From a virus (lineage: Duplodnaviria; Caudoviricetes), in IMG/VR virus record IMGVR_UViG_3300028048_000130, positions 7,727 through 71,726 of that record: a stretch of 64,000 nt of DNA; one strand, given 5' to 3'. The notes under the pieces were generated by a model. The model worked only from the letters and a program-made list of their open reading frames with translations, searched no databases and was not told where the DNA came from. Of this stretch, positions 1 through 64,000 are shown piece after piece (positions within the stretch are counted from its first letter, which is position 1; each line of letters begins with the position of its first letter). A program made the position numbers and the translations under genes.

Positions 1-1
1 T

Positions 2-541
2 GTTGATGCGAAGACGGGTGAACATTTTCCCGCGTATTACGTCTTCAATAATGAATATCATCTTCCGCCAGAAAAGTCAAGTCCTAGTGAAAAACCATGG
101 CCTTCTCTTAATGGAATTATTTATGATATTAAGGCTGGTAGTGGCAATGAAGATGAGATTAATTCTTACTTTGTTTCTCAAATTAATAATGGCTCATTAC
201 GACTATTGGCAGATGAAAAAATCGTACGAGATAAGTTATTAAAAACAAGAAAAGGCCAGAAAATGTCAATTTATGACCGAAGAGAATTCTTGTTACCATA
301 TGAGATGACTTCACGATTAATAGATGAATTAAATAATTTAAAATTAAAAACAACTGGAAATAAAAACGAATTTAAAATAGAACGAATTTCAAAGTCCATA
401 GAAAAGGACCGCTTTAGCTCAATTTCCTATGGACTATACAGAGTAAAATACTACGAAGAAAAATCGCAAAGAAAGAAAACATACAACGACTATTCACAAT
501 TCGCTTTCTTCACTTCCAAGAAAAGTAAGAAAGGAGGTTAA
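2..541 (+). CDS. Terminase large subunit, C-terminal part (5' end outside window)
   Basis: Frame +2 is open from base 2 (VDAKTGEHFPAYY...) through the listed 206..541 ORF; contains KDRFSSISYGLY, resembling the KDRxSAxxY nuclease-domain end of terminases; directly upstream of portal. Confidence 0.72.
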   Translation, partial: VDAKTGEHFPAYYVFNNEYHLPPEKSSPSEKPWPSLNGIIYDIKAGSGNEDEINSYFVSQINNGSLRLLADEKIVRDKLLKTRKGQKMSIYDRREFLLPYEMTSRLIDELNNLKLKTTGNKNEFKIERISKSIEKDRFSSISYGLYRVKYYEEKSQRKKTYNDYSQFAFFTSKKSKKGG

Positions 542-546
542 TAGAA

Positions 547-2127
547 TTGCCAGATAACAACACCGCCGCGAGTACTGTGCGCGACTTTTCCGCCTTTACT
601 CGTGCGGCCAACCAGAAAAGAAAAGTTCGTATACCGACTAGCGCGCAGGCCTACAGTAGATGGGGAACGCTATACCGCGGTCCCTTACTTCACGACGACG
701 ATTTTACTATTGACGAGATAAAGCGTATTCTGCGGTCTGGCGAAATATCCGCCTTACAACAACTTTCGCGCTATTTCTATAGAACGAATAATGTTTACAG
801 AAACAATATCGATTATCTTGCTCATCTTTCTCTTTATGAGAATATGGTAATACCAATCTATGAGGGCGGCAAAGGTTCACAAACGCAAATAACAAAAGCA
901 TTCTACAGCGCATGTGAATTCATTGAGAATTTGGATCTTGTCAATACGCTAACGCATGTAACTACTCAATGGCTAATTGACGGGGTATATAATGGATTAC
1001 TACGCGAAGGTACAGACGGCCGAGTTACGCTACATGATCTGCCGCGGGAGTACTGCCGCACGCGCTTCAAGGATCTCAACAATTTAAACATTCTTGAATT
1101 TAATATTCGTTATTTCAACACAATATCGGATGAGGACTTGCGACTTGAAGCACTATCAACTTTCCCGCTAGAAATTCAACAGGCATGGAAAGCTTGGAAT
1201 AACCCAAAAAGTAAGAACAAGGAGCTATGGGTTGCTGTTAGTGCGGCATCCGGGGGCGTATGTTTCGTTAATACAATTGATTCTTCTCCTCTTCTAGTAG
1301 CTAGTATACCAGAGTTAAAGAAAATGGATGATGCAACTGCACGGGAAGAGAAGCGTGATGATAATGAATTGTACAAACTTCTTATTCAGCGTCTCCCAAT
1401 TGGCAGTAATGGTGAACTTGTTTTCCAACTACCTGAGGCCGCGCAGATTCACGCCGGAACAGCCGACATGCTTGCTGACATTGACACGGTTGATGTGTTA
1501 ACAGTTTTTGGTGAAACATCATTGGAGAGTTTACAAGAAACTAGCTCTGCAACGCAAGCTAACGATCGTTTAGCAAAGTACCGTAAAAATGCTTGGGACG
1601 CACTTGGGCGCGGTAATATCCTATTCAATCCTGAGAATAGTTCAACACTTGCTTATCAGATCAAGAAGGACGAAGCCCTTATGATCTCGTATTTAAATGT
1701 GTATGAGACTTGGATTCGTTTTCTGCTAAATGAACGTTTTGCGCGAAAAGGAGTTACTTTCAACTTTGAAATTCTGCCTACTACTGTCTTTAACAGAAAT
1801 GATCTCCAATCGGCCTATTTCCGTGCGGCTCAGTATGGCTACTCCAAAATGATGGCAGGTGTAGCAATGGGCATGAAACAGCGTGAACTATTAAGCTTAA
1901 TGGATTTCGAAAACAACTTCTTGGATATGTCAGTAAAAATGGTTCCATTACAGTCTTCTTATACTACATCAAATTCTACAGATTCTCAACAAAAAAATAA
2001 TTCTGGCGCGCAAAAGATCGTAAAAACTTCGCAGTCCAATAACATAAATAATGAAGGCGGGCGTCCAGAATTGCCCGATGAGCAAAAATCTGAAAAAACG
2101 CAAGCAAATATTGCTGCGATGGGATAA
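547..2127 (+). CDS. Portal protein (SPbeta YonE-like position)
   Basis: 526 aa, TTG start after AGGAGG; position between terminase and scaffold; low-complexity C-terminal tail. Confidence 0.7.
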   Translation: MPDNNTAASTVRDFSAFTRAANQKRKVRIPTSAQAYSRWGTLYRGPLLHDDDFTIDEIKRILRSGEISALQQLSRYFYRTNNVYRNNIDYLAHLSLYENMVIPIYEGGKGSQTQITKAFYSACEFIENLDLVNTLTHVTTQWLIDGVYNGLLREGTDGRVTLHDLPREYCRTRFKDLNNLNILEFNIRYFNTISDEDLRLEALSTFPLEIQQAWKAWNNPKSKNKELWVAVSAASGGVCFVNTIDSSPLLVASIPELKKMDDATAREEKRDDNELYKLLIQRLPIGSNGELVFQLPEAAQIHAGTADMLADIDTVDVLTVFGETSLESLQETSSATQANDRLAKYRKNAWDALGRGNILFNPENSSTLAYQIKKDEALMISYLNVYETWIRFLLNERFARKGVTFNFEILPTTVFNRNDLQSAYFRAAQYGYSKMMAGVAMGMKQRELLSLMDFENNFLDMSVKMVPLQSSYTTSNSTDSQQKNNSGAQKIVKTSQSNNINNEGGRPELPDEQKSEKTQANIAAMG

Positions 2128-2139
2128 TGAGGAGATAAA

Positions 2140-3366
2140 ATGGAAAAGCAAATACCAATTTATTTTTCCAGCGTCATCTTAAATTCTCCGGCTCAAGATA
2201 TTACTCTTGGGGAATTTACTGGTAGCCATTTAAAAGTTGGCACTTTTTCTAAATATGGAAACCGTAACGGCTCCTATATAACGGATGAAATTGCTGAACA
2301 ACTAATTAAAAGCGCCACTTCTGGCGATACTCCAGTGGTAGGTTTTTTCGACGCTAGTAATCAAAAATGGGCTAGTCATACTGGCCCCGCAATTGCTAGT
2401 GCATATGGCTATGTTGAAAGCTTTGAAGGATGGATGCCCTTACAAGATGATGATGGAGTTACTAGAGATTACGCTGTTTTCAACGTAACACTTTTCACCA
2501 AATACTTTTCTGAAGCAAGCAAAATACTTGGTTCAAATCAAAGTATGGAGCTTGATACTTCTTCAATTATAGGACATTGGCAGATGTTTGGTGATAAAGA
2601 ATATTATGTTTATGAATCTGCAAAAATCATGGGATTATGTGTAATTGGCTCACATGAACCATGCTTTTCGGCTTCATCTTTTTTCTCGAAACAAGATGAA
2701 ACGTATAAAAAACAATTTGAAGAATTCTCTTCGCTTTTGAATGAATTAAAAACGCAAGTAGAAGAGATGAAAAATACAAAGGGAGGAGAATTACCTATGG
2801 ATCCCGTCAATAACAATCCTACCCCGGTACAGGAACCAACACCTGCACCAACCGTAGACCAGGCCGCGTTTGATCTTCTACAATCTAAATACGATGCGGT
2901 CCAAGCCGATCTTGCGAAAGCGCAAGCTGACTTTGAACAAGCCAACGCTAACCTAGAGCAAGCTAACGCTAATCTCGCGCAAGTACAAACCAATTTTGAA
3001 GCAGCGCAAGCCCGTGTTACAGAACTAGAAGCTTTTCAGGCTAATGCTGAAACAGAGCTTCAGTCTCTACGTGAACAAAATGCTTCACTACAAGCTTCTG
3101 TAACTAATTATGAAGCGATTATGGCTGAAAATGAAAATAATCGTAAAAATTCACTAGTTGATCAGTACGCAAAAATTTTGGATGCGGAAGAAATTGAAGA
3201 TATTCGTGGCAAGGTAAGCGACTTTTCTTATGATGAACTAAAAAGCAAATTGGCTATTACTTTTGCTGAAAAGCAATTCGCTAATAAGAATGAAGAGAAA
3301 GTACCACTACCAGACCCATCCAAATCTCAATTTGCTTTACTAATGGAAAAATATCGTAAAAACTAA
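2140..3366 (+). CDS. Prohead protease / scaffold fusion (YonD-like position)
   Basis: N-terminal beta-rich domain with SMEL and GLCVIG motifs; Pro-rich linker then long A/Q/E/N coiled coil; position before decoration and capsid genes. Confidence 0.62.
   Translation: MEKQIPIYFSSVILNSPAQDITLGEFTGSHLKVGTFSKYGNRNGSYITDEIAEQLIKSATSGDTPVVGFFDASNQKWASHTGPAIASAYGYVESFEGWMPLQDDDGVTRDYAVFNVTLFTKYFSEASKILGSNQSMELDTSSIIGHWQMFGDKEYYVYESAKIMGLCVIGSHEPCFSASSFFSKQDETYKKQFEEFSSLLNELKTQVEEMKNTKGGELPMDPVNNNPTPVQEPTPAPTVDQAAFDLLQSKYDAVQADLAKAQADFEQANANLEQANANLAQVQTNFEAAQARVTELEAFQANAETELQSLREQNASLQASVTNYEAIMAENENNRKNSLVDQYAKILDAEEIEDIRGKVSDFSYDELKSKLAITFAEKQFANKNEEKVPLPDPSKSQFALLMEKYRKN
2935..2976 (+). repeat. 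21-bp tandem repeat encoding heptad EQANANL x2 in the scaffold coiled coil
   Basis: gaacaagccaacgctaaccta / gagcaagctaacgctaatctc, followed by a degenerate third unit. Confidence 0.7.
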
Positions 3367-3381
3367 GGAGGAGACTAAGTT

Positions 3382-3957
3382 ATGGCTCTCAAAAGATTCC
3401 CACTCGAAGCTTATTCTAGCCTAGAGTTAAATCAGGTAGCCTTCCCTAAGCACGGTTTAGTCGTTTCTCAAACCCCTCTAGGAGAAGAGTTTACCGCGGC
3501 AGCTCCATGCGAAAATGGCATGTGGGTACTTGCTGACAAAGCTCGCGGATTTATTGGTTCTGCTGAAGATCCTGCGGACGCGCCTATTGGTGTTGTTTAT
3601 ACGACCGAAAAAGAATACGACATCTTCCATGTCGGTCTCAAGACTTTCGGCCGCAAGATTAAAGGTGATTATCCCCGTGTTGGCATTATGCAGCCCGGCG
3701 ATACCATGACTACGAACTGCCTACAGTATGATGACGAGGAATTCCCAGATGAGGAAGACGCCGCGGAGGCCAGTGGTCTTTACGCTGCTCTGGAAAAAAT
3801 TGATGAAACTCCAGTTTATGTTGTTCTAGTTGCTAATAGCCCAGTTCCGAAGCTAACCCTAACTAAGCCAGCATCTGGTATCTATGCTAAGGTTACTAAG
3901 TTCTATACCGTACCAAACGGTGAAAAGGGCGTTAAATATCAAATTATTCGAGTATAA
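3382..3957 (+). CDS. Head decoration / cement protein (YonC-like position)
   Basis: 191 aa between scaffold and capsid; strong RBS GGAGGAG; codon bias like the capsid gene. Confidence 0.55.
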   Translation: MALKRFPLEAYSSLELNQVAFPKHGLVVSQTPLGEEFTAAAPCENGMWVLADKARGFIGSAEDPADAPIGVVYTTEKEYDIFHVGLKTFGRKIKGDYPRVGIMQPGDTMTTNCLQYDDEEFPDEEDAAEASGLYAALEKIDETPVYVVLVANSPVPKLTLTKPASGIYAKVTKFYTVPNGEKGVKYQIIRV

Positions 3958-3975
3958 GAGGGGAGGCACGAACAT

Positions 3976-5055
3976 ATGAATATGGAAAATTTACGCGTCC
4001 TAATGGACGGTGCATTTGGTCGTAGAGTCCCCGCCAACTTCGCGGCTGAAGACTATGATTACAATGCCGCTCTACATGATGAGCTAGTTAAGCTCCTATG
4101 CGATAAGAATGGTAGGTTCAATCGTTATCAATATGATCGCAACCGCATTGATCTCTTTGAACTTCTTTCTCAGAATCTAGATGAAGTTCTACCAGTATCT
4201 ATTCGTGATGCTCTTGGCCTATTTACTGAGATTATTCGTATTCCTCAAGGATCTCGCCTTGAGTTCCGTGTAACTCGCGGTAAACAGCGTGGTAAGCAGT
4301 TTGTTACCCGCGCGACCGAGTCTGGTAACTATGAAGCCTTTAGGCTTGATCGTGACCGTTTTGACCTATATCCTGTCGCGATCGGTGGTGCCGGTACTGT
4401 TGACTTCGAACGCTATCTTGACGGCGCTGAGAGTATTCAGGACATCTACGATGTTCTAGAAGAAGGTTTCCTAGACCGTATCTTTGAAATGGTTCAGGAC
4501 GCTCTACTTCAAACTTGGAATCTTGCCGGACGTCCTGCTCGTAACAAAGTTGTTACGAATACCTTTGATGCTAAAGCAATGCAGGGTCTTTGCAATACGG
4601 TAAAGCCTTATGGCGATCCAATCATCTATTGCTCTGCACTCTTTGCCGCAGAAATGGTTAATGCTATTACTTACAACTCCACGACAAAGATTTCTGATCA
4701 GGATATGCTAGAACTACGCGATCGTGGATATATTGGTAAGTTCTATGGCACACCTGTTGTAGTTATGCCACAGTCTTTCACTGACGAGACTAATACTAAG
4801 TTCACTGTCAATCCTTCTTTCGCCTTTGTAATGCCCGCTGGCCGTGAGAAGATCGTTAAGCTCGGTTTTGAAGGCTCAACTTACGTTCGCGAATGGAACG
4901 ATCACGAAGGTGACAACAGCATTGGTATTCAGGCCTATGCTAAGGTTGGCGTTGCTGTCGTTGGAACTCCTAACTATTGGGGCATCTATTACAATAAGGG
5001 TATTGATGCCGGCGGATGGGAAGACTACAACAAAGAGCTTGTTAAAGACGAGTAA
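3976..5055 (+). CDS. Major capsid protein
   Basis: 359 aa, RBS GGGAGG, position, strongly biased codons, GKFYGTPVVVM segment typical of HK97-fold P-domain, followed by a hairpin. Confidence 0.78.
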   Translation: MNMENLRVLMDGAFGRRVPANFAAEDYDYNAALHDELVKLLCDKNGRFNRYQYDRNRIDLFELLSQNLDEVLPVSIRDALGLFTEIIRIPQGSRLEFRVTRGKQRGKQFVTRATESGNYEAFRLDRDRFDLYPVAIGGAGTVDFERYLDGAESIQDIYDVLEEGFLDRIFEMVQDALLQTWNLAGRPARNKVVTNTFDAKAMQGLCNTVKPYGDPIIYCSALFAAEMVNAITYNSTTKISDQDMLELRDRGYIGKFYGTPVVVMPQSFTDETNTKFTVNPSFAFVMPAGREKIVKLGFEGSTYVREWNDHEGDNSIGIQAYAKVGVAVVGTPNYWGIYYNKGIDAGGWEDYNKELVKDE

Positions 5056-5070
5056 TTGATTATCAGTTTT

Positions 5071-5093
5071 GGGAGCGAGAATGTCTCGCTTCC
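5071..5093 (+). terminator. Stem-loop after capsid gene (attenuator or weak terminator)
   Basis: GGGAGCGAGA-ATG-TCTCGCTTCC 10-bp stem with one G-U; U-tract is displaced (aagacttttctt). Confidence 0.5.
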
Positions 5094-5122
5094 AAGACTT
5101 TCTTGGAGGTAAAAGGAGAATT

Positions 5123-5563
5123 ATGGTTACTATTAAAAATATTAGCAATGCAATGGTTTACATTGTTTTTCCTGATTTAAAAATCCATCGTCAGTTGCGG
5201 CCAAACCAAAGTTTTGGTGTTACTGCTGAGGATTATGACCAGATGGTTTATGATCCGGGCTTTTCTTCAATGATGGATGAGCATTATATTTCTGTTAAGG
5301 CAGATGCCACGGACAAACCAAAGAATGCAATTCCGGATAGTAAAATCTATGATGTGGACACTATCGTAAAGATGTATGAAACGAAAGATTACACTAATTT
5401 CACCAAGTTCATTCGTATGGCTGCGCCCGCTGAAAAGGACATCGCAGTACAGAAAGCCATTGATATGAAGATTACAGACAACGCTTTTGTTAAACTTATT
5501 AAAGATTATTGCGACGTTGATGTAATTAATAGTATCAATATTGAACATCAATTACAATCCTAA
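5123..5563 (+). CDS. Hypothetical head-region protein (YonA-like position)
   Basis: Start moved to ATG 5123 behind AAGGAG; the listed 5069 start lies in the terminator stem. Confidence 0.55.
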   Translation: MVTIKNISNAMVYIVFPDLKIHRQLRPNQSFGVTAEDYDQMVYDPGFSSMMDEHYISVKADATDKPKNAIPDSKIYDVDTIVKMYETKDYTNFTKFIRMAAPAEKDIAVQKAIDMKITDNAFVKLIKDYCDVDVINSINIEHQLQS

Positions 5564-6076
5564 ATGGCCACTTCTTTCACAAAAGTTTATGACGCTTTCT
5601 TGGGGCGCATAAACGCGGATGATTGGACAACTGAAGAAGAATATGCCATTGTCGAGCGGGATTGGCAAGAACTTTTAAAGGCGGCAATCGGCCGTTTCAA
5701 ATATCCAAGAATCGCGTTGGATTATGAAGAAATACCAACCGAAGAGCAAGATGAAGATACCGTTCCTGATAAACTTCCTATTCCTTTTACTAGGTATCAG
5801 TTTGTTAAAGATCTAACAAATTCTGAAATCCAAGTCCTTGCAGTACTGATGAAACACGAATGGATTAAAAGATGTATTGCTACTTATGATCACATAAAAA
5901 CATTATATACGGATAAGGATTTTAGTGAAGCAAATCTATTAGATAAGCTAAATAAAATGGAGGCTAGTGTTCTCGCAGAAACTGTTAGCGCAATGGATGA
6001 TTACGACAAAGCAAGCAAACATACTCCAGATCCTTTATTCCGAAGATTGGCAGGTAAGAAAAATGCTCTCAAATGA
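5564..6076 (+). CDS. Putative head-tail adaptor
   Basis: 170 aa, helical, position after capsid; abuts previous stop (TAAATG). Confidence 0.5.
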   Translation: MATSFTKVYDAFLGRINADDWTTEEEYAIVERDWQELLKAAIGRFKYPRIALDYEEIPTEEQDEDTVPDKLPIPFTRYQFVKDLTNSEIQVLAVLMKHEWIKRCIATYDHIKTLYTDKDFSEANLLDKLNKMEASVLAETVSAMDDYDKASKHTPDPLFRRLAGKKNALK

Positions 6077-6344
6077 AGTTGAAACATTTGATGCCTATAA
6101 GAATAAGCTAAAGGGTCGCTTATATAGTTTACTTTGCGAGCGTGAAAAAGGCGGAAAGTGGGAAGCCTTCTTAGATTCATTAATTATCGAAGTAAAAGGA
6201 TTGGGCGCCAACTCTATAAATTGGTGGCCTTTTATTGGGAAGCTACAAATGATGCATTATCTCTCATATGAGTGGTTTAGGAAAACAGTCTTTGATTGTA
6301 TTAATTTAGTTTCTGGACTGGAAGTACCAGATGAATTATCGTGA
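6063..6344 (+). CDS. Small hypothetical virion-module protein (YomY-like position)
   Basis: ATG 6063 overlapping the end of the previous gene; MLSNEVETF...; in frame with listed 5967..6344. Confidence 0.5.
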   Translation: MLSNEVETFDAYKNKLKGRLYSLLCEREKGGKWEAFLDSLIIEVKGLGANSINWWPFIGKLQMMHYLSYEWFRKTVFDCINLVSGLEVPDELS

Positions 6345-7527
6345 CGTTTATTTTCGCAGAATAAATCACTTAGGGGAAAATGTACAGGAACGAGTTAAGA
6401 ATGACGGAATTCGTACTTTTGAAAAATGGCTTGTTAATTCACCTCATACAGTACGGAATTTGTCGGTTGAGCGAGGTATTCATTTTGATGGTATTCTACT
6501 TACTAGCAAAGATAAGGAATACCAGAAAATTTTATTTTTAAATGTAGCAAATAATGTTCCACTTGTAGTCGGAGATATTATGACTTGGATACAAGACGAT
6601 GGTTCCGAAGAGAAGTGGATATTGTTTCAAGAGAAAAAGAAAGTTAACGGGTCATATAGAGTATTCTGGATGGTCAGATGCAACTATCTTTTAAAGTGGG
6701 TAGATAAGCAAGGCCATTTACAGCAATCTTGGAGCTATGTGGTCAGTTCTGTTGATGATAAGATAAAGGGTAATTTTAGGACATGGCACGCACTTATCAC
6801 ACCTCAGCCAAACAAGTACGCAGAAATTCTAATGCCGCGTTATTCCATTGAAAGGGCAACAAACTTCATTGTGGAGGACGAATCTTGGACGGTCGTAGAA
6901 TACGATCATACTAGCGTTCCCGGCATAATTTACTTATCATTAACTGAAAACAAAGTTAACATGGTTTATGACGATTTGGAGAACAATATTGCAGATACAG
7001 ATAGGATAGCGAAATATGAGTTGCTTACGCCGGAAGAAGTACAAACGTATGAAGTTGGCGAAGAGATTAAGCCGCTATTTACTGTTACGAAAAATGGGAC
7101 ACCAATTGAACTAGAAGTTAATCTATTATCGACCGATAAGAAAATTGCAAAAACAATTGATGGTAAACTGATCGCGCAAAAAGCTGGCGAGACATCAATT
7201 ATAATACAACTTATAAATGATGCAAAGGTTTGTAAAAAGATTAATATAAAAGTAGTAGATAAAAAGGAAGAAGAGATTCTTGCCTATATTGACGGTTCTG
7301 CTACTATTATGCTCGACCGCGCGAAAACTTATAAGCTTTCTGGCAATATCGATTTTTCCGATGTTACTTTCTCATTGGACACTAATTTGGCGAAAATTGT
7401 AAAAATCGAATCGAATTCTTGTACCGTTCAAGCGAATGCTAAAAATGAATTGGGAACTTTTACTTTAACGGCTACGTATGGCGGCAAAACCTATACAAAA
7501 GAAATTAAAGTAATTCCGCTATGGTAG
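6331..7527 (+). CDS. Putative head-closure protein with C-terminal Ig-like domains
   Basis: N-terminal CNYLLKW segment; C-terminal LLSTDKKIAKTIDGKLIAQKAGETSIII resembles Big_2 Ig-like repeats; position. Confidence 0.52.
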   Translation: MNYRDVYFRRINHLGENVQERVKNDGIRTFEKWLVNSPHTVRNLSVERGIHFDGILLTSKDKEYQKILFLNVANNVPLVVGDIMTWIQDDGSEEKWILFQEKKKVNGSYRVFWMVRCNYLLKWVDKQGHLQQSWSYVVSSVDDKIKGNFRTWHALITPQPNKYAEILMPRYSIERATNFIVEDESWTVVEYDHTSVPGIIYLSLTENKVNMVYDDLENNIADTDRIAKYELLTPEEVQTYEVGEEIKPLFTVTKNGTPIELEVNLLSTDKKIAKTIDGKLIAQKAGETSIIIQLINDAKVCKKINIKVVDKKEEEILAYIDGSATIMLDRAKTYKLSGNIDFSDVTFSLDTNLAKIVKIESNSCTVQANAKNELGTFTLTATYGGKTYTKEIKVIPLW

Positions 7528-7536
7528 GTGTAAAAT

Positions 7537-8040
7537 ATGGCAAGTGATCAAACACAACGTAGGTTTGCGGTTCTGGGAACTAACACTTTTAGAATAGCTA
7601 ATAGCTTAATGAAAAATCAAAAAATTTGCCGCCTACTGAAATATCAATCAAGAGACGCATTAGATCCTGCTGCGCACCCAGATGTTGACGGAGCAGACCT
7701 AATTAATAAACAAATTTTAATCGTTCCTAAAATTTACGATGATAGTACAGAAAAGATGTCCTACATCACTGCTATCTTTGACGATTACGTAGTTAACGTA
7801 TTTAATCCCGAATTTAAAACTTGTACAGTACGTTTCGATGTTGCATGTCCATATGATGAATGGGCGCTAGATGGAAAAACAATGCGGCCTTATATGATTA
7901 TGCAAGAAATCGACACAATGTTTAACGAAGAAAAGTTGGCTGGTATTGGGACTCTACAATTTTATCGCGCGGATACTCTTACGCTTACCCCTTGGATTGG
8001 CGGCTATTCGTTGAGGTATAAAATTAATGAATTTAACTGA
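7537..8040 (+). CDS. Putative tail terminator / neck protein
   Basis: 167 aa alpha/beta, two genes upstream of tail tube; RBS AGGTG. Confidence 0.45.
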   Translation: MASDQTQRRFAVLGTNTFRIANSLMKNQKICRLLKYQSRDALDPAAHPDVDGADLINKQILIVPKIYDDSTEKMSYITAIFDDYVVNVFNPEFKTCTVRFDVACPYDEWALDGKTMRPYMIMQEIDTMFNEEKLAGIGTLQFYRADTLTLTPWIGGYSLRYKINEFN

Positions 8041-8800
8041 TGATGAAATTTTAAAGTTTCAAAAAGGAACGCCAATTTTCTTAGACGATATTTGTGCAAT
8101 CTATACGCCTACAATTGGAGAAATCGTTGATATTGGTTATAGTAAATTTCAGCAATACCTTAGTGTCCTTACGTCAGAAAAACCTGAAATAAAAAATGAA
8201 GATCCAGCATTAACCAAAATTCTAGATGGATTAACAGACTTTACATATATAATTATGTTTTCTTCTATAGACTTAGAATTGAATAGTTTATTGAAGGAAG
8301 CATTTCGTTTCTTTACTCATGAGGATGTAATTTTTTCGTTGGAGCCAGCGCAAATTATAGTTGGGCCGCTACAAGAAAAACACATTCTTACTGAGGAACG
8401 ATATTATGATTTGCAAAAAATTTTGCGAAGAATGTGTTTCCTCGAACAAGAAGGGGAAGAAATAATTATAAATGCTGATGATTCTCCCGCGGTAAAGAAA
8501 CTGAAAAAGCAAATGCGCGCGAATCGAGAAAGAGTGCGTATAGCCAAAGCAAAGAAGGCCGCGAAGGAAAAGTCAGATTTAAAATTTTCTGACCTAATTG
8601 GTAGCCTAGCCGTGAACGGCTGTGGTTTGAATATGGAAAACATTTACAATATTACTTATTATGCTTTTCATGATCAACTTAAACGTATGGGTTGGCGTGA
8701 TCAGTTTAATATAAACAATCAAGCCGCACTAGCTGGGGCTAAATTAAAGAAGAATCAATTGAAGCATTGGATGCGTTCAATTGCTAGTTCTGAAAAATAG
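8027..8800 (+). CDS. Putative tail assembly chaperone-like protein (YomV-like position)
   Basis: 257 aa with basic coiled-coil stretch; directly precedes tail tube. Confidence 0.42.
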   Translation: MNLTDDEILKFQKGTPIFLDDICAIYTPTIGEIVDIGYSKFQQYLSVLTSEKPEIKNEDPALTKILDGLTDFTYIIMFSSIDLELNSLLKEAFRFFTHEDVIFSLEPAQIIVGPLQEKHILTEERYYDLQKILRRMCFLEQEGEEIIINADDSPAVKKLKKQMRANRERVRIAKAKKAAKEKSDLKFSDLIGSLAVNGCGLNMENIYNITYYAFHDQLKRMGWRDQFNINNQAALAGAKLKKNQLKHWMRSIASSEK

Positions 8801-8824
8801 TTATTTTATTGGAGGTAACTTTAA

Positions 8825-10589
8825 ATGGCTGTAAATATTTTTGAGAAATACGGTAGAGAAATGCTGCTTTAAGGAGTAATCCTTATTGAAAAATTCCGTG
8901 AACTGCTGGGAGTCTCTAAAGCTCATTTGCTACAACGTAGCGCGAAAGCGCAGGCGTGAATGCTTTAAAAAGTAATGAGATATTATGAGTAATCAGCAAC
9001 CAAGCTAAGGAGAATAATTTTAATGTGGAAAACAATTCCCGTTGATGATAATTATGAAGCAAGTACCGATGGACAGATTCGTGAAAAAGAAAGTAAAAAA
9101 ATCGTTTCACAATGGGTAAGTTGTGATAAATATTTAATCGCAACCTTATCAGGTAAATTATATCGCGTTCATCGCTTAATTGCTATGACTTTTATCAGTA
9201 ATCCGAATAATTTGCCAGTTGTCAATCATAAAAACTTTAATAAACAAGATAATCATGTCGCTAATTTAGAATGGGTAACGTATTCACAGAATTCGTTACA
9301 TAGTTTTTCTAACAATCATCGTCAAGATTCTGTAACAAAATGGGCAAGTGAAATTCAGCCGCGAGCGGCTGAGGCCTCCAAAACAAAAGTTGCTCAATAT
9401 GATTTACAAGGAAATTTATTAAAGATTTATGATAGCCAAAGAGAAGCAAGTGAACAAACTGGCACCTGCCGTAGTTCTATAACTAGATGTGTAACCGGTC
9501 ATAGAAAAACTGCGGGAGGCTATAAATGGAAATACTACTTAGAAGGCTCAACGACTACGAATGAAGAAAGTCCTACTTCATCAGTGCGGAACTCCGAGAA
9601 ATCGGATGAAGATATAGTCTGAACTTATACGAAAATATAAGAAGTTGTGTATAGGCGCAATTGTAACATAATTGATTAAAGAGGTTGCCAATGTCTACTT
9701 TGAAGCTCTAGAAGACGATCTAGCGGCTGGTGTTTATAAAGGGGACGTTGTGCTCTTCCTTGATTCTCTAAAAGTATCAACAATTGAACAGACCGCTGAA
9801 AGTGCTGACGCGCGTGGTGGTTGGTCCAACCCGAAACTTGTCTCTTGGGACTATGGTCGTGAGATCAATGTAACCCTAGAGGATGCGCTAATGTCATTAG
9901 AGTCACTACGCTTCATGCTTGGTGGCGCTATTAAGCGGCCGAAGTCTACTGCTCCTGTTATCGTTCGTCATACGGAGCAAGTAGTTTGCACTACGGGTGG
10001 CGTAGTACCGCTACCTAAGGATCACCTAACTGATCGTACCCTAACTCCTAAGGCTACTTATGGCCATCCAATTCGTCTTATCAACCTCACGACTGGTGTG
10101 CGTACACAGCTAGTTGTTGAGCAAGAAGAAGGAGAGGCTATCGTTCTTGACGGGAAAAAGGCCATTAAGTTTAAGAACCCTGCCGCTGGAGTTACGACTG
10201 AAGTTGCTACGAAGTATGGCGACGTAATCCGTATTTTCTGGGAAGAGATTATCGCTAATGAGACTGGCGCGGAGACTGCTGTTGAAGTTGTTATCAGTCC
10301 TAATACTTTCCCAGGTACTTATAAGGTCGTTGGAGATACGTTTATGCGTTCCGAGAAAACGGGTAAGGACGAGCCTTTCCAATTTATTATCGCGAAGGCA
10401 AAAGTACTCTCAGACGTCACCATAACGTTGGAGGCAGAAGGAGACCCCAGCACTTTCGAGATGCAGCTAAGTGCTCTCCGTGCTACAAACGAACAGGGCG
10501 AGAATGAGATGATGAAGCTAGTTCGTTATGGATTCACTAATGATGAATCTGTTGACGATGGCGACGATCATGGCTCAGTCGCTGAGTAA
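8825..10589 (+). CDS. Major tail tube protein, spliced: join(8825..8854,9675..10589), 314 aa
   Basis: GGAGG RBS then MAVNIFEKYG; after intron removal reads MAVNIFEKYG|IKEVANVYF, aligning with YFGTKEI of paralog 10658; ARGGWSN and EGDPSTF motifs. Confidence 0.85.
8855..9674 (+). mobile_element. Group I intron 1 (820 nt) in tail tube gene
   Basis: 5' exon ends in U; P1 CGGUA/UGCUG with U.G; P AACTGCTGGGA, Q AATCAGCAACC, R GCTCAACGACTA, S AAGATATAGTCT; P3 TTCCGT/GCGGAA; terminal G at 9674. Confidence 0.9.
9023..9622 (+). CDS. Intron-encoded HNH homing endonuclease (NUMOD4-HNH-NUMOD1 type)
   Basis: WKTIP..YEAS..G, VHRLIA, VNHKNFNKQDNHVANLEW, TAGGYKWKY; RBS AAGGAG; ORF runs through the intron core. 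Confidence 0.88.
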   Translation: MWKTIPVDDNYEASTDGQIREKESKKIVSQWVSCDKYLIATLSGKLYRVHRLIAMTFISNPNNLPVVNHKNFNKQDNHVANLEWVTYSQNSLHSFSNNHRQDSVTKWASEIQPRAAEASKTKVAQYDLQGNLLKIYDSQREASEQTGTCRSSITRCVTGHRKTAGGYKWKYYLEGSTTTNEESPTSSVRNSEKSDEDIV

Positions 10590-10600
10590 TTGAGTATAAT

Positions 10601-10638
10601 AGAGGCTAAAGCTGAGGTTTTAGCCTCTTTATTTTTTT
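10601..10638 (+). terminator. Rho-independent terminator after tail tube
   Basis: AGAGGCTAAAGC-TGAG-GTTTTAGCCTCT then TTATTTTTTT. Confidence 0.8.
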
Positions 10639-10657
10639 ACCTAAATGGAGGTAAAAT

Positions 10658-11542
10658 ATGTTAGATCAATATTTTGGTACAAAAGAAATTTACGAACTAA
10701 CATTACGCGCGAAAACTCCAATGAAATTTGGAAGTAGATACATAGAGGAAGATGAGCCAGTTCTTTACTTTGAGAATATTGCTATGTCGAATTTAACTGA
10801 ACGCAGTTCTGCAATTATGGCCCGCGGCGGTTGGGCGAATATGCCGCGCGTAATATGGGAAGATCGTTCAGAGATTAAGTTTGAATTAGCAGAAGGTATA
10901 ATGTCTTCTATTAGTATGAGCATTTTACTTAGTGCAAATGTAGGCGAAAAGACTAAGGCTAAGCCGCTATACGTATCTCGGCGCGAAGGTCCGTTTGAAT
11001 TAGATGATAATCATCGCCTTTATTTAGATCATTGGCCGGTGGACTATCCAGAAAAGAAAACATTTATTTTTGACTATGATAGAGATACAATTCAAAAGAA
11101 GTTGTATGGTAAAAAAATTCATGGCATAATGGATCCATTAGACCGATCTACGGAAATGCCCTGCTTAGAGATTTATGAAGATAAAAATCTTACTATCCCG
11201 GCGAGTTTGAAGAAGGAATACCTGGTGGATTACTACTATTATTATGGAGACGAAAGGGAAGCGCTCATCTACTCGATTCATAAAGAGCGTTTCAATGGAT
11301 TATTTTCCTTGGAAGGAAAATTTTATTCAAAGGATGAGACTGAAGGTTTAAATTATACAAATTTATTGTATATGCCGAAAGTACGAATTGTGAGCGATAT
11401 TAACTTACGCTTGGGAGAAAGGGCAGACCCTACGGTTGCTGGTTTTAGTATTATCGGATTGCCCGAAAGTACGCCAGTATCGAAGAGTTTATTATTAGAA
11501 ATTTCACGTTTGGATAGTGACGTGGATGAAGATGTTATATAA
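10658..11542 (+). CDS. Second tail-tube paralog (minor tube / initiator-like)
   Basis: Colinear similarity to the spliced tube protein at both ends (VLYFENIAMS..ARGGWAN vs VLFLDSLKVS..ARGGWSN; VSDINLRLGERADPT vs LSDVTITLEAEGDPS). Confidence 0.7.
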   Translation: MLDQYFGTKEIYELTLRAKTPMKFGSRYIEEDEPVLYFENIAMSNLTERSSAIMARGGWANMPRVIWEDRSEIKFELAEGIMSSISMSILLSANVGEKTKAKPLYVSRREGPFELDDNHRLYLDHWPVDYPEKKTFIFDYDRDTIQKKLYGKKIHGIMDPLDRSTEMPCLEIYEDKNLTIPASLKKEYLVDYYYYYGDEREALIYSIHKERFNGLFSLEGKFYSKDETEGLNYTNLLYMPKVRIVSDINLRLGERADPTVAGFSIIGLPESTPVSKSLLLEISRLDSDVDEDVI

Positions 11543-11543
11543 T

Positions 11544-11579
11544 TGAGCCATTTCTTTCTAGAAATGGCTCACTTTTTTT
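11544..11579 (+). terminator. Rho-independent terminator before tape measure gene
   Basis: TGAGCCATTTCT-TTCT-AGAAATGGCTCA then CTTTTTTT. Confidence 0.78.
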
Positions 11580-11607
11580 GTTGAGTGAGAGAAAGGAGTT
11601 TTGAAAA

Positions 11608-14600
11608 ATGGCTGGAGCAGCTACTGCTGATAATAGCATTGTTGTTAATATAGAAACAAAAATACAAGGCTATCAAGCTGAAATTGAAAAAATAAAGCAG
11701 TCTCTTGCCAAAATTGGTACTAATGCGCAGATCGGGAAAAACATTACTAAGGAATTAGCCGCGGTTGAAAAACAGGTTGATGCTCTTAGCAAGAGAATGA
11801 CTCAACGTATTTCCTCCGATTCGCAACTTACCAAATTAGGAGACTCACTGCAAAATGTAGAGGAAAGATTTGTTCATATTGGTGAACAAGTTCAGCAAAT
11901 TAGCTTTAGAGACTTAGATACTGGATATGTTACTAGTCAGTTACAGAATTTAGTCAGTGCGGCTGAAGCGGCTGAACAGCAGTTAAGAATTACGCTTGAC
12001 ACTGGATTTCAGGCTATTGTTAATAGGAATCCTAACTTTAAGAATTTAGTAGAAAATTATTTAAATCTTGATTTTAATAATTTAAATATTGATAATTTTA
12101 CTCAGGTATTAGGCCCCGCGATAGACGAAGTAATACAAAAGACTAGAGCTCTAGGTATAGAAGTCAGTAATTTAAAAAGAGAATCAAATACTCTAGGTAC
12201 TAGTATTGCAAATACCGCTAGAGAAATTCAAAATTTAGGAAATATCGATTTAGATCGAGATGTACAGAAGAGACTAAACCTAGACAATGCTATGGTCTTT
12301 TCTACTCAGAAGAGTACTGATCTGCAAAATGCTATTATCGATGGTTTTAATAGATCTATTAGTACATTAAATATTTCTGACGCAACTAAACAACTCGCAA
12401 CGCAAAAAATCCTAGAAGCGTTTATAAGTAATGATCCTGCTACTATTCAGGCCGCAGTTCACTCATTAGCTCGTAATATTCGGGATATAGTTACGAAAGA
12501 AGCTAAGGGCTATCAAATCGGTGATTTTAATTTTGGAGTTAAACAAGCTATTGCCGCGAGTTCAAATACAGAACTTCAAAGTACTTTTGGCTCATATAAT
12601 ACTCTTGCTAATCTTGCTAGTAGTAATAATTTCCAACCTTTTTTAAAAGAAAAAGACGTACAGCTAGTCCAAGATTTTGAAACGAACGTTGCAAAGTTAT
12701 TCCAAAGATTTAATAACTTTGGAAAAGAGGCATCTGAAGTTCCTGCTATTATACAAAAGTTCACTGATGCTCTTTTGGCTGGTGGGAAAAGAGATGCGTA
12801 TGCTGAAATTACCAAGGTAATCCAAGAGTATCTCCAAGTATTACAACAAGCAGAACAAGCTGATAGAGCGCGAAAAACGCAAGTTGATACAGAGCTTGGC
12901 ACAAAAGAACCAGAATATGTGAGACGTAGAAGAAACGATCAAAGTCTCGCTATGTCTCAGCAAAGATACTCCAATGATATTGCTCTTTTGCGTCAACAGG
13001 CCGCTCCACAAGAACAAGCTGCTCAACAGATGAGAGCCGCGGCAGATGCAGAACAGCAAAAACTTGTAAATGAAGAGCGTCAAAAAGGCGCGGATCTAGT
13101 AAGACAATATAATGAAGCTTTACAAGAAACCAACAGCCTGATAGCAATGTATCAAAACCAACTAGATCAAGTGCGCGAAAAGCAACGTATAGTTGGTAAA
13201 CTCGAAGGATTAGCTCAGCGCTGGTTCAGTGCTTATGCCGCAATTCGTATGGTTCGGCAAGCAATTGATTCTGTTATCTCCACAATAAAAGAATTAGATA
13301 AAACCATTACTGAAATCGCTATTGTTACTGATATGACACAGAAAGACCTGTGGGGTCAGATGTCGTCATATACAGATATGGCTAGACAATACGCCGCATC
13401 AATATCTGGCGTTTATGAAGTTTCACAATTATACTACCAGCAGGGTAAGTTAAACATTTGACTTTTCATGGAATTTATAGTACAATATCTCTTAGAAAAG
13501 AGGTGTTGTGCGTGAGAGAAAAACGCATACAAATTGAAGGACAAGATACTCCATATCTAATAAGAGAAGATGGAGTTGTTTGGAGTGAAAAACGTAATCG
13601 TGAATTAAAAGGCACAATTAGAAGAAACGAGTATCATACAGTTTATTTAGCCCATAATGGAAAACAATATAATTTTATGATACATCGTTTGGTTGCTGAA
13701 GCCTTTTGTGAGAATCCAAATAATTATACTGTTGTTCATCATAAAGATGGCAATAAATTAAATAACCATGTAGATAACTTAGAATGGGTTACTACGCTAG
13801 AAAATAATCAGAGCGTAAATAAAAAAAATCGCTAAATCAAAAACACCGTCAACAAATGGAGATCTTAATAAGCAATGGCAACCAGTTGCTTTTAGTCCAC
13901 TATACGGAGTTAATAAAGACGGCGAGATGATAAATTTTAAAACTGGTAAACTCATTCAAGGTAGTGACAGAAATGGTTATAAACGCTTTCAATATAAAGA
14001 TCATGTCTATTCAATCCACAGACTGGTTTATGAGACTTTTAACGGTCCAATACCCGATGGGATGAAAATAGATCATATAGACGGAGATCGTTCAAATAAC
14101 GCTTTATCTAATCTTCGTTTAGTAACTCAATCTGATAATATGAAAGCCGCGATGGAAAACGGTCATAGTGGCCAGATTCCCGTTCTTCAATTTGATAGGC
14201 AAGGAAATTTTATTCAAGAATTTCCGACAATACAAGCAGCCGCCGACTTTATCGGTGTGACTCACGCCGCCGTACGTTCTGCAATTGTAAGAAACGGTAC
14301 GTGCGGTGGATATAAATGGAAAAAGAAAAGTTAATATGCATGCTCTGAATATCCCTTAATTGCTGGGAACTCCTTAAGTCTTTTAGACACAAGTCACGTA
14401 GTAATACGTGACTTTTGTAATACTTAAAAGAATTGGACAATCAGCAGCCAAGCGACCGAAAGGTCGAAGGTTCAACGACTATTTAATCGTCAAGATTAAA
14501 GTAGGTGCAAGCGCGCCGAAACAGGGATAGCTGTAAAAAACAGTTAAGATATAGTCTGAACTTATACGAAAGTATAAGCTGGGTTTCGTCCCGCCGATAA

Positions 14601-17600
14601 AGGTAGCGTATTATCGGGAACATAATTGTTGCAGACTGTCGATGTAATGGCGCTAACTGAGGAAACTCTTAAGCTCGCACGTATATCCGGATTGGATTAC
14701 GCGGAAGCTGCTAACTACATGACAAACGCCGTCCGTTCCTTTAAGATGGAAATGACCGATGCTCAAAGGGTCACGGACGTTTATTCGGCTATTGCCGCGG
14801 CATCAGCTACAAGTGTTTCTGAATTAGCTGTTGCTATGAGTAAAACCGCATCATCTGCTGAAGCGGTTAAGGCAAGTTTTGAGAATACCACAGCTATGAT
14901 GGCTGTTATGATCGAAGCTACACGAGAGAGTTCACAGAACATCGGTAGTGCCCTTAAAAGTATTATTTCGCGCTATGGCGAAATGACATCAGATCCCGCA
15001 AAAATTCTTGATAGCGAAGGCGAAGAGCTTAGCTTAAACCGTGTTGACAAAGCATTGCAGACCGTCGGCATCACTATTCATGATACTAACGGGCAATTCA
15101 AAGCTTTTGACGAAACGATGAAAGAATTGGCGAGCGTGTGGGATACCTTAGATTCGAGCTCGCAAAGATATTATAAAGTTGCATAGTATCTATAACTCAT
15201 TGAATTGCGGGGAAGCCTTTAGGGCCTTAACAACCAAGTTAAAATAGCGATATTTTAATGGCGAGGTTAGTGACCAAGGTAAGGTAAAATTGTTAAGGAT
15301 TAGGTAATCCGCAGCTAAGATTCTGTAATTTTTAACATTCTGCTTAAAATATGATATCTTCTTAAAAAAGGAGGGAAAAAGTAATATGGAAGAAACAGAT
15401 AATATGAAGACTGTTTTTCTAGATGGAGAACCTACTCCATTCATGATTACAACTACAGGACTATTATATCGCTCAGATACTGGTAATTGGTACAAACCAT
15501 TTGAAGTATGTGGTTACCTTTCGTATCATATGAAGTGGAAAAATAAAACTTATCCAAGACGTATACATCGTCTTGTGGCAGAAGCTTTTATTCCAAATCC
15601 AGAAAATAAACCTTTTGTGCATCATAAAGACCACGACCGTTTTAATAATAATGTGGATAATCTAGAATGGGCAACAGTAGAAGAAAATAATAATGATAAA
15701 TTGTCGATGAAACAACAGCCCATAGTTAATTGCGAATTTGATTATACAAGAGAAGAGTGGAAGCAATATGAAGACACTCAATTCTATGTTAGTAACATGG
15801 GGCGAATTAAAAACATTATTACAAAAAATATTCTAAAGGGTAATGTCCGAGAAAACGGTTATCTACGAGTAGGTTTAAGATTCGGAAAAAAAGAGTTAAA
15901 GAGTTTTAATGTCCATAATTTAGTTTGGCTAGTCTGGCGAGGACCTCAGAAAGGCGTTATTAATCATATTAATGGTAATAAGCTTGATAACCGCCTAAGC
16001 AACTTAGAAGATATTTCACAATCTGAAAATATTTTAAAAGCAACATATGAAAACAAAACTCGAAATGCAATGCAGGTTGGCCAATATGATGACAAAAACA
16101 ATTTATTAAATATTTATGCTTCACAGGTAAGAGCAGAAAAAGCTTTAAATTTAAGTAGCGGTTCTATCTGTAGAGCAATCGTTAGTGGTCGAAAAGCAGG
16201 CGGCTACTATTGGAAAAAAATTACAGAATAAAGTTCAACGACTATCTTATATCAGATAATGATGAGAGTAGGAACAATGCGTTCCGAAGTGGTGAGATGG
16301 CGCTAAAACGCCAGTGATATAGTCTACTCCCTAACGAAAGTTAGGGTTTTTGTTTTATACAAAAGTATGGGAAACGCGAGCCCATACAAGTAAAGGATTG
16401 CAACGATCTTGGCCGGAAATAGGCAACAGAGCCGGCTCCTGGCCTTCCTTTCTAACTACAAACGTTACGTCGAGCTAAGCGACATCGCCGCTAACTCCGC
16501 GAATGCTTCGCAGTTACAATACTTAAAGACACTAGATTCTATTGACGCGAAAACGCAGCAGATAAAGACAAGCATACAAGGTCTTTACACTGAAAGCGGA
16601 ATTGAGGAATTTTATAAAGGCCTATTAGATGTTGGCAACAATATGATAAAGACCTTTACGCAAATGCCTACACTACTCAGGCTACCTATTCCCGCGATTA
16701 CGAAACTAGGCACACAGTTCTTAACAGTATCTAAAATAGTAACAAGTATTTTAACCAATTTTAGAAATACATATAATTTCCAACAATCACAACTCGCTGC
16801 ACTTACTCAAACCTATGCTAAAAAAAGACAAGATATTGAAGAACAGCTAAATAACGCTAATCAGCAGTCAGGCCAACAATATAACCAACAATATCAACAA
16901 TTACTGCAGGAACGCGCACGAATTGACGCAGAGTATGCCAGAAAAAGGCAAGATATACTAAACCAGAAAATACCTGGGCAAAAAACTGGGCTGCAAACTG
17001 CAGGTATGGTTCTTGGCGGGGTAGGCGTGGCCGCGACTACGGTAGCCGGTGCGCTGGACGTTAATGAGAATAGAACAGCCAAAGCAGTTACTACAGGATT
17101 AGGATCATTAGCCTCAGGAGTAGGAATGGGTATGCTAATGAGTGGCGGCAATGTAGGCATAGCTGTTCTTATGGGAGCTCTTACTGCATTACCCGGCATA
17201 TTAGAAGCTGTTGGAATAGCCACTGAAAAAGTTAGTGAAAAAGTAGAAAGATTAAATAGCAAATTAGAAGAAAGTTCGAATAACCTACTAAAAAGTAAAG
17301 ACGAATTAAGAACCTTAGAAGATTATAAGAAAAAATATGATGAACTTTATAAAGCAAGAAATGATAGTAATGAAGCTTATCAGGAATATTTAAAATTAAG
17401 TAATGAAATCGCCGCTAATTACCCATCTCTCATCTCTAGTATGGATGAAGAAGGTAATTATGTTGTAGAGCTAAAAGGGTACTATCAAGATCTCGTAGAA
17501 GCCAAGCGGGAAGCCTATAATAAAGATTTTATTGAAAATGGTTTAGCTCAAATTGAAGCTTACTCTGATCCAGAACTTCTACTTAAGCTATTTAATATTG

Positions 17601-20600
17601 ACACCCCGGGCGAGTTTAAACTTTTCTCGGATAGTGCTGTAGTAAATAAAATTGCGGAATCCTTTAAAACTATTCCTGCGGACGTTCTAGGAAATATAAG
17701 TTATACAGAAGCAATGCGCCGTACCAATGAAGCTTTCGATTACGGTGGCTTTATTGATAAAAATAATGTAAAAAATCTTTTCGGTGTAGATCAATCTGTA
17801 ATAGGGAAAAATATTGAACAGTTCTTAGGAGCAGATGTTATAAAGGAACTTTCAAAAGAAAGTACCTATAGCCCAACCGATCAAAGCTATATGGATCCGG
17901 TAGTTCTTGAAGCGATGCTAGAGAAAATCGGTGTCATATTAGACGAAAATAAAGGCGACTTTGCGCAAGTAAACAAAGAACTTAATCAAGCTTTTGGCGA
18001 AGATGCCCGTTTTAATGATGATTTAATTGGCTTCTTCCAGCAGATGAGTGGGTCTGCTCAAGTCCGTTCAGAATATTTAAATAAAATTATTAAATCTCTC
18101 AATATTACAGCTACCAAGGAAGCTATTGATAAGTTAGGCTTAGATGCTGACGCCTTAACTACTGATTTTTTGGCTGAAAATGTACAGCAAGATTGGGAAG
18201 GAAAATCAGAAGGCCAAAAGGACATTAAAGCTGTTTGGCAATCATTCCAACTTGATCTAGAATCTATTGTTCAATCTTATTTTGATAGTTTTGAATTATA
18301 TAAAGACTTATCCAAAGAAGAAAAAGAAAAAGCAAATAATTTTTATAAAAATGTTGAACAATATGGCTCAGAGAGACTAAGGGACGCGTTATCAGAAGCT
18401 TTTGAAGGAAACCAAGATCTTCAGCAATATATTTATGACCATTTAATCGAATCTACTCAATGGACATTTGACCGCTTTAAGAAGAGTTTTGAGGAAAGTG
18501 ATTCTAGAAGCCCAGAATTTGATCTATCTTCCAGAAGTAATTGGTTTAGAGAAAATTTTGGCGCCGAATACTTAGATTCAATTTCAAAACTATATACTGA
18601 TATTGTCGAAGATAAGTCTTTCTCTACGTCACAGAAAAGTATAAGAATTTCTGCATTAGATACGCTTTATAGCGAAGTTGCGCAAGCTGATGCTGATATC
18701 GCGCAAAAAATAAAAGCAGCGGTTGGAAATGGCGAACTAGATTCATTAACTGGTATTTATGCCTTAAGAGATGAATTAGCCAATCTTGGTCTAGAAGCTG
18801 ATAATCCTATTTTTAAGGCTCTTGATAATATAAGCAACTTATTAGCTGTTAACTTGCCGAGAGAATATGAGGTTTTTGCAGATGATTTAGGCAAGAAGAC
18901 AGAGGAATTCGATAAAGCCCTTTCAACAGCTACAAAAGGAATGGACTTTAAAACTGCCTCTGAAGTAGCAGCAAGAATGAATATTGCTATTAGTGAATTC
19001 AGATTCACTGATGGAAAATATTATGTTGATAATATTGAAGCTATTCAGCAATCATATGCAAAATACAATAAGGCGCTATTAGATGACTTAAATAATAAGC
19101 GATTAATATTAAACTCATATATCAACGTTGGAGCGTTTGATAATGACACTTCGCGTATGGTTAATGCAGTTAATACTCTTGCCGCGCAATGGGAGAAAAC
19201 CGATGAAGAAGGTAGAACCGCTCTCTTCAATAGACTTAACATACAAACTGAAGAAGAGATAAATCAATATCGGGACATTCTCAGCACTTATCTTCCAGGC
19301 TATAAAGCTAGCGGTGAAAGCAAAAACATAACTTTTTCCGCCTATATCGCTAAAGAAATTCAAGCTGCCTATGAAGAAGGCCAAGAGGCGATTAATTATA
19401 ATAATACTCAGCTAAATAATTATTTAATCCAACTTGGTTACTTTGAAGAAGCACTTAAGAATATTTTACCTGAAGAAGAAAAAACTGATGAAAAAATTGC
19501 CGAATATATTAAGAAAATAAAGCAAAATGATTTTTCCGACTTGCCAGATGAACTAGAATCATACACTACTGTTTTAGTTAACTCAGTAAAAGATATAAGT
19601 AAGAATGTATTCGACACTGCCATCCGCTCCATTACAAGTGGCCGCCAAGGCATAGCAGTAACTAACCAAAATCGTCAATTACTGCATGACCTCGGAGCGA
19701 CAGATAGCACCGGGGAACTTGTAAGCGAAACAACGAAACAAGCGTATCTAGAAATTGGTAAGAACGAAATTGATAATCTACGTAAATCAATTTTAGCTAA
19801 CGTCAAGCCAGGCGCAGATCAACGTAGTCTATTACAATCTCTTCATAATGCAGAATTTGGAGATAACCTTTATAGTGCACTTGAATCAGTTATTAGCTCT
19901 TATGATAAGTTATCATATGACACTGTTCAAAAGCTAGCCGTCTCACTTGGATACAATTCAGTAGAAACTTTTTCTCAAGTTTATAGCATAGCACAAGATG
20001 AACTTGGCAATTATTCGATTGACTTCAGTGAAATTCAGCGAATTATTCGTAATGAGGATGTTAAAATTAGCGAATCACTAGTCAAATCGTATGGGCAGTA
20101 TATTGACAAATCATTCTCTGAACTTAATAATGCATTCACTAACCAAGCTAAAGGCTACACATCTATAGAGTCTATGCAGGCTTTTGCGGCGCAAATTGAT
20201 TACACCAAAAATTTCGAAGAATTATTTGCTTGGGATGATAGCCTACACGCTTATATTTTAACTACTACCGGTCTAGTTGAGCAAATAAAAACTCTGCGGA
20301 AAAAGCTTATTGGAGTTACTGATAAGCAAGAAAGAAACGTTATTAATCAATTACTTAGCGATACAAACAGACAGCTCGCTGAAAGTCTTAAGATATCCGA
20401 TTATGTTTCTGCGCTTGCTAAAGGTGACGGGAATGGAAAAACCGAAGCCAAATTAAGGAAAGCATTAAATACATATTATGATACTATCTCTGAATTCGGC
20501 GATGGCGTTGTTAATAATACTGAAGAAATAATTGCCGCTCTTAAAGAAGGCGGAACAAAAGCCGTACTTGCTTACGAATCTATTGCAAAAGTATCTGGAA

Positions 20601-23600
20601 TTGAAATTGATTCTAGCACCATTGACGCGTTTTACAGATTAAAGGTTGCTAATCTACAAAGCGCTCAAGAAGCTATAACCGGCGGCGTTGGCTCCATTAT
20701 TGATCAGTCTACCTACAATCTTCTAATGGCTGCTAGTGCATTACATAAAGATAAAGAGGTCAACTTTAATGCTGACCAAATTGGCAAAACTGGAAAATAT
20801 GTAATCACTTCCGTTGGCGATATGGTCGATGTTTATCAAGCTATCTACAACGAAATGGTTGAATCAAACGTCTCCACAACCGCCGAGCTAAACGCCGCAT
20901 ATGCCAAAGTTCTCGAAGCTGGCGAGTCCGAAGATTCAGCAATGGTTTCCGCGCTATCGGATGCCGCAGGAATGACATACACCAGACTGGGAGAGATCCT
21001 AGCTGAACAAGGCTATCAACTGACTCAAGAGTTAGTAAATAGCTTATCAGACGCGAATATCATTCAGAAAATTGGTACTAAAAAAATTCGAATCACTGAT
21101 TTCGATGCATTTGCCAAAGCCATGGGCTGGGTTGACCATAATTCTGAAGAGTATACATCTGCACTGCGTTCGTACAATGATTCCTTAATTGAGATCAATA
21201 ATCACGCGAAGTCTAATATCATTGAGGAAACCAATAACCTAATGTCTGCTAAAGGTGGAGATTGGGTTAATCTAAGTCAAATTTTCTCTGACCTCGACGA
21301 AAAATGGGAGGAATTTTACAGAGAAAGATACTTACCAAAAGACTTTAATGGTCGCGCTTTCTTAGCACAAGATTTTGGTAAAGGTGCAAAAAATCTTGGA
21401 CTTGCTTTCTCTTCTATAACAGAAGCTGGTGAAATACTTTCTGACGAACAACTTACCGAATACGTACGGGATATAGTTGCTCAAAGCGATGGTACGATAG
21501 AGAGTATGAAAGCTATAGATTCTGCTGTCAATGGCGGCAAAAATTTAATGCTGGATGCTACTCAATTGGCAGAAGACTTAGAACGAAATGAAGCATTAGC
21601 TCAAGAAAGTATGCGTGCATTTGGCAAGCAGACGGGCCAAGAGAATTTGGATTTCCTAACTCTCATTGGCAATGAACGCGTTTCTCCATTGAAGAAACTA
21701 AATGCAATATTAAGCCAATATGGTGCTTCACTAGAAAACGGTATTCTAAAGATTCAAGAAGGCGCGAATGTTCCGGCTATTATTCGTACTGTTACGGATA
21801 GCGTTGAAGCTTACGCAGACCTTTCCGCTGAAGAAACCGCAAAACTACTAGACTCTCTTAATGAAAGCCTTAAACAATACGTTAACCTACTAACCAATGG
21901 TATTGGCGGAAAACTTAACAATCAACAGGCAAGTCAGCTAAGCACTTGGGCGAAAACACTAGGCATTGATTTAACCTTTACTGAAACGATTGACGGACTA
22001 AAGATTAGCCGCTATGAAGCGGAACAACTTTATGAAGTCCTTAAAGGCATTGATGAAGTCCAAGCGCAAATAGCGTTCAAGAGTCTAAAAGAAGCCTTCG
22101 AAGAAGCTGGGGCAGAATGCGAAAATATTTCCGTAACGATGGCTTCCATCGCAAAAATCCAGGAACAAATTGCAAAAGCCGAAGGCGATACTTCTGGACT
22201 GCAAAAGCGTCTATCTCTATATCAGGAAATCGCGCGAGTTCAGAGTGCCGATCCTGATCAGTACAAGTTTATGGACCGTAAGCTACCCGATGGTATGCAA
22301 GGCCCCGTCAACTCTTGGAATGCCGTTGGCAAGATGCTCACAACCTTAGACGAGGTCGCATCTGCTTCTGGAGACGAAAAAGGTCTGTTAGACGTCACAG
22401 CGTTCTATAATATCGCAAATGAGATGAATAATCTTGCCGCGACTATGGGACATTCAATGACGGTTTTCGGCATGACTGTTGATGGCTCTGCTGAATCTGC
22501 GGCTGCCCTAATAGAAAAAGGTTTTAGCACCTTAAAGAACGTAGATGGCAAAGGCGTTAAGGTTGCACTTAACGAGTGGGGTATAGACTTCTCCGCGGGC
22601 GCAGAAGGCATGATTAAAGGCGTTGATGAGGGTATCAAAGCTTTCGCGAAGTCGCAAATTCAGATGCTTGATGCCGCAATTCAGATGCTTGAAGCACTTG
22701 TCGCGTTTGAGAAGCTAGGCGATATTGACATCAATAATGACGGCGTGTTCAATATGAAGGACATGTTTAATTTTGATGAGAACAATGAGCCTATAGCTGA
22801 ATACACCGCCGGATTCCAAGCTAAGCGAGATGAGATTCTAAAAGCCAGTGAAGCTAATAAAGATCTTCAGAAAGCTTTGGATAATTTCCGTATCAGAAAT
22901 GTTACACTACGCCAACTGTTGACTTTAAGCGCGCAAGAACTAAAGAATTTAGGTTTTACTCTTGACGACCAATATAAAATTTATAAGTATATCAGCGATA
23001 AAATCAAGAACGGCGATTTTAAAGGCGATTTAACTGATATACAGCAACTACAATTACTTTTCAAAGATTTTAATGAGCCAATTACAGTTGATACCGGTAG
23101 CCAGATAATCCAAATTAGCGGCCCAAGTAGTTATATAATTAACTATGAGCAAATCAGTGATGACGTACTTAAGAAGGCAATCGAGCAGGCTGGTGAAAAA
23201 TTCGATTCTCGTGAAAAGGCTATTGAACGTGTTAAACAAGTAGCTGCTGAATCTGCTCAAGGAAAGCCAATAACCGTAGCCTCACAGATTATGCTCGGTA
23301 TCACTAGCTTGCAGATTCAGTATGATGAAAATACCAAGACCTATATCGTAGGCGGAAAAGAATTCAAAGATCAAGCCCAAGCCGCGGTCGCACGTACTTT
23401 GATGAACGCTGGTATTGATCTTAAGAACACTACTTTCACAGATGACATGTGGAGTGGTTCTGGTGAGTCTCTCAGCGTCAAGGTTAAAAAGAAATTAAGC
23501 GATAATGTAGAGATTGAAATAACTGCTGGCGCGGATCAAAAGGTTACTTATTCTAGCGAAGGCTTAGGGTCATACGATAGCGAAGATAAGTTAATCGCAG

Positions 23601-26600
23601 AACTTGCTCGTCGGAAATTCTATCCAGAAGATAAAGAAAAAGAACGCGAAATAACTGCTGAAGATATCCACAAATACAAAATTGAACAAGGTATTGAGCT
23701 AGCTGGTGACGTATCTTTTACTAATGAAGCGCAATTTAAAAACGCTACTCACGAACAAATCCAAAAATTAGTTCAAGCTGTAATAAATGCTCCAAAGACT
23801 GGAAATTATGGCGCGATTACGGCTGAAGCAAAGAATTTAGGTATTCAGGTTGATATAGGGCAAAAAGGTGAAGGTTTCGATCTCGCTGTTCAAGGACTAG
23901 AGAAACTAACTGGTCTATCATTTAAGGATGATAGTTTAAATACTCAACTAGTCGCTGTAAGCGAAGCAGTCAAATCACTCGGTGATGTTTCCTTAACTCA
24001 ATTCTCTACCGATTTTGCCGCGATTACTAATTCTCTTGTTACACTCCAGACACTTGACGCTACTAAAATAACTGCTATTTTTGAAGCCATATCTAAGCTT
24101 GGCGGCGGAAATACTGCGGAAGGTGGCGCAGCCGCCACAGTAAACTGGTCTGCCATCTCAGAACAGCTAAGTGGTATTAGTACAGCCATCGATGATGCCA
24201 CAAGCAGTCTAGAAGCTTTTAATGCGAAGATTGCTGAGATAAGCGGAAATGTTGATTCTCTACAGAAGAAGATTGAGGCTTTAAGCGCGTTACAGATTAA
24301 TCTTAAGGATAATGTAAATGATATTCAAACCAAGATTAAGAATATTACTGTTCCTCCAAAATCAGTAACTCTGTATGCGAACACCAATCCACTGCAAGAA
24401 GCCGTTAATAAACTTGATCTAAAGACAACGGTTACGGTCACCTATGCTAAAGTTCCCGTTCCCACGCCTACGCCTACTCCAACTCCGATGCCTACGCCAA
24501 ATAATCAATATACTTATGCTCATCGAGACACTAGAGCAAAAGGTAATACCGCATTAGCAAAAGGCACCTTAATGGGTGAACTTGGTCCCGAACTCTATGT
24601 ATCTGGTGGCCATTATTATGTTGCAGGTCAAAATGGTGCAGAATTTGTCAATCTGCCAGATGATGCCATTGTATTTAATCATCTACAGACTAAAAAGCTG
24701 TTAGAAGGCCGTAATATCAATGGACGTGGAGATCCTGTAACTTCTGAACGCGCGGCAACCTCTTTCGCAACAGGCAACGCGCGTGGAGACGCTATGGCTT
24801 CCGCTTCACAGGCTTTGGCCGCCTTAAAACAGATTCGTGCTATGTGGCAGTCAATGCTAGATGCTAGCATGAAGGATCTTGGAGCGAAAGCTAATTCTGG
24901 CGGTAAAGGTGGCGGAGGAGGTAGCAACAAAGGAAATAAAACCAACGCGGCATTTATCGCAGACCTAGAACGCTGGTATAACTTACTTCGTCAAATTGCT
25001 AAACTAGAGTCTAAGATAAACTATGAAGAACAACTTCGTAGCAAGATCTCTAGTGATATGATCCAGAATGGAACCGCATATTACGATAGCCAAAAGCGCA
25101 CTCTTGATTATCTAGATCAGCAAATCGCGCGTCAGCGTGAATTGTCTAATCTACAAAAGAGTTATTATGATGCTCGTCGTCAGGATCTAGCTACTTCTAA
25201 TTATGGTAAAATCTTTACCTTCAATGATGAAGGCTTGATGCAATACAACGACGAAGCTCGAATGGCTAATGGCGATCGTGGTGGCTTATTCGCACTTGCG
25301 GAAATTATACGTCAGAATCCAGACGGTTCTAGTGTCTACACTGCTCAACAGCAATACGAGATTCTAAAATCTTGGGGCTTCGAGCAGGATATGAAGTATG
25401 ATGATAAAGGCAAGGAAATTGTATATGACGAAAATAGTAAAAATGCTGATGACTACTATACTAAGTCTGTGCAAGCGTTCTGGGATAAAGTTGACGCATG
25501 GAAAGAAGAGCTTGATGGTCTATATGACGATTACAATACTAAGTTAACTGAAATTCTTGAGAATGAAGATCAGCGCAATAAAATTCTTCAAGAAATGATC
25601 GATAATCAAATTTCTCTAGAGCAAAAAGTCGTGAAAGCGATTGAAGATAGAGAGCAAAAGATTATTGATGAATTCGAAGATACAATGGAAGCTCTACAGG
25701 ATAGCGCTGACAAGATGATTGACGGATTAAACGATCAGTTAGATAAAGAACGTCAGATGTACGAAAACAATAACAATGCGTCCGAAACCGAAAGGCTTCG
25801 CCGCCAGTTAGCAATTCTACAGCGTTCCGGCGGTTCTGCTTCTCAAATTCGTGATCTTCAGAATCAAATAGCTGATCGTGATCGTGAAGCTTACTTTGAA
25901 GCACAACAACAGCAAATTGATGCCATTCAACAAGCCTCTGAGCTAGAGATTGAACGTCTTGATGCGCAACTTAATGTCATGACTGAAGCACTGGAGTACC
26001 AAAAAGAGAACGGACTACTTTGGCAGGAAGTTTATCAGGTCATGAGCCTGTCTCGCGATGAGATAGCTAATTTCATCATGACTAATGGTTCTGAATGGGC
26101 GCCAAAATCCAGTGTGCAAATTGACAATGATCTAAATTCTCTACGCTCTTCAATTGAACAGTGGATCGCGCGCCGAGAAGATAACGATCCTGTCGCGGCT
26201 GATGCGCAACATAATTGGAATAACTATCTAGCAAGCTCCGCGCACCGTTACGGAAAAGTCCTCGACCAAGGCACAATCGAGCTAGCGAAAGCGGCTTATG
26301 ATTCTGCCTATAAAACAACCTCTGATCCTAATCGCGCGGCTGAAGCGGCGGATAAGATTCTACAGACTAAGTTGGATGAATATTTTGCAAAAAATCCATC
26401 GGCTATGCCGCAACGGCCCGAGCCAAAGAATATCCCAACTACAACTACTACTCCTACAACTAAATCTAATGATGACGATAGCAGTAGCAAGAAGAGTAGC
26501 GGAAGCGGTGGATCTGGCGGTAGCTCTACGAGTTCTACCAAGAAAAGTTCCAGTTCTGGTGGCGGTTGGCACTATCAGCTGTATAATAATCATAAAGCTG

Positions 26601-27064
26601 AAGGCTCTCCTTCTGGTGCCTTTAAGACTCGTGAAGAGGCTCAAAAATACGGCGCGAAAGCGGCTAGAGACCATGGATATGGTTGGACATATGTCACTAA
26701 GTGGTTTAAAGAAGGCGGCCTAGACGATTACACTGGACTTGCAGTGATGCATGGAACAAAGACTCGTCCTGAAGCTGTCTTTAATGCTGAACAGACTAAA
26801 ATTCTACGTGATGATATTCTAAGTCCAAAGAGAACTTCGTTAATGTCAATGCTTAATTCATTACGCGGATACTTAGACACAGGAACGACTACTTCAATGG
26901 TATCTAACGAGAACAATTCAGCAGTAACAATTGACCACCTTGAATTCAATATGAATGCTTCCATTGCAAATGACTATGATGCACGACGTGCGGGCGAAAA
27001 CGCTATGGAAGAGATGGTAAAAATTGCCCGCAAAACAAGCATTCAAAGTTTAAGTAGGAGGTAA
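11608..27064 (+). CDS. Tape measure protein, spliced: join(11608..13446,14629..15171,16397..27064), about 4,349 aa
   Basis: Junctions restore TP901-type tape-measure text: LYYQQG|LQTVDVMALTEETLKLA and SSQRY|IATILAGNRQQSR; long helical body; MGELGPEL and FKEGGL motifs; followed by Dit-like gene. Confidence 0.88.
13458..13486 (+). promoter_or_regulatory. Sigma-A/70-type promoter inside intron 2 for the HNH ORF
   Basis: TTGACT-17 nt-TACAAT, followed by RBS AGAGGTG and GTG at 13512. Confidence 0.75.
13512..14334 (+). pseudogene. Double-HNH homing endonuclease broken by a +1 frameshift at A8 (13821-13828); 273 aa if one A is removed
   Basis: ORF 13512..13835 (HNH 1) and 13927..14334 (HNH 2 + NUMOD1) are joined by an open +1 frame from 13828 (IAKSKTPSTNGDLNKQWQPV...); architecture matches the intact intron 3 ORF. 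Confidence 0.75.
15332..15360 (+). promoter_or_regulatory. Possible weak promoter for intron 3 endonuclease
   Basis: TTAACA-17 nt-TATCTT with TG at extended -10 position; RBS AGGAGG downstream. Confidence 0.35.
15386..16231 (+). CDS. Intron-encoded double-HNH homing endonuclease
   Basis: Two HNH modules (IHRLVA..VHHKDHDRFNNNVDNLEW; VHNLVW..INHINGNKLDNRLSNLE) and C-terminal AGGYYWK. Confidence 0.88.
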   Translation: MEETDNMKTVFLDGEPTPFMITTTGLLYRSDTGNWYKPFEVCGYLSYHMKWKNKTYPRRIHRLVAEAFIPNPENKPFVHHKDHDRFNNNVDNLEWATVEENNNDKLSMKQQPIVNCEFDYTREEWKQYEDTQFYVSNMGRIKNIITKNILKGNVRENGYLRVGLRFGKKELKSFNVHNLVWLVWRGPQKGVINHINGNKLDNRLSNLEDISQSENILKATYENKTRNAMQVGQYDDKNNLLNIYASQVRAEKALNLSSGSICRAIVSGRKAGGYYWKKITE

Positions 27065-27066
27065 CT

Positions 27067-28692
27067 ATGGAAGTATATAGAGATATTGGACGAGTAGATG
27101 GTGGGCCGGTGGTATCTATTGCCGCCGATCCCACTCATTACTCACAAGTGTATCGGGCAACACATGATGGGGCAGGCAAACGCCTGCCCTTCATGGAGCG
27201 TTCTTTTATTAGTTTCTCGTTTGGTGGGCGATGGATTGAGGATTATGGGTTTATTGTGGTCTCCGATGGGACTAGGTATTCGCGCCCACTGTTCTCGGAA
27301 TTCGCACATAGTATTACTGATCTCGATATCATTGATGGGCAAATCTATTGGGGTACTCATTATAATGCTAATTCTCTTTCGTTAACACTAGCGACAGACG
27401 GCATTGAAGATTCATTACTAGATGAATTTAAGAGATGGTTTGCGCCGCATAATACTCGCGAACTTATCCTGTCTGAGCACCCATATCGAGCAATTCTTGC
27501 ACGTCTGTCTAGCGTACCAGAATTCAGTACTTATGTTACTAAAAGAGAAGTTACGAAGAAAATTGGTGGCATGGAGTACAAAACATACACAACTCTTCAT
27601 CGCGGTACTGTCACGTTAGAGTTTATTATGGACGATCCATTTTGGTATTCTATTGAAAATATTATGTGCTATAAAAAGTCAGATGGTACAATAGATTATG
27701 ATAAATGGATAAATGCTAATGGTGAACCTGCGTATGTACTGGAAGATCGTGATGCCATTAAAGTGGTAACGGAAGACGGTGTACCTGTTAATACTATGCT
27801 TAAAATGAACAATATGACTTTTGGCAATGGTACCATCGCGGCAGATTCTGCGGCCTCACGGAAAACGATGGTCGGCGCCGATGGCGATTCTCAATATGCC
27901 GATGTTGGCGCAACTCCTTCAGATACTAATCGCGGTATAATTGGTCCGCTAATTGTAGCAGGTACTAATTTCCCAGCAAATCAAAGTAATGCACAATACT
28001 TCTATTACGCTGGCACGGCCCCTTCCGCGCCAATCCTTAAATTTATACTAACTCCTGAACTTTCAAGTGACGAATACATTATTACTCCTTACAACGCAAT
28101 TAAGCCAACGAATAACTTAGATCATAATTCAATTTTTATTCACAGTACCGATGAAAAAGAATTTAAATTCACAACTCCTGGAATTTGGACAGGTTATAAT
28201 CAAGTAATTGATATTCTTTCAACCGCTGAAGAAGGAGTCTCTTGGGTGCAACTTAGAGAATATATTCGAGATAATGTAAAACACTTCGCGCCCCGTGCGT
28301 ATGGGATAAAGGTAATAGATTCTGTTAAGGGTCAATCTGTTAACGCTACGGCGGCTGCATTGTCGTCTGCCAAGAGCAGTATGCGTAATTTCCTCTTTGA
28401 CTTAAATGGTCAAATACTTACTATGTCATGTGAAATTGACTGTAGAACTGGACGCGCAAAAGGGACTAGCACTTACAGAACAAATACAGATACTTTAGTC
28501 ACCATCGAAGAAAATATTGGAGATATGGTGCGGTCAGATTACTTAAAGATAGAAGATAGGAATTTTCCTAGTGAAGAAGGATACATTGAGCAATGGACCG
28601 CAGCAACCCCTACAAATAGCCATCGTATTTATCACAATGTTCCAAATGGCCTAGGAGAGTTTGAAATCAAATATAAGTATATGTATTTGTAA
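27067..28692 (+). CDS. Distal tail (Dit)-like baseplate protein with insertion
   Basis: Immediately after TMP; SFSFGG, ELILSEHPYR and EFIMDDPFWYS motifs resemble Dit proteins; 541 aa implies inserted domains. Confidence 0.6.
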   Translation: MEVYRDIGRVDGGPVVSIAADPTHYSQVYRATHDGAGKRLPFMERSFISFSFGGRWIEDYGFIVVSDGTRYSRPLFSEFAHSITDLDIIDGQIYWGTHYNANSLSLTLATDGIEDSLLDEFKRWFAPHNTRELILSEHPYRAILARLSSVPEFSTYVTKREVTKKIGGMEYKTYTTLHRGTVTLEFIMDDPFWYSIENIMCYKKSDGTIDYDKWINANGEPAYVLEDRDAIKVVTEDGVPVNTMLKMNNMTFGNGTIAADSAASRKTMVGADGDSQYADVGATPSDTNRGIIGPLIVAGTNFPANQSNAQYFYYAGTAPSAPILKFILTPELSSDEYIITPYNAIKPTNNLDHNSIFIHSTDEKEFKFTTPGIWTGYNQVIDILSTAEEGVSWVQLREYIRDNVKHFAPRAYGIKVIDSVKGQSVNATAAALSSAKSSMRNFLFDLNGQILTMSCEIDCRTGRAKGTSTYRTNTDTLVTIEENIGDMVRSDYLKIEDRNFPSEEGYIEQWTAATPTNSHRIYHNVPNGLGEFEIKYKYMYL

Positions 28693-28713
28693 AAAGGAGG
28701 AAGAGACTAAGTA

Positions 28714-31700
28714 ATGGAAGGTATTAAGCGAAATTATGAAGTCTCTGTTTGGACGCTTCAGGATGACTTTATAGCTGTCCTGAAGCCTTCAAATTCGGAG
28801 TATAAAGGATTAGTAATGAGTGGAGAGGCAAACCTGAAAGATGATGGTACACAATCGTTTACTTTCTCCATTCCAATGTATATTTTTGATGGTGCACAAC
28901 GAATAGTTAACCCAACCTGGTATACTGTAAAAGATGGTACAGTTGCGGAAGCTATGCGCAAAGCCAAGTTAATTTTAAATAAGGGTACTGCGAACGAACG
29001 TATATTCGAATTCGATATTCTTAAAGTAAAAGAACGCCATACTGGTGATGAGCTATATTGTGATATTGAATGTAGCGGCTTAGCTTTTGAAGAGCTAGGT
29101 AAAATAGGTTATAAAATTTCGCTAAGTGGTGATAATTTTTATGAAGAGGATTACCAGTGGTTTACCCGCGCAACTGATGAAGAAGGCAACCTTCTAGTAC
29201 CAGACCAACCGCACGCGACAATTCAATATTGGAATAATAAATTTTTAACGGAATACCCAGCCAGCGGTCCAATTGATAGAAATGTCTGGTACTATCGTGT
29301 TGAAATTGATCATCGTGATGAAGGTTCAGCAATCTATAAAAAGATAAATAAAATTTATGAAGACGAGTATGTATCTTCATGGAATGATGATGGTCAAGCG
29401 CAAACGGTTGAGACATACAAGGAAAAAGAACGTATTATAGATATTGAAGAAAGCAATATTTATAATATAACACAAAAGATAGCAGAAACCTTTGGTGTTT
29501 TTTGCCGCTATGATTATATTCATGATAAAGACTATCATATCATTGGTCGTGTTGTTACTTATTATAATAGTTTCATAAAAGAGCAAGTAGGTTATTTAGA
29601 CATTACCTATCCCTTTAATACAAATGAAATTGAGCGAGAAAGGGATAGCTCAAATGTTACCACCAAGATGTTCGTGCGGCCAGTTGAAAGCAGTTTTAGC
29701 GACTCTAACTTAGCTACAATTGCAACTTCCAAGGCTAACAAATCTGGCGAAGACTATTTGCTAAACTTCGATTATCTATACTCTATTGGTACAATCTCAA
29801 AAGAACAGTACGATGAGATTGAAGTTTATGAAAATAAATTACATCTTCTAAATAAAGAGCTTGTTACTTTAAGTAATGAGTTAATTGATTTACAGAGTAA
29901 GAAGCCAGAAGTAGAAGCCAACAAAGAAATAGCTCAAAATTCAATCGATCTAGATAAAGAAGCTATAACCGCGTCGAATGCCTTATTTAACTCTATAACT
30001 AGCGACACTGGCAAAGTGGTAATAGGTAGCGCCGCGCCGGATTCGGTTGTTTTGCTTCAAGATTCTTCCGCGAATAGAGATGTTGAGACATTTTATTTTA
30101 AGATGCCTCGTCAAGGCATCATTCCTAACACGCTTAAAATATATTCTACTCATTCTTCTACCAGCGCGAATCCTCTAAGTGGTGAGCTAACTGGTCGTGT
30201 GATTTTAGATGAATTTGGATGCGCTAGTAAAGTGGTTGATATTGTAAAAGGATCATCTACTAGGTCTATTGTTTATTTAACCTATGAATATAGCCCATAC
30301 TTATACTATGAAAAAGTAAAGAAGACTTGGGAAAATAAGCTAGCGCAAGACCAAACTGATTTGGAAGTGTATACACAAGAACTTACTGATCTAGAAACTA
30401 AAATATCTACGAAGCAAGCTACCTATAATCAGAAGCTGCAAGAGAAAACTGAATTAGTTAAATCTTTCGAACGCATGATGGGCCCTGCATTGCGGGAAGG
30501 CTATTGGCAGCCAGAAGACTATGAAGATTATGGTGATAAACATATTGCATCTTTTACTCCTTCTAATGCAGATACAGAAGTAACAGACGATTCAGATGAT
30601 TTGTCCGCGTTTTTCTGGGATACGGAACTATTCGATGATGAGCAAGATTATAAATATAAAGTAGGCGTTGCATTAGAGACTCGATACTACTTAGCTATTG
30701 ATCTATCCAGCTGCTGGAATGCTATTAAAGATAAATTAGATAAGATTAGTTTTCTATTTTATGATTACGTATCTTCTTCTACCTATCCATATGCTCCGAA
30801 GAATATTCGCAGTTTTGCAATTGGCTCTAATTGTATTTTAGCTTTTGTAAAGAATGGCGCAACGCCAACTCCTGTTCTGTTGGTAACTGGCGCAAAAAAT
30901 CTAGCAGATTCGGAAATAACGAATATGCGCAATACTGCGCGTTTGGGTATTCTGACAAGTACGTATAACGCAACAGCCAAAAGAATAGACACGACAATTA
31001 CAGATGAAATTTTAGTAAATAATTCTTGGTTTACTTTAAGTGAGAATACACCTATTATCTATCCACGTATTAAAGTTAATTCATTATTACTGAAAAATAC
31101 AGAGGACCAATTGGCTCTTAAGTATGATGATATCTTAATAAAACAGTATGAAGATTACTATGTACTTACCCGCGATGACAGCTATTATATAACTGTTAAG
31201 CCCGATGTCTTCTTTCGATCTGGTAGTTACCAGAAACAATTAGACATTCAGTATTCAATTTCAAATGCAGATACCTCAATTTATCTTGATGCGCGGAAAA
31301 TCCATAAAGAGAACGCGTATCCTAAGGTAAGCTATGAGGTAAAGCTTGCCGCGGTTAATCCTGATTTCTTATATACAGACTATGATGCGATAGGCTATAT
31401 TTGCAATATAAATGATGAAGATTTAAAGCTGAGAAATGTACAAGGTTACATATCTGAAGTTACTTTAATTTTAGATAAAATCTATGAAGATTCCATCGTA
31501 TTGAAGAACTACAGAAATAAGTTTGAAGATCTCTTCTCTACAATTGTCGCGCAATCAGAGGAGATGAAGAAAAGCGCATATGCTATAAGCGTTTTAACTA
31601 GTGCAGTGACGGCTGACGGCGCGCTAACTCCCAACACAATGTCTGATAGTCTTCAGAATAATTTATCAATCTTCAATTCCTATTCTGCCGCAAATTTTGA

Positions 31701-34086
31701 TGACTATCTACCCGTAAGTCAGAAGCTTAAGGAAATATTTAATGAAGCAGGCGATATTATTAAAGATGCTTCAACTTCTTTAAATGGTATCCATGCTCTA
31801 ACTACTCAATCAGGTTCAATACTAGCAAATTTCGCAGAATCGGTCGTAAGTGGTATAACTCCAAAAACATACAATCAAGCAACCAAGCCATCAAACTTTA
31901 AACCTGGGGATATTTGGATAGATAGCACTACTGGCAACAGATATATTGCAATGTCCTACTCAGAAGCCTCTGACAATAATGGTGGCTGGAATAGAACGTA
32001 TGATGGCTCATTGGCTTCTATTACTGGCGCAGGTATTGATATAGATGCGGCTGCAGGTACTATTGATTTAAAAGCAGGAAGTAAAATATCGTTAAAGGCC
32101 AAATCACAGATTGATTTAGCTAGCGGTGATATTGTCATTACTGGTAACAACAGCGTAAATATTGGTAGTAAGTGGATCAATATTGGTAGCACTGGTGGTA
32201 TTAATATTGTTACTACTCCAATTACCTTTGATAGTGCAACTGATGCAGATGGCAAAATTACTGGCGCCACATCCAGCATTTTAATGGACAAAAATGGAAT
32301 TCGAATGAATTCTTCTGACATTACTATGGCTGCAAGTGATGGCATTACGATGTATGCCTCAGATGATGAGAATACAACTGCGGTAAAAATTAACAGAACT
32401 GATGGCATCTATCTCGGCACGAATAGTGATAAAGGCATTACTATTTATTCTGGTAATGTCGCAGATGGCGGTGCCGCGGTAGAAATTAATAGAAAGAAAA
32501 TATTATTTGGAGTATCGAATTCTGCGGCAGATACAACAGCTGTTGAAATGACGGATGGGTATGTTATTTTGGCCGCAGGTAACACAATCGGTACCTTAAG
32601 AACATATGATCCTACTATTAATAACGCGGTTAGTGGCGTAAAAATTACTAAAGACTTAATTGGTTTTGCCACTGGCACAGGCGTAGATCGTCGTGCAATT
32701 ATTATGAATGCCGATGACGGAATTGTAGTATCAAGCGGCGCGTTGTCAGACCCGAGTATACATAGCGGCAGTTATGTTGCAATTGCCCCTACTGGCATAG
32801 ATTTGGGGTCATCTGGTAATTTATATCTTAATACGCCGAACATACAATTACAGACAGTTGACGCTACTGGCACTAAAGAAATGAGCACTATGTTCGCGCT
32901 TGGTACCAATCTAAATAATAATGCACGAAATCCTGCACTTGTATTCGATGGCTCTGATCTATACGTTACTGGTACTGTTCGCGCGAGTGCAGGAGTATTA
33001 GGAGGATCGACAGATAATTCTGCAACTGCATGGAAAATCACGGATGGTAGATTGTATTCCGGCGCTAGTCAAAGCTATGTCGCACTGGACTCTGGAGCAA
33101 GCGGTGTCACCAAGAATACCTATGCAATTTGGGCAGGCCACGAAACAGCTGCTAATGCGCCATTCTCATTAACTAGGGGCGGAAAATTAAAAGCCACAGA
33201 TGCGGAAATAACAGGTACTATTCGTGCGACAAATTTGTATATAGGTGGAGAACAAACAGCTATTGATGAATACATATCAGGAAAAATACCGGATGCAGAT
33301 AAAATTACTGGTGCTTATTTGACTGTAAATGCGACTACAGGTACAATTGCAATGGAAGCTGGTAAGTCATTATCTATTTCTGGTGGTAATGTATACATCA
33401 AGAATTCTGCAAATACTGGAAATGCAATTACTTTAGCTCCAGATGGAATTACTATTAATGGTTCTACAGTAACGATTAATTCTAATGGTAGTTTCTATGT
33501 AGATTCCGGGGCATTTGCTATAACACCTACTAGCGCTTCTATTAATGGGACGCTTTTCAATAATGGCAAGCCAGTCTTAACGACAGACTATATTATATAT
33601 AGCACCAATGAGCCTTCAACAGCCAATGCGAAAAAGGGCACGCTTTGGCTCAGGCCTTATAATGGTGGTAGCAGTAGCGGCGGTACCCCTACTCAGGTTA
33701 CTACTAAATCTGTGGATTATAGTTATTCATTCCCGAATGAAAGTTATTCATTGGGCAGCAATGGTAAAACAGTTAGTGTTTCGACATCTGGGGCAACAAC
33801 CGCAAGTGGACAAGGAAATTATACATATACGTGTACTGTTTCTGTGCGTGCTTGGAGTGGTTCATCTGGAACCACATCATTAACTATTTCAATAAATGGC
33901 GGAGTAATTAGCGATACAATGAATAATATACCTACGGTTTATGGAGCGTCAGGAACTTATACATTTACAATAAAATCTTCGACTTGGCTTGGCAATTCTA
34001 GTGTACTTTCAGTAAATATCAAGGCAGGCAGTGGGCACATATGTACAGTGAAAAATTCTGTTGTTAGTTTAACTATTAGTGGTTGA
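28714..34086 (+). CDS. Tal-like baseplate hub / tail spike-fibre fusion
   Basis: 1,790 aa after Dit; N-terminal hub-like region, coiled coils, KPGDIWID and KKGTLWLRP fibre-type motifs, long G/T/S/I-rich beta repeats. Confidence 0.62.
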   Translation: MEGIKRNYEVSVWTLQDDFIAVLKPSNSEYKGLVMSGEANLKDDGTQSFTFSIPMYIFDGAQRIVNPTWYTVKDGTVAEAMRKAKLILNKGTANERIFEFDILKVKERHTGDELYCDIECSGLAFEELGKIGYKISLSGDNFYEEDYQWFTRATDEEGNLLVPDQPHATIQYWNNKFLTEYPASGPIDRNVWYYRVEIDHRDEGSAIYKKINKIYEDEYVSSWNDDGQAQTVETYKEKERIIDIEESNIYNITQKIAETFGVFCRYDYIHDKDYHIIGRVVTYYNSFIKEQVGYLDITYPFNTNEIERERDSSNVTTKMFVRPVESSFSDSNLATIATSKANKSGEDYLLNFDYLYSIGTISKEQYDEIEVYENKLHLLNKELVTLSNELIDLQSKKPEVEANKEIAQNSIDLDKEAITASNALFNSITSDTGKVVIGSAAPDSVVLLQDSSANRDVETFYFKMPRQGIIPNTLKIYSTHSSTSANPLSGELTGRVILDEFGCASKVVDIVKGSSTRSIVYLTYEYSPYLYYEKVKKTWENKLAQDQTDLEVYTQELTDLETKISTKQATYNQKLQEKTELVKSFERMMGPALREGYWQPEDYEDYGDKHIASFTPSNADTEVTDDSDDLSAFFWDTELFDDEQDYKYKVGVALETRYYLAIDLSSCWNAIKDKLDKISFLFYDYVSSSTYPYAPKNIRSFAIGSNCILAFVKNGATPTPVLLVTGAKNLADSEITNMRNTARLGILTSTYNATAKRIDTTITDEILVNNSWFTLSENTPIIYPRIKVNSLLLKNTEDQLALKYDDILIKQYEDYYVLTRDDSYYITVKPDVFFRSGSYQKQLDIQYSISNADTSIYLDARKIHKENAYPKVSYEVKLAAVNPDFLYTDYDAIGYICNINDEDLKLRNVQGYISEVTLILDKIYEDSIVLKNYRNKFEDLFSTIVAQSEEMKKSAYAISVLTSAVTADGALTPNTMSDSLQNNLSIFNSYSAANFDDYLPVSQKLKEIFNEAGDIIKDASTSLNGIHALTTQSGSILANFAESVVSGITPKTYNQATKPSNFKPGDIWIDSTTGNRYIAMSYSEASDNNGGWNRTYDGSLASITGAGIDIDAAAGTIDLKAGSKISLKAKSQIDLASGDIVITGNNSVNIGSKWINIGSTGGINIVTTPITFDSATDADGKITGATSSILMDKNGIRMNSSDITMAASDGITMYASDDENTTAVKINRTDGIYLGTNSDKGITIYSGNVADGGAAVEINRKKILFGVSNSAADTTAVEMTDGYVILAAGNTIGTLRTYDPTINNAVSGVKITKDLIGFATGTGVDRRAIIMNADDGIVVSSGALSDPSIHSGSYVAIAPTGIDLGSSGNLYLNTPNIQLQTVDATGTKEMSTMFALGTNLNNNARNPALVFDGSDLYVTGTVRASAGVLGGSTDNSATAWKITDGRLYSGASQSYVALDSGASGVTKNTYAIWAGHETAANAPFSLTRGGKLKATDAEITGTIRATNLYIGGEQTAIDEYISGKIPDADKITGAYLTVNATTGTIAMEAGKSLSISGGNVYIKNSANTGNAITLAPDGITINGSTVTINSNGSFYVDSGAFAITPTSASINGTLFNNGKPVLTTDYIIYSTNEPSTANAKKGTLWLRPYNGGSSSGGTPTQVTTKSVDYSYSFPNESYSLGSNGKTVSVSTSGATTASGQGNYTYTCTVSVRAWSGSSGTTSLTISINGGVISDTMNNIPTVYGASGTYTFTIKSSTWLGNSSVLSVNIKAGSGHICTVKNSVVSLTISG

Positions 34087-34100
34087 TATTGGAGGAGAAA

Positions 34101-34961
34101 ATGGCAATTAAATATAAGACTATTACTAAGGCATTTGATAGGTCAAGTGATTATCGAGTAGCGCCAAATGATGTTGCAGACTTTAACATAGATACGATAA
34201 CCTTCCCATCCGATGCAATTGATATTACATATTTTACAGCCACTTTTAACGGAGCATTACGCTCTCCTACAGCCAGTTCACGTACAGTTAGTGTTCAGCT
34301 AGAAGGTTATTCTAATGGTCTTTGGCGAAGTTTTTATTCTACATCTATTGTAGTAGAAAGTCTAAATGAAGAAAAACAAATTACTATAAGTGGTACGTTA
34401 AGCGAAAATGCGCGAGAAGCATTTTTATCATATGGAATTGATGACTTCAGAGTAAAGAACATTAGTAGAGGCAATCATTTTGAGGCCTGCGAGTCAACTA
34501 ACTCAATTGTTTTTACTTATTCATATGATGTTCCAGAGCCAAGTTTACTACCACCTGGCGATCCAGTAATAACTCAAAATGGTGATTATTTTGATATAAG
34601 CTGGACACCAGCTACACTTGTTAATGCAAGTGGGACAATATGGTATAGGTTAATAGAAGGCCATGAAGATATACAAATTGCAGAAGAAACTACTAATACT
34701 CATGTCCAAATACCATTATTTTATCCAGCAGAAGTGGCATACGAAGGAGAAGGCGCGTGGTTTCTTATTGAAGCCGTTTATAAATTGTCTTCAGGTAATG
34801 AAATAACTGCCAGAAGCAGAAGAGTCACATGGGATCCACAACATGTACTCTATTATTATACAGGCACCAAATGGCAACAATGCGAATTATTTTATTTTGA
34901 TGGTACTGCTTTCCGTCCTTGCAGGATAAGCTATTTCAATGGAACTATGTGGGCTGGATAA
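34101..34961 (+). CDS. Putative receptor-binding / tail fibre accessory protein
   Basis: ATG 34101 behind GGAGGAG; beta-rich, FN3-like segment (FDISWTPA); C-terminal triple Y/F-x-x-G-T repeats. Confidence 0.5.
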   Translation: MAIKYKTITKAFDRSSDYRVAPNDVADFNIDTITFPSDAIDITYFTATFNGALRSPTASSRTVSVQLEGYSNGLWRSFYSTSIVVESLNEEKQITISGTLSENAREAFLSYGIDDFRVKNISRGNHFEACESTNSIVFTYSYDVPEPSLLPPGDPVITQNGDYFDISWTPATLVNASGTIWYRLIEGHEDIQIAEETTNTHVQIPLFYPAEVAYEGEGAWFLIEAVYKLSSGNEITARSRRVTWDPQHVLYYYTGTKWQQCELFYFDGTAFRPCRISYFNGTMWAG

Positions 34962-34966
34962 TAGAA

Positions 34967-34998
34967 AAGACCCGATCTCTTAATTGAGATCGGGTCTT
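34967..34998. terminator. Bidirectional rho-independent terminator between converging modules
   Basis: AAGACCCGATCTC-TTAATT-GAGATCGGGTCTT with A-run upstream and T-run downstream. Confidence 0.88.
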
Positions 34999-35004
34999 AT
35001 TTTT

Positions 35005-35364
35005 TTATCCTTCAATAAATGGTAACAGTGCGGTCATTTGCTCTGTTGTTAATTCAACATCTTCTAATTCATTAATATTTATTTTATTGCAATTTAGTTG
35101 AACCTGTTCGTTTAATAATTCATTATGTTCAGCACTAAAATCGGATAACTTTTCTTTTTCGACGGTATATTGTCCAGTAGATGTTAGTTCTCCATACTTC
35201 TCTAAAAGACCTTTTCTAACACTATTATAGCTATCAAGTTGATTTTGCAACTCTTTAAATAATAATGCTATTTTATAGGCTGTTCGCGCGCGAAAACTAC
35301 TATTATTTAAAGTACCAAATACTCTTGCATTATTTACAATATCTTTTAATTGAACTTCAATCAA
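35005..35364 (-). CDS. Hypothetical helical protein (weak resemblance to DUF1617)
   Basis: Likely TTG start at 35364 behind GGGGTG, overlapping ruvC stop; MIEVQLKDIVNN...LLPFIEG. Confidence 0.45.
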   Translation of the reverse strand: MIEVQLKDIVNNARVFGTLNNSSFRARTAYKIALLFKELQNQLDSYNSVRKGLLEKYGELTSTGQYTVEKEKLSDFSAEHNELLNEQVQLNCNKININELEDVELTTEQMTALLPFIEG

Positions 35365-36100
35365 TATCTTCACCCCATGATTGTTGCGTATTTTTAAGCA
35401 GTAGCGTAGCGTATCTTCCAATGCAAATTGCATCAGCCTCATCTTGCGTACAATCTTGCTTAAACCACATTTTTACTCGCGCCTGTGCCTGACGCTTTCT
35501 TTCATCTCTTTCTCCTGTTATGCCAAAATGGGATTGCCATTCGTTAGCATAAATTAAGCCACAGTCAATACTCATTTCGAAAGCGGTGTCTAATAGAACA
35601 CCTTGCAGTCTTGCGAGTGTATTATAAGTTTGTACTTGTGCTTGTGATTGTTTAGGGCCATAATACTGAAGCTGGATATTTTCCAAAGCAATATAATCTG
35701 GTTCAATCTTATCAATTAAAGCCATTAGCCATTTCTTAATTTCATTGATCCGTTCGGTTCTTTCTTTTTGGCTACTTGCTTTATAGGTTCCGAAATAGAC
35801 TAACTCATTATTGTCATAAATGGCATAACCCGTTATATTGGAGGCTGCATCGAGGGCGAGTAGCCTACGCGTGTTTTCTTCCTTCGCGGGTATTTTATTA
35901 TGCTTTATTTTGAAGGGGTCGCCAGCAAGGCATTCTTGACACTGTTTATACTTTCTCCATTTTGCAAAAGTTTGGAATTGCCGATGTCCTTCAGGGCATA
36001 TCATTTCTAATTCTGTATTTAAGTTTTTATAACTGGTACTAACGAGCTTCCAACCTTCGTTTTCTAGCTCGTTAGTTACTGTATAGATATTAATCGACAT
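35357..36100 (-). CDS. ruvC: RuvC-like Holliday junction resolvase with N-terminal Zn-finger-like domain
   Basis: LLALDAASNITGYA, IALENIQ and DEADAICIG acidic catalytic motifs; N-terminal CPEGH...CQEC. Confidence 0.8.
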   Translation of the reverse strand: MSINIYTVTNELENEGWKLVSTSYKNLNTELEMICPEGHRQFQTFAKWRKYKQCQECLAGDPFKIKHNKIPAKEENTRRLLALDAASNITGYAIYDNNELVYFGTYKASSQKERTERINEIKKWLMALIDKIEPDYIALENIQLQYYGPKQSQAQVQTYNTLARLQGVLLDTAFEMSIDCGLIYANEWQSHFGITGERDERKRQAQARVKMWFKQDCTQDEADAICIGRYATLLLKNTQQSWGEDID

Positions 36101-36912
36101 TATCTACCTGTAGACCCTAGACCACCAGAAGACCGTTCAGTATCATCCAAGTCATCAACTTGTTTTGCCGCAAATTGATAAACTGGCTCGATCCACATCT
36201 GCGCAATACGATCTCCTGCTTTAATTTCATAGTCAGAATCAGAATGATTATCATACAGTATAATTAACGGGCCGCGATACCCTTCATCAATTTGGGCCAC
36301 AGCATTACTTAGTCTCAGGCCCGTCTTGGCCCCGATACTTGAGCGTGCGGCGATACAGGCTTTCCAACCCTTAGGAAGTGCGATATGAACACCAGTATCG
36401 ATTTTATTGCTAAGGGAATGTGCTTTCAATGTCTGGTCTTCGCGCGCGTAAAGGTCTGCGCAAGCGTCATTTTCATGAGCGTAAGTCGGGAGCTTTGCGT
36501 TCTCGTCCAATTTAATTGGTAGCTCAATCTTTTTAGCCATCAAATAGCGATTTCGCGCGGTATCGTAAACATCAAGGATTTTCTGCCAGAGAACCCAAAT
36601 AAAATCCTTTTTTCTTCCGGTGATTTTGTTTTCGTCTATAATCGTATTAACGATGTCTACTAGCTCTTTCCGCCCTTGTTCAAGATCTTTATCTGCGTAA
36701 TGTTCTTCTTGGAAGAATTTAACAAGATCTTCACAGCTCTCATTCAGTTTATCAGGACCAAGTCCTTCTTCCAGTTCTCGTGAAAGATCTTCAAAAAGCT
36801 CATCAGAGTCAAAAGCATCATCATCAATTTCAATTAGCGCAGTGATGGCTTTAACGAATTCGTCAATATTAGCATCCAATGCTTTCTGCTTAAGTGTATC
36901 ATTATTACTCAT
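36100..36912 (-). CDS. dut: Trimeric dUTPase with ~130-aa acidic N-terminal extension
   Basis: Motifs ACADLYA, RSSIG, IDEGYRG, GDRIAQ and RSSGGLGSTG. Confidence 0.9.
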   Translation of the reverse strand: MSNNDTLKQKALDANIDEFVKAITALIEIDDDAFDSDELFEDLSRELEEGLGPDKLNESCEDLVKFFQEEHYADKDLEQGRKELVDIVNTIIDENKITGRKKDFIWVLWQKILDVYDTARNRYLMAKKIELPIKLDENAKLPTYAHENDACADLYAREDQTLKAHSLSNKIDTGVHIALPKGWKACIAARSSIGAKTGLRLSNAVAQIDEGYRGPLIILYDNHSDSDYEIKAGDRIAQMWIEPVYQFAAKQVDDLDDTERSSGGLGSTGR

Positions 36913-36920
36913 TTATTATC

Positions 36921-37127
36921 TCACTCCGCGAAAGTCGTTTCAACAGTAACGATAACCCAGCTATCAACAATTTCGCCCTTGCTCTTCTTTGTCTTCAGAA
37001 CGTAGCCAGATTTCGTGAGTTTATAATGCTCTTCAACCTGCTTATCGCGATACTGCTCAATGAGCTTGATTGCTTCGTCTTCACTATCAACCTTAAATAC
37101 GTCAGTTGTTTTCATTAGCTCTTTCAT
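36921..37127 (-). CDS. Hypothetical protein
   Basis: 68 aa, packed in operon, RBS GGAG. Confidence 0.55.
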   Translation of the reverse strand: MKELMKTTDVFKVDSEDEAIKLIEQYRDKQVEEHYKLTKSGYVLKTKKSKGEIVDSWVIVTVETTFAE

Positions 37128-37419
37128 TTTCTAATCTCCGTTTTTCATTTAATGCTTGTAGTTTTTGAATTAAGTTGATGTAGTATAATTTCTTCGTGTA
37201 CTCAGCCATCATGTTCACGGCTTCGCGGCCATTCTTTCCGGCCTTATGCTGGAGTTTTCGACGTTGCCGGCGATTGAGTCCGCCATTAGCTGGCTCATTC
37301 GCTTTAATCATTTCCATTGTCTTTGCTACATCATTCGTTTTCTCTATTATATCCTTAACTTGGTCTTCAGTCAAGTTATTATATTCCGCGGTATTTTTTA
37401 TTTGTTCATCAGTCATCAT
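37102..37419 (-). CDS. Hypothetical protein with NRRQRR motif
   Basis: 105 aa, overlaps neighbours as in an operon. Confidence 0.55.
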   Translation of the reverse strand: MMTDEQIKNTAEYNNLTEDQVKDIIEKTNDVAKTMEMIKANEPANGGLNRRQRRKLQHKAGKNGREAVNMMAEYTKKLYYINLIQKLQALNEKRRLENERANENN

Positions 37420-37825
37420 ATGCTGTCTCCGTAATATTGTCTAAGAAGTTAATAAAGCGGACAAGCTCTTCTAAGCTATTAAAGGTTTGAAAATATTGCG
37501 TTCCTTTTTCTCCTTTGATAGTAAATAGGCAGTCACTTTTGGGATCTATGAATACCGCAATTGGGTGCTTTAAGATATCTTGGGCACTATAGCTATTAGA
37601 AGACATTTCTACTGTTATATCTGGTTTTGTAATAGTGCATGTATAATAGCCGCCATGACTCTTCTTATAAGCAATACATAGATATTTCCCGTTACCAAAA
37701 ATTCTAGCTAATTTTGCAGGAGTCTCTTTTTCTTCAGACAAGACATCCGATGTATTCGACACCGGGTCAACTAATTCGGCATCATAAAACTGGTCATTTA
37801 TCTTTTCCTTAAGAATACTTGCCAT
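37409..37825 (-). CDS. Hypothetical protein
   Basis: 138 aa, operon-packed. Confidence 0.5.
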   Translation of the reverse strand: MASILKEKINDQFYDAELVDPVSNTSDVLSEEKETPAKLARIFGNGKYLCIAYKKSHGGYYTCTITKPDITVEMSSNSYSAQDILKHPIAVFIDPKSDCLFTIKGEKGTQYFQTFNSLEELVRFINFLDNITETAYDD

Positions 37826-38160
37826 TCAACAGGCTCTCCTTCACATGATGAGAATGCATTAATTTCTAGATCATTAAATAGATATTTAGGAGAAGCTATA
37901 GCAACATCGTTTCCTTCTTCTGAATGATAAAGATTGTCTAATGATACTAAGTAACTATCATATTTATTTGCTGTAAGAGCATGGTATCCATCTATATTTT
38001 CAATTACCCCAAGAACAAAACTTAATTCGTGTTCTCCACTAGGTTGATGATATTCTTCGTTACACTCTTTTACACCTTCAAAAATAATCATCTTTTCCTT
38101 TACGCCATTTATAACCGGTGTAATGTAAATATTAGGTACGTCTTTTCTTCCGTAAAACAA
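37798..38160 (-). CDS. Hypothetical protein
   Basis: 120 aa, TTG start, operon-packed. Confidence 0.5.
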   Translation of the reverse strand: MFYGRKDVPNIYITPVINGVKEKMIIFEGVKECNEEYHQPSGEHELSFVLGVIENIDGYHALTANKYDSYLVSLDNLYHSEEGNDVAIASPKYLFNDLEINAFSSCEGEPVEWQVFLRKR

Positions 38161-38162
38161 AA

Positions 38163-39146
38163 TTAGCCGCCTTCTTTCTTATTAAATCCCCATTCTTGGG
38201 TTTTGAAAAATTCAATATAATATTTTTCTAATTCAGATAACTTATCTTTATCACAATATGTAATAATTTCAATCATCCAGTTCCATATACCCGTTCTAAG
38301 AATCTCGTGATGTACTGCTTGATCAGCTATTGCGTGATTACCTACTACTGATTTGAAGTGATCAGAAATTCTCTTTTTCACATCGGTACTCTTTCCAACA
38401 TAGGCTTTTCCGCTATTTCTGTCTGTTAGCTTATAAATGCCAGGCTGCGCTTTAATCTCAATGCGTTTGAAAGTATCATCTAAATTTGGCTTAATATATT
38501 CTGACCAAATCAACTTGCTTAGAATATCTGGGTGATTTACCCGCAAGGAAACTTCATTTAGTAAGAAATCGATATCATCTCTGTACTCTTCTGGAATTTG
38601 GATAGTGTAAAATAACTTGTCTTGTTGTTCTTTTTCTAGTAGCTGTAAGGGCTCAATAACAGATTGGAATTTACTTCTCTGAAAGTCAATAGCATCGTTA
38701 ATCTTTTGAGTTTCTTCTTCTGCCTTAGCCTTCGCTTCGTCCAATGAGTCTTTTATTTTCGTTGACTCATCGCGGCATTGGCGTATTAGTTCATTATAAT
38801 TATTTTCTAATAATGCTTTTTTATTTTCATATTCACTATTAAGCTCTTTATCTATTTCTTCTTTTCTTCCATTTTTATATTGTAGGATATCATTATCTAT
38901 GCTATCGATACGTTCTTTGTAAGTGTCTTGCAAATCCAATAGCATATTAGACTGATCTTGGATAAGCTTTTGCTTCTTTTCTACAGTTTCTTGCAAGCTA
39001 TTATTGAGAACAGTTAATTGTCCAACGCTTAGTCTTAGGTAATCTTTCTGTTTGTTATTATCTTTCCACTTTCCAATAAAGAAAAATAAAGCTAAACCCA
39101 CAATTAAAGCTATGACTACGATTATTACTATGAGTACCATATACAC
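38163..39146 (-). CDS. Membrane-anchored coiled-coil GIY-YIG nuclease-domain protein
   Basis: N-terminal hydrophobic helix (residues ~3-25), ~180-aa coiled coil, C-terminal GIYKL...YVGKS..VKKRI..H...ELEKYYI...GFN. Confidence 0.78.
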   Translation of the reverse strand: MYMVLIVIIVVIALIVGLALFFFIGKWKDNNKQKDYLRLSVGQLTVLNNSLQETVEKKQKLIQDQSNMLLDLQDTYKERIDSIDNDILQYKNGRKEEIDKELNSEYENKKALLENNYNELIRQCRDESTKIKDSLDEAKAKAEEETQKINDAIDFQRSKFQSVIEPLQLLEKEQQDKLFYTIQIPEEYRDDIDFLLNEVSLRVNHPDILSKLIWSEYIKPNLDDTFKRIEIKAQPGIYKLTDRNSGKAYVGKSTDVKKRISDHFKSVVGNHAIADQAVHHEILRTGIWNWMIEIITYCDKDKLSELEKYYIEFFKTQEWGFNKKEGG

Positions 39147-39164
39147 CTTCCTCTCTTTTTCTTA

Positions 39165-39193
39165 ATTATAATATAAAACTTAAAAAAAGTCAA
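39165..39193 (-). promoter_or_regulatory. Sigma-A-type promoter for GIY-YIG...dut...ruvC operon
   Basis: TTGACT-17-TATAAT on the - strand. Confidence 0.85.
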
Positions 39194-39224
39194 AAAAATA
39201 AATGGCGAGCAAGTGCTCGCCATT
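39194..39224 (-). terminator. Terminator after nrdG
   Basis: AATGGCGAGC-ACTT-GCTCGCCATT then TATTTTTT on the - strand. Confidence 0.82.
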
Positions 39225-39677
39225 TTAATATTTTTTAAGGAATCTAGAAGTGATATCCATGAATTCTCCGTTTACTTGTTTATACATTCTTTGATTAGTA
39301 GTCGGTTTATCTAGACCGCCAAGAGTAGATTGATAAGAGCCTAACTTAATATAATCCCAAATTGACCAATCCATATCTCGCTTTTCGCGCCCCGTATATA
39401 AAGCAATTTTTAACTGATACTGTTTACATTTCGAAGCGCATCGTTGGAGCGCGGACTCATCGTTACCTTGCCCTAAGAAACAAACACAAGTGATTCGGCC
39501 GCGATATTGGTCTAGTATTTCCTCAAGATCTTTTTCTAAATCCTCTCCAATATCTTTTTGAAGCTGTGGACTATGACATTCTGGGCAATGTAATCCACAA
39601 TTTGATATTGAAAAACACAAACTAACTTCATCAGGAACTTCCGCAAAAGTAATTGCGTAATCAGTATATTTTATCAT
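39225..39677 (-). CDS. nrdG: Anaerobic ribonucleotide reductase activase (radical SAM)
   Basis: CGLHCPECHS CxxxCxxC motif, ITFAEVPDEVSL, NQRMY; follows nrdD. Confidence 0.9.
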   Translation of the reverse strand: MIKYTDYAITFAEVPDEVSLCFSISNCGLHCPECHSPQLQKDIGEDLEKDLEEILDQYRGRITCVCFLGQGNDESALQRCASKCKQYQLKIALYTGREKRDMDWSIWDYIKLGSYQSTLGGLDKPTTNQRMYKQVNGEFMDITSRFLKKY

Positions 39678-41590
39678 TTTATCTGCTTAGCATAGTATCT
39701 ACGCTTATGCTCTGCCTTTCGTTCTGTAGACCATTTACTAATTTTAGTAAGATAACCAATAATACGAGTCATATAATCTATATTCTCTGAGCCGCACTTT
39801 GGGCACTTCTCGAGAGTGTGCTTACTAATAAAACCGCAATCATTACAAATTGTATTAGCCACATTGAACGTGAAATATGGAGTTCCTTCTTTCATGGCTA
39901 GGTTTAGTAAGAACTTATACTGCTCTTTGGATAGGTGATCGCTAAGATTGCAGTGAAGCGCGGAACCACCGTCAAGTTTTGAAGTAAACTGCTTACCATG
40001 CAGCCGGAACTTATCTACTGGTGAGGTTGACTCATCCTCAACAACATAGAAATAAGAGTTATAGCAGTCGCGGGGTACAAAATATCCATCTGCGCGGTCC
40101 CAGGCAGCATTCTTCACGCCGAGATTTTCAGCGGGGACGAATTCAGTATTGAACATAACTTCTTTCGTTTTGGCCTTTTTATTAGCCTCATAAATAGGCT
40201 CAAGAATGGCGTTCATAAAGGCCTTATAATCTTCGTTGTCACTAATAGCGATACCTAGCGATTCCGCGGCTTCAACCGCACCGTTAATACCAATAGTTAG
40301 ATATTGCTTCTCAGGCGTAACAAAACCAGCATCATAAATCGGGATCATATGATTGTGATACATTTCCATGAGAATGGAGTTAAAAGCAAGCAGATATTTA
40401 TGTACTTTTTCAACTTGTACACTAACTGCTTTTGAAATCCATATTAGTTGATCTTCTTTCTTATCTGGATTTAATCCGTTTAATTCACTAGCATGCTCTG
40501 GATCGTCTGCTTTAGTATACATATCTTCGATCGCATTTTGTACAAGGCGATTAAGGTTAATTGTCATGACGCACTTGCTACCTGTAGAAACTCCGCCCGC
40601 GCCAAGTGTATAAGAAAAGGTATTTTCAGTTATGCCATTACGCAGTCGGCAACAACTTGCTAACGAGTCTACACTATCACTGATATAGGTAAAGAATGAA
40701 TGACCTTCGGAATACATTTCCGCGGCAAAATCGTACCAATCTTCGTCCAGGAATTTTTCGCCATTGTGGAGAAGGCTTAACGTTTCTACTGGGAAGGTCA
40801 ATGGACTAGTTAATCTCTCGTGATTAAACCATTTCATAAATCTTTTCTGAAGCCAACTGACGGATTCCCATTTCATTGTGTCTCCATCGGGAAAAGCGAA
40901 ATCCTCAAAAAGAGACTCGAAATAATTTTTATCGAAATAGGCTACATTCCAGAACACACTTTGGAAGCCTCGCGCGCCGGCAGGCTGATTTAAAGAATAG
41001 ATAACTTGCTCAAAAGACTGCACAAGAATATCATTTACAGTTTCATTGGTAAGCGAATTAACAATCTTATTTGGATTCTTATAGTAGTCTTCTCCATATT
41101 CTTTACGAATAAAGTGGTCCATATAAGCTAGGAATTCTGGAGTGGCTACTGCACCGCATAACTCTGACGCTACCGCAAATACCAGATTAATAAAGCCGCC
41201 AAGATATGAACGTAGGTGATGCGGCGGTTTACTTGTACCACATATTGTAGTCATTCCATTTACAAGAAATGGATAAAGTGTGATGCTCGCGCAGTAAGGC
41301 GTTCCTATTGGTAAGGTCTCATCATGTCTATAAATTTCATGGTCTTCAAGCTGTCGGATATACTCGTCTGCAAGCTCTTTACCATAAAGCTCTGTAATAC
41401 GATCATGCATCCATAACCGATTAGCAAAAATATTATCCTTTTTGTGAATTTCAGGCGCCATTGTAGCAATGTTTTTACTAGAGACATTACTGTTTGCGTC
41501 AACTTCACTTCCGCTAGCAGCATTGGCGGCCTTTAAATATTGTTTAATAAAATCGATGTCTTTTCTATATTTTTCGTACTTTTCAATCAT
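39674..41590 (-). CDS. nrdD: Class III anaerobic ribonucleoside-triphosphate reductase
   Basis: SCCRL, PAENL, C-terminal CNDCG/CPKCG Zn site and RIIGYL glycyl-radical motif. Confidence 0.93.
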   Translation of the reverse strand: MIEKYEKYRKDIDFIKQYLKAANAASGSEVDANSNVSSKNIATMAPEIHKKDNIFANRLWMHDRITELYGKELADEYIRQLEDHEIYRHDETLPIGTPYCASITLYPFLVNGMTTICGTSKPPHHLRSYLGGFINLVFAVASELCGAVATPEFLAYMDHFIRKEYGEDYYKNPNKIVNSLTNETVNDILVQSFEQVIYSLNQPAGARGFQSVFWNVAYFDKNYFESLFEDFAFPDGDTMKWESVSWLQKRFMKWFNHERLTSPLTFPVETLSLLHNGEKFLDEDWYDFAAEMYSEGHSFFTYISDSVDSLASCCRLRNGITENTFSYTLGAGGVSTGSKCVMTINLNRLVQNAIEDMYTKADDPEHASELNGLNPDKKEDQLIWISKAVSVQVEKVHKYLLAFNSILMEMYHNHMIPIYDAGFVTPEKQYLTIGINGAVEAAESLGIAISDNEDYKAFMNAILEPIYEANKKAKTKEVMFNTEFVPAENLGVKNAAWDRADGYFVPRDCYNSYFYVVEDESTSPVDKFRLHGKQFTSKLDGGSALHCNLSDHLSKEQYKFLLNLAMKEGTPYFTFNVANTICNDCGFISKHTLEKCPKCGSENIDYMTRIIGYLTKISKWSTERKAEHKRRYYAKQIK

Positions 41591-41795
41591 GTAAAAGCCC
41601 CTCCTGAAGCTTCTTAAGAGCCTGTGGATAATTCAATCTAGTGCCATCATTTAGCTCAACAGTAGGAACGGTAAAAATATCCTTTTTTACTATCTCTTCA
41701 GGATCACGGCATTCTTCAAAATTAATGTCCTGTTCTTTAAGTTTATTTTTTAGAAATGAACATTTCGGGCAATTTTCAGTAGAGTAAATAATCAT
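41583..41795 (-). CDS. Glutaredoxin-like protein (NrdH-like)
   Basis: YSTENCPKC active site and TVPTV; adjacent to nrdD. Confidence 0.75.
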   Translation of the reverse strand: MIIYSTENCPKCSFLKNKLKEQDINFEECRDPEEIVKKDIFTVPTVELNDGTRLNYPQALKKLQEGLLHD

Positions 41796-41797
41796 GA

Positions 41798-42010
41798 TTA
41801 ATTTTCTCCTTTTCTAAAGCCGCATATCGGACATATTCCGCTATACTGATTAATTAAAGGATCATGGCGACATCTAGCTTGATTCTCTTTTATTTTTTCT
41901 CGTATTTCAAAAACGTCATTTTTCCTATCCATAGTAGAAAGAGCGACTCTGAGTTCTTCATCAAGCCGCTCTTTTGTTTTCCTAATTTCATTATCAGTCA
42001 TATTCTCCAA
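41798..42010 (-). CDS. Small protein with C-terminal Zn-ribbon
   Basis: CRHD...CPICG. Confidence 0.55.
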   Translation of the reverse strand: MENMTDNEIRKTKERLDEELRVALSTMDRKNDVFEIREKIKENQARCRHDPLINQYSGICPICGFRKGEN

Positions 42011-43092
42011 ACTTTCCTTTCTCTTAAATTTGCGTAAGATTGTTTGAATAGCCCACTAGCATTTGGGAAATATTTTAAAACAATATCACGCTGGTCACGC
42101 AAATATGCATTTTTCTTATTGGAAATTTTCCCGCGTCCTTCTAGCCGCTCATCCATTGTAGTATATTTATCAAAAAAATTGTCTCCATTTATCCATTTCA
42201 CAATTTCTTTTTCGAGGTCTTGGATTGGATTTGTGTTGTCTTCTGAATATACGAATTTTGTTTTTATTGGGATATCGCTACTCCAAAATGAATATAATAG
42301 ATTTATTTTATAAACTAAATCTTTATAGTAATCATAGGAGGTTTTGCATGTACCGCCTAATTCTAAATATACCGTTGACGTTTTTGTTACATCCGCTAAA
42401 AATTTATTTTTATACTTTTTTAGCATGAACGCAACATCCGTTAGAGGAATATTAATATCCAGTATGAAAGTTGATGCGCGCGAAAACCTATTAAAATTCC
42501 GTATTGTAAAATAATCAGCTAACGTCCTACAGTATACTGGATGAATTGGAACAATCATACTTGGATTACGTTTTACGATATTTTGTAACACATCCTGCCA
42601 ATCATCGTAGAAAATGTCTCTATCAAACAAATAAACTCTTTTCTTTGCGATTATTGGAGGTATTGGCAATTTGTTATCATTTGCCCGCATACGATAATAG
42701 CTATCATCCAGCACATGATTAATTGCTTTTATCTTCGCACCAGCCTGAAAACGTTGCTTTAATATTTCCTTATATACGAATGGCTTTGCAATAGTGTAAT
42801 CAATTATTTCATTTTCAAAAGGTTGATATTTACCTTTTGTGAAAGCGCTGCCGCCATAAGCTACATTTTCAGCCGCGCGAAAAGCATCAGGAACATTTAT
42901 CTCTCTATTAATTTCGCTGAAGAAATAAATTTTATCATAAGCCCCTAATTCAGTTTCATTCAAATCAATTAAGCGGCAAAAAGTATTTTCTTCTTGCCGA
43001 TAATACGTGGCTAATTTCATAATCTCTAGATTAGGGATCATGTAAGATTGAGAAGATTGAAGGTCGTAATCTACTAAACCTATGATTTTAAT
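41998..43092 (-). CDS. Hypothetical protein with radical-SAM-associated-type N-terminus but no CxxxCxxC; start probably non-ATG upstream of 43041
   Basis: PNLEIMKLATYY, YDKIY and YGGSAF segments; frame open upstream as ATT-AAA-ATC-ATA-GGT (IKIIGLVDYD) behind GGAGG. Confidence 0.55.
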   Translation of the reverse strand: MKIIGLVDYDLQSSQSYMIPNLEIMKLATYYRQEENTFCRLIDLNETELGAYDKIYFFSEINREINVPDAFRAAENVAYGGSAFTKGKYQPFENEIIDYTIAKPFVYKEILKQRFQAGAKIKAINHVLDDSYYRMRANDNKLPIPPIIAKKRVYLFDRDIFYDDWQDVLQNIVKRNPSMIVPIHPVYCRTLADYFTIRNFNRFSRASTFILDINIPLTDVAFMLKKYKNKFLADVTKTSTVYLELGGTCKTSYDYYKDLVYKINLLYSFWSSDIPIKTKFVYSEDNTNPIQDLEKEIVKWINGDNFFDKYTTMDERLEGRGKISNKKNAYLRDQRDIVLKYFPNASGLFKQSYANLRERKVWRI

Positions 43093-46000
43093 CAGCCTCC
43101 AATCTTTCCCATTGATACTCTAACGTATCATTGTCTGTGTTTATTATTTTCATTATAACTGGATAAATGGACGATTTTGTTTTCCTAGGAATGAAATTAT
43201 GATCTCGCCTGATACCTTGAATACGTAGTAACGTCCCGCGCCGGAACCATGATTTTTCCAGAGTATGTTTTTTACCATCTTCTCCAATTTGTGAAATTTG
43301 TTTGTCGTATAATGCAAATTGATTTTTATAAATTTTTACTGGAACAACACCGGTTGGAGTAAGTAAAGTTATTAGTTTTTTTTTCTTGTCTTTATCAATA
43401 ACTGTACCAATTATTGTATGAATTTTATAAACCTGTACTAAGCGGCCATCCTTCGCATAAAATTCATATTCAACTTCCGGATCTTCTGGTAGCTTGTTAA
43501 AATCATCAAATGATTCTTGAAAATTCGCAAGTTCATGATCATGATAATAAAAACTAAGAGATTCCATTTCCCAACTGCTAATATTACCCATCGCGTACTT
43601 TTCTTTAACTTCATTATACAATGAACTATTTATTTTTTCAAGTATTTCGCTTTGATTCTCTTTTAGGTAGGCGCGCATGGGATCCATTGCTTTTTTATAA
43701 AGATTGTCCCAAGTTTTTTGCAGAATTTTGTCTCCATCTTCTGTATAATCGAGACTAAAGTTTTTATCAATAAACTTAATCGCGGCTTCATTTAGCTGAT
43801 AATAGATGCCATCTTTATTTGTCTTTAAGAATTTATTAAAAAGATAAAGTTTCTTATAAAGTATCATAGATTCGGGAATTAATTCTTTATCAATCAACAT
43901 TTGCATATTTTGTAATGTTAATCTCATTTTCTTATCAGCAATTTTATTTAAGTAGTCGCGCATTATTTCTAATCTATCTCCACTGCTGACCCCATCAAAT
44001 GCTCCAGATTTTATCAAATATAATAATTGCAACTTATTTGTCTTTATCTTACTATTAAAATCGTCAATTGATGTATAAGGTCGATTACTAATAATCTCTT
44101 TAATCAAGTCATCTGAAATTCTCGTTATGCCACGTAAACCGTAAGTTATTGTATTATTTTTTTCGTCTGGTGTAAAAGTATACTTTGAGAAGTTAATGTC
44201 CGGCGGCAAAACCTCTATGCCATAAGACTTAAACCTGTTAATAGCAGTGCTTATCTTTCCATAATCTACTGTTTTTTTAACTTTCTTTACATTACCACTT
44301 GCATCTTTTATCTCAATATAATCATAACCATCGTAATCATCTGCGTCATAGCTGTCTGTGTCGTCTTCTGCCGAATCTTCGTCTATATCTGCGTCTTCAT
44401 AAGACTCTTCCGTGTCTTCCATCTGCGCGAATGACGCGCTATCAACAATCAGATTCGCTGTATTCCAATATATTAATGGATAAAACCTAGCCAAGTTCAT
44501 CTCCTGAAGTCCGATTAATGAGTACGAGAGGCAATGACTCAAGTTGAAAGAATAACCAAACTGACAGCTAATAAGTTTTTCAAGAACATACGTTACTAGC
44601 TTTTTGTCGCAGCCCTTTTCTTCTGCATTCTTATAATACTCTTCTCGAATCTTCGCGAGTTCTGCTGGTTTCTTTTTCGCGATGCCTTTACGCATACGGT
44701 CTGCCCACGCGAGAGAATTACCGCCACATTTCTCTTCTTGCACTAGAATCATCGCAGATTCTTGGCTTTCGCACATTCCTTGAGTAATTGCTGGATGATG
44801 GGCCAGCCATTGGACATCTTCTTCTTTTAAGCCATATTCGCGCATTTCATCGTACCATTGGGTAATATCCTCTCGATATCTTGCCCAGGTATCTAGCGGT
44901 TGTTCCGCACCCTTTTCACTCGCCATTAGACGAATAACAGAGTTAAGAACTGCTAATTCTTCTACACTTTTTGGCTTAATCAGTTTTATCCCCTTAATTC
45001 CGCTATCTTGTTCCATTTGAAACAATGAAATTACTTTACCATTCCATATATTTTCCCACATCTTAGGGTCGTCTCGGTTAATATTATATGGTCCTAAGAA
45101 TTTAAAATAGCGTTCTTTTAGAGATAGATTTTTATCAATATACCCTGCCTCGGTTAAAAGATCAAGACAAGTTCTAATTCGTACTAGACCTTCAGTTGCA
45201 AGCATATCAATTTTTACATCACTTAATTCTTCGCTTTGGTGAAGATCATATGCTGTAACATAGTCTCCACTTTTTAATTTCATTAAAGAATTTGTTTTTG
45301 TTATATCTTCATCATAAATAATAACTCCACCCGCATGAGAGGATTGGCCAGTTACTAATCCTTCAATTCTTTGCGCGACTTCCCATAGATTAGGATACTT
45401 ATTTATTTCTGCAACAAATGTTTTATTTGACTGAAAATCTTTTTCAGGATTTCCATAATAAGTATCATGCAACGAACGTTGCTGTCCTCTATCGGATTCG
45501 ATCATTGACGCTAGAAAAGACCCAACATCATTATCAATTTCTAGTCCACGACAGGCAGTTAATATCGCAGATTTGCTTGCTTCTGTTTTTTTGGTCATGA
45601 CTCGTACGACGTTGAACTCTCCGTATTGCTTTTGTAATGCGGCTATGACTTGATTTCTGTGAGTGGATTCGACATCTGTGTCTATATCGAGTATACTTGC
45701 CCTTTGGGGGTTGATACGAGATTGTCCTATTTTTCAATAAGCTCTGACTATATCATCTATCTTCTACATTTTTATGAACTCTATGATTAGTATCGATGCC
45801 AAACTCTTTTAAATTATTACTTACTGTCGTAAGAGTAACACCCAACTGTTCCGCTGTTTTCTTAGCATTGCAATTATTTTCTTTATATAATTGCAATAAT
45901 AAATTTTTATCTTTTATTTTCCGTTGAGTGTTAGTCATAATGCCTTGTTCTTTTAATTTTCTAGAAATAAAAGCTCTAGAAAGATTTAGCTGTTCACTAA

Positions 46001-48101
46001 TCTTCTGTATACTAAGGCCACTCTTATACAGATCTATAATTTGAGGAATTACTTCTTCCTCTAGTCTGCCGTACTTTTGTTCCCATTGGGTATATATATG
46101 AACATTTAGCATATTAAACAATTGCATAACGGTTTGACTGTCATGACCAAATTTTTCAGATACCTTAGATATTACTTTAACTTCTGAATAGTATTGAATC
46201 ATTTCTTCGGCTTCTTCATCATTTATTCTTTGTTTCCCGTGACCACCTATCGTTTCATTATAACCCTTTTTATATGAGTCATAATATTTTATCCAGTACT
46301 GCTCACGTTCATCAAGTTGACCAATTTCCAAACCGCTTTCAATACATTCAAACTTAAAATTTTCGTATCCGTATTTGTTTAATGCATGAACAATTGCTAT
46401 CTTTGGCGCGTATGATTTTCCTATTATATTTCTATAATATTTCCATCTACGCGCACAAGTATCATATATAGTTTGCCCAATATATACTTTACTATTTATA
46501 ATATTCGTTATTTTGTAGATACAAGCCAAAAGATCATCTCCTTCTTTTGCACTTGTAGAAGATAGCTGGATGCTTCGAAGTGTGCTAATCTCACTCCTAC
46601 TCGGCTACATTCATCGCCGATAGTCGATACACCTTCCTAATTAATTGATTAGGCTCGGCACGGGATTGTCATATCAAAAGACTTAGATTTCCCCGTTAGC
46701 ATGAATAAATTCATACACCGCTTTTGCTTGCGTTCTTCCAGTTTTACGAGGTCTATTTTCCCTAAACCTCCAAGGTTTCATTGGGGCTTTTTCGGCCAGC
46801 GGATTGATTTGCGTGATGCCAAGCATATAATTTAATGTTTCGGACACTGCGCTTCCGCGGCCTGGCGCGATAATTGTGTTACCGTCTCGCCAGATGATTT
46901 CAATATAATCTGCCATTTGAAGCAGATATTTTGTCCACTTCATTTTCTGAGTTTCTGAGGATATCCATAGATAATCTAGTTCTAGTGATAGTCGCTCGAT
47001 ACTTTCTGGCCTAAACCAAAAATCTCTATCAAACCATTCATCGCCTTTTTCCATAAAAGAAACAATACGATTTATAAAGATTCGATCACTTGCTTCAGGA
47101 GATTTTAAAAACCTTAAGAATTTTTCATTATCTTTTAGTTCCTCTGGCAAATCCGTTCTTTCTTCTGTATGAAGAGGAATGAATGGCAATTTAAATGGTT
47201 TCTTTAACGAATACTCTTCAATTTGATCTCCAATTAAACAAGTATTCTTTAAACACTCATTTACTTTTTCTGCGCCAATATTACTGTCCAAATAACTATG
47301 AATTTCTTCTTCAGACATCGTATAGGCTGATGCATAGAAATCATCTACTTCTCGATCGCCATCTTTACTATTGAGAAAAGCACGCTGAAGTGGAAGATCT
47401 TCTGCTCGTAGCATATGGCTATCTGTAGTTATAATTGCCTTCGCGCCGGTTTCCTCAGAAAGTTTTAGTAACATTTTATTTACTTTTAATTGATCTCTCT
47501 GTTTAGAAGGCTGTAGCTCCAGGTAAAAGTTATTATAACCAAAAACTTTTTGAAGAAACTCAACAAATGAATGAATCTTCTCTTGAGGTTCGCCCGCGAG
47601 AAGCATCTTATCGATCATTGATCCAAGACATGCAGAACTTCCAATAATATGACCGCGATCTTGTCCAATTATTTGTTTTAAATCTGCAAAATAAATCAGC
47701 GGCCGAACCATATTATTTTTAACAAAGCTTCTTTTATAAGCTATTGTAGAAAGTTGTCTTAATTGTTCGTGACCTTTTTCATCCTTAGCTAATAAAATAA
47801 AATGATAAAAATAATCAACACCGCGCTCAAAGTTATCTGCATTCAAGCCATTACGACATAGATATATTTCATTACCTCTTATGAGCTTAAACTTCTGCCA
47901 ATTTGAGTCTTCTTGTCTTTTTTTCTCAATAAAATTTTCTGCGGTTACATGGGCACTTAAGCTTTCGTGATCGGTTATTGCTAAACCAGAAGCTCCTAAT
48001 TCAAATCCTCTCTCAAGAAGTGGCCCCACTCGATTAATCGTATCAATTAATCGAGTATTAGAGCCCTCATCATCATGATTATGTAAAAGATAATAACTCA
48101 T
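43088..48101 (-). CDS. dnaE: DNA polymerase III alpha subunit (family C), spliced: complement(join(43088..45716,46765..48101)), about 1,321 aa
   Basis: PHP motifs, GRGSA, restored WRF|INPQRASILDIDTD catalytic segment, SHAGGV, KIDML, YSFNLSH and C-terminal OB-fold. Confidence 0.92.
45717..46764 (-). mobile_element. Group I intron 4 (1,048 nt) in dnaE; ORF in P8 loop
   Basis: P1 AGGUU|UA / UAGACCU with U.G; CTAACGGGGAA, AATCCCGTGC, R GTATCGACTA, S GATATAGTCA; P8 CTATCTTCTACA/TGTAGAAGATAG flanks the ORF; terminal G 45717. Confidence 0.9.
45753..46529 (-). CDS. Intron-encoded GIY-YIG homing endonuclease with C-terminal HTH repeats
   Basis: CIYKITN..KVYIGQT, LDEREQYWI, GYNETIGG; RBS AAGGAG, TTG start. 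Confidence 0.88.
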   Translation of the reverse strand: MACIYKITNIINSKVYIGQTIYDTCARRWKYYRNIIGKSYAPKIAIVHALNKYGYENFKFECIESGLEIGQLDEREQYWIKYYDSYKKGYNETIGGHGKQRINDEEAEEMIQYYSEVKVISKVSEKFGHDSQTVMQLFNMLNVHIYTQWEQKYGRLEEEVIPQIIDLYKSGLSIQKISEQLNLSRAFISRKLKEQGIMTNTQRKIKDKNLLLQLYKENNCNAKKTAEQLGVTLTTVSNNLKEFGIDTNHRVHKNVEDR

Positions 48102-48121
48102 ACTTCACCTCATTCAGTAAT

Positions 48122-48150
48122 ATTATACTATAAACTGAGGAGAAAATCAA
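48122..48150 (-). promoter_or_regulatory. Sigma-A-type promoter for dnaE
   Basis: TTGATT-17-TATAAT then GAGGTG RBS. Confidence 0.8.
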
Positions 48151-49923
48151 CTAAAACTCATATCTACTTTTATCATACCCTAGCTCATAGTCATTAATAA
48201 AACCTTGAACAGTGGTGCGGCCGCCCCAGTTATTTATGTTTGCTTTAAAGTAAATAGTTAATAACTTATTTTGACTATTCATAATCTTCTCTACAAACTC
48301 AGCGTCCTTAAAGCGAATATAGTCAATTCCATTGTAAGTAATGCGTAAACTATCTTTGTTTGTGCCCATAGGAAATAACGTTGCATTCTTTAATGGAATT
48401 TTCTCAACAACGAATGTTGGTTCGGTAACACCATTTCCATAGTAATCAGCATGACTTGCCAGCGCATATAGTAAATCATTGATGTCTTCGTCCGCTTTAA
48501 AAATGTAATCAACTAAATAGCAATTATCAAATGCATCCGGCGCGAAGCTCTTATTCATATACTCAAGCAGTGCGGGAACTTTTGACGCCGCGATGCCTAG
48601 CCCAGCGGCGTTAGCGTGCCCGGCAATCAGGGAGAACAAATGTGTCTGCTCCAATACGGGTTTCAACTGCGGAAGATCTTTGAAGTTTCCATTATTTCGT
48701 AAGGAGCCACGTAGTATTCCATCATTATCTCGCCGTACAATAAAGCATGGCTTATTATATTTCGTTACAATATTTTGCGCGATTAAGCCTGTCATTTCAT
48801 TTGGGATATCATCTGATTTAGAAATTTCGACAATAATTAAATTATTTTTATCTAAACCATTATCCTCAATTTTTCCAACAATTGTTTCAATTGCTTTTTC
48901 TTTAATACGGTCTTGCCGCGCTTTTACGTTTTTTGCTGTGCGCGCAGCCTGCTCAGCTGCAGTTTCAATGTCTCCAGGCTTAGCACCGCGTTTTGTACTT
49001 TGCAACTGCTTATCCGGGTCAGTTAGCGCATAGAATAAAACTCTCTTTTCTTCCATACTGCCGACTCGTACAATAGCATTTACAAGCGGCACAATATAAA
49101 AAGCAACGTCAATTGGAGTAAGTGAATATGGCGGGTTCGCGCGCTCCTTTAAAGAAAAGGCTTGTGCGGCTATTAGCTCTTGAAGCCCTCCATTCTTTAT
49201 ATGCTTTAATCCTTCAACAATAATGTAACGCGTTTCTGGGTCACCTTGGAACATAACGTCTCCAATGTTGCCTACTGCGGCAAGATCAATATAATCTTTG
49301 CTATAAGATACGCCTAGCTTATCATCTAGCACATTACAAAATCTATAGGTGACTCCAGCCCCGCAGAAATCTTTATTTGCATATTTTGGAGAAAGTTGAT
49401 TATTGACTACAACAGCAGTTGGACAATCGTTTACAATTGGCGCGCCTTTTGTATTATACATTTGCTCATGATGGTCTAGAGCAATTACGTCTGTATTACA
49501 TTCGTTCAGAACCCAAAAATATTTAATATCATAGCTACCTGCATCGGGGAGAATGACTAGATCAAACTTACCTCCGCCGACTTGTTCTATAACATCACTT
49601 AAACCATGCCCTTTACCTTCATGTACAACGAAGTCTAAGTTAATGGTATTATCAAGACGCTTTAAATAATTCCATAGTATCGCAGAAGAACAGTAACCAT
49701 CATCATCGCAATCTACTACTATGCAAATTTTACGTTTCTTTTGTACATGCCTAATAAGTAGATCGGCCGCGACATCGATGTTTTCTAAATCATATGGATT
49801 GTTTTCACATTGAGCACTAGGCTTTACATAACTAGATGGATCTTTAACCCCACGATCCTTTAGAATATCGATAATTGCTTGTTCTGGGTTTCTACTAAAA
49901 TTTTCTTTTAACTTATATTCCAA
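48151..49923 (-). CDS. recJ: RecJ-like DHH ssDNA exonuclease
   Basis: DCDDDG, LPDAG, ALDHH, GNIGD and AGHANAAG motifs. Confidence 0.9.
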   Translation of the reverse strand: MEYKLKENFSRNPEQAIIDILKDRGVKDPSSYVKPSAQCENNPYDLENIDVAADLLIRHVQKKRKICIVVDCDDDGYCSSAILWNYLKRLDNTINLDFVVHEGKGHGLSDVIEQVGGGKFDLVILPDAGSYDIKYFWVLNECNTDVIALDHHEQMYNTKGAPIVNDCPTAVVVNNQLSPKYANKDFCGAGVTYRFCNVLDDKLGVSYSKDYIDLAAVGNIGDVMFQGDPETRYIIVEGLKHIKNGGLQELIAAQAFSLKERANPPYSLTPIDVAFYIVPLVNAIVRVGSMEEKRVLFYALTDPDKQLQSTKRGAKPGDIETAAEQAARTAKNVKARQDRIKEKAIETIVGKIEDNGLDKNNLIIVEISKSDDIPNEMTGLIAQNIVTKYNKPCFIVRRDNDGILRGSLRNNGNFKDLPQLKPVLEQTHLFSLIAGHANAAGLGIAASKVPALLEYMNKSFAPDAFDNCYLVDYIFKADEDINDLLYALASHADYYGNGVTEPTFVVEKIPLKNATLFPMGTNKDSLRITYNGIDYIRFKDAEFVEKIMNSQNKLLTIYFKANINNWGGRTTVQGFINDYELGYDKSRYEF

Positions 49924-49929
49924 AATACT

Positions 49930-51072
49930 TCACCTTATTTTTACCCTTGTTTTATATAATTGTTCAAAAACTTCTTTACCTCTATCAAAAGGAGAATCTT
50001 TTTCTTTCAATAAATTATTATAATCCCATATATATGAAAACGAAGCTAAGTTCGTGTATTTTTTACACATTGATTCTATCTTATTTCGATATTTTGTTGC
50101 TTTTTCGCTCCAGCAATTGGTATACTCTTTATCAAACGCAACTGTGATTTCATTTACTCCCAGATAATCAGTAAGTAAACTGATATGATATTTATTAAAG
50201 TTGGAGCCACAACAAGCCACTGTATTCGCATACTTACCATAATATACACTATCTAATAGAACAGACTTTTCCCCTTCTACTATTATTGCGGAGCGTCTTG
50301 TGCGTATTCCTTTGGCATGTTCGTATATACCATACAAATTAAATTGCAATGGATGAGTGTACATTATATTTCCAATCTGAAGAGGCCGGTACTTTCCAAA
50401 CTCCTCTATCTCTTCTGGGTCAAGAGTTCGCGCGCGAATGCCTACTAAACGATTATCAATATCAAAATGCGGAATTATAATTTTATTTTGAGCTATTGAG
50501 AATCCGATATTGAATTTATCCATTACTTCTTTTGTAATGCCTTCACGCAACCAAGTCGGATGATAATATTTTGTGAAATAAGTAAGAATCTTTTTTGGAT
50601 ATTCCTCTAGTTGAGGAATATTATTTGAGTATCTATATTTATCAATATCATAAAGATAAGAATAATTTTTAGTTGTAGAAACTGTACTGATATGCTTTAA
50701 ACATTTCTTAACATATTCTTCTGCTTCTTCATCACTAATATTTAAGTTGCTATTAATCCACATAAACTTCTGATACAACTTAAATATCGTCATGTTTTCA
50801 TTGCACTCAGTATAACAATGAAAACTTTTATTTTGCTGATACCAATACAACTTCATTGATTCCGCTTCTTCCAACGGATTATGACATATGGTAGGGCAAA
50901 CGAGATAGCCTTTCTCGTTATTAACTATAATTTGATCTACTCCTAAGCTTTCAAGAAAGAACTTCACATCTTCTAATGTTATAGAATTAAAGATATCTCT
51001 TTTCGAGACTCCTATATAATCAAGTTCTGGGTCTTGTAAACTTAAGCTAGTAATCATACTGAATCCTTCCAC
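49930..51072 (-). CDS. dnaG: DNA primase (Zn-binding + TOPRIM)
   Basis: CPTICH...HCYTEC Zn module, VGIRAR, IIVEGEKS and AFDKE; true start may be a few codons downstream. Confidence 0.82.
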   Translation of the reverse strand: MEGFSMITSLSLQDPELDYIGVSKRDIFNSITLEDVKFFLESLGVDQIIVNNEKGYLVCPTICHNPLEEAESMKLYWYQQNKSFHCYTECNENMTIFKLYQKFMWINSNLNISDEEAEEYVKKCLKHISTVSTTKNYSYLYDIDKYRYSNNIPQLEEYPKKILTYFTKYYHPTWLREGITKEVMDKFNIGFSIAQNKIIIPHFDIDNRLVGIRARTLDPEEIEEFGKYRPLQIGNIMYTHPLQFNLYGIYEHAKGIRTRRSAIIVEGEKSVLLDSVYYGKYANTVACCGSNFNKYHISLLTDYLGVNEITVAFDKEYTNCWSEKATKYRNKIESMCKKYTNLASFSYIWDYNNLLKEKDSPFDRGKEVFEQLYKTRVKIR

Positions 51073-52655
51073 TTGTCAATTTCTACTTCTTCTGAAGTTT
51101 TATACAACGTTAGTGGTTCCATTAATGGTTGATTATCCGCGTTGGTTATAAATAAATCTTTCCGATAGCCTGTTCCAAGATGAATATTAGTCCAGATACG
51201 AACATTTTTATAGCGGCCACGCCGCATTTTATATATATCAATTACATGTGTAGGCCGATAGCTTGTATCATTTATATATTTCGCGTCAATAAGCCCGCTT
51301 CTTACGCCCGTCCTTAGCGCTGGAAGGATCTCTTCCCACATTTTTTCGGACACGCGCGTCATTACGTAACCCATATCCGCTTTATCTGCCACCGCTTTGG
51401 ACCCGCGAATGCATGTCTCATCCTTGAACGCGCCATCATTCTCCATACCCTTCGCGTTAACCTGCGTGCCGGTAAAGAGAAACACATTATAATCCTTAGC
51501 TATTTGTTTAAGTTGGTTCGCCATCATCATTAGAATACTATCTTCTCGCAAATTATTTTTTGAGAACTGATTCATCATGCTAGCGGTCGAATGAATATAG
51601 TCAAATGCAACATACTTTACATCTTCAACAGTTACATACTTTTTAATAGTGGCTTGTACATTTGTAAGATTTGGATCGCTTATTTCCTCAATAAAAAAGT
51701 AACCACTATATCTTTCAATAATTTTTGCCGCAAATTTTACTCTAGTTAATTCTCCAAATTCATATTTGCCAGTCAAAATATGATCTTCATCAACTCCAGA
51801 TAAATAAGCTAACATTATTGTCTGTAACTCTTGCTTATCCATCTCGGTTACAATGAAAAGAACTTTTCTTGGCTCACGTATTGACCCATCTTGTAAAGTT
51901 TCGTAAACAAAAGTTTTCTTATCATGCGACCATCGCGCTGGATAAGCTAAACGACACATATCAAATATGAATGTACGAGACTTACCGCCTGACGTGCTAG
52001 AGGATTTCAAAAACATACATCCTTTTCGCGCGCCACGGCAAACACTACTAAAAATTTCGCCTTCTAATTCTGGTCCAATGCTTGGCTTTGTTTGTAGCTC
52101 TTCAATTAATTCGAATATACCTTCAGCAGGATCGCCCTGGGCTTTGCCGCCATTTAGATATTCGTTACGTATAATATTATAATTACTTTCTATAGAATTT
52201 AATATATCTTCCATAGAAGATTCATCAAAACGTTCCTGAATTTTAATTGCCTTTAATGGGTCATCTATATCTTTGTCATCAATATAAAATTCACTAATAT
52301 CATACTTTTCTTTTTGTAGACGTCTTAGAAGTGAGCATTTCTTTAAGCGCGTATAATACATTTTAAAATTACTTAATTCTGCAAATTCATACGCGGCCTT
52401 TAAGAACTCCAGGCCGCCATTCTGCTTATAGATAATCGCGCTATTTTCATGTCTGTCTACTTCTTGATCTACCTCAATCGGAGATAAGGTTGTCGCGCCT
52501 TCTGTATATAATTTTTTTATAACAATAAAACAGATGCGTATAACTTTTATATCAAAATCATTTGGATTAATATCTTGATATTCTAGAAAAAGTAACGGAT
52601 TCTTCATTAAACAGCCAATAACTTGGCGATATGCCATTTTATCTGATAATGTCAT
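51054..52655 (-). CDS. dnaB: Replicative helicase (DnaB/SF4-like, YorI-like)
   Basis: Variant Walker A SSTSGGKSR, LFIVTEM, YVAFDYI, TGTQVN, DKAD and KMRRGR. Confidence 0.8.
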   Translation of the reverse strand: MTLSDKMAYRQVIGCLMKNPLLFLEYQDINPNDFDIKVIRICFIVIKKLYTEGATTLSPIEVDQEVDRHENSAIIYKQNGGLEFLKAAYEFAELSNFKMYYTRLKKCSLLRRLQKEKYDISEFYIDDKDIDDPLKAIKIQERFDESSMEDILNSIESNYNIIRNEYLNGGKAQGDPAEGIFELIEELQTKPSIGPELEGEIFSSVCRGARKGCMFLKSSSTSGGKSRTFIFDMCRLAYPARWSHDKKTFVYETLQDGSIREPRKVLFIVTEMDKQELQTIMLAYLSGVDEDHILTGKYEFGELTRVKFAAKIIERYSGYFFIEEISDPNLTNVQATIKKYVTVEDVKYVAFDYIHSTASMMNQFSKNNLREDSILMMMANQLKQIAKDYNVFLFTGTQVNAKGMENDGAFKDETCIRGSKAVADKADMGYVMTRVSEKMWEEILPALRTGVRSGLIDAKYINDTSYRPTHVIDIYKMRRGRYKNVRIWTNIHLGTGYRKDLFITNADNQPLMEPLTLYKTSEEVEIDKWKDSV

Positions 52656-53137
52656 TAATCATCCAACCAATCATCTGGATTTAGTTGTTCTACTTTTTTC
52701 TTTGACTCCTCATTAATTGAGACAATTGTCTTTTCTTGCTCTGTGTTGATTGCTCGTATAAAAGAATTCCCTTGTGATTCTCGCATACGTTTATACTTTA
52801 ACATTCTATCTACCGTTGGCGGCGTTACCAGACACAATGATTCTGCTAAAATTTTCTTATTCTCCACATGATAAATGTATTCAAGGCAATCAACAATCGT
52901 CTTGTCCGTATATCCGTACTTTTCACGCAAACGTTTTCGCTCGGTCCAGATTCGTGGTCCAGGATTTTTTAATCCAAAAATTTGCGATACTTTTGCCGCG
53001 AACATTTCACGACTTTGCTTTTCTTGTAAGCAATCGCGGCAATACCAGTGCATAGTCACACCTTGTCCAGCATACTGAATTAATTCGGTGCGGCGAAATT
53101 CTTGCTTGCATCCATAACATTTAAGAGTTATTTTCAC
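52655..53137 (-). CDS. Zn-finger protein, putative helicase loader (YorH-like position)
   Basis: GTG 53137 behind AGGAGTG; CYGC...CRDC; between AAA ATPase and helicase. Confidence 0.55.
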   Translation of the reverse strand: MKITLKCYGCKQEFRRTELIQYAGQGVTMHWYCRDCLQEKQSREMFAAKVSQIFGLKNPGPRIWTERKRLREKYGYTDKTIVDCLEYIYHVENKKILAESLCLVTPPTVDRMLKYKRMRESQGNSFIRAINTEQEKTIVSINEESKKKVEQLNPDDWLDD

Positions 53138-53165
53138 AACATCACTCCTATTTTGATCTAGGATT

Positions 53166-53194
53166 ATTATACAATAAGTTGGAAAAAAGGTCAA
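53166..53194 (-). promoter_or_regulatory. Sigma-A-type promoter for loader-helicase-primase-recJ
   Basis: TTGACC-17-TATAAT. Confidence 0.85.
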
Positions 53195-53195
53195 A

Positions 53196-53220
53196 TAAAA
53201 AAGACCACGGTTGTGGTCCT
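53196..53220 (-). terminator. Terminator after AAA ATPase
   Basis: AGGACCAC-AACC-GTGGTCTT then TTTT on the - strand. Confidence 0.78.
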
Positions 53221-53224
53221 ATGC

Positions 53225-55465
53225 TTACATCAGTTCTTTCATCTCATCGACGAATAGTTCAACTAGGTCAGCTTGAGATGGAACTGCTTGACTTATCTTA
53301 AAGTCCGCATTTCCAAATACGCGCTTCACAACATCTGTAATAGTGTTGTAGCGATGCTCTTTTTCTTCTTCATCGTCTCCAGCCGCAGCCATATATGATT
53401 GCCATATATTTTTTGCTTCGGCCATAACTTCTTGGAAGGGCCGCGCCTTAACTTGTGCGAACTCAGTATGATCAGTGACTTGTGCGCCATCAAGCTCAAC
53501 GGCCTTATCAATTGCTTCTCCAATAGCATCTACTAGTTCTTGGTATCCAAATTTAATCTTTGGCGCAAGATACTGATATCGAGATCCAGCAAAAATGGTT
53601 GGAGTTGATCGTGTATACAGATAGCGTTCCGTTGTACCATCAGCATTCATTTGGACTTGAAGATAGCCAATAATATCCACGATTGAATTGATAATAGTGT
53701 ATGCATTATTAGGAAGGTCAGGTGCCATTGCGCTAATGGTGTTACCTTCCTCGTCTTTCATTTCGGTTGGCTTTTCCTTGCTGTGTGCAATAAAAAGTAT
53801 ACCAAAATTTAAGAGGGTAATTTCACGCCAAAACTCTGAGAATTCGTTCTTTAACATGCCCCACCCGGCGCCCCATGCGACGTCACGAATAGAGTCTACG
53901 CCTTCTCTTTGGCAGATGTATTTCTCGCAAAGCTGCCAAGCAATCGACGCGGTATCCACTACTATACTATCATACATCTCTTTGGCCTGAGGCTTACGTA
54001 ATTGCGCTAGGACTTTCTTCGCGTCAGTCCAGCGTAAAATGGGGACACTCCGTATTCCAGCGAGGGCATTCGTGCCTTGCTCGAAGTTTAGGAATAGCGA
54101 CCGAGGAAGTTGAGATCCGAAGGTTGATTTACCGGTTTTCATTTGTTATCTAATAGGCTTTTTATCCTATTACTCTTATATTTTTATATAAGTTCAGCGT
54201 ACCTTTTCATCCTGGCACTCAGGATGCACTGCCTCTTGGGTTTTATTGTCTATACATAATTCACAAAATTTCTTATATTTTCTTTCAAGATAAAGTAAAT
54301 TATCTTTGTAATAGAAAGCTTTGAATAGTTTTCTTGTTGAGTTATTTGAGTATTGAATATAATAAAGAACATTTGAGCGCATTTGCTCTTGGATTGAAAC
54401 TTTTGGAATGTCATATCGTTTTTCCAGAAAAGTTAATATTTGCTCAAGCGTTTCTTTTCGCGCACTGCATAAAGAACTTCTAATTGCCGACTTCCCTGCT
54501 GTACAAATTGTACCATCGCCATCCCAATATCCACGAATAAAATCTATTAGATATTCTTCTGGAATTGTTTCAGGAATTGAAAAAGTAAAAGTCTTTTGAG
54601 GAATCACATTATATTTTTTCAAATCTTCTTTATATACAGCGCTATTGATTTCTAAAGTAGCAATGTCAAATCCCTTACTAGTAGTTGTATATTTTACTGG
54701 ACCATCAAATTCTAGCTCTTTTTTTATTTTCTCTAACAATTCAGCATCTTTTTGAGCCAGCGTTAGTTTTACACAATTGCTATTAGACGCTATTGTTCCA
54801 TCCGCAGCCAAGAAACCAATAATATACGCTACATTAGAATTCATATTTTTAAAGTAGTTTTCATTAAAATGATATTTTCTTTCCGCAACGTTTCTTACTT
54901 GGATCCCTTCATGTTTATCACGAATATGAATATTATTCTCAACCAAAATTTTTCTAACTTTATAATATCCTACTCCAAATTCTTTTCCAGAAGCTATTAA
55001 TCCCATCCCATTGAGATAATTTGTGATGATTTTATTTTGAATTTCTTCTGAAACTTCATACTTCTTGGCGCGGGACCCTGCTTCACTTTTATCGCGAATA
55101 TGAATATTATTGTCTACTAAGCATTTTTTAATTGTTTCAAATTTATGATGATACTTTTCGCATAGCTCTTTAAAGGTCATGCCGTTTTCATAATCATTAA
55201 TAATTTTTTCCGCTTCTTGTTGTGTCACACTGACCAACCTTTCTTTATGTATAGTTTTTAACCTACGCGTTGCGCGTGAAATAACTTTTAAATTATTCCT
55301 TCCGCTCGGGTTACCTTTTAAGGCTTCCCGTTTTTGCAGTGTTATCTTATGCAATTACTCACATAAGGCCCAAAACCTAGGCTCCCCGTAAATCAATAGA
55401 AACTTTCCCTTAAGGTCGCGCGAGATCTTTGAAGGTTGAAGTGAGAAAATGTCTAAGTCTGCCAT
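53225..55465 (-). CDS. AAA_24/Sak4-like ATPase (YorG-like), spliced: complement(join(53225..54139,55379..55465)), 333 aa
   Basis: GGAGG RBS + MADLDIFSL...LLIYGEP; splicing restores Walker A GEP|KTGKST; Walker B SIVVDTA; FIAHS, DIIGY. Confidence 0.87.
54140..55378 (-). mobile_element. Group I intron 5 (1,239 nt) splitting the Walker A motif; covariant P7; ORF between P7 and P3
   Basis: P1 GCCU|A/UGGGC; P10 AAAACC/GGUUUU; P3 CACUGC/GCAGUG; P7 GCGUA/UACGC; P8 CAUCCUG/CAGGAUG; terminal G 54140. Confidence 0.88.
54194..55228 (-). CDS. Intron-encoded two-motif LAGLIDADG endonuclease with N-terminal HTH repeats
   Basis: AYIIGFLAADG and FIRGYWDGDG; probable GTG start at 55228 behind GAAAGG (listed ORF starts 55354 within intron core). 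Confidence 0.85.
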   Translation of the reverse strand: MTQQEAEKIINDYENGMTFKELCEKYHHKFETIKKCLVDNNIHIRDKSEAGSRAKKYEVSEEIQNKIITNYLNGMGLIASGKEFGVGYYKVRKILVENNIHIRDKHEGIQVRNVAERKYHFNENYFKNMNSNVAYIIGFLAADGTIASNSNCVKLTLAQKDAELLEKIKKELEFDGPVKYTTTSKGFDIATLEINSAVYKEDLKKYNVIPQKTFTFSIPETIPEEYLIDFIRGYWDGDGTICTAGKSAIRSSLCSARKETLEQILTFLEKRYDIPKVSIQEQMRSNVLYYIQYSNNSTRKLFKAFYYKDNLLYLERKYKKFCELCIDNKTQEAVHPECQDEKVR

Positions 55466-55505
55466 AAAATACCTCCGCTAAATCAGATGAGGAGTAAGCT
55501 CGCGC

Positions 55506-56414
55506 TTACTCTTCCCATCCATAGTTCGGCTTAGCCTTTGCAGTAGGTGCCGCAGCCTTACCGCTACTCTTTCCCTTACCCTGAGCATCAATCTGAAGCT
55601 GCTCCATAAGCGCCTTACGCGCATTTAGCCCCTTCTTGATCTCTACAGGATCATACGCGAACTCTTCGTCCTTACCCTGGTCGTCGCCCTTTGTGATAAT
55701 TAGCTCACGAATATAACGAGTCGTGGTTTCAGGAATATCCTCGCCCCAAGAGCTCTCGCTCTTCTCAGAAACGACCTCTGAAGACGTTACGCGGATACGT
55801 CCCTTAATATTAACCGTCTGATCGACTTCCCAGTTATTTTCAATAAACTCGACCGCGGCAGGATCTTCAACGATGAAATCAATAACATCAAGTTTGCCGC
55901 CATACGTAACCAGAGCACCACGAACAATGAAACGTCCAGTTGTATCTCCGTCACGATCTTCTTCTGGCTTCATGCCAAGAATATAAATATCTAGATTGAA
56001 AGACCCAACGCTATTAAGCTTTGCTTTGTTTACAAAGGAGGCTCTGAGCTGCCATCCATCTACTACTCTTCCAGATTTAGAGACATAAGCATTCTCACTA
56101 ATCGTAGTGCCGGTAAGTGAAATTACATCTGCCTCGTCATATCCATCTTCCTGTGCCGTCCGCATTCCCTTTAGATCCTGAATGCTCTTGTACGCAGGAT
56201 TGGTTCCGCCCTTCTTGGTAAACTGAGTCGCGAACATTGAGACTGGGATCTCGCTCGTCTCTTCCTTACCACCATAGGTCTGAGTTACACGAACAGTTAG
56301 TCTCGCGCGCTCATATGGTGCGCCTGCCTGTGTCTTTCCGGTATCAAAAGTTGCATCAAGTAGTTTTCCAACAAGATTAATTTTATTTAGTGATTCATCT
56401 GCTAGTGTTTTCAT
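55506..56414 (-). CDS. Single-stranded DNA-binding protein-like (YorF-like position)
   Basis: Two OB-fold-like halves (NKINLVGKL; FNLDIYI), flexible tail ending YGWEE; upstream of AAA ATPase. Confidence 0.62.
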   Translation of the reverse strand: MKTLADESLNKINLVGKLLDATFDTGKTQAGAPYERARLTVRVTQTYGGKEETSEIPVSMFATQFTKKGGTNPAYKSIQDLKGMRTAQEDGYDEADVISLTGTTISENAYVSKSGRVVDGWQLRASFVNKAKLNSVGSFNLDIYILGMKPEEDRDGDTTGRFIVRGALVTYGGKLDVIDFIVEDPAAVEFIENNWEVDQTVNIKGRIRVTSSEVVSEKSESSWGEDIPETTTRYIRELIITKGDDQGKDEEFAYDPVEIKKGLNARKALMEQLQIDAQGKGKSSGKAAAPTAKAKPNYGWEE

Positions 56415-56470
56415 TTATTACTCCATTTATTTTCTTTATTATTTTACTTTTAACTACTTATTAGAGAGGA

Positions 56471-56496
56471 AAAGCGATCTAACTAGAGATCGCTTT
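56471..56496 (-). terminator. Stem-loop / probable terminator after HTH gene
   Basis: AAAGCGATCT-CTAGTT-AGATCGCTTT then TCCTCTCT. Confidence 0.55.
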
Positions 56497-56504
56497 ATTA
56501 TTTA

Positions 56505-56843
56505 TTACTGGGCTGCTTTCGCGGCGGCCTTCGCAAGCTTTGCGGCTTCCTTTGCGGCTAGCTTCTCGGCTTCCTCGGCAACGGGATCGTAAGCAAGGCC
56601 TTCCTCGGTTAGGGTATGATAAACGATCTTCTGAACCTTAGCCTTGCGGGTCTCGGTCGCAGGGACTAGCTCGATCTCTTCGGTACGAGTATTAACAACA
56701 TAACCCTTCTTGACTAGGTTATTCATTGAACCAGTTACGGCTGGTAGAGAAATCTTTAGTTCCTGTGCAATCTGCTGCTTAGAAAATTCCTTACCATAAT
56801 TCTTCTTTAGAAAATTGAGTACGCTTTCGCTATTGACGGTCAT
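56505..56843 (-). CDS. Winged-helix (MarR/LexA-like) DNA-binding protein with Ala/Lys tail
   Basis: SKQQIAQELKISLPAVTGSMNNLVKKGYV; C-terminal AAKEAAKLAKAAAKAAQ. Confidence 0.72.
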   Translation of the reverse strand: MTVNSESVLNFLKKNYGKEFSKQQIAQELKISLPAVTGSMNNLVKKGYVVNTRTEEIELVPATETRKAKVQKIVYHTLTEEGLAYDPVAEEAEKLAAKEAAKLAKAAAKAAQ

Positions 56844-56942
56844 ATTAGTTTTCTCCTTTTAATAATTGTATTATTTAATTTATATTTTATTTTAAAGATT
56901 GGTATGAATTTCTAAGCTCATGCCTCTCTTTATCATGTAATA

Positions 56943-56971
56943 AGTATACTGTAATTTACTACTCAAGTCAA
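56943..56971 (-). promoter_or_regulatory. Sigma-A-type promoter for HTH gene (~100-nt leader)
   Basis: TTGACT-17-TATACT. Confidence 0.75.
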
Positions 56972-57367
56972 TTACTTAGTTTCATCAGTTATCTGAAAAA
57001 CTTCATTGGCCATTTCTGCCATTTTATCTTCTTCTTCTACTTTCATTACTTTCTGAAGCTTAGGAATAATATCTTGCTGATATCCATTGAGAACGTTCTG
57101 CATATTCGTAATCTGATCTTGCATGTTGTTAGCAATGATAAAAGTAGCAACAAGAATTTTAGCATAATCAGCTTTCTTTAAAGTATTAAAGTCAAAGTCC
57201 TTCGCACGAATCTTATCATAAAATTTAGCATAATCATCGCGCATAATCTGGGCCGTCTTCATGCCCCTTTCATCGTTCTTCTTTTTATCATATTCCATAA
57301 CTTGTTCTGCGATTAGCTCTGCAGAATGGACAAGTTCGGTAAATAGTTCTGCGTATTTCTGATGCAT
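56972..57367 (-). CDS. Hypothetical helical protein
   Basis: 131 aa, RBS GAGG, follows topoisomerase A. Confidence 0.55.
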   Translation of the reverse strand: MHQKYAELFTELVHSAELIAEQVMEYDKKKNDERGMKTAQIMRDDYAKFYDKIRAKDFDFNTLKKADYAKILVATFIIANNMQDQITNMQNVLNGYQQDIIPKLQKVMKVEEEDKMAEMANEVFQITDETK

Positions 57368-57389
57368 TTTATCCTCACATAATTTATTC

Positions 57390-59732
57390 TTAGTGTCTAA
57401 TAAGTATTACTCCACTTGTTGTTCGACTCTGTACGGGAATATCACTTATTTTTAAAACAAGAGTCTTGTTATTAACAGAAAGGAAGAGATTGGTTTGTCC
57501 TTCTTCTACCGCTTTAACAATACCGCATTGGCTATTCTTTAGAGTCATTAATTGGTTACCTTTTACTGCGCGGCTAGTTTCAGAGTATTCTTCCAATATG
57601 GTAATTTTTCCTACACCATTAGTATCCATCGTGAGCAGACCAACGTAAGCTAAATTGCTTTTGATGATAGCTGCTTGTACAACATGCTCATCTTCATTCA
57701 ATTTAATTGCCTTTACGCCTTTAGTTGCCCGCCCAGTTGCTCCAACTTCACTTAAAGGATAATAGTTATAATACCCACTGCTACTTGCAATTAATACTTT
57801 ATCTTCATCACTCATAGACAAGAACACATTTACGATTTCATCGTTCTCCTCTAGCTTAACGCCAACAATGCCCTTCTTAAGCCGACCACGATATTCCTTA
57901 ACATTGGTTTTCTTAATGTAACCGTTTCTGCTAATAGTAACTAATGTTTTATAAGAAGAGAAGGAAGTCATATCGACCAATAGAATTACTTTATCATCAT
58001 TAAGATCAATTAAATCATAGATAGAATAATCCTTGTTATATTCTAGATCGGCTAATGTAAAGCTAAACATCTTGCCAGAAGAGGTGAACGCCGCAATAGA
58101 GCCCAGGTTCGTTGTGAATAACGTATTAATCAGATTTGCACCCTTTGGCGGCTTAACGTTAGTTCCCTTTCTACCACGCTTATTTTCCTGCACTTCGTTC
58201 TGCTTGAAGAGACGAATCATGTTATTATCGAAGAGTAGAACTCCTACGTCTTCTTCTTCAATTACATTTTCTTCTTCCTTCGGCTCAGAAAGATTTACAA
58301 CTTTCGTTCTTCTTTCATCACCAAATTTGTCTGCTACTTCTTGCAGAATCTTGATTAGTTCGTCATCGAGAGCGGTGCTATTCTTTAATAAGTAATTAAA
58401 CTTCTCAATTTTTTCAAGCAATTCCGCTTTCTCGTTATCCAATTTTATAGCATCGATTTTGGTGAGAGAAGAAAGTTTCATTGCCAAGATAGCTTTCGTC
58501 TGCTCTTCGTTGAACTTAAATCTTTCAATTAATTTAAGTGATGCTTCTGCTGGATTTTGAGAAGAACGAATTATCTTAACTACTTCGTCTATAGATACGG
58601 CCGCGATAAGTAAACCTTCGACTACGTTCTTACGGGCGAGTGCTTTATCCAGATCAAACTCAATCTCGCGGCGTTTGCAAGCGCGGATATGGGTGATGTA
58701 TTCTTGAAAAATTTGCCTTAACCCCATGATTTGAGGATAACGACCATCCTTCAGTACCCACATGTTAATCGTAAAATGATTTTCAAGGCTAGTATCTTTG
58801 TATAGCTTTTCAATCATTTTCTTTGAATTAACACCTTTATTTAATTCTATCACAATTTCTGGTGTTTTACCAGTATTATCGTGAATATTTTTTATACCAT
58901 AGTGGTCATCTTCCATTAACTCATGAATCTGAGTTTTAATTACTTCGCTATAAACTCCATATGGCAATTCGGTAATTAAGATGCTATTATTATCTGGATT
59001 ATAATTCATTACCGCTCGTAATTTACAAGCGTCACCCTGACCATTAATTAAAGACTGATAAACTTCTTTTGCATTAGTAAGGATGCCGCCTGTGGCGAAA
59101 TCTGGCATGATAATTATTTCTTTATCTGCCGCATCAGGATTCTTAATTAATTTAATAATTGCTTCGTTTACTTCTCTCAAAGAGAACTGAGGAATTGAGC
59201 TGCTTATTGCGATTCCAAGGCCTTGAGTGCCATTGCAGAGGTTAAAATAACCAATACTAGGCATGACACCAGGATACTGCTCTGTTTCATCAAAATTGTT
59301 TCGCCAGTTGTCGCCTATTGCATTTTTATCCAATCCACTATAAAGATAACTTGCAATTTCGCTTAGTCTTAGTTCGGTATAACGCATCGCGGCTTCATCG
59401 CCATTTTTAGTCATTGTACCGTTATTTCCTTGACATTCTTCCAGTGGGACTCGCATTGCAAACTCTTTGCTCATCCTGATGTAAGACCCATAGCAGGAAC
59501 TTTCTCCATGCTCATATAGATGGCCTAAGCAATCACCAACTACTCGCGCGCTTTTGATAAACGGCTTCTTATGTGTATTCTTCGTAATAGCCATTTGGGA
59601 GAAAATGAGCATGCGCGCGCTCGGCTTGAGCATATCACGCACGTCACAAATAGCTCGATCTAGAATTACATTGCCAGCATAACGCTCGAAGTTTTCATTT
59701 ACTACATCAACCATTTGTCGTTGATTTATCAT
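57390..59732 (-). CDS. gyrA: Type IIA topoisomerase subunit A (GyrA/ParC-like)
   Basis: DMLKPSARM, KSARVVG, AAMRYTE catalytic Tyr, PDFATGG, C-terminal beta-pinwheel repeats; gyrase vs topo IV not resolved. Confidence 0.88.
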   Translation of the reverse strand: MINQRQMVDVVNENFERYAGNVILDRAICDVRDMLKPSARMLIFSQMAITKNTHKKPFIKSARVVGDCLGHLYEHGESSCYGSYIRMSKEFAMRVPLEECQGNNGTMTKNGDEAAMRYTELRLSEIASYLYSGLDKNAIGDNWRNNFDETEQYPGVMPSIGYFNLCNGTQGLGIAISSSIPQFSLREVNEAIIKLIKNPDAADKEIIIMPDFATGGILTNAKEVYQSLINGQGDACKLRAVMNYNPDNNSILITELPYGVYSEVIKTQIHELMEDDHYGIKNIHDNTGKTPEIVIELNKGVNSKKMIEKLYKDTSLENHFTINMWVLKDGRYPQIMGLRQIFQEYITHIRACKRREIEFDLDKALARKNVVEGLLIAAVSIDEVVKIIRSSQNPAEASLKLIERFKFNEEQTKAILAMKLSSLTKIDAIKLDNEKAELLEKIEKFNYLLKNSTALDDELIKILQEVADKFGDERRTKVVNLSEPKEEENVIEEEDVGVLLFDNNMIRLFKQNEVQENKRGRKGTNVKPPKGANLINTLFTTNLGSIAAFTSSGKMFSFTLADLEYNKDYSIYDLIDLNDDKVILLVDMTSFSSYKTLVTISRNGYIKKTNVKEYRGRLKKGIVGVKLEENDEIVNVFLSMSDEDKVLIASSSGYYNYYPLSEVGATGRATKGVKAIKLNEDEHVVQAAIIKSNLAYVGLLTMDTNGVGKITILEEYSETSRAVKGNQLMTLKNSQCGIVKAVEEGQTNLFLSVNNKTLVLKISDIPVQSRTTSGVILIRH

Positions 59733-61597
59733 AATTCAAATCCTCCAAAATCAATTTGCTGCACAAATTCTTTACGAGGTTCTACTTCTTCTCCCATAAG
59801 AGACAATAAAGCATTGATCCCCTCTTCAGAAGGCATTAGTTGTTCGAGATGCTGGTATTTTGAGTTAAATAATGATTCTTGCAAATCTTTAGGACTCATC
59901 TGACCAAGACCTTTATAGAATACAATATTTCCTTCTTTTTGAGAACGATTATTTACCTCATCTTCTGAATAATAATACCATGTTTTCCCTTTATAGTCAA
60001 GCTTACAAATAGGTGCTTTTAGCCAATAAAGTCTACCTTCTTGGATAAATTCTGGGCATAGCTTTTGCAAGATTGACATTACGAGCAAGCCTACGTGCGC
60101 GCCGTCAAAATCGGCGTCGCTGCTTATAGCAATTTTGCCATAGCGAAGCTTTTTATTATTGTATCGCTGGCCATATATCAATCCAAGTGCTTGCAGAAGC
60201 AGTTTTACCTCTTCGTTCTCTAACACTTTTTCAATAGGATTCGCGAGCGCATTAATGGCCTTTCCGCGTAGCATCAAAATGCCGATGTGATCGCCATTTT
60301 CTGCTTTCTGACGCCCGGTGCTTATTGAGCCTCCCGCCGAGTCTCCCTCCACGACCACAAGCGTAGACTCTGGTCCAAGGACTCGCGCTTCCCTTAGTTT
60401 ATCGCTAGTAATGAACTTCTTTTTGGCCGCAACTGTCATTTCTTTTTCGTGATTTAATACAGCATTATATTCACGCTCTGCGGCCAAATTTGCTTTATTG
60501 ATTTTTGTTAATAGAGATAATACTTTCTCAAATTCATCTCTATGAGTAGTTGAGAACTGCTTTAAAGCTTCTGTAAATGCTTTATCTGCAAGCGGCTTAA
60601 GGCTTCCGTTATTTACGCGCATTTTTGTCTGATCGCTAAAACTTGCGTGCGGAACTTTCGCGTTTATAACATAACATAGATTGTTACGTACAAAGTCTCC
60701 AGTAAATTTTTCTCCAGCAAGATTATTCATAGTGCGAGTAATTGCAGTTTTCGCGCCAGTTAGACTAGTGCCGCCATTCAGATTATGTAGTCCATTTGTA
60801 AAGACAAAAGACATTTCGGTTTTGCTTCCCCACAAGAAAGCAATCTCCATTTTATTACCTTCATTGTCTTCAGTATAATATACAAATGGCTCTTTCTGAA
60901 TTGCCGATTTTAATTTTGCACGAATGAAGTCTGAAACACCATTTTTTGAGTAGTAGGTAACGGTTTTATTATTTACTACATCCGTTAGTACAAAAGTTAA
61001 TCCTTTATTCAGATAACTCCAATCCTCACACATTTGACATATGTCTTTAAATGACATATGAATTTCTTCAAGATGATATACATCTGTTGATGGACAAAAT
61101 TCAATATACGTACCTTGCGGCTCTTTTGAGGGTGTTACTTCATATTTCTTCTTTTCTCCGCGATGCAGAATAAGCTCTGCGCACTTACCATCACGGTAGC
61201 TCCTTGCGCAAAAATCTTCAGAAGAAAGCGCGACGCCTTTGATACCCGTTCCGTTCATCCCAATAACCGCGGCTCCGTATTGCTTATCATTGAATTTGCC
61301 GCCAGTATGCGGACTCATGAGTGTCGCGATCATTGCTTCTGAACCATCGGCCCGCTTTCCAAAAGGAATAGATCGCGCATAGTCACGACAAGAAAAAATA
61401 TTTTTTTGGGTATCAACAGTTATTTCTATTTTATTACCATATCCAATAGAGAATTCATCAATGGAGTTACTGATAACTTCACGAATACACTGGAGAACGC
61501 CCTGGTTGTCTGCGGATCCCATATACATTTCAATTCTTTTTCGGATTGCTGTTACGAAATCCAAAGTTTCAATTGAATTGGCATCATACTTATCCAT
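59729..61597 (-). CDS. gyrB: Type IIA topoisomerase subunit B (GyrB/ParE-like)
   Basis: ATG 61597 behind GGGAG; EVISNSIDE, HTGGKF, GMNGTG, VEGDSAGG, LRGK, DADFDG and YKGLGQM. Confidence 0.9.
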   Translation of the reverse strand: MDKYDANSIETLDFVTAIRKRIEMYMGSADNQGVLQCIREVISNSIDEFSIGYGNKIEITVDTQKNIFSCRDYARSIPFGKRADGSEAMIATLMSPHTGGKFNDKQYGAAVIGMNGTGIKGVALSSEDFCARSYRDGKCAELILHRGEKKKYEVTPSKEPQGTYIEFCPSTDVYHLEEIHMSFKDICQMCEDWSYLNKGLTFVLTDVVNNKTVTYYSKNGVSDFIRAKLKSAIQKEPFVYYTEDNEGNKMEIAFLWGSKTEMSFVFTNGLHNLNGGTSLTGAKTAITRTMNNLAGEKFTGDFVRNNLCYVINAKVPHASFSDQTKMRVNNGSLKPLADKAFTEALKQFSTTHRDEFEKVLSLLTKINKANLAAEREYNAVLNHEKEMTVAAKKKFITSDKLREARVLGPESTLVVVEGDSAGGSISTGRQKAENGDHIGILMLRGKAINALANPIEKVLENEEVKLLLQALGLIYGQRYNNKKLRYGKIAISSDADFDGAHVGLLVMSILQKLCPEFIQEGRLYWLKAPICKLDYKGKTWYYYSEDEVNNRSQKEGNIVFYKGLGQMSPKDLQESLFNSKYQHLEQLMPSEEGINALLSLMGEEVEPRKEFVQQIDFGGFEL

Positions 61598-61625
61598 TAT
61601 TTTCTCCCATCCTTTCTTTACTGCT

Positions 61626-61654
61626 ATTATACCATGATTTTGATTATTAATCAA
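61626..61654 (-). promoter_or_regulatory. Sigma-A-type promoter for topoisomerase genes
   Basis: TTGATT-17-TATAAT with TG extended -10. Confidence 0.82.
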
Positions 61655-61740
61655 GAAAATTTTTTTGCGCGACAGCGCATATTTTTATTTTTCCTTATAC
61701 ATATTTTTATTTTATATATTTATATATATTTATATTACTC

Positions 61741-61853
61741 TACCAATTTTTGACCTCTAAACTACCAAAAATTGGTAGTTTGACGGTTCAAACTACCAAA
61801 AATTGACCTCATCGTGGTCAAAAATTGACCACACTGTGGTCAAAAAATGGTGC
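61741..61853. repeat. Repeat array A: 5 pseudo-palindromes with CTACC/GGTAG and GGTC/GACC half-sites around A/T spacers
   Basis: Units at ~61741, 61763, 61793, 61816, 61838 (spacing ~22/30/23/22); e.g. ACTACCAAAATTGGTAGT, GTGGTCAAAAATTGACCAC. Confidence 0.85.
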
Positions 61854-61865
61854 AATGAATGGCTA

Positions 61866-62219
61866 CTAATTTTTATAGCTTTCTTTAGCATTACCCGCAG
61901 GATAGAAATACACGACACTTTCAGATATTTCAATCAAATAATCTGCCTTTATTAATTCATCTTTTATAGCACGTATAGTATTTTTACTACCAATATTTAA
62001 AACTTCACATAGGTGAGTAGGCGAAAAATCATATTGTCCTTTCCCGCTCCATCGTAATAAATAAAACCATAATTTAAAAGCATTTGCGCTTAGAGTCCCT
62101 AAAGCTTTATCATAGTATTCCCAATTTATTGGTTGCAGAAAAGCATTATTTGTTCCCTCTTTATGCGTAATTGCATCAAACTGCTTGATTTCAATTCGCT
62201 TTTGGTTCTTATAATTCAT
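61866..62219 (-). CDS. Winged-helix protein, replication-initiator-like (paralog 1)
   Basis: LSANAFKLWFYLLRW...DFSPTHLCEVLNIGSKNTIRAIKDELIKADYL; paralog of 63737..64000. Confidence 0.65.
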   Translation of the reverse strand: MNYKNQKRIEIKQFDAITHKEGTNNAFLQPINWEYYDKALGTLSANAFKLWFYLLRWSGKGQYDFSPTHLCEVLNIGSKNTIRAIKDELIKADYLIEISESVVYFYPAGNAKESYKN

Positions 62220-62251
62220 CTGAATCTTCTCCTGAATAACTGATATAAACG

Positions 62252-62434
62252 TTACCTCTTTGCCATTTTAGTGGCTACAGGGATAGCGTTCCGAAAATCA
62301 GGAGTATCCTCAAACCAATACACATCATATTGCGGCTTCTTAATATTAGGAGTTACCTTAACGATTTTAAATCCGAGTTCACGCAAGGCAGCCGCGACAC
62401 GAGGCATGTAGATGATGTAAAGTTTGTTTTCCAT
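62252..62434 (-). CDS. Small DUF5659-like protein
   Basis: YIIYMPRVAAALRELGFKIVKVTPNIKKPQYDVYWFEDT recalls the DUF5659 pattern; RBS AAGGAG. Confidence 0.6.
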   Translation of the reverse strand: MENKLYIIYMPRVAAALRELGFKIVKVTPNIKKPQYDVYWFEDTPDFRNAIPVATKMAKR

Positions 62435-62503
62435 ATTTTACTCCTTAATTATTTATGATTTAATAAAATTAAACTAAAAGCTTAATTGTAATTTTGATTA
62501 TTT

Positions 62504-62821
62504 TTATTCGTAGTCTTTATTAATTTCCCACATAAACTCTCTTAGTTTTCTCACAACACCACCACCGCATGGTCGTAATATACCTTGGTAAATTTCATCA
62601 TCAATATTATCTAAGCATTCCTTTGAGCAAAACAATGCATGAAATTTATAACCTCTTGCATACATTGCTGTAGGTAGTATTGTAATGCTCATAAGCGGAA
62701 ATTTAAAAACATGTACAATCTTTGAGTTAAGATGTGGTGGTACATGAATATAATTTTTAATATCATCCGTAACTTGTTGTGCCTGTTCTACACTATTACA
62801 AACAATTCCAATCTCTATCAT
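62504..62821 (-). CDS. Hypothetical protein
   Basis: 105 aa; ATG overlaps upstream stop; ARGYKFH segment. Confidence 0.5.
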   Translation of the reverse strand: MIEIGIVCNSVEQAQQVTDDIKNYIHVPPHLNSKIVHVFKFPLMSITILPTAMYARGYKFHALFCSKECLDNIDDEIYQGILRPCGGGVVRKLREFMWEINKDYE

Positions 62822-63150
62822 TATTTCTTCTCTCTTTTCGTTTTTTGGCCCTTAATTGGCTTCTCAATAACATAATGACCACGCATCTGCTCTACTGTAA
62901 GACCTTCTGGCGCGGGCATGTAGTGCGCGCGCGAAGTAGCATATGATGGCATTTCCAGACTAAAGCTAATGTCGAAGTTCTCTTTTCCTTCGTTTCGAAT
63001 TGCAGCATAGAATTCAGAGTCATAATCTTTTCGATCTTTATTATAAGCTCTCGTAAAATGATGTCGTGCAGACCGCTCCGGATGAGAAGATTTATTGACG
63101 AAGTATTCACGGGTGGATTTGTTAATGATGATGTAATAGATCATATCCAT
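62821..63150 (-). CDS. Degenerate GIY-YIG-like protein
   Basis: MIYYIIINKSTREYFVNKS..HF...SEFYAAIRNEGKENF; fold-like pattern but the YIG motif is altered. Confidence 0.45.
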   Translation of the reverse strand: MDMIYYIIINKSTREYFVNKSSHPERSARHHFTRAYNKDRKDYDSEFYAAIRNEGKENFDISFSLEMPSYATSRAHYMPAPEGLTVEQMRGHYVIEKPIKGQKTKREKK

Positions 63151-63188
63151 AATTGGTTTTGTCCTTTTCTTTCTTTTTCTTTTCTTCT

Positions 63189-63217
63189 ATTAAAGCATAA
63201 AGTGTCAGAAAAATCAA
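63189..63217 (-). promoter_or_regulatory. Probable sigma-A-type promoter for 63150..61866 genes
   Basis: TTGATT-17-TTTAAT with TG extended -10. Confidence 0.6.
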
Positions 63218-63341
63218 CTGCTTATTTTCTTGTTCTTATATGCTTCAATTATAATACCAAAATTTGGTTCGCTCCGCGAACCATATCTTTATCCATATCT
63301 TTACCCCTATCTATATTTATATTTATATATATCTATATTGC

Positions 63342-63502
63342 TGTACCAAAATTTGCGTTTTCATGTACCAAATTTTGCGTTTTTATGTACCAAAATTTGG
63401 TACATAATTCGGAAAGTGTACCAAAATTTGCGTTTTTATGTACCAAAAAATGCGGCATTCAGATCCATCAAAATTTGATGGCAGATTATGTACCAAATTT
63501 TG
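63342..63502. repeat. Repeat array B: TGTACCAAAATTTG-type units
   Basis: TACC at 63344, 63366, 63388, 63419, 63441, 63491 (22/22/31/22), full palindrome TGTACCAAAATTTGGTACA at 63386; CATCAAAATTTGATG at 63466; isolated copy at 63255. Confidence 0.88.
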
Positions 63503-63610
63503 AGGGGAGATTTCTTTAAAAATCTTTCCGTCGCGCAATTTGCGCGACCATAGTATTATTGATAGCACTATTTTAGCATTATTATAGTATTATTATATAT
63601 TAATATTACT

Positions 63611-63716
63611 CAGGTAATTTTTACCTAAGGGCATAGGTAATTTTTACCTATACCTTAGGTAATTTTTACCTATGCCTTAGGTAAAATTTGCTTAAGGGCT
63701 TAGGTAATTTTTACCG
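63611..63716. repeat. Repeat array C: 5 x AGGTAATTTTTACCT palindromes
   Basis: AGGT at 63612, 63635, 63657, 63679, 63702 (23/22/22/23). Confidence 0.9.
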
Positions 63717-63736
63717 CATTCAGGAGCAGATAAAAA

Positions 63737-64000
63737 TTATAATATTGAATCTGGTGTAAATATCCATATATTTGTTTTTCCATCTTCTAATTTTAAGCAA
63801 CCAGATTCTTCTAATTCTTTTCTTGCTAGTTGGAGTCCCTTTTGACTTATACCAATTTCTTCATTAATACGCTTCGGAGAAAAATCAAATATACCACTTC
63901 CCGCCCATGAATAAAGATATTCCCATAATTTATATCCGTTACCTGTCAATTTTTTCATTGCGGCTTTTTTATACTTCCATATCACTAAAGGCGCATAGCT
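63737..64000 (-). CDS. Winged-helix protein, replication-initiator-like (paralog 2; 5' end outside window)
   Basis: Frame open to window edge (SYAPLVIWKY...); LTGNGYKLWEYLYSW...DFSPKRINEEIGISQKGLQLARKELEESGCL. Confidence 0.65.
   Translation of the reverse strand, partial: SYAPLVIWKYKKAAMKKLTGNGYKLWEYLYSWAGSGIFDFSPKRINEEIGISQKGLQLARKELEESGCLKLEDGKTNIWIFTPDSIL

Follow-up and report, generated by a model that had tools for sequence, protein, structure and literature searches.

A stack of iteron cassettes and initiator-type winged-helix genes at the head of a phage replication cluster

Genes and cassettes at the locus

The 64,000-nt stretch analysed here (the window) belongs to a phage contig of 71.7 kb (G000) and possesses three cassettes of like build, A (61666-61853), B (63265-63506) and C (63530-63718). 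Each contains 5-7 dyad sites at ~22 bp, the motif AGTAATAT, an AT tract of ~60 bp and a GC hairpin. A sequence-only reading of the same DNA had described one architecture of hairpin, AT tract and ~22-bp-phased sites in three copies, which is confirmed by folding, A+T content and site counts. The parts are those described there, their direction is corrected: in gene direction the order is gene, array, AGTAATAT/AT tract and hairpin. All local genes lie on the minus strand, so that one small wHTH gene ends just ahead of cassette A and another just ahead of cassette C, and the closeness of their arrays to these stop codons holds as claimed earlier, with 14 and 22 bp to the nearest site, respectively. 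Read on the minus strand, the hairpin is followed by an optional promoter and then by the next gene.

The wHTH-C gene (63737..64000, minus strand) encodes an initiator-type winged helix with an N-domain match to phrog_186/phrog_270; its 5' part is lost at the contig end. Array C (63610..63718) consists of five dyad iterons AGGTA-W5-TACCT, which start from 63610 to 63700 at a spacing of 22-23 bp (23, 22, 22 and 23). AT tract C (63549..63609, 84 % AT) starts with GAGTAATAT and ends with TATGG in gene direction, and the GC hairpin or dyad C (63530..63548) has an 8-bp stem and a 3-nt loop when folded as DNA. Array B (63343..63506) contains seven iterons, GTACCA-W-TTGCG or GTACCA-W-TGGTAC, with starts from 63343 to 63490 and spacings of 22, 22, 31, 22, 25 and 25 bp. 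It is an orphan, its cognate wHTH gene being absent from the contig. AT tract B (63284..63342, 79 % AT) is partly degenerate and starts with AGCAATAT; GC hairpin or dyad B (63265..63283), again from the DNA fold, has an 8-bp stem and a 3-nt loop. A lone extra dyad, ATACCAAAATTTGGTT (63252..63267, dyad family D5), abuts hairpin B and overlaps a TATAAT. It is the sole dyad that overlaps a -10-like hexamer, and may be an autoregulatory operator.

A promoter-like TTGATT-17-TTTAAT with TG extension (63189..63217, minus strand), recognised by consensus match only, lies ahead of orf109 (62821..63150, minus strand), an ORF of 109 aa with a stand-alone GIY-YIG nuclease-like domain that matches phrog_7168 (homing endonuclease, E 8e-6) in its N-terminal part only. 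A 105-aa ORF (62504..62821, minus strand) without family match follows, then a DUF5659 small protein (62252..62434, minus strand; Pfam E 3.3e-6), whose gene is also found ahead of wHTH-A in the A-type relatives G001, L006 and L080 (73-78 %, tblastn). The wHTH-A gene (61866..62219, minus strand) encodes an initiator-type winged helix of 117 aa. Array A (61740..61853) possesses five dyad or hybrid iterons with the half-sites CTACC and TGGTC around W5, starting at 61740, 61762, 61793, 61815 and 61837 (spacing 22, 31, 22 and 22). AT tract A (61680..61739, 93 % AT), a candidate DNA-unwinding element, begins with AGTAATATAAATATATATAAATAT, and the GC hairpin or dyad A (61666..61679) has a 5-bp stem and a 4-nt loop in the DNA fold. 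A sigma-70-type promoter, TTGATT-17-TATAAT with TG extension (61626..61654, minus strand), serves gyrB and the replication cluster, which is headed by the module and contains gyrB, gyrA, a DnaB-like helicase (51054-52655), a primase and a split DnaE-like polymerase; upstream of the helicase a 179-aa protein (52655-53194) is encoded.

Site geometry is 5 bp, five A/T and 5 bp in all three arrays. Perfect 5+W5-7+5 palindromes number 24 in the contig (14 of them inside the three arrays) versus 4-11 per composition-matched simulated sequence (10 sequences, first-order model), and the 24-mer of the AGTAATAT type occurs in two copies in the window, with 0 expected. The AT tracts are 58-61 bp long; AT tract A is one of only two contig stretches with at least 92 % AT across 50 bp. 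Folded as DNA, hairpins A, B and C reach -6.0, -8.7 and -10.5 kcal/mol (z -2.4, -5.2 and -4.2). With five, seven and five phased sites, each array exceeds the minimum of at least three phased repeats of one site expected of an iteron origin, and the AT-rich element expected beside them is adjacent in all three cassettes. On the opposite strand, a T-rich run follows the hairpin and resembles an intrinsic terminator, a feature without a role in the origin model given below.

Winged-helix proteins and their modules in relatives

The two wHTH proteins of the window are paralogs, as the sequence-only reading had it, with 39 % identity over 57 aa (E 2e-13). Their N-terminal wHTH significantly matches the phage initiator profiles phrog_186 (DnaD-like helicase loader) and phrog_270 (replication initiation protein): wHTH-A matches phrog_186 with E 4e-7 and wHTH-C matches phrog_186 with E 2.9e-5 and phrog_270 with E 1e-4, while wHTH-B, taken from the relative L115, reaches E 7e-8 against these profiles. 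All matches are confined to the N-terminal wHTH domain (profile positions 14-103 only). No helicase- or loader-recruiting C-terminal domain is detectable in the wHTH proteins (113-136 aa), and a separate phrog_186/phrog_270 C-domain was found neither in G000 nor in the complete relative G001, where the wHTH-A ortholog is the sole phrog_186/phrog_270-type match. Among the window proteins, Pfam HTH_36 scores 18.7 bits, under the 25-bit cut-off, and DnaD_N is likewise below its cut-off. The AF2 model of wHTH-A (pLDDT 82.6) has wHTH topology. PDB sequence and fold searches yielded generic wHTH matches only, including the MarR and MntR repressors and TubR, the last being the top, non-significant PDB sequence match of the wHTH profile (4asn, E 0.02); Foldseek and PDB profile searches did not separate initiator, repressor and TubR-like winged helices. 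The profile matches, modest as they are, support a placement of the wHTH genes in the initiator N-domain family.

The relatives compared are rumen siphophages of 150-184 kb. All those examined at the syntenic slot possess one wHTH gene with one cassette there, of type A, B or C. The three wHTH types share 31-42 % identity, and the N-terminal peptide MANYxNQ is kept across them while the wHTH diverges. In 13 of 13 wHTH/array pairs the protein type is paired with its own iteron type, so the covariation of protein and half-site, proposed earlier as a check in relatives, is present at the level of types. The earlier reading of initiator/iteron modules that differ in specificity gains support from this pairing and from the family match. 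At sequence level, wHTH gene and cassette behave as one specificity module, present once per genome, for which the syntenic slot has at least three alleles (A, B and C).

For wHTH-A, 35 orthologs were found; a homologous array A is present in L004, L006, L008, L080 and G001, and a 24-mer of AT tract A is identical in four relatives. Full-length wHTH-C orthologs comprise 113-115 aa; the array C motif follows those of L097, L099, L102 and L106, and L096 has variant sites that end in TTACA or TTACC. Cassette B is 73 % identical to the cassette after wHTH-B in L115, a B-type relative that came from the metagenome scan. In all nine cassettes of relatives that were measured, 5-7 iterons at 22 bp precede the AT tract and GC dyad, and AGTAATA stands at a constant 57-65 nt from the dyad. 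Unrelated phages, too, have C-type iterons within their initiator-type genes or next to them: GGTAA-W3-TTACC arrays lie in-frame within the phrog_270 initiator of L113 (E 3e-22) and within L103; in L108, L112 and L107 they come immediately after an initiator-type or O-like wHTH gene and are followed by AT tract and dyad. The sequence-only reading had known of no described phage layout of this kind; the single cassette is standard, as one copy, in this phage group and is found in unrelated phages, and only its stacking is out of the ordinary.

No GenBank phage matched the region in blastn. A scan of IMG/VR with the AT motif returned mainly unrelated low-complexity matches, the real ones being L065 and L080 only, and the B-type pattern had nothing but a chance match in IMG/VR. 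Relatives picked by GyrB (L001-L003) proved too distant; in L001 no cassette lies beside gyrB.

Cassettes as candidate origins

Each cassette is probably an initiator-specific replication origin resembling that of lambda, as judged from its anatomy and from the company it keeps. The small wHTH protein, probably a dimer, would correspond to the N-terminal domain with which phage O/DnaD-like initiators bind the origin, here as a protein of its own, and would bind the 5-7 dyad iterons, whose period is close to two helical turns. The complex of protein and DNA so formed would destabilise the adjoining AT tract, which is fixed at ~60 bp and lies between AGTAATAT and TATGG with the GC-rich dyad. The replication proteins that the phage itself encodes just downstream, a DnaB-like helicase, a primase and a DnaE-type polymerase, would gain entry at this tract. 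Origin mapping by GC skew, also suggested earlier, gave no signal at the cassette in G001: cumulative skew turns at ~41 kb and ~167 kb, with the cassette at 135 kb, and the 41-kb turn contains a 142-bp AT-only tract, a rival origin candidate. As skew tracks gene orientation in this genome, it is weak evidence against a cassette origin.

In lambdoid origins, a GC-rich palindrome follows the AT-rich tract. Ori-lambda has four iterons of 18 bp that adjoin a high-AT sequence of 38 bp (PMC3349717); the cassettes share with it and with O the dyad-symmetric iterons bound by an initiator wHTH domain (a predicted binding here) and the adjoining AT-rich unwinding tract (PMC3349717). In lambdoid phages, as apparently in the present group, one map position is occupied by non-interchangeable initiator/ori types in different phages. 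The lambda origin lies within gene O, between the DNA-binding and P-binding domains, whereas here a separate DNA-binding protein of 113-136 aa has its iterons 14-22 bp past the stop codon, no C-terminal recruiting domain was found, and two or three modules of differing specificity follow one another in this genome. In SaPI/PICI, the initiator gene is followed at once by the origin, whose iterons adjoin an AT-rich region that melts (PMC6092414), and in PLE RepA_N the DNA-binding domain co-varies with the origin while the other part of the protein is conserved and modules are swapped by recombination (PMC8263062). The array 3' of the wHTH gene and the conserved MANYxNQ ahead of a diverging wHTH recall these satellites. 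However, satellite initiators are large (with helicase or RepA C-domain) and PICI iterons occupy both sides of the AT region, unlike the one-sided iterons and stacked modules of a ~170-185 kb phage in which no lysogeny integrase was found. Firmicute replisome organisers and DnaD-like initiators (phrog_186, phrog_270) are matched in their N-terminal wHTH, but here only the N-domain is present and Pfam DnaD_N and HTH_36 stay below their cut-offs. In the SPP1 G38P type, as at the IMG/VR loci described above, iterons are found within the gene or adjoining it, close to an AT-rich stretch.

Alternatively, the arrays could be operator- or enhancer-like, with the wHTH protein switching or insulating transcription where an early operon (HTH_3, DUF5659, wHTH) borders on the replication operon; the AT tract would serve as UP element or promoter and the hairpin as terminator or 5' stabiliser. 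MarR and MntR repressors rank level with initiators in the fold and profile searches, the lone extra dyad overlaps TATAAT past hairpin B, and a strong promoter often follows the hairpin: TTGACA/TTGACT-17-TATAAT promoters equivalent to that at 61626-61654 are present in L004, L008, L065, L080, L096 and L099. In L006, L097 and L102 the RBS of the next gene stands directly after the dyad, so that this gene must be transcribed through or from the cassette. However, these three relatives lack the downstream promoter and retain array, fixed-length AT tract and dyad. The sites neither overlap nor closely flank a conserved promoter, as those of a repressor would: AT tract and dyad intervene between the arrays and the -35, a distance of at least ~110 bp. 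Moreover, the AT tract contains no canonical TTGACA-17-TATAAT, though the phage has such promoters elsewhere, the same iterons occur within initiator coding regions of other phages, and 5-8 phased sites are atypical of operators. The operator alternative, already raised in the sequence-only reading, is weakened because the downstream promoter is dispensable, and we regard it as unlikely. Partition, the other alternative named there, would make the arrays centromere-like or genome-organising sites (compare ParR-parC and TubR-tubC), coated by the wHTH protein so that phage DNA is segregated or positioned. Both parC and tubC typically consist of phased repeats to which small dimers bind, and TubR leads the PDB profile matches and recurs among the structures of the fold list. 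Yet the TubR-type matches are not significant, a fixed-length AT tract with dyad is foreign to known centromeres, and no partner cytomotive NTPase appeared with the models searched: Tubulin/TubZ (PF00091) and AAA_31 ParA (PF13614) had no match in G000 or the complete G001. Partition is disfavoured because TubZ- and ParA-type matches are absent, and a centromere role seems highly improbable. Neither G000 nor G001 possesses a detectable lysogeny (tyrosine) integrase, which together with the missing TubZ- and ParA-type matches gives no indication of a plasmid-prophage lifestyle.

Other ideas were rejected. A 3551-aa ORF had suggested a virion RNA polymerase served by N4-like hairpin promoters, an idea dropped as this ORF is a tape measure protein beside a Dit protein. 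Tandem intrinsic terminators formed by neighbouring half-sites are unconserved, the sites of relatives being direct hybrid repeats, and the wHTH family and a position far from the head module argue against a packaging site.

The stack and the orphan cassette B

Runs were compared by their assembled contigs in public metagenomes, and those containing the stretch are bovine, sheep and goat gut metagenomes. Run X3, from another study, joins the C module to the A module with B absent: a contig of 930 nt connects the C module with the orf109 side and shares an overlap with one of 3998 nt, which leads through wHTH-A and array A. Run X4, from a third study, joins B to the A side. In the run from which the contig probably came, the B piece has a depth of 12.7 versus 27-30 in its flanks, with strain variants present, and in run X1 depth varies among several bins of the stretch, which is taken only as a sign of B polymorphism. 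The termination of the contig within wHTH-C, the roughly halved depth of B and the strain variants would suit a chimera assembled from A-, B- and C-type strains that occur together. A chimera, however, would be expected to swap one module for another and not set them in tandem, and the joins in X3 and X4 come from different studies; the C+A contigs of the former and the B of the latter mark the stack as no assembly artefact, and B as an indel-polymorphic orphan, which leaves a chimera barely credible. The stack looks like a product of recombination or module shuffling that has brought together two complete modules, C and A, with the orphan cassette B between them. The earlier idea of origin switching found no support.

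The stack may also be read as a selected device in replication-origin conflict, in which two orthogonal pairs would survive interference against a single specificity and the orphan B array would attack or titrate B-type relatives. The adjacent stand-alone GIY-YIG domain would then possibly take part in the attack on B-type initiators or origins, and the whole would be a phage-against-phage incompatibility system made from origin parts; we consider this distinctly unlikely. By a related account, the extra cassettes (orphan B and possibly one whole module) would not act as origins in this phage but as tools of competition: their heterotypic iterons would draw off the initiators of relatives infecting the same cell, or a heterotypic wHTH protein would sit on the origin of a rival, so that incompatibility or exclusion would be added to a single true origin. 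B has iterons without a cognate gene and its presence varies between strains, the three specificity types co-circulate in one habitat (bovine, sheep and goat gut runs), and precedents exist in plasmid-borne lambda iterons, which silence rep-lambda phages (PMC3349717), and in the ICP1/PLE conflict, which uses mimicry of origin specificity (PMC8263062). This evidence is circumstantial throughout, though; the partly degenerate AT tract of B (79 % AT) fits passive decay, and a recombination remnant accounts for the data without any function, so that we hold competitive cassettes to be very unlikely.

If the cassettes are origins, they identify the replication origin and initiator of widespread, large (~150-185 kb) uncultured rumen siphophages, and a split initiator design with the DNA-binding domain alone and the iterons after the gene. 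P1 (incA) and F (incC) possess additional iteron arrays that lack their own initiator gene and lie near a complete initiator/origin unit, and multi-replicon plasmids carry more than one replicon on one molecule. Such plasmid control arrays bind the initiator of their own origin, whereas array B is of a third type, its protein absent from the contig; there is no evidence of copy-number control in this lytic phage. The stacked, strain-polymorphic layout offers a concrete system in which to ask whether phages compete via origin specificity, as ICP1 and PLE do. On the origin reading, the three alleles would form a natural set of orthogonal protein/iteron pairs of shared geometry, useful for the evolution of wHTH specificity and as orthogonal origin parts.

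Cassette architecture and the winged-helix genes

All elements listed in the sequence-only reading, namely hairpins, AT-rich tracts and phased pseudo-palindromes, are found in the three cassettes A (61666-61853), B (63265-63506) and C (63530-63718). Since every gene concerned lies on the minus strand, the cassettes are to be read in that direction. Each then possesses dyad sites, the sequence (G)AGTAATAT (AGCAATAT in B), an AT tract of 58-61 bp with TATGG at its end and a GC-only hairpin. The dyad sites consist of 5 bp, five A/T and again 5 bp. They occur five times in array A (spacing 22, 31, 22, 22), seven times in array B (22, 22, 31, 22, 25, 25) and five times in array C (23, 22, 22, 23). 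Perfect palindromes of this form number 24 in the contig versus 4-11 in each composition-matched simulated sequence (n=10), and 14 of the 24 lie within the arrays. The stop codons of the small paralogous genes wHTH-A (61866-62219, minus strand) and wHTH-C (63737-64000, minus strand, cut by the contig end), which share 39 % identity, precede the starts of arrays A and C by 14 bp and 22 bp; B is an orphan. Downstream of hairpin A follow a TG-extended TTGATT-17-TATAAT promoter and gyrB. On the non-coding strand, hairpin and T-rich run look like a terminator. A lone A/B-type dyad, ATACCAAAATTTGGTT (63252-63267), adjoins hairpin B and shares bases with a TATAAT hexamer. It is situated upstream of the operon of orf109 (62821-63150, minus strand), orf105, the DUF5659 gene (62252-62434, minus strand) and wHTH-A, and may be an autoregulatory site.

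The profile matches of wHTH-A (117 aa) and wHTH-C are limited to the N-terminal winged helix of phrog_186, a DnaD-like helicase loader, and phrog_270, a replication initiation protein; Pfam HTH_36 scores remain under the cut-off. In the AlphaFold model from 20 homologs (pLDDT 82.6) the 30 N-terminal residues are disordered and precede a winged helix. Neither sequence nor fold searches of the PDB returned anything significant, the matches being generic (MarR, MntR, RepA_N 'MDR initiator', DnaD-N, TubR), so that structure cannot tell functions apart. The wHTH proteins possess no detectable recruiting domain. Types A, B and C share an N-terminal peptide, M(A)NYxNQxxIxI (residues 1-12), predicted to be flexible (pLDDT 55-71), and diverge in the wHTH, with just 31-42 % identity outside the peptide. 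We suggest this peptide as a candidate docking motif that may contact a shared replisome, comparable to the conserved RepA C-domain in PLEs (PMC8263062). A third small winged-helix gene (56505-56843, minus strand, 112 aa; MarR_2 27.1 bits against a Pfam cut-off of 27, weak phrog_186 match) has the gyrA region on one side and a 302-aa ORF faintly matching SSB on the other, with no adjoining iteron array.

One module with three specificity types

Orthologs of wHTH-A (59-97 % identity) are present in four relatives (L004, L006, L008, L080) and in the complete 184,104-bp relative G001. In every case they are followed by an array of the same kind, by the 24-mer AGTAATATAAATATATATAAATAT, identical except for a diverged form in L008, by an AT tract and by a GC hairpin whose sequence varies. 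G001 possesses a single cassette and a single phrog_186/270 match. wHTH-C belongs to a separate ortholog family, which occupies the same slot in L096, L097, L099, L102 and L106 (ligase, ClpP, PhoH, ..., permease, ..., HTH_3, wHTH, cassette, ..., gyrB, gyrA). Downstream come arrays of the GGTAAAAATTACC type, whose sites are variants in L096, and then GAGTAATA-, an AT tract and a dyad. A metagenome scan with the B motif recovered L115, a contig of the same synteny with PhoH upstream. Its wHTH-B (4099-4509, 136 aa, phrog_186 E 7e-8) is 37 % identical to A and 32 % to C, and precedes eight B-type sites, an AT tract, a hairpin and TTGACT-17-TATAAT. Among relatives, protein and array covary by type: iteron type equals protein type in 13/13 protein/array pairs.

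Proposed origin function and its alternatives

We read each cassette as an initiator-specific origin, based on initiator-gene arrays elsewhere, the ori-lambda layout and the points against an operator or centromere. A wHTH dimer would bind each dyad and the phased sites would assemble a wrapped complex; opening of the AT tract, bounded by the GC dyad, and helicase loading at the cassette would follow. The strongest functional evidence comes from C-type arrays beyond this phage group, which occur in many unrelated IMG/VR contigs. In L113 such an array lies in-frame within a phrog_270 initiator (E 3e-22), right after the wHTH part, an arrangement as in lambda O; in L103 a phrog_270/186/428 protein contains it. 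C-type arrays in L108, L112 and L107 come after wHTH genes that are initiator-type or O-like, and are succeeded by AT tract and dyad. On two marine metagenome contigs of about 1.4 kb (L114, L117), repeats of the GGGTACCAAATTTGG type with about 22-bp spacing form two inverted blocks of 5-7 copies around a spacer of roughly 60 nt, adjoining an apparent tRNA gene (by eye); these look like an unrelated element with similar iterons.

Against plain operators speaks that the promoter behind the hairpin is missing in L006, L097 and L102, which all keep array, AT tract and dyad. The distance from AGTAATA to the dyad is 57-65 nt in nine relatives' cassettes, L097 and L102 not among these. Against a centromere argues that searches of the contig and the complete relative detected no Tubulin, AAA_31 ParA or tyrosine integrase. 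In G001 the turning points of cumulative GC skew are at about 41 kb and about 167 kb, not at the 135-kb cassette; the skew tracks gene orientation and thus speaks neither for nor against an origin. The skew minimum, also a point of divergent transcription, coincides with an AT-only tract of 142 bp that contains short direct repeats (40291-40432), a candidate for an alternative origin; the equivalent position falls beyond our contig.

The layout of the cassettes equals that of ori-lambda, in which four 18-bp iterons and a 38-bp high-AT sequence lie inside gene O (PMC3349717), and their placement resembles the PICI rule of an origin immediately 3' of the initiator gene (PMC6092414). Lambdoid phages, SaPI/PICI and PLE already provide examples of modular initiator/origin specificity types at a single locus. 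The earlier view of a layout undescribed in phages is to be narrowed: a single cassette is ordinary, the tandem stack, made up of heterospecific modules plus an orphan array that is polymorphic, is new. Also new are the split design, a wHTH alone with iterons past its stop codon, and, within this group of large uncultured phages from the rumen, the three-allele series with its shared 15-bp geometry.

The tandem stack and its genomic setting

By segment-wise matches the window is a mosaic: a complete C module is followed by the orphan cassette B, a pair of unrelated small ORFs, one of them a stand-alone domain resembling GIY-YIG, and finally a complete A module alongside its neighbour DUF5659. 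DNA identity is 72-75 % to A modules (61667-62438), 73 % to the L115 B cassette (63281-63501) and 70-72 % to C modules (63547-63995). Contigs from other public runs were aligned to 61400-64000. In X3, a run of another study, wHTH-C together with its array and hairpin is linked to the orf109 side on a single contig, in which 152 different bases replace 63157-63524, so that cassette B is absent; this contig overlaps a second one bearing wHTH-A and array A through to gyrB. X4, from a third study, links the hairpin, AT tract and first sites of B to the A side. Depth in X1, probably the source run, is 12.7 for the B piece versus 27-30 in the flanks; a variant of depth 15.6 is present too. The C+A stack is hence present in independent samples, which makes an assembly chimera unlikely, and B is an indel polymorphism. 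In X1, summed contig depth at the short AT-rich intergenic stretch 62444-62530 reaches about 600-1600 versus about 27 elsewhere, probably through a low-complexity word common with other abundant DNA.

The stack may be functional (redundancy, incompatibility or decoy) or a neutral recombination scar. Lambda replication is silenced by iteron decoys (PMC3349717) and the ICP1/PLE conflict uses origin-specificity mimicry (PMC8263062), so a hypothetical competitive role would be testable.

The viral contig, of which the window forms the final 64 kb, is 71,726 bp long and has no terminal repeat (CheckV completeness about 42 %); relatives' contigs measure 150-184 kb. Public runs containing the stretch are gut metagenomes of bovine, sheep and goat origin. 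A 3551-aa plus-strand ORF (16409-27064) matches a tape measure protein, its length implying an exceptionally long siphovirus tail; next come a Dit-like protein (27067-28692) and an ORF of 1790 aa. From ~35 kb to the contig end the minus strand carries a replication block with RuvC, dUTPase, NrdD, a split DnaE-type polymerase, RecJ, primase, DnaB-like helicase, Sak4, GyrA and GyrB. The polymerase (43088-48101, minus strand) comprises two ORFs, 46683-48101 and 43088-45598, with a GIY-YIG/HNH homing endonuclease gene between them (45753-46529). gyrB is similarly split in L006 and L008, and in L006 (8529-11357) a GIY-YIG gene lies between the two gyrB parts.
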